DNA of 64,000 nucleotides from Botryllus schlosseri (lineage: Eukaryota). The DNA is taken from the NCBI GenBank assembly GCA_051294905.1, contig CM119372.1:4962001-5026000 (forward strand), read 5' to 3'. Under the pieces are notes generated by a model that was given only the letters and a program-made list of their open reading frames with translations, had not been told where the DNA came from and searched no databases. Shown piece after piece: positions 1 to 64,000 of the stretch. Positions within the stretch are counted from its first letter, which is position 1, and every line of letters starts with the position of its first letter. The position numbers and the translations under genes were made by a program.

Positions 1-3000
1 CATTTGCCTTTTTCTGTGTTCGGGGGGCTCGGTGGAAGCTTTAAAGCATAGCGCGCGTTGTTAGCTCCCGGTGCACAGCTGGCTTGGAACGGATCTGAAT
101 GATTACAGATTACAGAGATTTCAATATACCAATGAATTTCCGTGGAAACAACGAAATTATACTGTTTTAGTACCGAACATTTCGGTGGGTGTAATTATTA
201 TGGAAGATATGGGAACCATTCATAAACCTACATAATTCGCTGATTGCCATCATCGTCTACTGCAGTGGTTCTCAACCGGGGGTCCGCGGACCCCTGGGGG
301 TCCGTGAAGCATTTTCAGGGGGTCCGCGAAACCTCTAAATTTGTAGAATGATTGACAACCTATTTTTTATTCATTTTTTAATTAGGCAAAGCATGAGCCA
401 GTTTCGCTTCATAATTGCTAAAACTTTAGGAATCACATGATTAAAATGGTCGTCTCAGATGAAATATCTGACTGTGCAAACTAATTTTAATTATAAAATT
501 GCCAATAGCCCGCTGATACAAACGTATTGCTGTTCATAGATGTTTTGTTTGGGTTCGTGGAAAAATGAAATGCTGAAGATAGGAAAATATAATAGGGTGA
601 CTTGAAATGTTTGCAAAACATTTTGGATTTGGAGTTGCCAGTCTCAGCAAATTAGTAAACAGTCGTTTGAAATAGAAATTCCTGAATTTTTTCCTAATCT
701 GTCCCAATAAAGGAATTGAAACCTCGCCACGAAATCCATTTTCTCCTGTGATATAACCACTAAATAACATCAATATGAGATGCTAGATAGAAATGACTAT
801 GCTGGACGTGATGTGTTCTTTAAAAAGTCACACCAATAGCGGTCGTAAGAAGCGTTGCGCGTTAATATTACAATCGCCACCAATATATCTTCGTGGAAAT
901 GGATTGTCGGCACTCGTTCAAATCAAATCGAAGACGCGGATTTTCAAGACAATGAATACAGCTGGAAAATTCCTTTCGAAATAATAAAAGTCTACCCAAT
1001 TTCCACATATAGTGTGCTGTTATTTTCAAGATCAGTCATTTTGTGGCTGTTTATCACTAACCTGCTATTGATATTCGCACAAGACATATGACGGTTTTCA
1101 CGTCAATTCAGGTAATTTTAAACGAAAACTTGAGGGGGTCCGTGACGGTCCAGAAGGGGTCCGCGAAGACAAAAAGGTTGAGAACCACTGGTCTACTGAA
1201 TAAATGTTGCACCACGTCGTAAAAAGAGCATAAAACAGTTTCGCATTTTTCAGTTAGCGAATTTGCTAGCAGCGTAGTGATTACAGTTGAAGAACGACCG
1301 TATCATTGGAATAAACAACAAATAATGACGCACTAACATTTTCCAGTCCGTGGGTCCTATGTTATCAGAAAAGAAGTGAGGATGATCATGATCATTGATC
1401 AATGATCACGATGCCTATAAGTAAAGTGATGTGAGTGTGGTGTAAAATGACCTCGTTGGTGCGGTATTGAGCTGACCCTGACACCGCGATATCAATAGTA
1501 CGAGTAGAATATATTTCATCAAACGATAGTCGATACACTACCCTGCGCAGTGCGCATGGAACGCAAAAGGCTGCTTGACACTATACTAATAGTGTGTTTT
1601 GTTACCGTAGAGCTGGAAGTGATCAATGCTAGCGGAGCTTAGACTATGGTGGCGAGCTAATGTCCCCATCGGCATGTTCCAACCGGCCGATTTCCCAATT
1701 GCGGTGTGACAGGATTTAGCATTTTTCAGAGTGCACATGGTGATATGCTCGTTCTCCGTTTTCACAGCTGCCAAACTGAAGTATCCAGAGTCTGAAAATG
1801 TAATAGTAATTTTGTAATTCATTCCATAGGAATTCTTTCAAGTGTGAGAGAGTTACCTCCCATCCCATAGTCTTCGTAGCCGACCACTGAAAGACCCTCA
1901 AAACTGAAGAATATGAAATGACTGTGCAGAATCATGACATCAGCTTCATCGTTCTGAAGTATACAGACGATATCATAACGCAGGGGCGTTACACGAAACT
2001 TCGGTAGCGGGACAGATTCAAAACATTGAGACCCAGTCAAAATGTTAACCTCCAAATTCATACCTTCGTTTTTTTCTTGAATGTTTCAGTTTCAACCGGA
2101 GCCATATTGAATATCGTAGGCCCGAGTATATTCATTATTCATATTGAAATGAAACGGAATATTTTCGACTGACACCCGTCCGGGGTAATCGTCAGCAACT
2201 ATTTTCAACTATTTTCTACTAGTTGCTGACAATTACCCCTGACGAGTGTCAGCCGAAATATTTGAGCTCATTTCAATATGAATATACTATTCAACTATTA
2301 TTTCGTCCAATTTACCAGAAAACTAAGAACAGATTGGACATTTTTTGCCGTCTTGGAGTTTGGTGTCAATGTCGCCGACTTGTTTCTAGACTCAGTCTAG
2401 ACTAGTCAAAACGCAACACTGCTGCCGGGTGGTTATAATGAGAACGTGAACTATGAACATTGAACATGTTCGACATCTGTTGTTTTGTGGGATGATTATT
2501 CACGTGACACTCTCTTTATATAAACTCTGGCCTTTTGTTGAGAACGCGCAGGAGTATACGGGCCCTTTATGGGCCCAAGCATTTTCCCATTTACTCAGAA
2601 TGTAATGGATTGAAGTTGGATGAAATCGTGTGACGCAGCGTATGTTTGACACCTCGTCATACAAGCGGTACACCCGTACACGAATAATAATAGAATCGGA
2701 ATGGAATCAGTCAGACCAGCACCAATCATACGTGCTTGGATAGTCCTATGAGGCTATGACCCATTCTCAGAGGCGGTCAGTAACGAAGTACTTCTACTTT
2801 TTGAAGTACTTGAAGTAAATTTTTCCTACTCACGCTACTTTTTCAGTAGTTATGATTTTAGACTACTTCTACTTCTATACTTGACAGTTTTCAGTTTTAT
2901 AGGCAAAAATAAGCGCAGAATACCTACTTACTTACTGACTTGTGAACCACCGCTCCTACTTCTACTTGAGTAGAAATTCCGGCGTTACATCTACTTCTAC

Positions 3001-3780
3001 TTGTGTAGCGACGGTGACTACTTCGACCGCCTCTGCCCATTCCAACGTAACTCTCCAACCAAAAATACGTAACCTTGATTGCATTTACGCATGCGTATCT
3101 TCCTTCCGTCAGAATTAAAACGCACGTAATCGGCAAGAAGCGACCGTTAACATTTGTACTCGCAACATCATTGCATTTATCGAGCTCGTTCTGTGAAGTG
3201 CAGCACCACCTCCATGAACGCTTGTCTGACGTCTGGCTCGCTCCTAAACCTACATGAAACACCAACGAATCAATTCATTATTTTATATATCGAGAGAGAC
3301 AGGCCGAAGAACAACGCTGACACTATTAGCAATGTGATTATAATGTCTGGAACTATTACTTAATGGTCTTCAAATAGGCGCCAGTAACTTGAATGTGACC
3401 TGTGCAATTGGATTTATAGTTCACGCAGGCTGTATTGAGTAGGCGCGTGGGGAGACGGACAGCGTAGCAACATGTGAGGTGGAAATGTGGAAGATATCGG
3501 CTAATCTCTGGAGCAATACATAATTATATGGGTCTTGTGATATTGAGGCATATTGCCTACAAGCCACACGGGTAAATAACTTAGCAGATGAGTCAAATGA
3601 TATGGTCATCACGCGTGACCTTGCATCTGCTGGCCAGTCGAAATAAAGCTATACGGTATACGAACGCATTACATCTTTAGCCTACATGTATTGGTATAGT
3701 AAATCGAGCATAAAGTTTAAGTACTCACCAAAGAGGGCTAGCACTGCGATGGTGACGAATATCTGTTTCAGAGTAGCCAT
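1..3780 (-). CDS. Transferrin-family protein, 5' part (signal peptide + first lobe); exons 3780-3729, 3249-3074, 1953-1857, 1791-1606, 94-<1; continues beyond the left edge
   Basis: Phase-consistent GT-AG splicing gives MATLKQIFVTIAVLALFG|LGASQTSDKRSWRWCCTSQNELDKC...CVNAIK|NDEADVMILHSH...YEDYGMG|DSGYFSLAAVK...LKNAKSCHTAIGKSAGWNMPMG...|DPFQASCAPGA. This matches the transferrin motifs VRWC..E..KC, EADAVTLD, YYAVAVVK, KSCHTG.GRSAGW and SCAP. Confidence 0.93.
263..1190. mobile_element. Non-autonomous hAT (Charlie/Buster-like) element in a transferrin intron
   Basis: TIRs CAGTGGTTCTCAACC...GGTTGAGAACCACTG, subterminal GGGGTCCG repeats, exact 8-bp TSD GTCTACTG (255-262, 1191-1198). Confidence 0.93.
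2136..2284. repeat. Imperfect palindromic (MITE-like) hairpin; a single arm recurs at about 62644-62705
   Basis: Arm TATTCATATTGAAATGA...GACTGACACCCGTCCGGGGTAATCGTCAGCAACTA is mirrored by TAGTTGCTGACAATTACCCCTGACGAGTGTCAG...TCATTTCAATATGAATA, with a loop of about 18 nt. Confidence 0.8.
2768..3035. mobile_element. Short hAT-type MITE with TACTT(C/G)TAC subterminal repeats, in a transferrin intron
   Basis: TIR CAGAGGCGGTC...GACCGCCTCTG; TSD CCCATTCT / CCCATTCC (7/8 match). Confidence 0.85.
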
Positions 3781-4512
3781 AACATATATTTGTATCCGCC
3801 TATCTCTACAACAAAAGCCACGACAACTGCACGACTTTGTAAATGCAAATACTTTTATCTACATCGACAGAATGATTCCGGAATGGTGTTCGCCTGGATT
3901 TCGTAGACTATTTAGCGATGTATTTATCCGGTATTGAGAATCGAAAAACGCCTACCGAAAATTGGTTTAAAATACATATATTTCATTTGAATCGCTTCCC
4001 TTTAATATGTATCACGGGAAATATTTTTCCATCCAGACATCGAAGGTCTCACGTGTACATAAAAACACAGGGGAAAGGTTGCCCATCTGCCCAACTATGT
4101 TGATCTCGGGTTTCCGCTCAAACTACGATTCCCGAGTACTTACACTAATATGCATGTGTAATGTGTATTGTGTAATTGTGTATCTCTAGAATTATCTAGT
4201 TGTCCAAGTCTGGATCCGAGATACTGTGTAATATCTATTATCTATACAGATATATTTGACTGTAAAGTATTCAAGTGAAAAGATAGGCCATGATTTTGAT
4301 ATCGGTTGACTGCTGCGACCCGCGAGCGATTTGAAGGTTTGAATCCGACCCACGACATAATTTGAGTTTGACACCCCTGTAATAGGCTATTTCAAAATAT
4401 AACTTCCACATTGTTAATTTATTCGCTAAGAGTATTTCGAGTGACTCTCATCAGTAGCCAACGCCAGTAATACAGTCCATCAAATTAGAAGTCTAGGAAA
4501 TATAGATGTGTA

Positions 4513-5468
4513 GGGGAGATGTGGTATCGATGAGACACTAGGACCGAAAATTCTTGGAAAATTCTCTGTGATAATCCCATGATTACAGTACGTGACTTTG
4601 TCTACAATGACATACTGGCAGAATATTTCTTAGCATGAAAAAAAGTTCGACCTGCGTGAGTTGTGGGGTCTCTAACAAATGATTTACGTTTTAGAAAATA
4701 AATTTGGATCGACGAATACATTTTTCCATATCACCTTCCACACTTACAAACCATCCATAATTTTTGATGTGAAGTATATAGGGATTGTATCAGGGTATAT
4801 AATGGCACATATTTTTAATTCATGATCATCCTCGAGTGGACTATTTTCCATTCAATTACAATGTTTATGGGGTGGGGGCCTATGGTACCATGTCCAAATG
4901 AAGCAAAATAGTTGAACCAACTAATCACTTAACAACAGAAACACGCCTACATATATAGAGGCTGTAAATCATAGTCACCTGTGATGTTTTATCGCTATAA
5001 CGAAGTATTTGAAAGTCAAAATGTCGACTTGCGGGTAATATGTGTATGCCAATAATTCTGTAAGTTTGGGCGTAAATCGAAACGTGATTTTATGCCAACA
5101 TTTGAGTTGATATAATCTATTTCATTCTTGTAGGTGACGATGAAACATTCTTCATTGGCTTGCTGTAAATTATATTATAGTATACAACAACACAAGTTGG
5201 AAATTTTGCGTTTTTGAGCGTATGTCTTATAGGTCCCATGATCGTGTGCCTTTGGACCCGCCGGGTGGGATCAATGATGCGTTCGAGCAACACATTTTAA
5301 ACCTTTATAAATATTTTTTTGAAAAGGCGGATATTCATGTAAATGTCCGCAATAGGATAGAGCTTGGATCTAAGTGTTGAGCCAGCAAAAGATCTGCTAT
5401 TCCCGGATGAAGATTTGAGGGCCGGAGATCATTTTGCAATTTTTGATCCATCGGCACCACATATCCCC
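4513..5468. mobile_element. Tc1/mariner-superfamily-like (pogo-type) non-autonomous element
   Basis: TA-GGGGAGATGTGGTATCGATG ... CATCGGCACCACATATCCCC-TA: imperfect TIRs of about 20 bp flanked by TA on both sides. Confidence 0.75.
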
Positions 5469-6185
5469 TAAATAATGATATATATCAGGGACGGGCAACA
5501 TACGGCCCGCGACATGATATTGTGTGACCCATGACCTACTAAAAACACAGCCTCGCAGTCTGCCTATTGACCTGAAAATTAAGAGGCCTAAAGTAGGCTA
5601 TACTTCCAACCCTTGCCAGCTTGGCACTCAATCAGTCAGAAAATGCGATATTGTCATATTGCCCCCTGTCTCTGGTACTCTAATAACACACCGGCGCAGA
5701 ATGTTTATAAATAGTCTATTGCATCAATATATAACGGAAAGATTAGGAACGAAATTTGTATAATCAAAGAAAAATGGCTGTTGAAGCTCTTAAATTAGAG
5801 CCTTAGAAAACAAATATCACAGCCTCACAGGACAATCACTTCTTTCACCTTTGCCTCTCCTTAAATTGGCGAACTGAGTCTTCTCTGAGTGAGGAATTCA
5901 CCAATTTTTCTGATTATTGTAAAATAATTTAGTAGGCCATGGCGGCCCGCAGACAGTTTTCGGTCTTACATGATAATATTGCAGGCGGTCACAGTCTTCC
6001 CCTTCCGCGATTCTCCACTACTTGCTTGCTACGTCAAATTATGATGATAGTAGGTTATTCTTTAGTTCGTTTTTTGGACACAAATAATAGGGATTGCTAT
6101 TTATTCATTAGTTCTCTGTTTTCTTCGTGTCCGACATGCAGTCAGAGTTTAAAGTACCTGTACACAACTTTGATCGACCACATAC

Positions 6186-8242
6186 CAAGGTTGTAATGAC
6201 TCGAGTCATGACTCGACTCGAGTCAGACATGAGTCACGATTTTTTTATGACTCGACTTGACTCGAGTCGTTTTCTTGAAATGGGAAAATGACTCGACTCG
6301 ACTCGAGTCAATATTTGGATTGACTCGACTTGTACTCGCGTCATTACGCATGACTCGACCCAAGTCATTGACTCGGCTTATTTTATATGACTTGAAGATG
6401 AAGAAATTTGCGAATCATAATGGCTAGATCAACGCATCCGACGAATTCTGCCGACATCGCTATTTGTCACCACTGCTTTCGTTGCACTTGTCTGATATAT
6501 CAGATATGCCGCCGTAAAAACAACAGAAAATGATACATAGTAGCTATGCATTGTACAAAATCGTCCAGTGATGAAGAGGTAATAGATCCTCCGCAATAAA
6601 AGTACTCAAGACTTTTCAATTATACAAGCAAACAATTGAATCAAAGTTCAATTAGAGCCAATGAAATGACTCAGATGGTGAAGAGACTGATAAGCTCATG
6701 TGTAGATTTGAAGGCGATGATTCTTTGCATTTTTGGGCGACTAGAAAGAATGAGTATTCAATGCTCTTCAGTGTGGTTCAAAAATGCTTGTCAATTCCTG
6801 CATCTAGAGCACTAGTGGAACGTGTATTCAGTAGATGTGGATTCATTCTACGGCCATGCCGTTTTAACATATTTGAGGATCTCCTTTCCACATTAGTATT
6901 TTTTGAGGTGTAACTCATTGATTTGATCTGCTGTCTGTGAAAACACACAATGCCCTTCGTCCATTTGACGTTTTGTTAGGTATGTGCATTGTGCACATGA
7001 GTAATAATGAATGGCTAATGTTGTGTGATGTTTGTACAATATGGCTGTTCTAAAATAACTTCTTTTTTATTTTACTGGGTGGTTACATGATAAAATTGTT
7101 ATGTTGCATAAAAGGAACACTGAATCTGGCTTAATTTGAAAAAAGTGGAATCAATGATCTGAGAGGGGAATATTCTGGATTTGAAAATAAATGGAGTATT
7201 TTAGTGAGAAATTCTTTCATATAATATAATTACATAGTAGTAAGCCGACTATTTTTTCATATCCAAAACATTCTATACTCTAATAACTTCACTTTTTCTA
7301 GTTGGAATTGAGTCAAATTTGCTATGAATCATATTTTTACACAATGTAACAATATCATGAGATCGCCGATAAAATTCGAAAATCTCTATTTGTAATTAGT
7401 CTAAAATTTTCTTTCATAGCATTGCTTTCTACTGGTTGGAATTGAGCCAAATTTGATTTTTAGGCAATCTAGCAATTTTAAGAAGTAGCCAGAAAATTTG
7501 AAAAAATGTTTTTGAACAGCCCCATTGTACAATTATTTCTCCAATGCTGTAACTGCGATGTAGTCGGTAATGCAATTGGGAAAACCTTTAGTATAATCAA
7601 AAGGTATCTGTTCTGTTGTCACTGCACAATGCACATAGTTGCATGCACGCTTTTACAGCATGCTGGCCTGTTGTAAATACCTCTACATAAACATGCATCT
7701 ATTGATTCTCTATCAACTAGTATCTTGACGTGAATTTGTTGGTTCTCTATCAGATAGTATGTAGACGTGAATTCGTTGGTTCTCTATCAGCTATTCGTGA
7801 GCTATCGTCGATGTGTTCATAATAAAAACTGAATGCTTGTATTGGTGATGTATCAGACTGACAAGAGAGATATTTGATTTTAAGTTCTAAGATTAGTAAA
7901 GTTATCTTTAGCATCGGTAAATGAGGCCAGGACCTGTCCGTTATCTGCCTAAATAAACACGTGCCAAGACTCTGATAGGGACAAAATGAGCATGTTTCGC
8001 AAACAGGGAATTCGATATCACCCAAGCAGGATTGAAAACATGAGTTGAACATGACTTCAATACTGTGACTTGGACTCGACTCGAGTCATAACACCATGAC
8101 TCGGACTTGACCCTTTAAACGGTGACTTGGACTCGGACTCGAGTCTGTGATGAATTGAAAATGACTCGACTCGACTCGAGTCAAAACCACAAAAGTATGA
8201 TTAACTCGTGACTCGGAACCATGTGACTTGGTTACAACCCTG
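6186..8242 (+). mobile_element. Internally deleted hAT element with GACTCGAGTC subterminal arrays
   Basis: Ends CAAGGTTGTAA...TTACAACCCTG; dense GACTCGA(C/G)TC arrays at 6197-6375 and 8065-8230; internal transposase remnant; flanked by CATAC on both sides. Confidence 0.88.
6698..6913 (+). pseudogene. hAT transposase C-terminal dimerisation domain remnant
   Basis: DSLHFWATRKNEYSMLFSVVQKCLSIPASRALVERVFSRCGFILRPCRFNI...LLSTLVF matches the hATC pattern L.WW....YP.L..LA..YLSIPA.SA..ER.FS..G.I....R..L. Confidence 0.9.
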
Positions 8243-8736
8243 CATACGTCTCATTAACTTCAACGCAGCTATTGACGTACAATTACGCTAATAAATGTAC
8301 TGAATACTGCTTTGGTCTCTATGCTTCAGGCCTAATGTTTACATTGAATACGATTCATCCTTGTATGGGTGGATAAATACGCGTTTAACGTATCTATTCA
8401 GGAATTCGGGCCCGCTAAGCATCCCATATCCGGCCCGTCGACTGCAGAAGCTGCCCGCTCCTGATAAATACAAGGGTGCGAAGTCTATTGACTGAAATGC
8501 TGTATGAAGGATGCAGAGACCAGTGATTCGTAACTTTAACAACACTTGCACTAATTATTATGTTTATGTTTATTGTTATTATTCCCATGTTACCATATAG
8601 ATTACTGGTGCACAAAATGAACTGTGCATCACCAGAATGTTGAACGAACATAAATATCAAAGTTTGATTTTCGTACAAAGCGAAACATTATAAATGAATA
8701 TTGATTGCATGTCGATGGGACTTGTACGCTCTTCCC

Positions 8737-9413
8737 CAGGGGCGGCCAACCTTTTCTGCCAAAGGGCCACATTCCATTGACGAACCATCGCGCGGGCCAC
8801 TAGCCGCGCCAAGCGCGAAAATTTTTCAAAGTTTATAGGTCAATATTATGGTTACTTGACTATATTCCGGGTCTGCTGTATATTGCGGGGCTCAATTTGC
8901 AAGAACTGGACCATTCGTCGCCTGGACAATGGATATCGAAAGCTTCGGCCAACATGCGTCGATCATTTCATGCCTATGTTTCATCGTCGACGGTCTTTCT
9001 GCGAGCGCAAACACAGGGTCACCTGTTGGACGACACTTCCTCTCCTAACTGCGATTATAATTAGACATAATCTCGCACAATAGGCGTTCTTTCATTTTCA
9101 GGAGGGGGAACAATATTAAAAGCAAGAAATCGAGTGACAGCATATTGCGGGAAGCGGGAAGAAAATTTTTACTTTAGATAAATCTACCGCAGAATATTCT
9201 GCATTATTGTAATGTACGAAGATCTACAAAAATTTGACTGGCCCATGAATCTGCCAATGCGTCGGAATTGATATTTTAGTCGTCACATCCCAAGTGTAGC
9301 GGCGAGACTGATCAAATTTTTGGTCGGCCATGCAATTTCACAATCTGAGCAATCCATTTTTGGTAGTATTACTAATTTCTGAAATTACGCGAGCCACGGG
9401 TTGGCCGGCCCTG
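8737..9413. mobile_element. hAT (Charlie-like) non-autonomous element; same family as 36088-36962
   Basis: TIR CAGGGGCGGCCAACC...GGTTGGCCGGCCCTG; exact 8-bp TSD CTCTTCCC; internal sequence similar to 36088-36962. Confidence 0.92.
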
Positions 9414-10605
9414 CTCTTCCCCTTCAGGCCTTCACATACCAATTCAGAAATGTGAGGTTTACCGTGGAAAGTGTCATCGTATTGTTCGGTCGAAACGCAA
9501 CAACCTATATGATAACAATTGCTTAATTGCAAGTGGGCTTATAAATATTCGAGATAGAATTGGCATTTCAGAATGACGTAGTTTCGATTATGAACCCCAA
9601 GTATAATGAAACCACTGCAGACAACGTATACCACGACGACACTCATTAATTCGACGACCTATCGGGCCTAATTGCCTGCAATCAGTGATTGCCGGGCGTG
9701 TCTTCACAAATCATGTGAATGAGTTGAGTCTGTGTGTCTTCTCGACCTCCAGCGAACCCATGAGACTGACTCCGGTGAACTCCTGTGGTTCACGGGAAGA
9801 CCGGTTAAGAACCAATGATGTAAACCATTTGATGTATAGAATATACCAAAGCGTTTTGAGCGGCCGACGGCCTTTTGAGTCACAAGTTATATAGCCTCTG
9901 TGATACCTTTTGGTCTGAACTAAGCGTAAACCTTTCTTATACCTTTTCGAAATTTGGTGTAGATGACGCAGGCTTGTTACTAAAATGGTGACTTGATTAC
10001 TAGAGAGAAAGTAAGACATTGCCGTCGGAAGCATATTGTGTGTATTGTATACGTGCTACAACTTTTTGCGTAAATGCGTTGGGTAATATAAGCAATTTTT
10101 TCGTTTAGTCAGCACTGCTGCGCAGGCCGGATGATAACGTCCGTCAGACCGTATGTTTGACACCCATCCATATGCATATGTATCGCGGTATGATAGGGAG
10201 CGCGCAGGAGACATTAATACCCGTGAATTCCGTCGAAATAGCCAGGAACTGTACTCTGCGAACTGCATCGAACACAGCCAAAATAAATGTGACGTCATCC
10301 TATGTTTTCTGACTTTATCCAGCCGTAGGGCCAACAAAAGCAGAAAAATGGAGTCTTCACTCCAGTGATAAGCTATTCTACGGCTTGGCTTCCAAAACTT
10401 TTCTGCCCCGACCGCTATTCACCTCCTAAAACTTTCCGCGACCTCCTCAACGGTTAACATAAGCGAAAAACATATTTTCGATATTTATTGAAAGTAATTA
10501 GAGTTAAAGCTGAAACCAACGTACTGGTAATCACAGCCTACCACTTCCCAAATCTGCGCCTGTAGCGTATTCCAAAAAACAGTCACAGTCGCTGTTACCG
10601 TTAGA

Positions 10606-10957
10606 TAGGGTTACCATATCTTGGAACCGTGGAAGGAGGACACTCATTTCAAAATTTTCAAACTTAGAATAGTCCTACCGGTGGAAAATCTTGAAAAAAT
10701 GGTAAATTTTTCCCACTCCGAGGTCGGTTGACTGAAAAAAGGTCAACTTTCCGGCTTAGCGCCCGAAATAGTCGCGGAGCGTTACTTCAGTGCTGATTTA
10801 ATGTATGTCAGTCGAATTTTGCCCTATATTTAACCAAAATTATATAAAAAGAGGACAAAATCTCAAAAAAGAGGACATTTAGGCGTTCTCGGGGGACATT
10901 TTCAAAAACCTGAAAAGTAGGACAAATCATCCTAAAGTAGAACGTATGGTAATCCTA
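10606..10957. mobile_element. hAT (Blackjack-like, TAGGGTTACC-ended) MITE
   Basis: TAGGGTTACCATA...TATGGTAATCCTA, GAGGAC subterminal repeats, exact TSD CCGTTAGA. Relatives at 22486-22916, about 20523-20811, about 29300-29425 and about 41707-42000. Confidence 0.9.
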
Positions 10958-11149
10958 CCGTTAGATAGATTTGACCACTTATATCTGTTGATTCGACCGC
11001 TTGAACTTTAGCTGCCAGCATACGGCCCCGAAGTTCGAACTATCTCCGGCAAGCTATTTCACGTGGATTCATTATGCGGGACGTAACACGAATCACCGAA
11101 TTGGATCGACTACTCTCTATATTCTGCAACTGCATTGGTCAACTTTCCA

Positions 11150-12573
11150 CTACCTTTTCGAGTGATGTTCACACAAGCCACGCGGCATTTTTTCCAAATC
11201 TATTCGCGCCTGTACATGAAAAAGGCCGTGTTACCTCGGATATTATCGAGCAAAAAATTACGTTACCTTCTCACGGAGGATGCCCGTAATCAATGCGTCG
11301 TCAATTGGAATATCGGATGGTGTCACCAAAGACATTTCATGTAATGCTGAAGCTGCTTCGTATGACATAATGTAACAGACACCGTTGCAATAAGGAGGGT
11401 AATAGGTTGTGTCATATTTCGCAATTTGGATTGCCCACTTTCCTTTTCGCGTTACCTATATTCAACGATATTGACTTATTTTTAGGTCATATATTGCATA
11501 CCGAAATCTCAAATTATGTATCAGGGAAAACAGTCACCGACTCAATGCGCATAACTACATCCAATCATGATAGGGACTTACCTTTGCGGCTTTATTTAGA
11601 TGATCACCACAGTGTACGACATTTTTATTTGCTTCCAAAGCAGTTATATAATTTATAATTCCGGATATGCTCATCACTACGTCATCATCAACTGATGCTA
11701 TGAATTTCACGTCCCTAAAGTGAATCTTATGATTACAACGCTGCGATACGGGTTGTTTACGTGTTTACCTGCAGAAACGAGTCACAAATTTTAAAGATAG
11801 CAGGGTCTTTATCGTGAGATTAGCGTATGTATCCTCGAAATTCCCCACGACGATATCGTTGTAAAATTTCGACTCTTGCACAGCATTGTAGTTTGCGGAA
11901 GAATCCTTCCCCAAAACAAAAATGATGCGAAGCTGGAACAAGGAAATTGTTTGCAAATTATTAAGTAATTTTAGACTTTATTCGAATTCCAATAGGACCA
12001 TCCAAATAACTGCCAAAGACAATTGTCTACATGTCCTTGATTGGCATTGCACAGTGCACATTGTATTACACATGCATTGTACTGCTACGCATTGTACGTA
12101 TAAATGAGACAAAATGTATTCCAGACCTGACTGCTTTTGATTTTCGCCAATACATTCCGCAGTGACATGCGTTCGTTGAAATGCGCAACCGCACTCTTTA
12201 CGACGAGCAGTAACCAATGCTCTGCTGTTGACAGAAATTGAATAGCTGAAGCAAAAACTGCACTATAATAGGAATAAGGCACGCGCTAACCTGGATTGCA
12301 AAATGGCTTTGTCGGCAACAAAACGAAATCAAATTCTGATCCACGTTCGTTTCGCTTGTTTTCCCAGAATCGTTGTGGCATGCGCCGTTTATATGACCGT
12401 GGTTCCAATGAGAATTTGAAGCTTCTTCTGTATTTTTCTTTTGTAGCATTACTAAATTGTCCATCTCGATGTACTGGAGGAGAATATGGTCTGTGATTGA
12501 CTGCCATGGGAGGTATTGACCGAAACAGCAGAAGGGCGGCACTGCAAGGTGCAAACGCGCAAACAATAACAAT
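11150..12573 (-). CDS. GT31-family beta-1,3-galactosyltransferase/GlcNAc-transferase-like type II membrane protein; exons 12573-12291, 12245-12127, 11932-11769, 11714-11582, 11455-11267, 11209-11150 (first exon uncertain, possibly 13096-13073)
   Basis: The spliced ORF has a hydrophobic N-terminal segment (IVIVCAFAPCSAALLLF), LLLVVKSAVAHFNERMSLR, IFVLG, ESKFYNDIVVGNFEDTYANLTIKTL, the DxD motif VDDDV, YPPYCNGVCYIMS and IDDALITGILREK. All junctions are GT-AG and in phase. The last exon (ARIDLEKMPRGLCEHHSKR*) is less certain. Confidence 0.9.
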
Positions 12574-15500
12574 CTATAATTACTGCTTATTTATGAATTA
12601 TACCACTATTAATGTTTTATTTATTCACAGTAAAACTGGTAAATAGGCTACACACATAATCCGGGGAGCAACGTGCCCCTAGGAAAAAATGGCGAGGTTG
12701 AAAAGTAAACTTAAATAATTTCAGTAATAGAGTCAAATTGTTATTTCTATGCAATACATGAAGGTGTCAGACTACTCAATTGCGGTCGGTGAAGAATTGG
12801 CAAGGGCTGTAGAGGTAGCCTAGAGATGATCGAAAATAAATAATCCAGATTACAGAAGTCATGTCGTCAAGTGTATATTTTTATAATTATTAAAATACCC
12901 TCAAATTTGCGATTTCTCTCAGTTATAAGACTGTCTGATGAGCCAAAAGTAGCCTAGACCGGACAGCAGTAAACCATTTCAGGAAATGAAATTCGCAGAC
13001 AATTGAAATTCTCGATCGATGGTTCCCAATCACTGCGCGCAGCTTCGGATTTACAGCATCGCGCGTGCACACCTGCACCGAAGGTCTCTTACACATAGGC
13101 GGTTTGCAACCTGCGACCCCCAGAAAGTATTTTGCAGCCCGCGAAGAAATACCAATTTTAATGCGAAATGGCATTTCGGTTTAGTTCACTAAAAACTGCA
13201 TAATGCGTGAGTTGAAGTAGTAAGTATTGTTCTGTGTGCAGTCTGATATCGTATTTTATTGATAAGTCTTACGATCGTCATTGACACTTCTAGATTGTGC
13301 GCCTTGCAACTACTAAAAAGTCTGTGAGGGCCCCAGTTTCATGCACCGTACGTGTCAGGTTGCATAGCACATCCACTGTCTCATTTGAGCTAATGCGAAA
13401 GTTCATCATAGGTTTAAGTCCGTGGTGGCCTGTCGAAACTAATCAAGCACCATTTTGGCGCCTCTTATCAATGTTTGTATATAGTCTCTACCACTCTTGA
13501 GGCAATCTAGTAGCCTAATCGCACTCAAAAAGATCGCATGCAGGCAATTTCCGGACACGACCCGAGTGGTAAAAATACGCTGTAAATCTAGCTGTCTGTC
13601 GTATAGAATTAAACATGTTACAACCACTTTCAACTGTAGTAGGCATATCTGCTGCAACTGAATACTGACACATGAAAGAAACAAATAGTGTTATATTAAC
13701 AAATTACCCAGCGGTGCAAGATGCGAAGACAAGCTTTCTGAAAATCCGCGATGATGTCATGCTCGCCGTCGACATTCAGATATTCGCCAACTTCTCGAAC
13801 ATTGCGGACGCATTGTGCAAACTATCGACACCATTCCTAGGTGCGAATTTGTAGCAAAGCATTCTCAATCGAAAAGGTGCCTGGGGCTATTCTCTCTAAA
13901 TCAATCAAAATCGCGCTCATGAGAAAACAAACAGACCGTTCAGTACACCAGGTGTCACCATATTAACTTCAATATATGTAATATCATAGCTTCTTATAAC
14001 ACTATGGAAACATCTCAATCACATCCATTGAAGTTGTTGGTTTGGTATTGGTTAGTTACACCGGGCCGAAATGTATTGCTGTCTTTCCCGATCTTCCTAC
14101 TTCTAGTACTGCTTGCCCTGTAGCCCACTTCGTGGTTCAAGTAGGGTTCTGGTTTGAATCAGGCTGATTCAAATCAGAGTGATTTAAATCAGTTTTTTTT
14201 CATTGATTTTTGATTTTAATTTACCATTTTGATTTTATTGATTATTTTGTTGTTTTTTTCGAATTTTTCAACAAGATGCGTGGATGTGGTTTGTTATCGG
14301 ACAATCCTGTGCATTTTATATAAACCGGGGATAGCATCTCGCCGCGGGCCCCGGTATAGTTCATTTATTTGACAGACAGACGGGAAAAGATCAAAGAGCT
14401 ATGGTCAATTAATATGTTAGCGTTTTACTGTGGATACTAGTTAGCTGTCTGCGACATGCTGCTGCTATTTCCGAGGGACTGGTGGGATACCGCAATCGAA
14501 ACGCAATCCGGAGTCTCTATCGAATTCGAAAGATTCCATCATCTCTGATCCAGTTTTCTTGCGGAAATCACTTCATCGATCAACATGTTTCCTGGCTACT
14601 AGAACAGTTCAGTAATGATTCGGCCATTCGGGCGACCCATCATTAACGCATAGGTTAAACTTTTTCAGCTATCATTGCCACAGGTTTAACGTCTTCAGCT
14701 ATCTCAGTGCTTTTCAACCTTTTTGAGCTCCGTTCGCACATTCTTTGTAAAATAAATTTCATTCGCACAAACTAATCGAAAATTGTTATGCAAAAAGAAG
14801 ATTAAGATACTGAACAATATTCCGTTCAGATGTGCAACAAATTGGCGACTATGTAGATTAAACTATAAAGTGTCTCATTAAAAGGGTAACTTTTTGTCTC
14901 GGTTTGACTTCAACTATTCCACTAAAACCCTTCTCGGCCAAACGAGTTGTTGGATTTTGTACAAGAACGTCTACCAGCGCTTGGATATGACCAGGTCTTA
15001 AAATCTGTTCAGTTCTCCTATCCAAAATACAGCGTATTTTTCGCGAGTGAAAAATGCTTGCTGTCAGAAATCGTTTTTGAGAGCTGACACAAAGGTCCCG
15101 GTGGCTGCAGTTTGTGGAAAGGGTGAAAACCCCACATGTTTGTGTTGAGGCTTTTGCCCTATGTCTTGGAACATAAGGTGCAAAACGATCAAGGAGAGTA
15201 GGCACATTAGAGCTCGCTACCTTATGATACGTTGCTCCAACTTCTGTGTCGCGAGTATGATAAGAGAAAATATACGCACGTTACTGTATATTCTGCTCTT
15301 TAGCACAATCTGACTTGATAATTCATAACAGTTTAATAACGGTAAAACAGCTTTTTGAATACCACCAAAATTTGAGTTTTTGTGGCATCTCGCGACCCGA
15401 GCCTCACCCACGAAAGGGAATTCATTTTTAATATTACAGTTGTATGCTACGATTTTACGGACATGTATGACATACAGAACGCGCACACCACAATTCTACA

Positions 15501-15819
15501 CATGTCTGACGCACGCGATTTCAAATTAGAGAAAATTACATTTTTCTGCGTGTCACAGTTGTACTACTATCTACTCAAGATTGCCAGAACGGGACTATTC
15601 CGTGCCGAGAACGGAGCATATCCATATCGAAAGGTTTGGCCATCCAGCATCGGTCATTTTTAGACCAAGGTTTTGTCGCCGTTAATGATTTAGCACCTCA
15701 TTTTATCAGCAGTTTGTTGGCCAAAACTTTACGTCTTCATATGCCCCGACGCAAAAGGGGTTGGCCTTGAAATGAATAAGTCTCATAGGCCGTAACTCGC
15801 TCGTAGCACACCCCTACAC

Positions 15820-16795
15820 CAGTGTTGGGATCAAGTCACTACCTTCGAGTCACGAGTCATTTCGAGTCATTGCAGATTTTGACTCGAGTCAAGTCAAGTC
15901 AATCGGTTTTCACAGATGACTCGAGTCAAGTCAAGTCACTCGTTTTTTGGAGGTGGCTCGAGTCAAGTCGAGTCAAGTCAAGTCAAGTCACGAGTCAAGT
16001 CACGATTCAAGTCAAATTGAATTTTCGAAGTATGAGTGATGATGCAAAGTTACTACATTTTGCTAACTGGGTGAAAAACAGAATAATTGGCCATTTAATT
16101 AGAATCGAATAACGAATATAAAGATAACTATACATGCATAATTATACATGTATAGTATACATGCAAAAGACGTTGTATCGCTCACGCTGCTCATAAATTA
16201 CGTGAGTAACTGCGTATAGCTACATGTTACAGTCTGATATTATCAACCAAAATAGAGGATCGAATACAAAGCCTCGACAAGTTGAAACAAATTGATATGG
16301 TACAGTAGGTTACACTACCGATTTGCACACCCGCGAGAGTATAAACGCACACTATTTGTTAGTTCGATTTAAATTATACAAAAGGTTGGTAAAAGTGAGC
16401 ACCGCGTAATATATGCACTGAGCCGTCTAACCAACAAAGATATGTCGCTGTTAGATTATTCTACTACTACTACTACTACGACAACGTAAGTTGTGATCGT
16501 GTCGTTTGCGGTCAGTAAATTAAATCAGCGAATGACTGATTGCCCTCACAAGTGACATCGGCATATCGCGAAAAATCCTAACATGCATATAATGAGGTGA
16601 TTTAATTTACACCGTTGACTTGAAATTGACTCGTAAATTTTGCTCCGAGTCACGAGTCAATTGGCATTTTCGAAGCGCCGAGTCAAGTCAAGTCAAGTCA
16701 TTTTTGCAAAGGGACTCGAGTCAAGTCAAGTCATACGAAAAAGTTGACTCGAGTCTGACTCGAGTCAAGTCATGACTCGAGTCATCCCAACACTG
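15820..16795. mobile_element. hAT MITE with GAGTCAAGTC arrays, nested in 14705-18235
   Basis: TIR CAGTGTTGGGAT...ATCCCAACACTG; exact TSD CCCTACAC. Confidence 0.92.
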
Positions 16796-17449
16796 CCCTA
16801 CACTAGTTCATCCCAACGGTCTTCGACCATGTTTTCCAAAAAAAAACGGTCGGACAAATCTTATCATGAATTCTCATGATAAAGCCATCTTTTTTGCGTG
16901 TCTCGCTTATTGGCTACAGTACCCAACACAGTGACCTTGGATGAATTTGCAATAAATTGAACAAATATTACACAAATATTAACTGATGGCTCTGGCACCG
17001 TGTCCACCCAAAATTGTACCCTTTGTGGTCCATACTTTAATAACCCTTAAGGCGGAAAATTTTGCGCCGCAGTAATTTGCAAATGTGTGTCGGTAATGAT
17101 GGTATTTACTACTATTATCGTGCCTCGCGCTAATGGAACAGTTATTACGAAAATATGATAATTGTTTAGCGAAAGAAAGCAGAAAGTCCATTTGACGTTA
17201 TGTTTTCAGCCTGTCGCAGGCTCAGACGGGCTGATATACTGTATGTGTGCCACTAAACGCCAGCTTCCAAACCAGGCTTTTGGTTACGAAATAATTATAG
17301 TGCGAAAATATTAGTTCATTACGGCTTGTGAGAGCTACGATTAGTGGTGCAAACAAGTTTTTACAATTGCGTCGCTACTACCAACGTTAAACTGACCTTA
17401 AGATTTCGTATTAGGTTTATTTGAATTATTCCACGTCAGAGAAATTAAC

Positions 17450-18100
17450 AGAGAGAGAGAGAGAGAATATTTATTCGTATACATTACATATCAACATAAC
17501 ACTACAAAAATGTAACAGTGAAATGAGACATGTAAGGTAGACGGGAGGCTCGATATGACATAGTCTTCAGAGCCGAGCCACCCGGGACAGGAGCAATTTT
17601 CACAGTCGATAACTAATGAAAAAATAAAAAATAAACTAACGAACGAAAGGAAAAATAAGACACAGTATCATGGACCAATTTGAAATACAACGCAAATACA
17701 ATTTACCGGTAGTTAGAGATAAGAGAATGAAAACATTGTTTTTTAAAAGCATAAGAGTCTAAATTGCGGAGATTAGGTGGCAGCTTATTCCAAACATTGA
17801 CACCAATAAAACTGATTGAATTTTGTACTAAACTGGTAGAGTGGTGTTGCACAGACAGAGACAAGTTAGAAGAAAATCTGGTATGATGTTGGTGGATATC
17901 TGAAGGTATCTTGAACAGATTATCAAAATATAGTGGCAGTTCACCCTGATGATAGCTATGCATGAATTTCATTACCTCAAATTGAAAATATCTTCCACTT
18001 TCAATATTCTAACGCTACGATACATGCTATTACAGTTCTCATATCTAGATTTCCGACAGAGAATTCGTATGGCTCGGTTTTGCAAGACTTGCAAAGACTT
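17450..18100 (-). mobile_element. 5'-truncated L2/CR1-group LINE (ORF2 C-terminus + 3' UTR, (CT)n tail)
   Basis: LQVLQNRAIRIL...ILKVEDIFNL / KFMHSYHQGELPLYFDNLF...HQHHTRFS...SISFIGVNVWNKLP...AFKK is the typical post-RT tail; a frameshift separates the two segments; AATAAA then a (CT)n tail on the minus strand. Confidence 0.88.
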
Positions 18101-18281
18101 GCAACAAATATTGACGATTTTCATTCGCACTTGACCCGGATTTTCATTCGCACTGTTCGCACCACCTTCGTCATTCGCACTGCAATTTTTTTCATTCGCA
18201 CAAGTGCGAACCGTCACACAGGTTGAAAAGCACTGAGCTATCTGTATGATGATTCACAGCCCCGCCTTATTAAAGTGTAAG

Positions 18282-18897
18282 CATAGTGTCCTATATGGTG
18301 TCGACACAAGCAAATCGCACGGTTCAATGAAATTGTATCACGTCACAGTTTCCATTTGGCTACAGGCAATTTGACGGTGATTTTTGACCGACTTGCCGAG
18401 CATCAAATTTGATAAAACGGGTATCAATCGAAAGCTGCCGCCGTACTGATTACGAAAATATAAATTTTATTCCGCTCGCGGCCCTGGAACCCCCACAATC
18501 AGCCTCTAATTTTTCATTGTTATGGAGATTGGCATTGGGACGCAACAATGCTGTCTAGCGAAACGAGACAGGTGTTCGAGAAAAAGGGAGCCAGACAGTA
18601 TTGTTGCGTCTGTCGTTTCGCCAGACAGCATTGTTGCGTCCCAATGCCAATCTCCATAACAATGAAAAATTAGAGGCTGATTGTGGGGGTTCCAGGGCCG
18701 CGAGCGGAATAAAATTTATATTTTCGTAATCAGTACGGCGGCAGCTTTCGATTGATACCCGTTTTATCAAATTTGATGCTCGGCAAGTCGGTCAAAAATC
18801 ACCGTCAAATTGCCTGTAGCCAAATGGAAACTGTGACGTGATACAATTTCATTGAACCGTGCGATTTGCTTGTGTCGACACCATATAGGACACTATG
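18282..18897. mobile_element. Foldback/MITE with perfect 275-bp inverted arms and P-element-like termini
   Basis: 18282-18556 is the exact reverse complement of 18623-18897; termini CATAG...CTATG; 7-bp TSD GTGTAAG. Confidence 0.9.
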
Positions 18898-19064
18898 GTG
18901 TAAGCGTTATCCTTCATCACCTTGATTGACATGGCTGTCATTCATCCCATTTTTATTTGTTGATGTTATTATGAGTAAAAAAATCAAAAAAATCATGATT
19001 TGAATTATTTAATTGATTAAAATCGATTTTAATCAAGGGCAAAATGATTTAAACCAGAACCCTA

Positions 19065-19233
19065 GGTTCAAGGCTTCCGTACATCATCTCCTTAACGGAT
19101 GAGATGGCGAGAAGCCTAGAAAAACCTTCAACACTTTGTTAAGACTAAGAAAGTAAGAATCCCTGAGTAGACCGCGAACTCTCAACTCATTGGTGCTGCA
19201 GCCGTGGAATATACCACTACGCTATCTCGCTTC
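19065..19233 (-). mobile_element. Degenerate tRNA-headed SINE-like sequence, apparently interrupted by the 14142-19064 hAT
   Basis: The minus strand starts GAAGCGAGATAGCGTAGTGGTATA...GAGTTCGCGGTC (A-box/B-box-like), resembling the head of the SINE at 20417. Confidence 0.45.
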
Positions 19234-19282
19234 GTCCAATAAGCCCAATATACATCCTGCGCAGGCCGTGGTCTAGCTGTAC

Positions 19283-19572
19283 TAGGGGTTGTAACCGTTT
19301 TGACTCGAGTCATATTCAATTGACCACCGAGTCAAGCCATTGCGTTCATTAAGGTTTTTTAGTTCAACCCAATTTTTTCAACTGTCGAGTGAGTTAGAAT
19401 GGCTCGCATTCAAAATATCGTAATTTTTCTCCGTCCTGGCAGCTTTCCGGCCCTATTTTCGAAGTATCCGGACTGATAGACGAAATATCAATAACGCGGT
19501 GACTTTACATCTTTCGAAGTTACAATGAAATGTCTGTCTTTTCCGCCCTAGTCTCGAGTCATTACAATCCTA
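19283..19572. mobile_element. Short GACTCGAGTC-family hAT MITE
   Basis: TAGGGGTTGTAA...TTACAATCCTA; TSD AGCTGTAC / AGCTCTAC (7/8). Internal sequence shared with 23552-24033 and about 56693-57025. Confidence 0.8.
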
Positions 19573-20152
19573 AGCTCTACCCTCCCTTGCTCATATTATT
19601 GTCGCAATGTATAACTAGCACAAGGTGCATAGCGTTTGCCACTATTTCCACATGTTTGTGGTTAATTAGGAATATGACTTCTCAATCCTAATGCTACATA
19701 ATTAGTAAAAACTTTCTCTTACCCTCCAAAATTTCATTTTTCTCTACAGAAGTGTGATCGGCGCTGCCTTCGTGCAGTAACCTACGCTGAATTCAATTGT
19801 AGTATTTTCATTGTAGCATACTCCGTGGGTATTGTCCAATGTCCATCATCAATTTACATAAGCAGCCGTTCTGGTTTAGAAATAGCACGACACCAAGCCT
19901 GCACGCAACTATACGTAGTTTAATATTCATATATGCAACTAACTGAGAATATTTAAAAATTTGAGAGGATTCTATCCTAAACACTAAAAATACGTTCGCC
20001 ACTTGATACTGCCTGGCTCGCTTCACTACATATCAAGAGTGGAGACAGAATGATCTCGTAAACGTGTGCACGGAATAGCATAAACAAATATCAAAAAAAT
20101 TAATTCACACAACCAACAGTTCCCGAAATTAGAGTTCATTCCCGTAAGCATA

Positions 20153-20417
20153 AGAGAGAGAGAGAGAGATATGATATTCTTTCTCGCCTGCACCATCGAG
20201 ATGCTTTGGCGACGGAGTTGCGATACGGCCCCATGAGGTCATCTAGTCTGCGCCCCCGTTTTTTTTTCTCCTCCATGCTATCCGTGATTGCTGAGCGCCT
20301 AGCAGGATAGCTGCGGATACCATTTTTCGAGTCTTTGGTATGACCCGGCCGGGGATCGAACCCACGACCTACCGCTCGAGAAGCCGGACGCATAACCATT
20401 ACACTATCTCGCTCGGC
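20153..20417 (-). mobile_element. tRNA-derived SINE with a conserved central domain and (CT)n tail
   Basis: The minus strand reads GCCGAGCGAGATAGTGTAATGGTTATGCG...GTGGGTTCGATCCCCGGCC (Pol III A and B boxes), then GGGTCATACCAAAGACTCGAAAAATGGTATCCGCAGCTATCCTGCTAGGCGCTCAGC, and ends in (CT)n. Confidence 0.88.
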
Positions 20418-21086
20418 TAAGAATTATCTAGTCTTCCAAGTCTGCCAAAATGCACTGGTTTTCGTGACACCCCCACGCCACAGGAAGGCCTACTGCAATT
20501 TCAATGATCATGATGCAGATTCTAGGGTTACCATACGTCTTTCTATGTGAGGATTCGTCCCCCTTTATAGCTTTGACAGCCAGGCGATGGTACAGACACA
20601 ACCAAACAACGCGAAGCCTAGATTTTGACGACAGTGACGGCAAGAATTACTAAAAAATTACGTCGGAGCGGACCCTTTTTCTAGTCAACACAGCAGTATT
20701 TCTAGTAAACATATTCAGATTACCGGTATTACCGGTTTTCTTGTCGGATTATATAAGTTTTGTCATTCATAAGAAGTGTCCTCTTTCAGGATCTCAAGGT
20801 AGGCAACCCTATCGTGTTCATAACAAGCGTTCTCGCCCCTTTTCACACCACACTGTGCGTGTGACATGACCGCAAAACCGAGATACAGCATTCGCCATTA
20901 AACAACTTCGCTTACAAGCAATGCAGGCAGTTCTTGCGCCTCGCTGGCGCCGCAATGCAGTAATGCTTTGCAACAGAATTTACGATCGAGAAATAGGTCG
21001 GGTTGGAAGCCATTCACGGCACGCTTTCCCGGCATTCTACACTGGCTCGGAGCAGACCACTCACATCGAATGCATAGCACTTAAAA

Positions 21087-24000
21087 CTAATCCGAAGCCG
21101 TAATCAACTTCTTAGTTCCTTCAATATCCCGTGAGCCGTTGGACATTTTTCGCTTTCCGTACCGCACGCCGTGTGTAGCAGTGGGAGATCCGTCGTCCCC
21201 TGAAGTAAGAACATGCATTCAGTGGTGGTTAAAGTAGTCAAAGTACAAATAAAAGTTAGCGATTACCAAGACCTATCAAAAGTTGAAAATGGAAGCCCAG
21301 AGAGGCGCTCAAGTACGGTAGTTTCAAAGAGTATACTTGGTCAATGGATGGTGTAGTTTCGACAGGTAACGATGGCGCTTGGTGCATCCTCGCGACGAAC
21401 GCAAAACGACTAGTTAGGTAACAAAATTCGAAAATCTATTCAGCAGGTACTGTGACGGCTATTTCAGAGGTTCTCAAAACGATTTCACGCGCATTTCAGT
21501 CGTTTTGCGCAATACACTGTTCAAGTATCAAGGTAAGTAGTAACACATTCACCCGATTACTCAACTGCAAGTAGTCAAAACTTAAGTGTGTAGTTTGAAA
21601 ATGAAAAAATACTTCATTACTAACTAAATCTGCATACATTCCATGATACAGGAGAGCTCACTCTCCAATCTCTAGCCCAGTGATTCTTGACCGGCGTTCG
21701 CTGGAAATCAAGACACACACCCGACACATACAGCAGAAGATTTGCATAAATACTCATTACAATTTTTTCGTTTTGTGTAAAAGTCATGTTTCAACGATTT
21801 TGTTCTTTCAACACCGTTGTTGATGCACAGTTCATCTTGTGAAGCATTATTCTATACTTATGTATAGATGTGTAATGCAGATTCTTGTTTTTGTGAGTAG
21901 GCAAAAATTTGGGGTTTGCCAAATGCTTGCAGATTAACGCAAGGGTTTGCCAGGTCAAGAACCGCTGCTCTAGCTATTGCAGCACTGACCTTCGGCAGTC
22001 CGAGGCGGCGTGCGCTCCGCATCACAAACAGGAGACGTAGTTCGTGACGCGGGCGAGTGAGCTCGCGGGCGTTTTTCGCCTTGCTTCTTTGAAGCCGGTT
22101 GAGATTGAAGATTGCCCAAAGACAAATTGTGAGCTTTTGCCAGACTGTCCCAACCTGCCAGACAGCTTGAAACCGATTCCGGTGCCGTGTCCGAGATCTG
22201 AAATAGTGCTGTAGATGAAAACAAACGGATTCTAACACAGTAACCGGCGAGTGTTGTACGTCTCTGCTTTCTTCGAGTACTTTCTCCAACAAGTCGCGTC
22301 TTTCGTCACGGACGGATAACTCTTCCCCCGCTAGACGGTCGAGAGTGTTCTGTGAGCAAGAGACATAGGCTACAGGGTGACACATCTTGTGACATAGGTG
22401 GCGGATCTTATTTTGCATCATAGATGACATGAAAGCCAGACAAGGACTGGGGCTACGCATAACGGTTCGAGTATTGATTGTAATGTAGGGTTACCGTACG
22501 TCCTCTTTGACGAGGATTTGTCCTCTTTTTTGACTTTTTTGGAAGTATCCTCGGAGGACGCCAAAATGTCCTTTTTTCGAGATTTAGTCCTCTCTTTTGA
22601 GAAACTTCTTCGAATATAGGGTAAAATTCGAGTGAGATACAGTAAATCAGCACTGAAGTAGCGCTCCGACAGCTATTTCGGAAGCCGGGTCGTAAACTTG
22701 ACCTTCTTATTTTTTTAGGTAACCAACGGAAGAGTATGGTAAAAAAGCGTGTTTTTGGGGAGTGGAGAAGACGAAGTGATGAGCTTTTTTTTCCCAGTCA
22801 ACCAACCACAAAGTTGGGGAAAATTTAAAATTTTTCCGGATTTTACTCTATGATTGTAAGTCGGAAAATTTTGAAAAAGCGTCCTCTTTTTACATTTCCA
22901 AATTACGGTAACCCTGTTGTCATGTTTCAAGTCAATAGTCACCTGGAGTACCGGAATTTATGAAGAACTGTTTTACCAATATGCATTATCAATTTGACAC
23001 TTTCCTACCACCGCCAAAGCTCTTAAACCTAGACTGGCTTTATCGCAGTGCGGAAAACATGCAGCACAAAGCTACGATTGCTGCGACATTTTAGCGCCGC
23101 TACATTATAACGACTATCAGGCTATCTATTCACCTGGTCTTCGATCCACGGCTGTACAAAACCTGGCCCACCTGAAATTCGTTCTCTTGGATCGCGTTTT
23201 TATTTCCCTGCGCTTCTTCGAGGCGTTTCTCCAGCGATTGCTTTTGCCTTTGGATATTTTGAAGAGTCTTGGTGAGTTCTTGAACGTGAGACTGGGAGAG
23301 TCGGCACAAGTTACAAGATCGAACTAGAAGAGCCGACGGGCGGGTAACTCACCTGATTCGTGCTGCCATGCAGACGAATGGAGGATCGCCTGAACAAGAA
23401 GTCGTAAAAGATAATACATATTCGCTAGTTTGACTAACCTAATAAAGATAGTCTGCGCAGGTGCACGCTCGGTCACAACACTCCCCTGCATATTTGTCTC
23501 AAAGGTTAACAACTCGCAAGTAGCTAATAGCTATCACAGATATTCGACAAACAGGATTGTAACCAAGTCACAAGATTCCGAGTCACAAGTCATTATCACT
23601 TTTATAGTATTGACTCGAGTCAAGTCGAGTCATTTTCAATTCACCACCGAGTCAAGTCTGAGTCATAGTGTTGTGACTCCAATCCGAGTCCAAGACATCG
23701 TGTTCAGTGTTCACTGTTCGGTTTTCAGTTCAATCCAGGTCGACCCACCTTTTTCAACTCTGTTAGAGTGATATAGAACGGCTCGCATTCATAATATTCC
23801 AAATACCAGAACTGATAGCCGAAATGCCAATAGTGATAACTTTACTATTCTTCGAAGTTACGATAAAATGTCTGTCTTTGCCGTGCTAGTCTCGAGTCAT
23901 GTAAAATGACTGGAGTACAAGTAGAGTCAATGCAATAATTGACTCGATTCGAGTCATTTTACGCATTTCAAAAAAATGACTAGGGTCAAGGTGAGTCACC

Positions 24001-27000
24001 AAAAAATCGCGACTGCGAGTCATTGCAAACCTGGTTGGTGGTTGCTTCTACTTCTACTCGAGTACCAACAATGACTAATACTTTAACCACTTTTGCGTCA
24101 ATCAAATGCATACATCCAAGCATTATAATCCCGTCACATTCAAGAAATGTTTGGTTTCAAAGACTCTACCAGCGTACGCACGTTTTTTACAATCATTCCC
24201 CAGGAAATGTGATGCAGAACACAATAACGCAATCCCAATACCAACCTGGACAGCTTCGATTCAACTTCGCAGGCAATCTTCTCCGCAGTAGCGCGTAGCT
24301 CGGATTTTTTCAACACAAATCCGTGGTCGGCCATGCAGAGCTTAACGGCTGCGCCGTGCACCAAGGTCTGAAAAGAAAGAAAGGAGATGAGGAATGAAGA
24401 TTAATTAAACTATTCCATGAACTAGAACCCAATCTCCCAGGAGTCGGAAACTGGCTGTCACGACATATGGCATATCCGAAAATGGAGCAGCGCTGGGAAT
24501 AGAAAATAACAAGAAAAGAATTCTTCAATGCTGTCCACCAGTCACATTTATAATCGACAGGTCTCCTCCCAAGAGATATGCCTTCCTGTACACCAACACT
24601 CCATATACACAATGGCAATGTCAGAGAAAATGAACCATCAAATAAAATATTGATAAGTAGACAAACTAAGAAAGGGCAATGCAACCAGTAGCCCAGTGGG
24701 AATTACCAGCTTGTTTTGCAAATGATGTAGAGAAATCTATTCCCGGTATGGCACTGGCATTACAGCCCCCCTAGAGACATCTAGCACGCAAGGATGGTAT
24801 TTCTCAAGGGGAAAAACTAGTATTGGCTTATTCCATATCCTCCTATGAACAACACCAATCCAGTAAATGGACACTGGAGTGACATCAAGATAAGAAGCGT
24901 ATACCTCATGCCTTCCTGAGGAGTGTGCTCCCACAATCATGTTTTTCTTGATATACTCTGCAAACAATGATTCTAAATTACTACGGTCATCGTTGCTGAC
25001 GGCAGTGGCAATGTCTTTCAAGCTTCTGTCCGCCTGCAAAGGCAAAGTGCATCAGCACGGGTGATAGACAATATCATCTCACAGCGTCATACCTGCAATC
25101 GACGTAAAACCTCTTTTGAAGACATCATTTGGGAAGATGAGAATCTCTGTACAAGACTGTCTACAAGGATTGATGTATAACCATCATCGTTCATCTACAA
25201 ATGACATACAGAGAGTGAACATGCAACTTCAGTAATGAGGAAATCTACCTGACCTCTTTTTCTGTTGTCTTGTTGCCTTTCGGTGTTCGTTCGTAATATC
25301 GTTTGCAACCAGAATTACCGAGTTTAAATACATTGTTGCCATTTTGCGATCTGCTCACGTACGCTGTCCCACCAGAGGTCTAAGTAAATAGAAAATTTGT
25401 GGTGAGCCTCACTTCTGCACGATGAATACAAAAAGTAGAGGTGCAGAAATAGGAATTAGGATCATAATTAATTATCAAGCACCCGATTGATGATCATCCT
25501 CCTGTGACTACATAATATATATCCAGAAACAAGATAACATTACTAGCTCAAAATGTTACTTGGACGAGTGAAACAGACAGGGTTGAATTGTTAGGCATGG
25601 GAATTCGTTGCGAGTACAATAACAGGAGATACATTGATTGAAAGACAATAATACCAAGATAAAGATAATAGTCTCAGCGAAGGCATTGACGGAACAGAAT
25701 TTTGATAAGGCTACAATATTATTGATAAATTCAGTCTTGAAATAGGCATTGAAAACAAGTATATAATTGTCACTAAGTGATATGATAGGGGTTTAGAGGT
25801 AAGAAATTCTGGTTTTGATGCATACAACCTTTTTTCTGACCATCCTCGTACACGAATTAAAGATTCATACTTTGCATGTATTGTCGAAAAATTTGTTGCT
25901 GACAAATATGTGTCAACGTGAATGTAGAGATTGCTGAATGCAGTTGAATAACATCGTTCGATACTTTATCACGACTAGACTAACCGTAGTGGTCATGCAC
26001 GTCGCGTCTGTTCGATGTGGTGCCGCCGCACCTTTCAATTCAACGCTTACTGGCATGATGGGCAGGGCATGATTTCGAAACTGCAAAAATGCATGGCATC
26101 ACCGGACATTTAAACAGGATATGCCATAAAATTTGCAGCAATTGCACAGTCACCCTTATCTGAATCTTCTAAACAGCACATACTGGTACATGTAAAGCTG
26201 AATCATCAACATTTTACAAGCTTCATTAGTTTAATGAACATCATAGTATGGAACGTTTAGGTCAGGGGTGGCCAACCTTTTTGCTATTCACGGCGGCATT
26301 TCGATTACTTATGTAGTCTACGGCTGCATTCCAGAGCATATCCGTAATGAACTAACTGGACGATATATACCCATGTTAAACAATAACCAACTTTTTCATA
26401 ACGGCTTACTATACCAAAACCGCGAGTGGGCATGTTATGGATAACCACTGGGATTTATTATGGTTTTCAGACTCTTCAGATTCACAAATGAATTTCGTCA
26501 TTATTATGAATTCTTCCCATGTGATTAAATTCACCGTTAGAGTTGATGACAGAGAGTGCTTTCATATATAAGTGTGGGGCTCAGATTGAAAAGGGCGCTG
26601 CTATATTAAAATGGAAAGATGAAGTCGCATTGAATCGCGTGTAGCACGAAGAAAATAGCATGATCAATTAAAACCTCTCTAAAATTCGAGATTCAATTTG
26701 TAAATTCAATTTGCATGTCGACAGCGGCCGACACATAATAATTGAATTACGTGTCTACGGCAGCAGGTTGGCCACCCCGGCTTTAGGTGGTTAGCAGTAA
26801 ATTTGCATTCAATTTCATTGCTGAATCAACTCTGTTTATTGAGGAGCCTTTATTAGAGGGTGTATGAATTGATGGGTTCGAACGGTAACAAGAACAGCTT
26901 CAACGAACAACATGAATTTATATCTATGGCGTCAGTATTAGACGTATGCATGCACATCCTGTTAGTTATCTAGAACTACATGAACTACAAGCTGTAATTA

Positions 27001-27876
27001 AATTTTAATCATATACTTGGTGTATTATGTGTATTCAGTAATCTATAAGACTAGGCTAGTCACTTCAGTTATGAATGAAAAGTAGGCCTACTCATGTAAT
27101 CAGGAATACTTTTAGAAAGATTCCATAGTTTCATGATTTCAAGCACAGAGAAAACTTTCTTCATGTGCATTGTAACAAATACAGTTGGAAGTAGCAATTT
27201 TTTGTTCTGGAATGGTAGGCCCAGGCCTACAATTGCATCACTCCATCAAGTCAAAATAAAAAAATTTGCTCACATTTGGATTTGATGATCGGAACAAATT
27301 AGGTTGAGTAACCCATTCTTGAAGAGACTTTTGCAGTCTTCTGACGTGCAATGGCTTACATGCCATTCCAACAAGGGCCATAATCTCCAGAAACTCTTCT
27401 TCACCTGCTTCACATAATTGCTGTACATCATCACCACCTATCAAAAATAACGATAAATATATCAATCACACAAAACTTCAAGTATACATTTTAACCTTAC
27501 TTCTGTAATGGGTAACTGATGATCTATTTTGAGACAAAATTTAGGCCGTCACCACCATGATACAAGTGGTAACTTTATGCAGATATGTCGTAACTATAAA
27601 AGTCGGCGCAAAATACATGATATATGTACCAACCAAAGATTGATAGATATTCATGATCAACAACATATAGAATACAGCATCTAACATCTAATGACCACTT
27701 TTGCAGTTATTTTCCTATTAGCTCAGCGTAGGTCAAGCCAAAAGCAACTAGAAACCGGAATATCGGACCAACCAACCTTGAGATATAAACGATTCGTAGT
27801 ATGATAACAGGTTCGCTCTCTGTAATACTTTAAACAGCTGTATTTCTCCGGCCGTCATCGGTTTTGCAGACGACAT
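21087..27876 (-). CDS. NAB: NGFI-A/EGR-binding co-repressor NAB; exons 27876-27777, 27437-27274, 26080-25985, 25379-25254, 25194-25093, 25033-24905, 24367-24246, 23389-23353, 23291-23172, 22349-22245, 22197-21990, 21199-21087
   Basis: NCD1 is very clear: [73 protein letters not shown]2-like segment: [35 protein letters not shown]. The remaining exons were joined by in-phase GT-AG junctions; middle and last exons are less certain. Confidence 0.9.
21678..21967. mobile_element. hAT MITE in the last NAB intron
   Basis: CAGTGATTCTTGACC...GGTCAAGAACCGCTG; TSD CTCTAGCC / CTCTAGCT (7/8). Confidence 0.8.
22486..22916. mobile_element. TAGGGTTACC-family hAT MITE in a NAB intron
   Basis: TAGGGTTACCG...CGGTAACCCTG; TSD TTGTAATG / TTGTCATG (7/8); inverted homology to 10606-10957. 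Confidence 0.85.
23552..24033. mobile_element. GACTCGAGTC-family hAT MITE in a NAB intron
   Basis: CAGGATTGTAA...TTGCAAACCTG with GAGTCA arrays; similar to 19283-19572; no clean TSD. Confidence 0.7.
26263..26780. mobile_element. hAT (Charlie-like) MITE in a NAB intron
   Basis: CAGGGGTGGCCAACC...GGTTGGCCACCCCGG; TSD GTTTAGGT / CTTTAGGT (7/8). Confidence 0.85.
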
Positions 27877-28227
27877 TGCAGAACGTACTTTGGCTGAATG
27901 CGAATAGAGAATCGCTGCAGAATTGATCAACTCACATAACTCTATAAAGCTCTCTGCTGAGAAGTTTCAGGCACTAATGCTAGGTACCGTTGCGAGTTGC
28001 AAACGAGTTCGTGCATTTTCTGCTGCTTTCACTAGTTGCTCCATAGCTCCTCCTAGCATATAAAAATTTGTCCATGTTCGTCTGCTGTCAGCATTGATTT
28101 AGCAAGTTAGCAACATAAGTTTACTACAATGAGTGTTGAAATCATGCGATAGTTACGAAAGATGAAAGTATCAGGTGAAATAATGATCGAATGGAAGAAG
28201 TCTCCATGATGGGGGTATGAAATATGG

Positions 28228-28404
28228 AGTCAGTCAGTCAGTCAGGTATATTAATATTTTCATCGTTTCAAAACATCACAAGACTGCGATACAATGAAAA
28301 GATAGGAGGGTGTCGAAACAACTTGGAGTAGCCATTAAGATCAGACACCCACCTTAGCCTAGGCGAAGTAAATAAGAGCCATGCACACTGAATGAAAAGT
28401 AATG
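28228..28404 (-). mobile_element. Short 3'-end copy of the (GACT)n-tailed LINE
   Basis: Reverse complement of about 30590-30762, including the (GACT)n tail. Confidence 0.9.
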
Positions 28405-29507
28405 GATTCGAATCTTGGCTCGACGACATACATAAGTTGAGGATCTAAAGTTGTGGCTTTTGTAGAATTTTGCCGTCTCCTCAAACTTTCTTCAGCTGTC
28501 GAGTAATATATTATAGGTAACTAATCTACGGGAACCTACGGGAGTCGGCTGTCAGCCTTCGACAAGGTGAGCCACAAATCCGGGGGGAGTCTAAAATTAC
28601 GACGGATGTGACGGGAGCACTGTTAGCGACGTGACCGACGAAGACGTGGATCCATCATTATGATAATAAAATTTCTATCAGATTCCCCCGATTATTATTG
28701 TACCGGGATCAAGTCCCGCTATCGGGTAGGTTATTCTGGACTCCTTGTTCAATGTCCACCGTGTCGCTGTTCTTACGGATACTCAAAAGGACCAGGAAAA
28801 AGAACCGGTAAAGAATAAAAATAGACCAGACCGAGCAAGAACGAAAAAAAAACGACGAAGATTAGGTCGAAAATACTGTGACATCGGGCACTCAGCCAAA
28901 TGCTGTGAGTGTCTTGGGCAGATGAAAATATATTCTGACGAATATTTATTTGATATAAGGTTTGGGATATATGCTTATCGGACTATTATGAGAGCAATCT
29001 TCATGGCAACTGGGCGAAACAAACCCGCCTCAGCGAGTAAAAGTATTCATGTCAAAACTATATCAACTAGGAGTAATATAGGGCAATACATTCTTATTAA
29101 TGTTCAATGTCCATTCTCGACAATGTACATGATCAGTGTTGGTACGTTTACCATATTTGGAGATTGAAAAAAGCAGGTCATTTTACGATTTGACTCCCGA
29201 AATACCAGCTTTCGCCTTATATTATTAGTGTTAACTAAAAAAACATTATTTTTCTGATTTGACTCCCGCGTAACCCGTCGTCTATATTTTGTTGGTCCAA
29301 AATTTAACGTCTTTCGTGGTCTTTTTGGGCATAGGGCAAAAAGGAAGAAAGATTGTCAAAAAGGAGAACATTTGGGCGAAAAGGGGACCTTTCTTCAAAA
29401 TGGAGGACGTATTCTGGTAACCCTAAAAGGTCCCTAAATAATGGTGTTCTCGGTATTCGTTTGTAAAACCCTATCAAACTATAACAACCTCATTTCGGAT
29501 TACTAGT

Positions 29508-31916
29508 GAGGTGGTGGTAACGAAGTACTTCTACTTTTTCGAAGTACTCAAGTAGTTTTCCTCTACTTCTGGTACTGACTCAAGTATATATTTTTTTCGC
29601 TACCTCTACTCCTACTTCGTAATATTTTGTGAACTACTTATACTTACTTTTCGCTATTTTCAGTTTATCAAGTAGAAGTAGTTTAATCCCCCAATAAGAA
29701 AGATAACCTAAGGAATTTGGGGGCCGTCACCAGTGATCAAATGCCCAAAGTGCATGAGTGGACGTCCCATAATAGCCTTCGGGTTAACGCTGCGAAATCC
29801 CAATTATTGGTCGTGAACTCCTGCGATAACCTAACCGTTGACATCGCTGGCCAACCAATTTCCAACACTAAAAATGCCAAATACCTTGGTGTTTTACTGG
29901 ATTCGGACATGTCCTGAAAGAGTCACATACAATCACTCAAACCACGACTATCGAAGGTATGCGGTCTATTTCGCCGCCTTAGCTACATTCTGCCAGTCAG
30001 CGTGCTGTTGATACTCTTCAACTCTCTATTCCTATCAAAGTTACAATACGGAATTCTTTGTTGGGGTGCTGCCTGCAAGAATACAATTGACCCACTGCAA
30101 AAACTTCAACATCGGATCATCCGTATCATTGCCAAAGCCCCGCGGGGGCCTGGATGTGCAACTGATAAATCGCTTCTCAAAAGATTTGGTGTTCTAAACT
30201 TAGAAGATATGAGGAAGCTAGAAATTGCCAAGTTTATGTATCAGTTCCATTGCGGTCAATGTCCCTCAAATTTCAAGGACTACTTCACCTCGGAGACAAA
30301 AGCGCACAAGTACAGCACACGCGCGTCAACGAAGAACAACTACCATATGATCAGGACTGAATACAAGAAAACGCATTGCTCTATCAAGTATGCCGGATCT
30401 CAATTGTGGAACAGCATCTCGCTGGCTATCCGACAGTCGTCGAGCATGTCCGCATTCAAGTCGAAATACAAGCAATTTCTTCTAAATCAATACTAGCCAG
30501 TCTTCAGGTTTACCGGACCACGACCTAACATCGACCTCGCCCTCCGCCACATGCCACCCCATTTTGTCGCTTGCGTCTTATATTCTCTGCATTACTTTTC
30601 ATTCAGTGTGCATGCCTCTTATTTACTTCGCCTAGGCTAAGGTGGGTGTCTGATCTTAATGGCTACTCCAAGTTGTTTCGACACCTTCCTATCTTTTCAT
30701 TGTATCGCAATCTTGTGATGTTTTGAAACGATGAAAATATTAATAAACCTGACTGACTGACTGGGCTGTTTTCACGTAGTACCAACATTTAATTTTGATA
30801 AAAGTCATGCGATACCCTGAATTTTCGTTGCGCTTCGGGCATAATAGATATGGAGTGACAAATCTGTTTTAACGAAAGTATCGCTGAATATAATTTAGAT
30901 ACCGGGTTGCGTGGTTCCGTTCACACTGCATTGTCGCCTATATCAAATACTTCATCACAGAAAGTATGGCCCCATAACGTTTGAAACTTCCGTCTCGCAA
31001 TCTACCTATTATACCTAGCAGCCCATGACGTGTCCTAATCTGGAAAAGTGGACTTTGACTTTTTCAACGTTAGACCTGTTTTAGTAGACCACCGTTGAAA
31101 CTTTCTGGACAAAGACATGAAAGTTATTTTCCGCTTGTTAGAAGTAGTATTTGTATTCTAATTATAGTTTCAGTTTTCTGTTTGGAGAACATACATGTGG
31201 AAGCATAAAAGCAAGTGTAGTGATGCCTTATATTTTCCGAAAATAAAGCTATACACTATATCTCATTTTTTCGATCTGCCATATTTGTAATTAAACTTAT
31301 CACGCGAAGTGTTAAAGCCGTATCCGACACAACTTCTCCGTATTGTTCCTCGACTGAACTAGGGGCCTTATAATATGGGGACGGCGCCATGCCATGATAT
31401 TCTCTAAAACGGGGTGTTCGAGAAAACAAAGAATTATATCATTGCATTTCCATATCACTACTAACATTTACATCCCATGATGTGGACGACTGCTTATTCT
31501 GTCAAAAATTTACATCTCCTGGGATGCATCAAAATGAATCAAGCTCTCACCCCTCCCGCATAGCTTCATTTGCAGCTTTTGACATTCCAGGAGAACAAAA
31601 TATGATCGTTTTCGCAACTACATATACTTACTTGAGTAGATTTAAAGTCAATCAATTCTACTTCTACTTCAAGTAATTCTAGGTTCCACATGAAAGAAGT
31701 ACTTCTACTCGTACTTGAGTGGATTTTCCGTCGCTATTTCTACTTGAGTAGCTTTCTGGACTTGACCACCTCTGTTTATTACTGCTTCTCACAACCATAC
31801 GCACTTTACTTGAGTAGATTTTAGCGTCGATACTTCTATTTCTACCTAAAGTAGTGTTATGATGACACTACTTCTACTTCTACTTGAGTGAATTTCTTGA
31901 CTACTTTGACCACCTC
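29508..31916. mobile_element. TACTT-repeat hAT-like element remnants interrupted by the LINE; boundaries approximate
   Basis: GAGGTGGTGGTAACGAAGTACTTCTAC start, similar to 2768; TACTTGAGTAG arrays at 31625-31915 ending in GACCACCTC; no clear TSD. Confidence 0.55.
29700..30762 (+). mobile_element. 5'-truncated L2/CR1-group LINE (RT C-terminus, 3' UTR, (GACT)n tail)
   Basis: WTSHNSLRVNAAKS...KYLGVLLDSDMS*KSHI...SKLQYGILCWG...LQKLQHRIIRII...HKYSTR...SIKYAGSQLWNSI...FKSKYKQFLL; in-frame TGA at 29915-29917; AATAAA then GACTGACTGACT. Confidence 0.93.
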
Positions 31917-33541
31917 GGGGTCAAATCAAATCCTATGCTATTATTTATGCCCGATGAAAAACCGTGTTCGATTATGATTTTTCACGTCACAAATGAATTC
32001 GATAAGATGCGAGATGATGTCTAAATATGGATGAAACGCGTGGTAGACGAGAAACCTTGTAAATGGTTCACGTTTTTTTTTGTGGTCGTCGCCGCTTGCA
32101 GAGCCCCCGTCGCTATCGTCATTTCTTTCGATGTAACAAAATTACCGGTATTCCGGAGTTGAGGAATGCTTCTCTTTCAGGGTTCGCCGTATCGACAAGT
32201 AGTTACCCGACTTGGCCAACAACGCTGAACGCTCCACAGAGTTTCTCGCATTTTGATATTGGTTCTGTACTTCTTGACAGCATTGGATAGGGGCTTGTTT
32301 TTTGTGCGATAGTGAGTTAACTTTCTTTAGCGTGGAGACTTGTAATTGGTTGTTTACCAATCCGATGTTGAGTACCGGTACTATACCCGTCACATTTCTT
32401 CTCATTTCGTCATTTCAAAATGGATGATCGAAGCCAGTAAAATGTATCAATAGTTTTCGTTGGCGAATGACTGAAGTTCAAGACTAGTATCATCTAGTAA
32501 TTCAAGTTGTAGTAGTATAGCCTACTACAACGGGAATTAGCTATAGCAGCACATTGTGTCGTTTAATAAGTAATTCATTATCGAATCAGAGAGAAAAGAA
32601 AAGTATTTCCGTCACGCGGATAAAATTTTCCAATCACGCGAGAAATCCGTATGTCACGCACAACATGTTGTCGAAAACAACCGATTCCAGTCTTGGGCAG
32701 TAGAGCTGACCCACCCACCACAAATGCTATACTGATCGGCACAAATGCATCGTCGCCAGTCACCCACCGCGAATGCTAATTATTTTCACTAGCCTCCTTT
32801 TGTTAGTATGGTGCTGTGCTTCGTATATGTAAAGCTAGGGTTGTTTGCAGTTTTCCCGTTATTGGTCAATCAATAAAAATCAATATGCATGAATATTTTG
32901 GAAACAAACTATCCTATAACATGAAACAGAATTTCATATTACATGTACCGTTTTAATAATTGTTATGTGTAGTCTCATATCGAGCTTGATTTATATATCC
33001 ACTACCGTTACGAATTCTTGAGATGATTGGCCTTGCAACTACTAAAACGCTTATATGCGTGACCTTTCACCCCGTTATGTGTGATGAGTATTAGAGGTTG
33101 AACTGAACAAATCATAAACATAGCTAACTCAATATTATGTTGATTTGCTAGAACTTTATTAGCCTTTGATGTCAGTTTCAAAAAGTTCTAAAATTTTACA
33201 TTCAGAATCTAGTGTATCTATTTTGTCAATGTCGCCAAAGCCGATAACTATTCTACTTGAGTAGCATTAGATTTAGAATTAATATATTGATATGTTTTCT
33301 ATATTCGGAACAGCATAGACATTTCAGTTTGATTAGAATTAAATTACCGGCATTTCGCTTTGATTATAGTCTAATTGGACAGCTGGAATTGTAATGCTAC
33401 TTGTGTAGAATGGTTGGCGACATTGGCCAAATAGATACGTACGTCAACATTGCGGCGACATGACAAAATAAATACTCCCTTCAAAATCTATGAACCAAAA
33501 TGATTCTTTTTGCATTTTGTTTCCCATTTAACATTGCAGTG

Positions 33542-34211
33542 CAGGGGTGGGCAATTCTTTTCCTCCGTTGGCCAAATAAGAAGTAGAAAATACGTTGGCG
33601 GGCCGAGTGAAGAATTTTAGCTCTCCAGCGTATTTTCATTTTACCGATACTTCTAAATATCATTGTTAATGAATGCTGTTCAATGAATGTGTTGATGTTA
33701 GGTAATGAGAAAGTGAGTTGATGAAAAATATATATTTGCCGTAATTATTCGAAACAATGTTGAACATGATACTATTTAACTCCATTTAAACCCCTGTACA
33801 AGTTATTCTATTTAGACTCTAAAACAGTGGTTCTCAAAACTTTTTTGAGGTGCGCCTCCTTTTATGATAGTGAAAAATTTCGCGCCCCCCTTATCTTGAT
33901 ATCACAAAATATTAAAAATGTGCAACCATAATGCTAGCGATCCCAACGGATAGTTCGATGGCATGAAAGGTTATTGCTGTTGATGGGGGAATACTGAAAT
34001 ACCAGAGTCGGACAATACTCAGAGCAATAACTATAAGATGGGGTAAATCGCGCGGACCGCGAAACACATTTTCATCAAACTTCGACTTCACGCCCCCCTT
34101 CTGATGTTTTCATGCCTCCACCACCCCGCCGACGTTTTATGTATTGAATTCCAAGCAACCTTTCGTGGGCCGCACAGAATAGCTACGCGGGCCGCACTTT
34201 GCCCAGGTCTG
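33542..34211. mobile_element. hAT MITE directly upstream of CK2-beta, with a second MITE fragment nested from about 33825
   Basis: CAGGGGTGGGCAA...TTGCCCAGGTCTG; TSD TTGCAGTG / TTGTAGTG (7/8); internal CAGTGGTTCTCAA start at about 33825. Confidence 0.75.
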
Positions 34212-34445
34212 TTGTAGTGCATGCTGCTTCGCTGTTGGCTTCATAACAGCTTCAGCTCCTTTGACAACGTGTTGGCAACTAGTTGACTCATCCATACCGG
34301 TTGAGAAAAACCTTGGTGCTGCTGCTTTGTCTTCATTTCTCCAATTGTTATCATAGCAGTGTTGTATCATTTGTACAGCATTCTTTTGCATTGTCAGGGT
34401 ATGTTGCAAAGTAGTCAGTCATAGTTTACTACCTCTACTGTCGTG

Positions 34446-35093
34446 ATGAGTTCTTCGGAAGAGGTTTCATGGATATCATGGTTTTGCGGCCTGAGGGGGA
34501 ATGAATTTTTTTGCGAAGTCGATGAAGATTATATTCAAGATAAATTCAATCTCACGGGCCTCAACGAACAAGTACCACACTACAGACAAGCTTTGGATAT
34601 GATTCTCGATCTGGAACCTGATGATGATCTCGATGATAACCCCAACCAGTCTGATCTAATCGAGCAAGCTGCTGAGATGCTTTACGGCCTCATACACGCC
34701 AGATACATACTGACAAATCGTGGTATCGCACAGATGTTAGAAAAATACCAGCAAGGAGATTTTGGTCATTGCTCAAGAGTTTACTGTGAAAACCAACCGA
34801 CTCTTCCGATCGGGCTGTCGGATGTACCTGGTGAAGCTATGGTCAAGCTCTACTGCCCCAAATGCCTGGATGTGTACACCCCCAAGTCGTCCCGACATCA
34901 CCATACAGATGGAGCATATTTCGGAACTGGATTCCCGCACATGCTCTTCATGGTACACCCGGAATATCGTCCAAAGCGTCCAGTGAACCAATTTACTCCG
35001 CGACTGTTTGGTTTCAAGATACACGCAATGGCGTACCAGTTACAATATCAAGCTGCACAGACGTTCAAGAACCCCACCAAGCTTCGGCATTAG
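34446..35093 (+). CDS. CSNK2B: Casein kinase II regulatory subunit beta, 215 aa, single coding exon
   Basis: [39 protein letters not shown]...acidic loop...CSRVYC...CPKC zinc finger...[29 protein letters not shown]; uninterrupted ORF from ATG 34446 to TAG 35093. Confidence 0.99.
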
Positions 35094-36087
35094 CAGGACA
35101 CTGACGTGATTAATGTATCGTGATTTTTAGGACTCGCGACCCTACAACAGTTACATTCTTGTTGTTTTGTAAATGTAAAACCCCTACACATAACAATAAT
35201 GCATCGATGGAAATTGACTTGAATACAATGGTCAATTGATTGTTGTTTCGTTTTCTTTTATCACTTTTTTATTTACACTGGTGTTTTGGTACACTTGAGA
35301 GTGAGCTGAGCATACCATAAAATCAGCAGTTGAATATTTTTCTGTATCATCCCCATAGACTTTCGTTGTATTTTAACACGGAAAGAAGATTTTGGCAAGA
35401 CAATGGAAGATCTTAGTGTTTCACAGCAGACTTTCATAGAATGATAGGTTGGCTACTATAGTATGAAATTCGTTATGCAGATCAGCCTACATTACAGTGT
35501 ATGTAGTGTAACGATAGCAACGCATGGCCTCAGTACGCATGCATTAACAGTGCATTGCCTTACCAGGGCTGTGGTGTTGGTTTACTTTACCACTGTCCTA
35601 CATTATTCACAAAAAAAAAATCGTTGGAGTTGAAGCAAACTCCCCAACTTCCCCCCCAAGAGAAAATTTAACGAAACTCTACAGCCCTGGCTGGCTCTGA
35701 CGGTGCTCTGTTACTTTTATCACCTAATCGTTTTATGAGGGTAAAGTTCGTCAAACTAAAGATATATCTGTATCAATATTGGTGACAGACAGTGTGCTGG
35801 GCCTCAACCTGCCATGAAGTACAATTGCAGTGAATATATTGTCCATCAAAAGTATTTCAGCATAGAATATTATCAGTTATGTGGGATTAGTAGTAACATA
35901 GGCTACTCATTAAATGGACACCACAGGGGATGGATAACCGTAGACATATATATTCTGATCTGCTCAAGTCGCACAATGCGATGTAATGAACAGATTGGAA
36001 AGGGTGTTCAAACGACCAGTAAAGGCCTCTTAATCTGCCATCCGCCGTATATGTTCAATTGTTCATCTACTAATGGTGTGCATAATG

Positions 36088-36962
36088 CAGGGATGGCCAA
36101 CCTTTCCAGCCAAAGGGCCACATTCGATTGACGAACTGATGCGCGGGCCACCGATCAAGGATTGTCATCGAAAAACTCACATAACTCCGCTTCTACTGGT
36201 CGGAATTGACTCAAATTTGTTTTGCATCGTCTCTGAAGACAGCTCAACAATTTCGTGGGGTTGGCAGAAAAATTTGAAAATTTTTTCAAAATATTTTACC
36301 TAATAAATTAAAATTTTTAATTGGATCTGCAGAGTCTTATACTTGTTAGAATTGAACCAAATTTGGTGTGCAGCGTTTTTTAGGGTAACCTGACAATTCA
36401 ATCAGTGCATGACTGGAATCCGGGAAAAAAAGTTATTTTTGAACAGCCCTACATATCGATAGTTTCAACCAGCATGCGTCAATCATTTTATGCCTAGTCG
36501 ACGGTCTTTCTGCGAGTGCAAACGCAAAGTCGCATATGTTGAACGACACTCTGTCTCGTAATCGCGAATATAGTTAGATTCAATCTGATACATTAGGCGT
36601 TCTTTCATTTTCACAAGAGGGCAACAATATTGAAAGCAAGAAATCGAGTGACAACATGTTGCGCGAAGCGTGTAGGTAGAGTTTTTTTTTCTTTTGATAA
36701 ATCTATCGCAAATCATTCTGCTTTATTGTAGCCTACTGTACGAAGATCTACCAGTATGTGACTGCCTCGTGGATCTGCCAATGCGTCGGAACTGATATTT
36801 TAGTCATCACATCTCAAGTGTTGCGACCAGACTAATCAAATTTTTGGTTGGCCTCACAAGTTCACAATCTGTGTAATCCATTTTTGATAACATTAGAAAT
36901 TTCGGAAATCACCTCGCGGGCCACTCAAAACCTTCTCGTGGACCACGGGTTGGCCGACCCTG
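36088..36962. mobile_element. hAT (Charlie-like) element, sister of 8737-9413, with an extra internal insert at about 36170-36451
   Basis: CAGGGATGGCCAACC...GGTTGGCCGACCCTG; exact TSD GCATAATG. Confidence 0.92.
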
Positions 36963-37372
36963 GCATAATGCTTATATACAAATCGTGTGTAAATGCCGCA
37001 AAAGCATCAAGGGCAAAAATATACAGCGTCCTATTCCACCTTGGCCTAGTGCCCGGTGTAACAGTGTTCAATCTTGAAGATTCAGCTGTCTTTCTCTAGG
37101 TCGACGCTCTTCCTTACTCTTTCCGCATCCTCCTATGTCAGGGGTCGGCAACCCTTTGCTAGTTGCGGGCCAAATTTCGGGTGTATAACTTTTTGGCGGG
37201 CCGGAATTTTTCTTAGTACTATATTTTACGCTCACTTCGGTATATTATCCTACATTGCTGCAATCTCAATCATACCAATCAGAAGACACATGTATTTACA
37301 CTTCAACAACACAGAATAATTGTGACAATTGACGCAGCTTGCTCTGTGAAAGGTTTTCAACTTCTGGTAACA

Positions 37373-38156
37373 AGTCAGCGTGCTTCTGCCAGTCAGCGTG
37401 CTGTTAATACTCTTCAACTCTCTATTCCTATCAAAGTTACAATACGGAATTCTTTGTTGGGGTGCTGCCTGCAAGAATACAATTGACCCACTGCAAAAAC
37501 TTCAACATCGGATCATCCGTATCATTGCCAAAGCCCCACGGAGGCCTGGATGTGCAACTGATAAATCGCTTCTCAAAAGATTTGGTGTTCTAAACTTAGA
37601 AGATATGAGGAAGCTAGAAATTGCCAAGTTTATGTATCAGTTCCATTGCGGTCAATGTCCCTCAAATTTCAAGGACTACTTCACCTCGGAGACAAAAGCG
37701 CACAAGTACAGCACACGCGCGTCAACGAAGAACAACTACCATATGATCAGGACTGAATACAAGAAAACGCATTGCTCTATCAAGTATGCCGGACCCCAAT
37801 TGTGGAACAGCATCTCGCCGGCTATCCGACAGTCGTCGAGCATGTCCGCATTCAAGTCGAAATACAAGCAATTTCTTCTAAATCAATACTAGCCAGTCTT
37901 CAGGATTACCGGACCACGACCTAACATCGACCTCGCCCTCCGCCACATGCCACACCATTTTGTCGCTTGCGTCTTATATTCTCTGCATTACTTTTCATTC
38001 AGTGTGCATGCCTCTTATTTACTTCGCCTAGGCTAAGGTGGGTGTCTGATCTTAATGGCTACTCCAAGTTGTTTCGACACCCTCCTATCTTTTCATTGTA
38101 TCGCAGTCTTGTGATGTTTTGAAACAATGAAAATATTAATAAACCTGACTGACTGA
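37373..38156 (+). mobile_element. 5'-truncated LINE copy, near-identical to 29988-30762
   Basis: Same ORF2 tail and 3' UTR with only scattered substitutions; (GACT)n tail; ACAAG flanks both ends (possible short TSD). Confidence 0.93.
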
Positions 38157-38159
38157 CAA

Positions 38160-39025
38160 GAATCAGACCCTATTCAAAATGGACGTCAGAAATACGTGAT
38201 CTTAGCTTGCTCTTCGTGAATTTCATTGTTCACAACTATTGTTCACAAAAATCGATGCAATTTCTTTTGCATTGCTGGTCAAGCTGGGATAAAGACCAAT
38301 TTCAAGAACGTAGTCTTTGTCAAAGTCATGCAGCGATATGCTCTTTGTATGAAATTTGTCATTCAATTCAACTGCATCGCATTTCAGAAAGGCCCATTTG
38401 AAATTTTCAGGCAATGGTATTGGCGTCCGCATTAAACAGAGTACTGAATAGTCAGGATTCATTTTGTAGAGAAGGAATGTCGGAAAAGCGGGTGAATATT
38501 CAGTAGGTAAATTTCGTATCACAGTTACAAATGTAGTGTTGGTACTAGGTTTTCTCTCCTCCAGTATAGGAAAGTTAGCATAATTTTCTTTGTACTGTTG
38601 ACATTTCCAGAGTCACAGATTTGTTTTGTATGTGCCTCAACATCTCATGTATTTAGTTGTTTTCCCCCTGGAGTTGCAAATTCAATTTGTTCAGATGTGA
38701 CGTTAAATGTACCAGGAAAGCAAGATGAGATACCCATTTTCGATTACAAGATTATGAGTCGGCGATATTTGTGTTTTCGAGGAAAGTTGCTATTTCATTT
38801 CTCAGTTCATACACTCGTGTAAGCATAGCTGATGCTCGACTCAATGAGCGAACATGACAGATATAGGCCTGCATGACATCGCCATATTGATTCTCTGCTT
38901 CTAGTAATATCTGGCGTAACTGATTCACTTATTGAGACAAAAATCATATTAACAGTTTTCACCATTGCGGCCAAAACACTATTCAGGTTTTTTGTCTTGG
39001 CACACAATGCCTTCTGGAAAATCAA
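38160..39025 (-). pseudogene. Decayed GTF2IRD2/SPIN-like (Charlie/Buster) transposase
   Basis: Fragments QKALCAKTKNLNSVLAAMVKTVNMI, LKCDAVELNDKF...LYPSLTSNAKEIASIF...CEQ and MKFTKSKLRSRISDVHFE resemble the Buster-type C-terminus; frameshifts and stops are present. Confidence 0.75.
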
Positions 39026-40286
39026 ACTATAGATAGGCTAACTAACATACGTAGGCTAGTTATCTATAATTGAACGGTTTGAGATTCCGTCATTGCGTCT
39101 GAGATGTTCCAAGCGTTTTTGAAGCAAAGGAAGAACACCTTTATTGTCACAACCCGTTAGAGTGGTAAACCCTTCAAAAAAGTATGGAGCACCTTCGGTT
39201 GCGAGATACACTCGATTGATAAGCACTGATCCAGTCTAGTCTATCTCCATCTCCTACTTCAACCACCTTCGTTTTATGGCGTAACAATAGACTAATACGA
39301 TGTAGGCTACTATTATATCGTAGCAATGCCGCATTTTTTTTGATGCAGTGCTGCACTGCAGATTGAAACTCATTATGAAACGGCGGGCCGTATTCCTGTG
39401 ATAACTAATTATAATGTCGCGGGCCGGACGATTTCGCTTGGCGGGGCGGATCCGGCCCGCGGGCCGTAGGTTGCCGACCCTTGTCCTATGTTCTATTCGA
39501 GAGCTGATTCTTTTATTAATAATTAATATTCATGAATTCAAAACACCACGAGAATGGTGATTGAAATCCAGCGAGGCAGAGGCAAAAATCATTGTAAACA
39601 GTATTATACATCGTCCTTCAAAGCCATTGCGGCTGTGTGGTTGCTCAGGGAATCGCTATATTTGACAGTTCAAAGTGGAAACGAATGCTAGTAGAGGGAG
39701 GCGGCTGACGAGACCTAGCGATATCCCAAACTAATTCAGCAGTGACGAGCGGTCCAATGAGGCAGGTGAGGCAGTGCCTCACCTGTCAGGGCGAATAAGT
39801 GAAAATTGTGCAAACCCACCATGAGTTGATGATTATTGATATTTTACATCGATGTTCATAAATAACTAAATTTAAACATTTTTTTCACACGACATCATCA
39901 ATTTTCATAATTATTATTAAAAAATACAGCGCCAAACGTAAGGTGAGGCACAGGTGAGGCACGGGCGGGTCGTGCCTCACCTGCGACAATGCAATTCATC
40001 ATAAATATTATCATAAATAAATTCATAACAACTGGTATCAATCAAATGCTATCGTCACACTGATTCCGAAAATCTAAATATTAACAGTGTCAGACCACCA
40101 GAACCCCCTCAAAATCGCCAAGGAATACAACATTCGGCTTTATTACAAACAATGCCATCGCAGAGAAACAAGAGCCAGGTGAGGCACAAACGAATTTGCC
40201 TCATGCATTATTCGCTAACAATTGGACAATCGCAGCACAGTGAAACGCGCTATCGATTTCAGAATACAACAGACTTGACTCTTGAC

Positions 40287-42272
40287 CAGTGGTTCCCAAA
40301 CTTTTTCGGTGTGAGGGCCAAATTTAGAATTTCAGAGTACGGTCGGAGCCGCACGAATACTACGGCTATGAAACAGACCCAAACAGTCATCGTGGCTATT
40401 TCGGAGTAGTTTTATTGCCCTGACGAGATTTCGAAACTGTACACTGTTTACCGCTACTTATCTGCTGAATTGGGTGTCCGTTGAGTGAATCAGCTTTCCT
40501 GGCCTAAACGCGCGAAGCGCAAGAAATTTCTTTAGTTTCATGACTGAATCGGTCAATATTATCGGGAATTGCATGTATTGCTATCAATTTTCATCCTGTC
40601 TCTGTTCACGTAAACTGATTTTCCGGTAGAGCTGAATGAGGTGTGTTTTAAAAGGTATAGGCCCCCGCAATAGTAATTAAACATCTCCGGGGGTATACCC
40701 GTTCGCAGGATTGTAACAGCAATTCGTCAGAACCCCAGACTCCCATAGGGTGATAAACTGACCCCGCATCACGTTGTTCGCTTTTGCAACGAAATTAAAA
40801 TTGTACTGTTTGGTGAGACAGCGCGACGCGCGAATATTTCAATAATTCATGTAAAATCGGTGAATAAGATCGGGAATTGCATGGTTGTCCTCTTTGCCCA
40901 CGTAATTAGATTAACCGGTAGTGCTGAGTGAGAAGTGTTTTTGAAACTGCAGACCACGTAAAATTAAACATCTTCGGGCGGGCGGACCCCTAGGTATGAC
41001 TTCTTTACATGATGTTATTTCGTGACCTCCTGTCTGCTATATAAAAAAATGTAGAATTGCCCAAACCTACTAAACTGAAAGATCACACGATTTCAGATTG
41101 GTATCTTCACTGGCATATAACTTTCTTTCCTGCGGGATGGTATTTGTCTTGTGAGGTTCAGATTGCCAAGACAAGAACATTCGGCGCCAGTCATTTAGGC
41201 GCCTATATGGACAATTAAACCTATATGTATTTGGTACATATAACGAATTTTCTGGTATTTCGAAGTTTTTGGTCAGCTGCCGATCGTTCTGACACACTTC
41301 TTGGAGTCACATGTTACATGGCCTAAAACTTTATACGTCTATGAGTTGGGTGCGTTGTGGTGCTGTCATGGCCAACGGTGATATGCCCATTTCTATAAAT
41401 CTTTCGTATTTTTTCTTGGGGAAGAGTGCCCAATAAGCAAGATATGTGGCGAATTGAAATCGCGCATAGCGCGAAAAACTTTTGAAGAAGTTGCATAAAT
41501 TTCAAAAAATACTCTATAATTTATGCTAACTCACGAAATAATTTTGTGCCCCCTTCGAGCTCGGCCCCCCTCAATTGGGGGATTAGGGGTGCGACAGCTA
41601 CGGACCTGACAATAGGACTACTAATTATGCTGCTTTTAGCCGACGAAGCAGTGTGCATTTCGGCGTATTCAACCGCGAGTCACGTGTTGCATATCTATAG
41701 TTAGCATAGGGTTACCATACGTCCTCTTTTAAGATGATATGTCTTCTTTTTTGAGATTTTGTCTTCTTTTTTGAGGACTTTGGTTACATATAGGGGCAAA
41801 TTCGACTGATATACATTACGTCAGCACTGTGGGAACGCTACGGCGACTATTTCGGGAGCTGGACCGGAAAGTTGACCCTTTTTTCAATCAACCGCCTGTT
41901 AATGTGAAAGATAAACTGTATTTTCCGGGAGTTGAGCTTCTTTTTCTTTTTTAGTCTAGCGACCACGAAGTTGGAAAAATTTATACTTTTTCAGGATTTT
42001 CCTCCGGTTTTGAAATTTATCAATACCTATTTATATCTATAGCTACTGCCCATTCAACTGAAAAGTTAGGGCACATTGCATTGAAACAGCAGTGACGTAA
42101 CGTTAGGAGTCTATATACTCACAACTTTCCTGCAATTCTATAATTAAAAACTATAGAGACCAAGCCAAGCAAGAGTATTTTATAATTACATATTTTTTGT
42201 CATAAATCGATTTCTTAATATATTTTTGGGGCCGCAAGAAGGCCATCTGGGGGCCGCACTTGGGAATCACCG
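40287..42272. mobile_element. hAT element nested in 39740-44317, containing further fragments
   Basis: CAGTGGTTCCCAA...TTGGGAATCACCG; exact TSD CTCTTGAC. Contains a truncated relative of 42607-44168 (about 40440-41608) and a TAGGGTTACC-family fragment (from about 41707). Confidence 0.88.
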
Positions 42273-42606
42273 CTCTTGACTGTCTTGCAGGAATAATATA
42301 GTAGCGACGGCCAATACGTAATGCAGAGCAAATACATTCCCTTACTTATGTAGCTGCGGGGCCTACGATACTTAAGTACTTATTGTATCGTAGGCCCCGG
42401 TAGCTGTTATTTATTTTCCGTTAAATTGTGGTATGTGATAGCTACTTGTATAGGCTGCATTAACGTTTTTTTTATGCTTCGAATAATTTATACCGGTACT
42501 TGAAGAGATAGTAATTATTATCCTTCTAAACTTGCCCATTTAGCACAATAGCGACCAGTCCTAGATGTATTGTATAATGTGGAATTGCAACGGCTATCAG
42601 TGTGCA

Positions 42607-44168
42607 CAGGGCCGTAACAGCACTTCGTCAGGCCCCCCCCCAAAAACTTTGGTCTTGGGCCCCCCATAGGGTTACAGACCGAACTTCTGGGGGGATTCGC
42701 CCCCCAGACCCCCTCCGGCGATACACTGTTTACCGCTATTCCTCATATTCATTGGGAGTTTGTTTTAATGAATCAGCTTTTGTCGCCTAAGCGCACGAAG
42801 CGCGAAAAATTTCCAGAATTCATGATTTCATCGGTCAGTATGATCAGGAATTGCATATATTGTTATCAATTCCTATCTTCTCTCTGCTCACGTAATCAGA
42901 TTTGCTGGTAGAGCTGAGTGAGGTGTGTTTGAAAAGGTAGGACCAGCACTCAATAATAATTAAACATCTTCGGGCGTATACCCGTTGGCAGAAACGAAAC
43001 AGCACCTCGTCAGGCCCCCAAAAACGTGGGTCTTGGGCTCCCATGGGGTGATAAAACGACCCCCCCCCATCACGTTGTTTGCGTTTGTCACGAAATTATG
43101 TGTACTGTATTGTGAACCAGCGCGAAGCGCGAAAATTTTCGATAATTTATTATAAAATCGGTCAATCAGATCGGCGATTGCATATATAATATGCTATCAA
43201 TTTATTGTCCTCTCTGCTCACGTAATTAGATTTACCGGTAGAGCTGAGTGAAGTGTCTTGAAAACGGGAGGGCCCGTAAATAATGATTAAACATCTTCGG
43301 GCGGGCGGACCCGTTGATATGACTTCGTTACATGATGTTATTTCGTGACTTCCAGTCTGCTATATCAAAAAATATAGAATCGCCCAACTAAGAGACGCAC
43401 AAGATTTCAAATTGGTATTTCTTCACTGGCATAAAATTTTTCCCAGCGGGTTGGTATTTGTCTTGTGAGGTTCAGATTGCAAGGACAGGAACATTCGGCG
43501 CCAGTCATTTAGGCGCCTATGGACAATTAAACCTATATGTGTTTTGTATAGCCTGTATAGCGAAGTCTTCGGTCTGCATAAAGGCATAGACCTTTTCGGC
43601 CAAGCTTTTCTCGCTGCCGATCGTTCTGACACACTTCTTGGAGTTGCATGTTATATGGCCTAAAACTTGTTTGCATGTCTTGTGAGTCGTGGCGAGGTAA
43701 TGGCCCAATACCCAATACAGTCCATCCTCAAGATTACCGGACCACGACTGACCTATCGATCTCGCTTCCCATGACATGCCGGCCGATTTCTTGTCGCATT
43801 CTTTTTCTATACCATCTTCTTTACTTTCATTCAGTGTGCATGCCTCCTCATCGCCTAGGCCAAGGGGGGTGTCAGATTCCATAGACTACTCCTTGTCGCT
43901 TCGACATCTTCCTGTGTTTTCATTGTATCGCATTTTTGTGGTGTATTGAACTGATAAAATTGCTAATAAACCAATGATGATGATGATGATACCCAATAAT
44001 ATAGATAAATGGCTACATTGAATTCGCGCGCGACAAAATTTTGAAAAAATTGCATAAATTTTCAAAAAATACTCTATGATTTATGCAAATTCACGAAATA
44101 ATTTTGGGCCCCCTTCGAGCTCGGGCCCCCCCAATTGGGGGGTTTGGGGTGCGGCAGTTACGGTGCTG
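42607..44168. mobile_element. hAT (Tip100-like, GGCCCC subterminal repeats) element nested in 39740-44317
   Basis: CAGGGCCGTAAC...GTTACGGTGCTG; TSD AGTGTGCA / AGTGTGTG (6/8); internal tandem subunits. Confidence 0.78.
43718..43990 (+). mobile_element. Diverged LINE 3'-UTR fragment with a (GAT)n tail
   Basis: Similar to the 3' UTR at 30498-30750; AATAAA + (GAT)n; TSD ACCCAATA; absent from the paralogous copy near 41430. Confidence 0.8.
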
Positions 44169-44232
44169 AGTGTGTGTACCCGCTGCTGTTGTTATTCCCA
44201 TTTTGGATCTCTTTATAAGGTAAGCTACTTTG

Positions 44233-44277
44233 CGTGCGTGCGTGTGTGTGTGTGTGTGTGTGTTGGGGGGGGGGGGG
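44233..44277. repeat. (GCGT)n/(GT)n microsatellite followed by a poly-G run
   Basis: gcgtgcgtgcgtgtgtgtgtgtgtgtgtgtgttggggggggggggg. Confidence 0.9.
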
Positions 44278-44842
44278 TCCGTGCCTCACCAGCCATGAAC
44301 CTCACCGCACGTCACTGATTCAGACTGTGCTTAGGTTGTTTACGACCGGCTGAGTCCTGTACAAAATTGGGCAAAGTGATAGTCACGGATGTGGATGACC
44401 AGCTACAAATGATGCAAACGTATATGATGATTGTCCCCCTAATATGGATAAAAGAAACGGGGCCCAACTACAGATATGTCAGAAATCTCTACTATAATCC
44501 ACTATATATACTGTAACCCCACTCGAGTCTGCCACCAGTGTCGGAAAGTGCGTCTTCCATCTTCCGCTTATTCACGCTGATGACTTGCGCGAATGAGTAC
44601 CGGTCGCGTCGTGGTTGGTCGCTTAGAATTTGCAGGCACTGCTAACAATTCTATGTAAGCTCACTGTCTTCGGTATATCTCAACGGAAGTACGCGCGGGA
44701 TACGATTGCACAAAGTTATGCTATACATAACATTTTCACTTTTCTAATACAGCGCATTTGGACTGGTGGTCGATACCGGCGAATTATACATAGGTAGACT
44801 GCAGACGTGTATTGCACTTTACTCAGGTGTGAGGTCCAAAGG

Positions 44843-47800
44843 ATGAAGAAGAAAGTTCTTCCGCGAGTTTTCTTTGATGTCGAAATTGGCGGAAATACTG
44901 GTACTTAAGCCACATTTAACTGATCAATGTGACATAATTACATAGAGTTCTATTGCAGCTGGGAGAATCGTGTTCGAACTCTTTTCTGATGTCTGTCCTA
45001 AAACAACTGAAAATTTTCGAAGCCTCTGTACAGGTACGGCTCTTTGTAATTTCTTGGCTACAGTACTTGCAATTTGGATGATCGCTTTGAGAATGTTCTT
45101 TAGCAGAATTAGCTTTGTTTGCCTTCTTTTCATATCACCTGTTCTGTATATTGACCCGAATGATGAGTGGAATGGACACTAATGCAGGGCCTGTATGGAA
45201 TCGTTGTCCTGTGCTCACACAATTCTATATTTTTTAATCATTTTTTATTTAAAAATTACTTTATCTTTGAGAATCATCTCTGCTCACATGTTGATGTTAT
45301 ATCAGGCAAAACGCAAAACGTACCGAGGTTCCAGTAGGGATGCAGTGCATTAGCTTAATATGACAGTATCCATATAGGATCATTTGAACACAAAGATATC
45401 ATATTTGAAGCGAATTGCTAACATTTTCTTGTTAGCTCCATAATAAATACCCCGGTAATGTGATGCTATATTATTCTAAAATATTTTCTAAAATCAGGTG
45501 AACGAGGGCTTGGTGAAACGACTGGCAAGCCGCTGCATTATAAGGGAGTTGTATTTCATCGAGTCGTCAGAGATTTTATGATACAGAGTGGAGATTTCTC
45601 AGAAGGTACTTCTTAACTGTGTAAAATATGATTTTGGGGTATTTTGCAACGGTCATAAAATATCATGACCATTTTTAGTTATGTACTGTATGAAAATGCT
45701 TACAACTCCATTTGTCTTTCAGCTATCAGTATATTCTGTACACAATATTCCATGTGGATATGTATGAAATATTGCAAATTGTTTATCAAAGTCGAAAAAA
45801 AAGGCTGAAATGATTCTCGTAGTCAGCTGGCAATTGAAATGATTAGCAAACAATTGTTGCTATAAGCCAATTCTTATTCAACTCTTTTCGACATAGTATG
45901 CATTCATAAAAATTTCATCCTGGTTCACATTCTTCTATAGTTCAGTCATATACAGCTGTACCTTCCCTTGGAAGAACAGGCCCTTTCATCGATTTCAGGT
46001 GTCGGGGGGCCAGTATGCATGGTGATTGGTGATTTACCCTGTTTCTTATAGTTGCAAAGTTCAACAATGCTCCGATTTCACCGCCATATTACGATATCAA
46101 CTAAATGCAATGGGTTTAGCTGGATTTTATGTTGTAGTATACCTATCATTGTACATTTTGCCTGGGCTAATTATATTGCAATTCAGATATCCGTAATGGC
46201 TATTGGTAAGTTCTGTAACATGTGAAAGCTAGACATAAGTTTGTAGAAATAGTAAGTGGAGATACGTTTGGTGCATAGATGGTCTCTTGAATGTGGACAT
46301 GAACAACCTATTGAAACACCCCAAAAACTGTAGGCCTATACCATGCATTCCTGCTTTGCTATATCAAGTGAGCCTCTTGTGTTTCATACAACATACTATT
46401 CATTTCCTAAACATTACCCCACCTGTTGCACCACCAGTTGACTCATTTCGCTTTGTAACAAACAATCGGCATATTATCCATGGCTGTTTTTAATTTGAAC
46501 TTAAACTTTGTCAGGCAACGGGCGCGGAGGTGAAAGCATCTATGGTGGCTATTTCGCAGGTGAGCCGTAGTTATAATTGTTATGGTATGCTGGTGCATAG
46601 GCGCCGAGTTACGGGGTGGCGCAGCCACCCCACGACACGTTTATGGGGTGGCGGCCACCCCATACAAAAAGATTGAACGCCTGCCGTCTGCGATTTTAAA
46701 TCATCAGCGCAGTCAATTAGCGAGTCCGTGATAGCGCGTAAAGGCCAACTATTACCATTAATAGATACGAGCGCGAATAATTAAATACGCTGCTTCGTCG
46801 GCGGTGACAAACTAGTGCTTAAAACGCCCCAATAAATTGTAATAGTGATTAATAATCAGACAATCGAATGCAACCTCGTTCACGATGTCGATTTCGACAC
46901 GCTTGCGCTGAGAAACACCATGTTCCCGCTCGACCAGACGAGTGAATTCACGTTCTCCTTTCATTATTTAAATTGTATTTGCGGCTTTTGCGCCCACATT
47001 CGTTTACAAAATAATTCTTGAGTTAGTTCCGTAACAGTCTCTTTAATACTTTGCCTGCCAAGGCCTATCATGGGAATTACCAGCAAATGCCAGCAAACAA
47101 TGAATTTTCGACTAGTTGCAAATCTGACAGGGATTGGTCATGCTGATAACTAGTAACTTTGTACATCTAATGACAAACATTTTTTTTCAATATCAAGGAA
47201 TTATAAAAATATTGCAATTTTTTTGCTGCTCATTTTATGAAAAGCCATCTAGTGGTCAAACGAAAACAAGGTTGTCCAATTGTATATAGATGTGATTTAA
47301 AAAAATACTTTAGGCAACGAAAATGCTTGTTAATGACAACAAGTCTATTAAGTAGCCTCGATTACAGCCGTAATCCGGAGTTGAAACCAATTCCGGGCTT
47401 TACTGTACCCATTTGAAAAATATCCTAAATATAGGATCACTGGCACTTTTAGGGACTGTGTAAAATCATAAATATAGGATTGCTGGCAGCGAAAGTGTTA
47501 ACACTTTGGAGCTTTGGAGGCTTGGAGCGCGAAATAGGACAGTGTGTTTGTGTATGCTTGCGAATTGAAAGTCATTCCTGCGCAAAGTGCGCATATTCAT
47601 TACCCTAACAAGGCTTTGCCAACTTTTATCGGGAAATGCAACAATGCAGCTCAAACGTCGTTATAATGAGCAAACAATTGTCGCGATGTCAGACTTTTTT
47701 TTAAATTTTGATTTAGATAAAATAGTGTTTACGGTGACCGATTCTTTGTTTATTTATTAGAGTTGTGCTCACCGTAAATACTATTTTATCCAAATCAAAA

Positions 47801-50800
47801 TTTTTCGACGGCAATAACTCCGCTTCCACTGGTTGGAATTGAATCAAATTTGGCGAGGATCGTTTCTATAGACAGCCTAACACTTTAATGGAGTGAACAG
47901 AAAATTTTCAAAATTTTTATTATTCATTTTTATATAATAAATAGAAACTTTCTTCCCCTGTAGCAAAGCGGTTACTGGTTGGAATTGAACCAAATTTTGT
48001 GTGTAGGCTTAAATTAGGTAACCTAACAATTTTATCAAGTAGCCAGTAGGATTTGTGAAAAAATTCATTTTTGAAGAGCCCTATTGAACAGTGTTTTATT
48101 GCGTGTGCCTGCTAGTTGGAATTTATTCCAGTGTCCATAATATTAATCCAGTTATGCTTTGCGGACGTAAATCGGGAAATGCAGCAATGCAGTCAAAGTC
48201 GATGTTTTAATCAGCAACCAATTGTCGCAAAGTGTTGGTGGTAAAGGGTTAATTACTGATTGGCCGCGCGCGTTTATAATCATAATTCTTGTCTGTCTTT
48301 CGTGTTCCAGAATTGTCGCGCCGTGTTACATCTCACTGTGCTCAGTCCAGCGACGAATGCCGAGTGCGCGGCAATCAATGACCTAATTTCGCAATCATCT
48401 CAGCGGGAGATCGAGTCGCGGTAGATTGTTCGATGCGATATGCGTGCACAGACGAATCTCGCTAATTGGTCGCGGCCCCTCGTAACACTGATAATGCGAC
48501 TTGTTGAATTGCAACTGAATATTAGCGTCAGAAGGGTCGTTTATAAAGGACGTGGTTTTGCGTTTTAAAAAGGAGGGGGTTATGTCACCTCCCTGGCTAC
48601 GCGCCTGCCGCCGCCCCATGCAAAAATAAAAGTCGGCGCCTATGTGCTGGTGTATTCCGGGCATGGAAGGAAAATTATTTTGCTATTGATCTTTACAAGA
48701 ACGAATACTTGGTTGTAGATGACTTGAGATTTTGATTACGGTTGCTTATACTGCAACTTATCACTTTGAATTTGTAGATGAATCGTTTGAACGGAAACAT
48801 GAACGTCCGTTTCTGCTGTCCATGGCGAACAGAGGCAAGAATACCAACGGATCTCAATTTTTTATGTAAGCTTGTAACCTCGTAACGGCTTTGTGGAATA
48901 TTCTGTCATTGTGGCCTATATTTGATTTTCAGAACGACCCAACCTACACCTCATCTAGACGGGTAAGTTTTCCTTGGTCGACTGTCAAACTTTGTTGAAA
49001 TACAGTCTTCGATATCGCTATCCCCCTAAACCCGGGATGTGACTTTATTGCAGTGTTCATGTCGTGTTTGGACGTGTAGTTGACGGCGAGGCGATAGTTA
49101 AAAAAATTGAAGCACAGCCAACTGACGCCAGCAGTCGCCCGAAAAGTGAATGTAAGATTGCTCACTGTGGGGAACTTGTTTTGGCTAAGACCAAGAAAGT
49201 AAAAGGTTTGTATCTCTGAAAAAAACTTGATTTTTGATACTTTTGATGTTTCATGAGAAGTCTAGGTGATGTAGTACTGGAATTATTCTTTGTGGTGGAA
49301 TAAAGGTACATATTTTTACTTTCCACATATCTTTCATAATGTCATGACATCATGATGAGTGATTTTTGAATACTCGACTTGAAGCCTAATAATTCGGGAA
49401 TTAGATCAGTCATTTACTCGATTTTGCCAAGCTCTAGGTATAGTAGTCCCTTTGATCGATTGTGCACTGTACAATACATTTACCATAGTGAAAGAATGAA
49501 AGAAGGTCTTGTTGCCGTCGATTACGGATTGCGACTAAGAATTTTAGCTCAATTATTGACAGCATATATAAAAATTTGATTTTGACATGGTTTTATTTGT
49601 ATATCCGGCAGAATATTTCTTGAAAGTAATGTCTGATTACTGGTTTCCTTTGATTCCTAAAGTACTGTGCTGTAATGGTCTCTGTGTCGGACATCTTGGA
49701 AAAGCGGTTTCTTGGTTTTTTACGCAGCGTGGAATCAATCCGATGTAGCCTATTTGTAATCTTATCGGTGTGAAATACATTCGACTTGCTCTCTAAATTA
49801 AAGTGGTTCATATCATAGCCATCGAAATCATCAATTGCTGGCACTTATTTAGCTGCATCTATGCTACTATTGCTACTGCTTGTCATCTATAAGTCGTGTT
49901 ATCTCAATATTTTGCAGCAAAAAAGAAGAAAGAGTCCAAGAAGTCCGACAACGAAGATTCCGGAAGGTCCTCTCAGGAGTCGTCAGGCTCGGAGGACGAC
50001 AGCAAGAAAAAGAAGAAAAAGAAAAAGAAGAAGCACAAGAAAGAGAAGAAGAAACGTCGGGAGGAGAAAGTCTCTAGGTATCCCACAATTTTGATCGTTG
50101 ATCATTTGTTATTGGCGTGTCGGTTTTGCCTGGCTTGACTTTAAAATTTTTGAAACGTGTCATCTCGACTATAAAATATGCGGTCAGTCAGAATGACTCG
50201 TGACTCGGAGGTAGTGTTTAAAGTCGTTTATTCACGCTATTAAGTTCGTTGCGATTTGAATTAGCATTTGTCTCTTTGGAAAAAGCTGTAATCCTGATGC
50301 GTTTTACAGTGCTGAAGACGACAAGGAAGATAGCAAAGTTGCGGAGATCGCCGCAGACGCTTCCCACAGCACTGTGAGTGCCGCTGAAGTGCCTCCAGTC
50401 CCGGAACAAAAGTTTTTGATGCGTAGCAACGAGAGGCAGGCGAGGTAGCGTGAGGAATTGCTTTGCGTTAACGGGCGATCGGTTTACGACAGAGATTTGT
50501 CTGTTTTACAGCGATAGAAGTAACAGCACCAACACGCCAGCGTCGGCGCACAGCCAGGGACGTCAGTGGGTGTCTCGGTCCGGTCGGAAAGTCAAAGGCC
50601 GCGGAGTCCTGGTAACTTTACTGTTCTTGAACTATTTTTAGCGCTGACCACTAAATATTTTCGAATTGCTTTTTCAATCCGAGGCTTTACTTTCAGCGTT
50701 ACCGCACTCCGTCCCGATCGAGATCGAGAAGTCCCAGGAGAAGAAGCTTCCGCAGCCGTCGGGGCAGCGAGACGCCGCCTCACTGGCGCGAGGCCCAGCG

Positions 50801-52100
50801 CGGGCAAAGACCCCTGGACGAGGCGACGGGCGGGTCCCGGGACTCGCCCGAAAGGTGGAAGAGGAGGTCCCGCTCCCCAGACGACAAGGACTCGGAACGC
50901 ATACACAGGTCGAACGATACTAAATCCGCTCGTAGTAAGAGAGAAGATGACGACACCGGGGGTAGACATAGGCGGGGTAGAGACGCCGGGCGTAGGTCTC
51001 AAGATAGGGACGGCAAACACCGAAGTGGGCGGGGCGACGGGGGGTCCTGGAGGAATGGCGGGGCTGTCGGATCCAAGTCCCGGGACAGGGATAATGAACG
51101 CCGGACGTCGGGGGACAGGTCCGAACAACGACGGAAGCGTAGATTCCGTGAATTCAAAGAGGGTAGCGACACGGAACGTGTAGACGTTCTAGCCGATGAT
51201 GGGAATCACATTGAGATAACCGTGGAAGATGTAAAGGACGAGGAAGGTTCTGCCGGAAATGTCAGGGACGCGAAGAATGCCGCGTCGGACAATGAAGACT
51301 CGGTCAGTAATGTCATGGACACCATGGATGCTAAGAAGGGTGATTCTGCCAACGACGTCAAAGATGTTAAGTCAGATAAGTATGATAGCGACTCTGGCAA
51401 GGAAAGCTCGGACCATGGCGGTGCTGAAACCAAAGTAAAACCGCCAGGAGAATCAGATAATGAAGAGATGGATACTGGCAATGGTGTCGAAAATGTTGAA
51501 ACTTTGCCTACCGCAGATAAACCGGTAGAAGGGAAAACGTCTGAGGATCTTGTGACTACAGTGGTAACAGAAGAGGAGGTAGTGGAAGAATCTAGGGATG
51601 ACACATCTCAGCCAGAGGTAGTCAAAGATTTGATCCAGCCGATCGGCGATAATAAAGAAGAGAAAATTGAAAATGATGAGAAAAGAGATAGGGACGCGTC
51701 TAGGAAACAGCCCCGGTCAAGATCCAAAAAGCGCAGCCGGTCCAGAAGTCCCAGACGCCGGTCTAGAAGTCCACGACGCAGACGTTCAAGGAGCCGGTCC
51801 GACCGTAGACGGCCGTCCTACCCGAGCCGGAGACGCTCGAGGTCCAGGTCTCGCGACAGGCGACGCAGGCCAAGTCCCAGAAGGTCGCGGTATGACAGAA
51901 GGAGGTCGAGGAGCCGGTCTCCAAGACGGCGGTCCTCTAATTACCGAGACCGGGGCAGAAGGCGCAATTCGAGAAGCCGCAGCAGGTCCGGCCGCAAAAG
52001 ATCGAGGTCGAAAAGCAAGGGGTCGAGATCGCGTAGCCGTGGCGCCAGGCGGGGCAGTTCCAAGGATAGCCGGTCCTCGCGATCGTCCTCTTCGGATTAA
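44843..52100 (+). CDS. PPIG: RS-domain cyclophilin (PPIG/NKTR family); exons 44843-44900, 44959-45033, 45498-45605, 46515-46559, 48778-48865, 48933-48962, 49054-49205, 49918-50077, 50310-50444, 50512-50611, 50697-52100
   Basis: The spliced ORF reads [84 protein letters not shown]|...[34 protein letters not shown], then a K-rich tract, [40 protein letters not shown] and a long RS tail. All junctions are GT-AG and in phase. Confidence 0.96.
46596..48644. mobile_element. hAT (CATAGGCG-ended) element in PPIG intron 4, with a nested GGGC-type element at about 47450-48083
   Basis: CATAGGCGCCGA...TCGGCGCCTATG; exact 8-bp TSD TGCTGGTG; internal hairpin at 47703-47801. Confidence 0.9.
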
Positions 52101-52614
52101 ACAGGAATGGGGTCAAATCGCATGACATTTCCCTGAAAAAAGCCTCCGCCCCTTCGGTTTTACCGGTAGATAATTAATTGAACGTGATAGAGGATAAATA
52201 CGCCGTACGCTCTCGAGTGTCGGGAGTCTGTGTTTGCATCGATTGAGTTAGTTTGATTTCGGTGATTGTTGACGTTTTTTCTACCGAACGAGATTTCCGG
52301 GCCCGTTATCCACTCGTGCGGTGGTGTTGCGGAATGAGTTATGAATTTCTCACGTTTGATTTCTTTCTTTTTCAAACACCGCAAAGCCTACCTGCTCTTC
52401 GCTGGAGATTCAAGTACTTTTTCGTTGACCGTAGTTACGATCTGTACCTCTAGCCAGGGTTTGAGTGCGTGGCGGGCGACACCTTTTATCGCATTTGACT
52501 TGTGTCTAGTCTGTTGCTTTTACGATAGGCTGTCGTGTAGGTAGATGTTTTCTAATTACTTATTCGCCTTGTCTCGCTGGTTTCGATCTTAATGTCTGCG
52601 TTGAACGATTGGTC

Positions 52615-52620
52615 AATAAA
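52615..52620 (+). other. Probable polyadenylation signal of the PPIG transcript
   Basis: AATAAA about 515 nt after the stop codon, followed by GT-rich sequence. Confidence 0.55.
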
Positions 52621-54708
52621 ACCGTGCTAGATTTTGGACGCTTGTGGTGCGTGATACGTCATAGAATTGTTCTCGCTTAGATTAAGGTTCAACTCAGAGA
52701 ATATAGAACTTGCTAACCTATACTGTCCTAGTCCTGGGGAACAATGGCGCTAATCAGCAAGCCAGCGGCGAACCCCAAATTTTCAGAGTCACAAAAACGG
52801 TAATCTATCACATAATACATCTAATATATTACTACAGAATACTTTCGCAAGAAAAGACCCATGCGTCCACAACAGTGTCAAAAGACCAAGACTAATAAAA
52901 CATGATTTTCAAACAAAAACAAAAATATGACAATGAATACTTGCTGCAATTAAGCGAGACCTTTCTGTATCAGTCGGGTGTGTCCAACCCCTGAGAGGGA
53001 CCCCTGGAGTTGTTGTGAACCACGGTTAAGAATTACTGTTCTAGAATCTAGATTTCGTAGCATTAATAGGAACAGACAGTTCTTACTTCTTCGACAGATG
53101 TCGACTGCATTGATACAGAAAGCAGTTCCAAATAACATATTCAATTTATCTAATGACTTTCAACTCTGGCTACATTTCGATAGTGCATTAGCGAGTTGTT
53201 TTATCTGCTTGCCGCATTCCAGGGCTATGGGTTGAAATCACTAAATTTGACGAGTTAGGGTTGGTCTGGTTATGAACATGAGCAGTGATACGGGACGGTT
53301 ATATGCAGCTTAAGTGTGTGTGAGTGAGCGTAGAGATTTGGGAGTGCATTTCATCCGTCACTTTGTGTTATGCTGTTTTTACACCGTTTATTACCTCAGA
53401 TGATGTCTATAAAATGTCCAAGGTGAGTTGTTTGTTACATCACTTTTTCTCGTTCTTTGTGATTGATAAATGGTGTCGCCCGTCCCACTCAAGCCTGTGT
53501 TGTATTATTAGTCAAAAATCTCAACACTAAATTTTGTGTCTTCCAGCGAAGGCAGTGTGATTTTGTGTCAAGGTTTATACAAATCCAGAAAGGTAAGCAG
53601 ACTTATGACGGTCTATCTATTTACATCGGTACATGTGGCCGGCCTCGGCAAATTATCCCGACACGCTATATTTTACGTTACAAATATATATTTGTAATCA
53701 ATAACTACATGTTGGACTATAATGTATTTCGAAATTATGTGGAGTGCATGGAAGTGTCGCTGTCCGAAACTGTATTTGCATGCGCAGTTGAGGCGAGCGT
53801 AGTAGATTGTTGGTGCTTTGTGCTGAGTGATTCATCTCGTTTCCTGCTTTTGTTTTGGGTGAGTATGGTTCTGATTTCAGACGCAGTATTCGAAATACTG
53901 TTTGCTTCTCCAATTTGAATCAACTATCTATTATTAGGCATCTGTTTGGCGGAAATTCTGTTGAGAAACAAAATTATGTACCAACTAGACAACAAGACTG
54001 TGTCGAAATCAATTTCTGTATTCTATTGAATGATTCAAGCATGAAATGGTAGTGAAAGATCGTGTAAGATGTAATTTTGTTATCTTGTCCGTAAGTTGAA
54101 TTCGTAACACTTCTGGAAAAGTATCTAAACCAGTGGATCTCGCATCATGGATTTTCATGAAAAAAGCCCACGCTTCTCTGATATTAAATCACATCTTGCT
54201 GTCGAGTTTAAATCAGTTCCGACGTTTCTATCCTCTCTATACTGTGCAATGTTTTCGCTTAGGGATGCTTGGTTTGATTTTGGGTTCGATCAATTCAACT
54301 TAGCAATCACCGCATTTTTTATGCATGTTGCACGGGTGTGGTTATCACGCTTTACTTAACAGTGAAAGGGCGTAATGAATTCCGATTCTATCGCATTGTC
54401 ATCACTTATTTAAATGAAAGAATAATATCAATCCAAGGGGTTGATTTATTAACAAAAGCTGAATTGTATTAATCATGCATGCGCGTGTGTTCAACCAGCG
54501 TTTCATAATTTATGGCTTTCAATATTACCATTGCAGGTTAGTATCAGCGGCTAATTTGAAATCTGGCTTTCATTTGTGTTCTTATGCCTTAGATATGTGT
54601 CTGACGCAATACCCAGTGTTGTAGATGTTATTCGTATTGGTTTCATCTCTCGTTCATCATACACAGGATAACTACGTCTTGGGGAAGTGATGATGGGAGT
54701 GAAGAGGA

Positions 54709-57700
54709 ATGGACGGAAAAACAGCCCCATCATGATAATGGAGATTGGTCTGATCTTGATGGCCGTCAAAATATGGAGTTAGTAATGATCGGTTTCAGGT
54801 CTGCGACATGTGTCTAGTATATTTTGCTATTGCAGGTTTGAAGATGGAGAAATTTGCGACGAGAACTCCTTGCTGAAAGTTGATGGCATGGATGTGTAAG
54901 CTGCTGCGTCTTTGTAACCGTTAAAGACTTGGCGACTTAACAAAAACGATATTTGTTGTATTGATAATACTGGCAAAATACGATCGATTTTCAGTCCATT
55001 CACAACATCTAGTTGTATAATATCCCGTGCTCGCATTCACCTTTTTATACCAAGGTACTAAATCCACCTGTGTTCTACTATGTTGGGTCCTATGAACAAT
55101 TGTGATTGGAAGTTGCAGTTGTACCAAGTATGACCTACTATGGCTACATTCAGTGCAATGATTATATGATTATAGACGGTTATTCTTGACTAGTGTTACA
55201 TGTAGGATTTGAATTACAGGCATGGGTTGGCAGGCCCCGCTTTACCACCTGGGTTTAAGAAAAACAGGTAAGTTTATAGTGTACTGTAACTACACCCAGA
55301 TTTTCATGTGTATATACTAATGGCATCTTCATAAACTCGATGTGGTATTATCGCATTTTCTGGGATATCTGAGCAAAAGTTGGATTACCTAATAGACTGT
55401 CATTCCTTGTGAGTACAGTGATGGGGAAGTGTTTCAAAATTTTGGCTCCTTGGGGATTAGCTTATCAAGTTTTTTCTTAGTCCTTCCGATGCTATGAATG
55501 TTTTCCGCGAAGAAAACCAAATTGAGTGTGTTTCTTGATCTTCAATTTCAATTCAACAGAATAATGGTGAATTTCCCACAAAACGTTACTGAGAAATGAT
55601 GTAGAAGGGACCTGTTATTAGGTCGCATTGTGGTCGCATTAAGTCGCATCCTACAAATTTCAGAATGATCTACATGTATTTGCCGCATTTGATACATTCT
55701 GACCAACTCCACGCGAATAATTGTTACAGCCACAAATCCAATTCACAAAAAACCAGCAGCAGGAAAAGAAAGAAGAAAAAGAAACACAAAAAGAGCAGTC
55801 TCAAGAAAAGCAAATCACCCATTCACAAAGTGAGTGGGATCCAAGTGTTTTCTTGTACAGATACCATTCTTAACCATCGAATGTTTTCGAGTGATGTCAT
55901 CTTTGGTGATATGATTGTTGGTATACAATGTTCTTGCCGTTTCTTTACTAGTTGCAAACGATTACTTCTGATGAGTGTCAGCCGAAAATATTCAGGTTTA
56001 TTTCAATGTGGTAATGGAAAACTATTGTATACTGAAGGTAGAGACCTTCAAGAGTCTCTTCATGTTCGTAACCATGTCTTGTCATAGAACAAAGACAAGA
56101 ATGAAGATCGTTCAAAATCAATAAGTCCGGAAGAGAATTCGAATCCGACAAATCCCATGCGAAGCAGATGGGACAGCCCCGACGAAGATGCGGAACATGA
56201 TGATATAAACGCACCTCCAGATACCGGTTTGTAGCCTCGTTGAGAATGTTGATATTGTAGTCGAAGTTTTCTCTGATACTGAATGTTGCCCGTGTTTGAC
56301 AGACTCTGATGAAGCGACGGAGCTGCCTGAAGCACCAGATGTAGTTATTGACCGAACAAAAACTGACATCTTTGCAAGTAGTGACGACGAAGTGCAAAAT
56401 AATGATGTGGGAGGTAATTATTATCAACATGGTTCTATTAGCACCAGTGCCACATTGAATTGGATAATGTCACATCTACATGTTGATATTGTCAATAAGA
56501 CACGGCGTGCTAGTCTTCGGTTGGACTTTTCAAGGCTCACGTTGCAAATGATGTCGGAGGAGTACTTTTCCAAAAAATTTGTTTGCATACTCTACTCATT
56601 TGTAGTGATAGGCGAAATTAAGTACCCGGGTGTGGATTTCGCTCTGAATCGAGTGTTAAGCTTCTAGCCAAGTTGTCTAATATTACTCATGCCAGGGCTC
56701 CGAGTCACAAGTAAATCTCACTTTCGACTCGAGTCAAGTCGAGTCATTTTTAATTCACCCCCCCCCCCCCCCCCGAGTCCAAGTCATTGAGTTGACTGCT
56801 GATTTCGAGTTGAAGTCTTGGTAAAACCACTTTTTATAACTCTGATTAGTGATATCAAATGGTTCGCATTTAAAATACACTGATTTCGTCACTTTTAACA
56901 GTTTCTGGTCGCATTTTCAAGCACCTTTACTATTCTTTGAAATTACAATGAAATGTCGGTCTTGGCCGGCCGTCTGAGACTCGAGTCATATGACTTGTTC
57001 CGAGTCATGCACAATGACTCGAGTCCGCGAATTATTTAATACAATACTCCATTTGAATTCCATTGCTGTAATCAATGCATGTTGCTTTGCTCATTACTTT
57101 ATCGGTAATCTTATCAGTGTTAGGTACTAGTATCTGTTTTGTCATTGCTTATCCTCATTTGCATGTATCCATTCTGTTAAAATACTCCTATTTCACGTCT
57201 TCAGGTCGCGATCTCGAGGCTAAGTCCTTGAAAAGAAGAAAGTCCGATTCTTCAGACAGCGCGCAGATGGTCACAAAGAAACAGTGAGATCATAGCCCTG
57301 CTATTTTTTTCCAACGTTATTAACATTTTGTAGCAAAGCTTGTGCCGAAGTTTATATTTTTGTTGAAATTTGACACTCCTCTCCCATATATCACAGTTCT
57401 TGCTCCTGTGATCACGATAATTCAAGCCAGTAACTATCAACTTTCTAAATTATATTAATCTTGTGCTTAAATTAGCGATCTTTGATGTTTTTTTGGAATA
57501 TTTTTGACTTAGCTCCAATTTTTATATATCTAGACTTAAAACGTCAGATAGAGTCAGCTGCAAAGTTTCCGAACTCCAAACCAAACACGTCTCAACACGT
57601 GAACTCAAATCAATCTTAATTCCGATTGCTGTGTGTTACGATATTAATCCTTGTTCCGACTCTTCCAGGAAAGGTGTCGAAAAGCAGCGCCCCAAAAAGC

Positions 57701-60700
57701 AGTCTAGGCCGTCGAATTCGGCACGGCTTTTTGAACAGGCGCGAAACGTAATTTTGAAAGCGGAAAAAGAACTCGCGGCTATCGGTTACCCCGGCGCAAC
57801 GAAAGCTTTGAGACACGGACTGCGTCGCTCGAGGTCCTATTCGTCTTCGAGCTATGAAAGCCGGTATGTTATCAGTATGGATGGGTACATACAATGTGGA
57901 TTAAATTTAGGATGGTGATGACAAAAATATCAGTACAGACTCATTGGCGTAGCCAGGGGTTAGCCACAATTTTCGTAGTCTTCGTATATGATCATGGCCG
58001 TAATATAGAATATTTCCTCAAAGATTTAGTTGACTTGGAGTTTTTCTTGGCACTTCGCGATTTATTGTCACTCGATTTATTGCTTTTTGTATTGGTATCC
58101 CCTCTGGAAAATTGAAAGTTACCAATAGGATAAGATTTACCGAATTATTTCAAACTATATTCGCAATTATGAGAGAACGATCGTCCGACATGACATGAGA
58201 CTTCGCATCTGCACTCGCAAAAAGGTCGTCGCGATGAAACCTTTGCACAAAATGATAGACGCGTGTTTGCCGAAATCTTCGATATTGATAACTCCAATTG
58301 CTGAATAATACTCTCCATTATTAACCAAATTCATTCATTAACTTCGAAAACTTTTCGCGCTCTGCGCGGCTGGGTTATTAATGCACATTGGATTTACATG
58401 ACATAGTTATGATTGATTTTGATGCGGACCAAGATAAGTCTTGTTTTCACCGTATACCTAATCTGGTTTGCTCCTATCGGACGACTAAAAAGGTCAAAGG
58501 TTTTAATCTCATATGGCCCTTTGATCGAAAATGTTGGCCGCCCCTGACTTGATTTTGCTCAGTCCCAGTTATCGGCAAGATATTTGACCGGTGCGCGTTC
58601 TAAACCGATTGCTTCTGTAGGGACGGGAGGCGTGAAAAATACAGACGCAGACGCAGACGCAGTTACTCTCGATCGAGATCGCCGTCGTACGACGACAGAC
58701 GTGGATATTCTCGGTATTCCAGATCTAGGTCCAGGTTGGTGCTTAGTTTGTTCGTGCATTTTTGAAATTTCAAAATTCTGGCTGGCTGAGAAATATTCAG
58801 CGCCAGTTTACGTGTGTGCTAGTTGACATGTTGGCTAAGCTCCAATTTAAGATGTTATAACTAAGGAAATTACTCTTTATCCCCAGTTTACATTTACATC
58901 AGTAACCTCGTGTTGACCGGAGTTGATGTCTGAATAATCGCTACTAATTTTGTTCAAATTAAGTTCTTAATGCCATGATTGTCTCCGTCTAAGTGCAAAC
59001 CATGGGGGTGACTTCGGAAAAAATTGGTTCATCGGGCATTAGTATTGTTCAAAGATAACTTTTGTGCTACCGTAGTTGATAAAATTGTTAGGTTGGGTAA
59101 AAATTGACTGCACATCAGATTTGTTTCAACTCAAAACTGTAGAAGCTTAGGTATTAGAGTTGCAAAAATTTCAATTTATAAAAAAAATGAAAAACATTTC
59201 AAACTTCACTGGCAACCGCGTAAAATTGTTGCAATGTCTATAACAGTGGTCCCCAACGTGAGCGATATCCCACCCCAGTGAATGATTTTGAGAAACAAGG
59301 GGACGAAAATGGTAAAACTTCCCGCGAGATATATTTAATGAACACGGTCAAAAAATGGACGCTAAGACGGCTTATTCTGCATATGACGTCAAAAAAAGGT
59401 CAACTCGACGGAAAATAGTCATTGAAGCCGGTTTTCCTGGCACCTACCACCTCGGAACAAATCGCCATTTGTAGTAAATTCACCCAGCGATCAGAGTAAC
59501 GTGAATAAATTTCGCGTTTATCTGTCCTCTTTTTCGGGGCCGTAGCAATGGGGGACGAAAAGGGCGATGAGTCAAAAAGGTTGGGAACCATTGGTCTAGC
59601 AACCGTGCATGCCGAATTTGGCTCAATTTCAACCGGTAGGAGTGAAGTTATTGGAGTAAAAAGTTTGGATTAAAATAATACCATTTACAGTAGCTTTCAT
59701 TAATAATCACAGAATTTATGGTACCACTCTAAATAGTAATGATCCCTCCTTCTTTGTCGACTTTCTTTTGCTGGTTTATATTTCAGGCGTAGCAGGTCGT
59801 CATCTCGGTCAAAAAGGCGAGATTATTATCCCGAGTCAAAGTATGAGGATCGTCGCCGGTACTCCAGGTCCTCTTCGAAATATCGAAGACGATCCCGGTC
59901 ATATTCCAGGTACGGTCTTGTCACATGCAAGGTGACATGATTTCGTTTTGTAGCTCGGTTTTTCCTATGACGTGTCTGGTTTCAGAGTCACCAGCTCAAG
60001 ATCGAGCGTATCGTCGGGGTCGTCCCGCGATAGCATAAACGACAGCTGTTCTTCCGCATCTGTACGAAGGAGGTCAAACTCGAAGGGTTCTGATCGTAAA
60101 AATTCGAAACGACCCACCACTGTCTCGCGAAAGTCCCAACGAAAAGAAACTGGTAATCAAGATTATTATCTTGAGATGGTGTAACTCCGGTGTCCAGGTT
60201 GCTAGAAATATCTGTGCCAATCAAAACAGCAAAATATGAGTCGTAGGACACCGTGTGTAAAGGAAGGTAGCAGGGGTTTTACGAAAATCCGAGTAGATTT
60301 TGGATTTGATCAAATACAAATAAGATACAAATCCGTATTTTGGATCCGATCCAACAATTCTCATATCAGCAGTGTTGGTCAGTAGCAAGGTACCTTTGAG
60401 TTTCGTCTCTGTGCTCAAATGCATCGCATCAACGTCCGTGAGACTTTGTCGCATTCTTCAATTCTATGAAATACGCACTTTCCCTTTCTGCTGTTCGAAA
60501 TTGGATTGTTACAACACAACGCTATCTGCAATAACGACGTAGGTAGGCTACATCTTGAACTCTCTGAAAACGCCGTGCGATAATGGCGAACATATCTGGC
60601 TATCATTATCCGGAATTCTAGTTGTAAAACTTCTTTTTAAGAACTCATTCTGGCATAACAGTTCCTATAAGGTGCTAATGATAATTCAGCAATGTTTTCT

Positions 60701-63700
60701 TCATAATATGAAGATATATGATGACGTTATCAAGGTCGTACATGCATTTTTAGTTATCGATATTGAATCGGTCGCGTTTTTTCAGCTCCAAGCAAGTCTC
60801 TCGAATCTGCCGAGTCTGAGAAAGTAACGGCGTCCAACGTCCGCAAAGCAGAGAAGGCAAAGAAAAAGAAAACGGTGACGGAAAAATTGACCTGGCAACC
60901 GCCTTTGGAATATGGGGAAGAAGAGCATTCGGAAGCGGATTTCGTAAGTTTTGATAGCTTGCTAATTGAACTGTGACAAGAGCTTCATATCATGTTGATG
61001 CGATAAGTTTGACGCAAATGTTACATATATTCACTGACTTTTCATTCAATGCCACAAATGGCAAAAATCAAGCAACAAGACTTGACCAAATGTCTGTTTC
61101 CAAATAATTTAAGGACAAAATTTTGAAACATCTGTCTCAAGCAGATATTCATCGCAGCACGAGAATTAGCCTATGCACACCATACTCTTGGACGTACAAA
61201 TCTCCGATATACAATTGAATAATATTTTGCTACCGGTATTGAAATAAACCTGCATATTTACGGTTCACATTCAGCATGGGTAATCATCAGCAACTAGTAA
61301 ATATTTCAATAGAACTTTATATACCAATAGTCGTATCACCAAATATGACGTCACTGGCATAAAAAATTCAAACAATCGATGCCAACAGATAGTTTAGGCT
61401 CAATGTACTAAATATCCAAAAATAATACGCACTTATGGTTATTTGAGATCTGTTTTTATCTCAGGGTGGAGTAAATGTCAGGAATGATGAGATTAATAAG
61501 GGAACCCACAATACAGCAATCGACAAAGGTACGTGTCGTAGACTCATTAAGCAATCAACGTGGTATATCTATCTCAACAAATTCCGTTTTGTTGACAGTT
61601 CTTCCCGTAAAAGACGATGAAATCGACCAGCTTCTATCGAACGGAATCGAAGATAAACCAGTCTCCGGCCTTCGTGACAAGTCCATATTCAAAAAACGCG
61701 CCAAAATGCTTCAACAATTCAAGAAGAAACAAGAAGAGGACAACGTTTTCGGGTTTGCGAATAAAAAAGACGCAAACTCCACGAACGCGATCGACAATAA
61801 AGCCGGTAGCGTCGATGAATCGCAACAGAGAAGCAATGACGATATTTGGATTGAGAAAAAGACCCCGTACAGTTCATCGAAAATCCCGCCTAAAGTTACT
61901 CTCGAAAACGCGCGGGCAGATTCTGCCTTGTTAGGCGTTCTGAAACGGAAAACCACTGCCAAAACGGAATATCGTCCATTCCGTGTACAGCAGTATAACG
62001 CGCCGCGTGAAGAGACACCTTCAGAGGATAGCGAAGAGGACTGGACGCCGTCGGCCTTGAAAACGGTGAAAAAACCAATAACCATCAACATAAAACTTCC
62101 TGGTGCGCAGACGGAGAAAACTAACGATCCAGCAAGCCATAAAGCGCAAAATAACGGAAATGAGAAGGTTCGTAAACGTAAAAAGAAGAAGAAACGTCAC
62201 ACCAATCCCGGCGATTCTGCTATGTCCTTGGAAATGTTAGGAAAGACGTTGAAGCGGTGCCGCGAAAAAGCCAACGTGACAACTGAAAAACCCGCAGACA
62301 ATACAAAGACGAAGGAGCATACCGTTGACACTGATTCCAAACTAATCGGTGGAGCCTCCGGCACTGCGATGGCGCCGGAAAAGAAAATCGATTCGCAATT
62401 CAACAACCAATATCACAACGCAATGTGGTATCCCGCGCAGAATCACGCCATGATGAATAGGTGTCGGGCGCAGGTGGTGAGGCCGGTACGCGGGTATCAT
62501 TACCCGTACGCGTACCAGGCCATGCGCACGGCGAGCATGCGGTATCCTATGCATCCGGGGATGCTCGCGATGACGAGCATGGAGCCTCCGCCGTTGCCAG
62601 AAGACGGTAAGTCACGTTGGCCACAATAGTGAATAATATATTTGTATTGAAATGAACCCGAATATTTTTGACTGACACCCGTCAGGGGTAATTGTCAGCA
62701 ACTAGTAGAGAATTGAAAAGGACATCGTATATTGACAATCGTATCACTAAATATGATGCCGCCTGCGTGAAAATTCAGGTTTATTTCAATATGATTGTAT
62801 TATTCAATCGTGCATTGAAGTTCACTGCATCCGAGAGCCTCTTCGATTGTGTGCGTGTTGTGTTTCTGTTGTATTTTATTTTTGTTCTATCAAAAAACTG
62901 GCAACGAACTATTTCTACTTTTTCCCAATACTAGAGTAGGTTTTTCCTACCCTCGCTACTTACTCCAGTGGTTGTGTTATGTTAGAACACTTCGCTTCTG
63001 CTTGATTGATTTTTTACGCAAAACAGCTTGCTTTTTAGACTTTGGATTTTGTAAAATACAAAGTAGTAGTGTTTGGGTAGGTTTGCACACCTATATGGCT
63101 GATATTATCATACCAACTGGGCCAAATACACCGTGCACCATGGTATCTGAATGTACTTGCGAAAATTGAACCTATTGTGATGTCGTTATTGACAATTAGC
63201 GGCTACAAGTATGCGGCCGCACGACCAAATCAACTTTTTTGAACCACCTACCCGGATATCAAAATATGGTAACCCTATACTATTGACCACTGCTGTAAGT
63301 ACGGCGCCCTTGCCCCTTCATTAATAGTTACGTTCTTGTATTTAGAATTTCCTGAACGACCACCGGAGCCTAAAGAAAGTGAGTGGCTTAAGTTGTAGTT
63401 AGTGTTTTCGCAGCCATGCAGTGATGTGTTTCCAAGTTGTTTGATTCCGACATGACATGAGATACACAAGTAGCTTGAATTACACTTTGCCCGTTCTAGG
63501 GAAGAAATTGACCGACAAACAAGTGATGAATCTCTTCAAGAAGAAAAACATATCTGCGGAAACACTGCCTGTAATACTTCAAGACGATGAGGAGTACGTC
63601 CGCCAAACGCATAGTATTTATGCAGAGTAAAACGGTATTTTCGATACAGAAAAGAGGTGAAATTGCCGTCGCCCGCTCGATCCTTTGGTAGCGACCATCG

Positions 63701-63784
63701 CCGAAAGAGGAAGAGATCTTATCGCTCGAAGAGACATTCCAGCTCAGACTCGTATTCGTCTTCACGATCAAGGAGCAGCGATAG
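54709..63784 (+). CDS. Large RS/K-rich nuclear protein with an NKTR-like motif; exons about 54709-54798, 54836-54895, 55730-55829, 56088-56226, 56303-56413, 57205-57283, 57669-57863, 58621-58734, 59787-59909, 59986-60152, 60786-60943, 61465-61528, 61599-62606, (63346-63383?), 63500-63593, 63650-63784; probably continues past the window
   Basis: A chain of in-phase GT-AG exons gives [24 protein letters not shown], several SRSRS/YSRS exons, KLTWQPPLEYGEEE, DWTPSALKTVKKPITINIK and PPPLPED. The start codon and the 62606-63500 junction are uncertain. Confidence 0.8.
56693..57025. mobile_element. GACTCGAGTC-family MITE fragment with a poly-C run (56758-56774)
   Basis: GAGTCAAGTCGAGTCA arrays; internal similarity to 19283-19572 and 23552-24033. 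Confidence 0.7.
59244..59593. mobile_element. hAT MITE nested in an older element (about 59003-59700)
   Basis: CAGTGGTCCCCAAC...GGTTGGGAACCATTG; TSD GTCTATAA / GTCTAGCA (6/8). Confidence 0.7.
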
Positions 63785-64000
63785 GTATTGTTGTCATCAG
63801 TTGATCTCTTGAAAAAATGTTATGATTCTGTGCAATATCGAATCATTGATCAGTATGGAAAATTTTTAGCAGAATATGTTTCTTGAGTTGAAAGTAGTAG
63901 TAATCGCGGCGAGGTACAGTAACATGCAAAAACTATTTGAAGCAGAAGTACAAATTGAAGGTAGGGATATCATTCGAGTAGTTTCATTATGTAGATTTGG

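Follow-up and report, generated by a model that had tools for sequence, protein, structure and literature searches.

A tunicate RS-cyclophilin gene in two halves: a probable intronic alternative last exon between short and long tails in Botryllus schlosseri

Two neighbouring units on the forward strand of Botryllus schlosseri DNA read, by homology, as the 5' and 3' halves of one ancestral RS-cyclophilin gene. Unit A encodes a complete cyclophilin with a short charged tail, and unit B encodes a long tail of the NKTR type. We favour, with a probability of about 0.58, one ancestral gene with an intronic composite alternative last exon whose long form is a minor product. The locus lies in a 64-kb stretch (hereafter the window, the whole of the DNA analysed), in which no second copy of the gene was found, and is a real, well-supported oddity built from known mechanisms. 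The window also holds an intronless casein kinase II beta ORF (34425-35093, + strand; Pfam CK_II_beta, E 2.9e-77) flanked by near-identical ORF fragments (29918-30496 and 37371-37892, + strand); these have no Pfam match and, we presume, resemble LINE C-terminal ends.

The original prediction placed the end of a complete PPIG-type coding sequence at 52100. That end is borne out by a model of 11 GT-AG exons with RNA-supported introns (Table 1), which runs from the ATG at 44843 to the stop at 52098-52100 and encodes 784 amino acids with zero internal stops. Pfam Pro_isomerase matches lie above cut-off in four of its exons, and a search of solved structures with exon 7 returned human PPIG as the top match and NKTR lower in the list. 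Nine active-site residues are kept (R66, F71, M72, Q74, A112, F124, H132, L133 and H137), checked against the equivalents of Arg55, Phe60, Met61, Gln63, Ala101, Phe113, Trp/His121, Leu122 and His126 given in part of PMC2911226. By these sequence criteria unit A is predicted to be an active cyclophilin PPIase. It has a histidine at the Trp121 position, like vertebrate PPIG and NKTR in the same portion of that source (PMC2911226). The predicted architecture (N-terminal cyclophilin domain, K-rich linker, SETPPHW block and RS-rich tail) is that of the PPIG/NKTR (Moca-cyp) RS-cyclophilin family.

Table 1. Positions of the modelled and candidate features in the window.
Feature	Position	Strand	Detail or basis
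Unit A first exon	44753..44900	+	probable trans-splice acceptor before 44753; ATG 44843
Cyclophilin domain, exons 1-7	44843..49205	+	modelled exons, Pfam, RNA joints, active-site residues
Unit A exons 1-4	44843-44900, 44959-45033, 45498-45605, 46515-46559	+	
Unit A exons 5-7	48778-48865, 48933-48962, 49054-49205	+	
Exons 8-10, K-rich and linker, common to both forms	49918..50611 (49918-50077, 50310-50444, 50512-50611)	+	
Exon 11, shared 5' part, family motif SETPPHW	50697..50908	+	aligns with all tunicate orthologues
Putative internal phase-2 GT donor at homologous junction	50909..50910	+	score -4.0; rank 1 of 62 by homology
Short-form read-through tail, 396 aa	50909..52100	+	R/D/G-rich, then acidic, then RS-rich; unspliced X7 contigs
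Short-form 3' UTR, AATAAA 52615-52620	52101..52700 (end approximate)	+	single-cell depth
Candidate upstream exon, B-only RNA	53400..53422	+	donor 9.3
Candidate upstream exon	53547..53592	+	acceptor 9.1, donor 9.8
Candidate first coding exon, B-only protein	54475..54536	+	ATG 54475 in frame with B; donor 10.0
Unit B first four exons	54667..55829 (54667-54777, 54836-54895, 55220-55267, 55730-55829)	+	orthologue alignment resumes right after 50908
Unit B middle exons	56088..60152 (56088-56226, 56303-56413, 57205-57283, 57669-57863, 58621-58734, 59787-59909, 59986-60152)	+	30-aa block with 77% identity to Styela; RS stretch
Unit B exon with NKTR-type motif WQPPLEYGEEE (60893-60925)	60786..60943	+	
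Unit B late exons	61465..63784 (61465-61528, 61599-62606, 63346-63378, 63500-63593, 63650-63784)	+	gene extends beyond window

RNA was mapped to 44500-64000 from raw runs chosen by species label (X23, bulk; X21 and X22, single-cell) and from a contig set, X7, which was taken for RNA by guess, though it is spliced; depth dips in this mapping are not reliable as findings. Nine of the ten unit A introns are in the RNA joint table. The tenth is removed in X7 record 2, which then continues unspliced from 50696 to 51218 and crosses 50908 unbroken, and X7 contigs give unspliced coverage over 50696-51425. Depth of X7 ascends along the last exon of unit A (46.6, 68.7 and 155.9) and is 3.85 past it. Single-cell sense depth reaches 136 and 26 in 52312-52962 and drops to 0.07 and 0.45 in the bin that follows; this places the short-form 3' end only to a 650-nt bin. 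The read-through contigs together with this 3' peak establish the short mRNA as a real transcript that ends independently near 52.6 kb. This short RNA is the major product at the locus. It reads through past a weak internal 5' splice site to an intronic poly(A) site, as expected of a composite alternative last exon.

At the 5' end, 95 X23 reads carry a non-genomic leader before 44751, where an acceptor scores 9.6. We take it for the spliced leader of ascidians, with a template-switch tail in front of it; its sequence was not matched in the published literature searched. An 8-nt insertion allele at 44802, in the 5' UTR, is present in 29 of 165 X23 reads. Joints in X23 as far as 49205/49918 have 51-112 reads and the following two have 0, near an A-rich tract (49997-50053). 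The drop is likely due to internal oligo-dT priming at that tract, and may instead reflect a truncated cyclophilin-only RNA.

A downstream multi-exon RS/K-rich unit on the same strand, lacking a cyclophilin domain, had also been described. It corresponds to unit B, modelled with at least 17 GT-AG exons from 54667 to 63784, open for at least 913 codons and continuing past the window end. No cyclophilin remnant was found after 50908, and a Pfam scan of nine unit B exons gave nothing above cut-off. The motif positions proposed for this unit hold for WQPPLEYGEEE (Table 1), and RSRWDSP and WTPSALK...ITINIK are both in its translation. The entry of unit B had been put at the acceptor 54836; the modelled coding frame begins one exon before it, at 54667-54777, and 54836 is seen joined to 54777. 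Unit B is transcribed. The joint 54777/54836 appears in all four runs (4, 27 and 6 reads, and a contig depth of 23.9). It is the one of 16 modelled unit B introns among the joints listed (15 of 131); the basis for the other 15 is their GT-AG ends, open frame and homology. In the motif exon, part of the X7 depth (16 of 29.4) carries a 6-nt in-frame deletion at 60853. Dispersed repeats lie in introns at 47500-48400, 55930-57030, 61200-61370 and 62630-62780, where foreign reads inflate bin depth.

The relationship between the units emerges from other tunicates. A search with the start of exon 11 found 8 proteins from 578 candidates, including cyclophilins of Styela, Clavelina and Phallusia. One with the Clavelina protein added P0017, of the tunicate clade, and vertebrate and invertebrate relatives among the 120 of 849 matches listed. 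Four tunicate proteins have the first ~388 residues of unit A followed by unit B blocks, colinear with the window: Styela clava XP_039266378 (LOC120341883; 1616 aa; named NK-tumor recognition protein-like in version 1), Clavelina XP_076825996 (1231 aa), Phallusia CAB3264346 (1506 aa) and P0017 (1239 aa). For Styela and Clavelina these sequences are gene models taken from a database. In the three named species the cyclophilin domain is 75-87% identical to that of Botryllus over 174 aa and the tail has blocks as in unit B, in like order; Styela residues 677-1476, for example, align to 57721-63686. Each of these species is recorded with one long protein, and no short form of it was found in the searches, whereas in Botryllus the joining intron contains a read-through tail of 396 codons together with a stop and a poly(A) site. 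The N-terminal 395 aa of six homologues gave no match in the window downstream of 50908 at E up to 1, so there is no duplicated segment between units A and B. The original prediction had offered a single ancestral locus and tandem paralogue halves as alternatives. The former agrees with orthologues that join both halves and with the lack of an N-terminal copy downstream; the latter fails for want of a duplicated segment.

We placed the ancestral joint by scoring 62 in-frame, stop-free pairs of an exon 11 GT and the acceptor 54667 or 54836 against four orthologues. The pair 50908/54667 ranked first of 62 by homology (score 585; next 540), falls where orthologue similarity leaves the short tail, and yields a joined model open for 1300 codons. 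The exit proposed earlier, at 50854, fared worse: a GT is present there in the right phase, yet its score is equalled or exceeded by 71% of 1277 GT sites, and 50854 joined to 54836 ranked 61 of 62 (score 321). The homologous donor is itself very weak. On a matrix built from the locus's own 27 modelled donors, with leave-one-out scoring, its score lies below all 27, the weakest of which scores -0.4. Of GT sites, 88% score at least as high, and its C at +3 is found in 0 of the 27. Stronger phase-2 donors lie in exon 11 at 51118, 51379, 51889 and 51985 (3.2-5.3). The positions 50900-50909 and 54658-54667 share 10 flanking letters, compared with 0-5 in the other 26 introns; this repeat may be chance, a duplication scar or a template-switch risk in RT-PCR. 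No A-to-B joint is among the joints listed (15 of 131), where one known unit A joint is also missing, and the table thus neither shows nor excludes such a splice. Set against the 27 reads on 54777/54836, X21 has about 85 sense letters in 50359-51009; X22, with 6 reads, has about 677 there, which fits the long form. The low single-cell depth of 50359-51009 was weighed as evidence that would disprove the long form and was set aside: X21 and X22 disagree, and bulk X23 dips too.

In a tree of 33 rows (hand-chosen from 131 proteins, midpoint-rooted and built without an amphioxus or lamprey row), the tunicates form one clade (100/99) and all 8 tunicate rows lie outside a PPIG+NKTR clade (100/98). 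The gene is therefore a one-to-one orthologue of neither PPIG nor NKTR. By this topology it is the pre-duplication co-orthologue of both, as the original prediction proposed.

The long tail nonetheless carries a mark of NKTR. The sequence WQPPLE[FY] is in the long tail of 5/6 NKTR-clade proteins (the exception being P0130, 805 aa) and 0/6 PPIG-clade proteins. WQPPLEFGEEE had been assigned earlier to NKTR, and rightly: identity to the window 11-mer WQPPLEYGEEE is 8-10/11 in the five full-length NKTR-clade rows (P0130 being left out of this count), 4/11 in six PPIG-clade rows and at most 5/11 in 300 shuffles. A motif filter passed 14 of 131 proteins, namely five of the NKTR clade, the long proteins of the named tunicates, two fragments and two that match more loosely. 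Sources name only P0109 and P0129 as NKTR and only P0020 as PPIG; the other labels are ours and agree with the tree. Among 145 proteins, a tunicate-only profile detected four of six NKTR rows (E 1e-6 to 2e-5), all but P0129 and P0130, and none of the six PPIG rows. The expected BLASTP similarity of unit B to NKTR held for the WQPPLE motif and for nothing else, and two other NKTR tail motifs (near P0129 residues 627 and 1187) are absent from the stored tunicate long proteins. The motif exon alone retrieved nothing among 100 candidates in a word-indexed search and two fragments only (P0001 and P0002) in a full scan; a full-text literature search for the motif returned no paper.

Vertebrate NKTR resembles the tunicate long form in its N-terminal cyclophilin, SETPPHW, WQPPLE after a K-rich stretch and terminal RS region. 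It differs in its two extra tail motifs, one of them shared with starfish and molluscs. Long proteins of starfish and molluscs have a looser WQPPLE form and this second NKTR motif that tunicates lack; the long tail is therefore probably old. Named arthropod rows have neither the looser form nor the second motif. The label 'PPIG-type' applies to the short form only in part. Its length is similar to that of human PPIG (784 aa against 754 aa in the available portion of PMC6315705), and its tail has the mixed-charge R/K/D/E/S composition and RS repeats of PPIG (SR-Cyp, CARS-Cyp) and likewise lacks WQPPLE, but it does not align with PPIG tails and the gene lies outside the PPIG clade. BLASTP of the 396-aa tail with low-complexity masking found no match among 128 stored proteins, the multi-cyclophilin proteins P0015, P0016 and P0018 being excluded, and an Atlas search gave scores all <0.9 (low recognition). 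Similarity between PPIG and NKTR proteins fades about 30 residues past SETPPHW; the tunicate junction lies about 47 residues past it.

Assembly products compared as proteins suggest that another tunicate makes several forms. P0010 (a 299-aa fragment, gapped internally) agrees with P0017 at 215/216 residues and parts from it right after the arginine homologous to codon 388. In P0133 and P0136 the sequence opens five residues ahead of the homologous acceptor and continues as the P0017 tail. We infer that the four come from one locus, as its short, long, and tail-only or intron-retaining products. In addition, a tunicate-clade genomic contig holds an intronless 374-aa copy, P0006 (L002 7503-8627, the same locus as L001 797-1918), which stops a few codons past the junction and is closest to Phallusia in the tree. 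About 10 kb downstream of it contain no long-tail match, and P0006 looks like a retrocopy of a short mRNA. P0005 and P0007 are similarly short (383-384 aa). Among six metagenome loci only L001/L002 were informative; L004-L006 are fragments. L003 is an intron-containing, non-tunicate-like gene cut by the contig end, in which the early intron layout is alike and a long tandem R/D/E-rich repeat comes right after SETPPHW (7780-8560).

Between the units, the 2 kb past the poly(A) signal contain three donors scoring at least 9 (10.2 kb of intron interior contain none; rough P 1e-4) and three candidate 5' exons for a B-only RNA (Table 1). The first candidate would fit the 28 unplaced letters of X7 record 5, which is otherwise unspliced over 53545-54780; the candidate first coding exon was not seen in RNA. 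This intron-retaining record and the joint contig fully account for the X7 depth of 10.8 in 54265-54915. At 54536/54537 one site is strong both as an acceptor (9.9) and as a donor (10.0), like a zero-length exon for two-step splicing. A start at ATG 53400 through an exon at 54499-54536 is in frame and was rejected, its acceptor scoring only 2.0. No spliced leader on unit B was among the loose ends listed (24, with 1453 others). Units A and B recall ascidian operons in being same-strand neighbours in a leader-adding animal. Ciona operon genes, however, abut within 100 bp (in passages of PMC2760879), while here about 780 nt separate AATAAA 52615 from the first candidate acceptor at 53400, and the units are halves of one gene.

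These observations suggest how the two forms could arise. They would share exons 1-10 and the opening 212 nt of exon 11, and the very weak phase-2 donor after 50908 would compete with the poly(A) site about 1.7 kb downstream. Usually the donor is skipped, 396 codons are read through and the RNA is cleaved near 52.6 kb, giving the 784-aa cyclophilin with its charged RS tail. More rarely, as homology suggests, the donor would be joined to 54667 to give a cyclophilin of >1300 aa with an NKTR-type tail. Slow splicing or cleavage in the intron might also release tail-only RNAs starting inside it, as X7 record 5 partly shows. Both proteins, judged by their family, would be nuclear speckle-type prolyl isomerases on splicing complexes. 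Composite intronic poly(A) sites that are in use typically have weak 5' splice sites, and in IgM and CSTF3 competition between such a splice site and a poly(A) site changes the C-terminus, as proposed here (both from portions of PMC10651852). Unlike in those genes, the Botryllus read-through encodes a long RS domain, and the downstream half may start from separate 5' exons.

The strongest alternative, possible though in our judgement somewhat doubtful, is that gene fission is complete: the donor after 50908 would be dead, A a stand-alone short gene and B a separate gene that lacks a cyclophilin domain and has gained 5' exons (53400-54536), its translation beginning at ATG 54475 or 54773. Its 5' end would come from its own promoter or from spliced-leader trans-splicing after cleavage at the A poly(A) site. 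The donor score of -4.0, the cluster of strong donors in the gap, the in-frame ATG 54475 ahead of a strong donor and the leader already used on unit A all argue for this, as does X7 record 5, which runs into 54667 out of retained sequence on its upstream side and is spliced further on. So do the climb of X7 depth on the last exon of A with its fall beyond, and the intronless copy at L001/L002, which implies that short forms can stand alone. Yet the GT, its phase and the two-sided similarity are kept at the exact homologous codon, tail-only products coexist with a long form in another tunicate and so are no proof of fission, and no independent 5' end of B is among the joints (15 of 131) and loose ends (24) listed.

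One locus spliced by another route, through a different exon 11 donor or in two steps via the AG/GT at 54536/54537, we regard as improbable. The four stronger phase-2 donors and the dual strong site would serve it, but the alternative donors insert sequence missing from the orthologues and rank lower, and no such joint is among the 15 of 131 listed. Very little credit is left for a PPIG-like gene beside an NKTR-like duplicate that lost its cyclophilin domain. Unit A does have its own stop and 3' end; that history is contradicted by the lack of a duplicated segment, by a unit B that begins where the shared part of A ends, and by the single clade of eight tunicate rows outside PPIG+NKTR. An assembly artefact at the 10-nt repeat (50900-50909/54658-54667) is just as hard to credit: the length of the repeat invites it, but X7 records 2 and 5 read through both copies in genomic context and the short tail is expressed. 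We therefore retain the composite alternative last exon as the preferred reading.

No paper on the tunicate gene or on a PPIG/NKTR isoform partition was found in our search, which left most subscription journals outside. According to parts of PMC6315705, NKTR is poorly understood and the tails of PPIG and NKTR are structurally unmodelled; the charged tail of PPIG serves, in excerpts of PMC12629991, as the model for how nuclear speckles retain mRNA in a dose-dependent way. Reasoning from that retention, a switch between two such tails is a candidate feedback point. The conserved tail motif, in a single-copy chordate gene predicted to make both architectures, allows a direct test of the role of the long tail. 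For annotation the locus is a warning: gene models will either split it in two or show the long form alone. Should the A-B link be lost, the locus would be a case of fission in which each half is expressed and the former junction can still be read.

A partition of ancestral short and long products into PPIG and NKTR is plausible. Tentatively, and with considerable doubt, we suggest that the chordate ancestor made short and long proteins by a choice between poly(A) site and splice, and that after the vertebrate duplication PPIG fixed the short and NKTR the long. Tunicates would have kept the switch, some resolving it without whole-genome duplication, through intronless short-only copies (L001/L002) and, in Botryllus, through an incipient fission that frees an NKTR-type tail protein with no cyclophilin domain and with new 5' exons. 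The locus is a possible living model of how vertebrate PPIG and NKTR arose.
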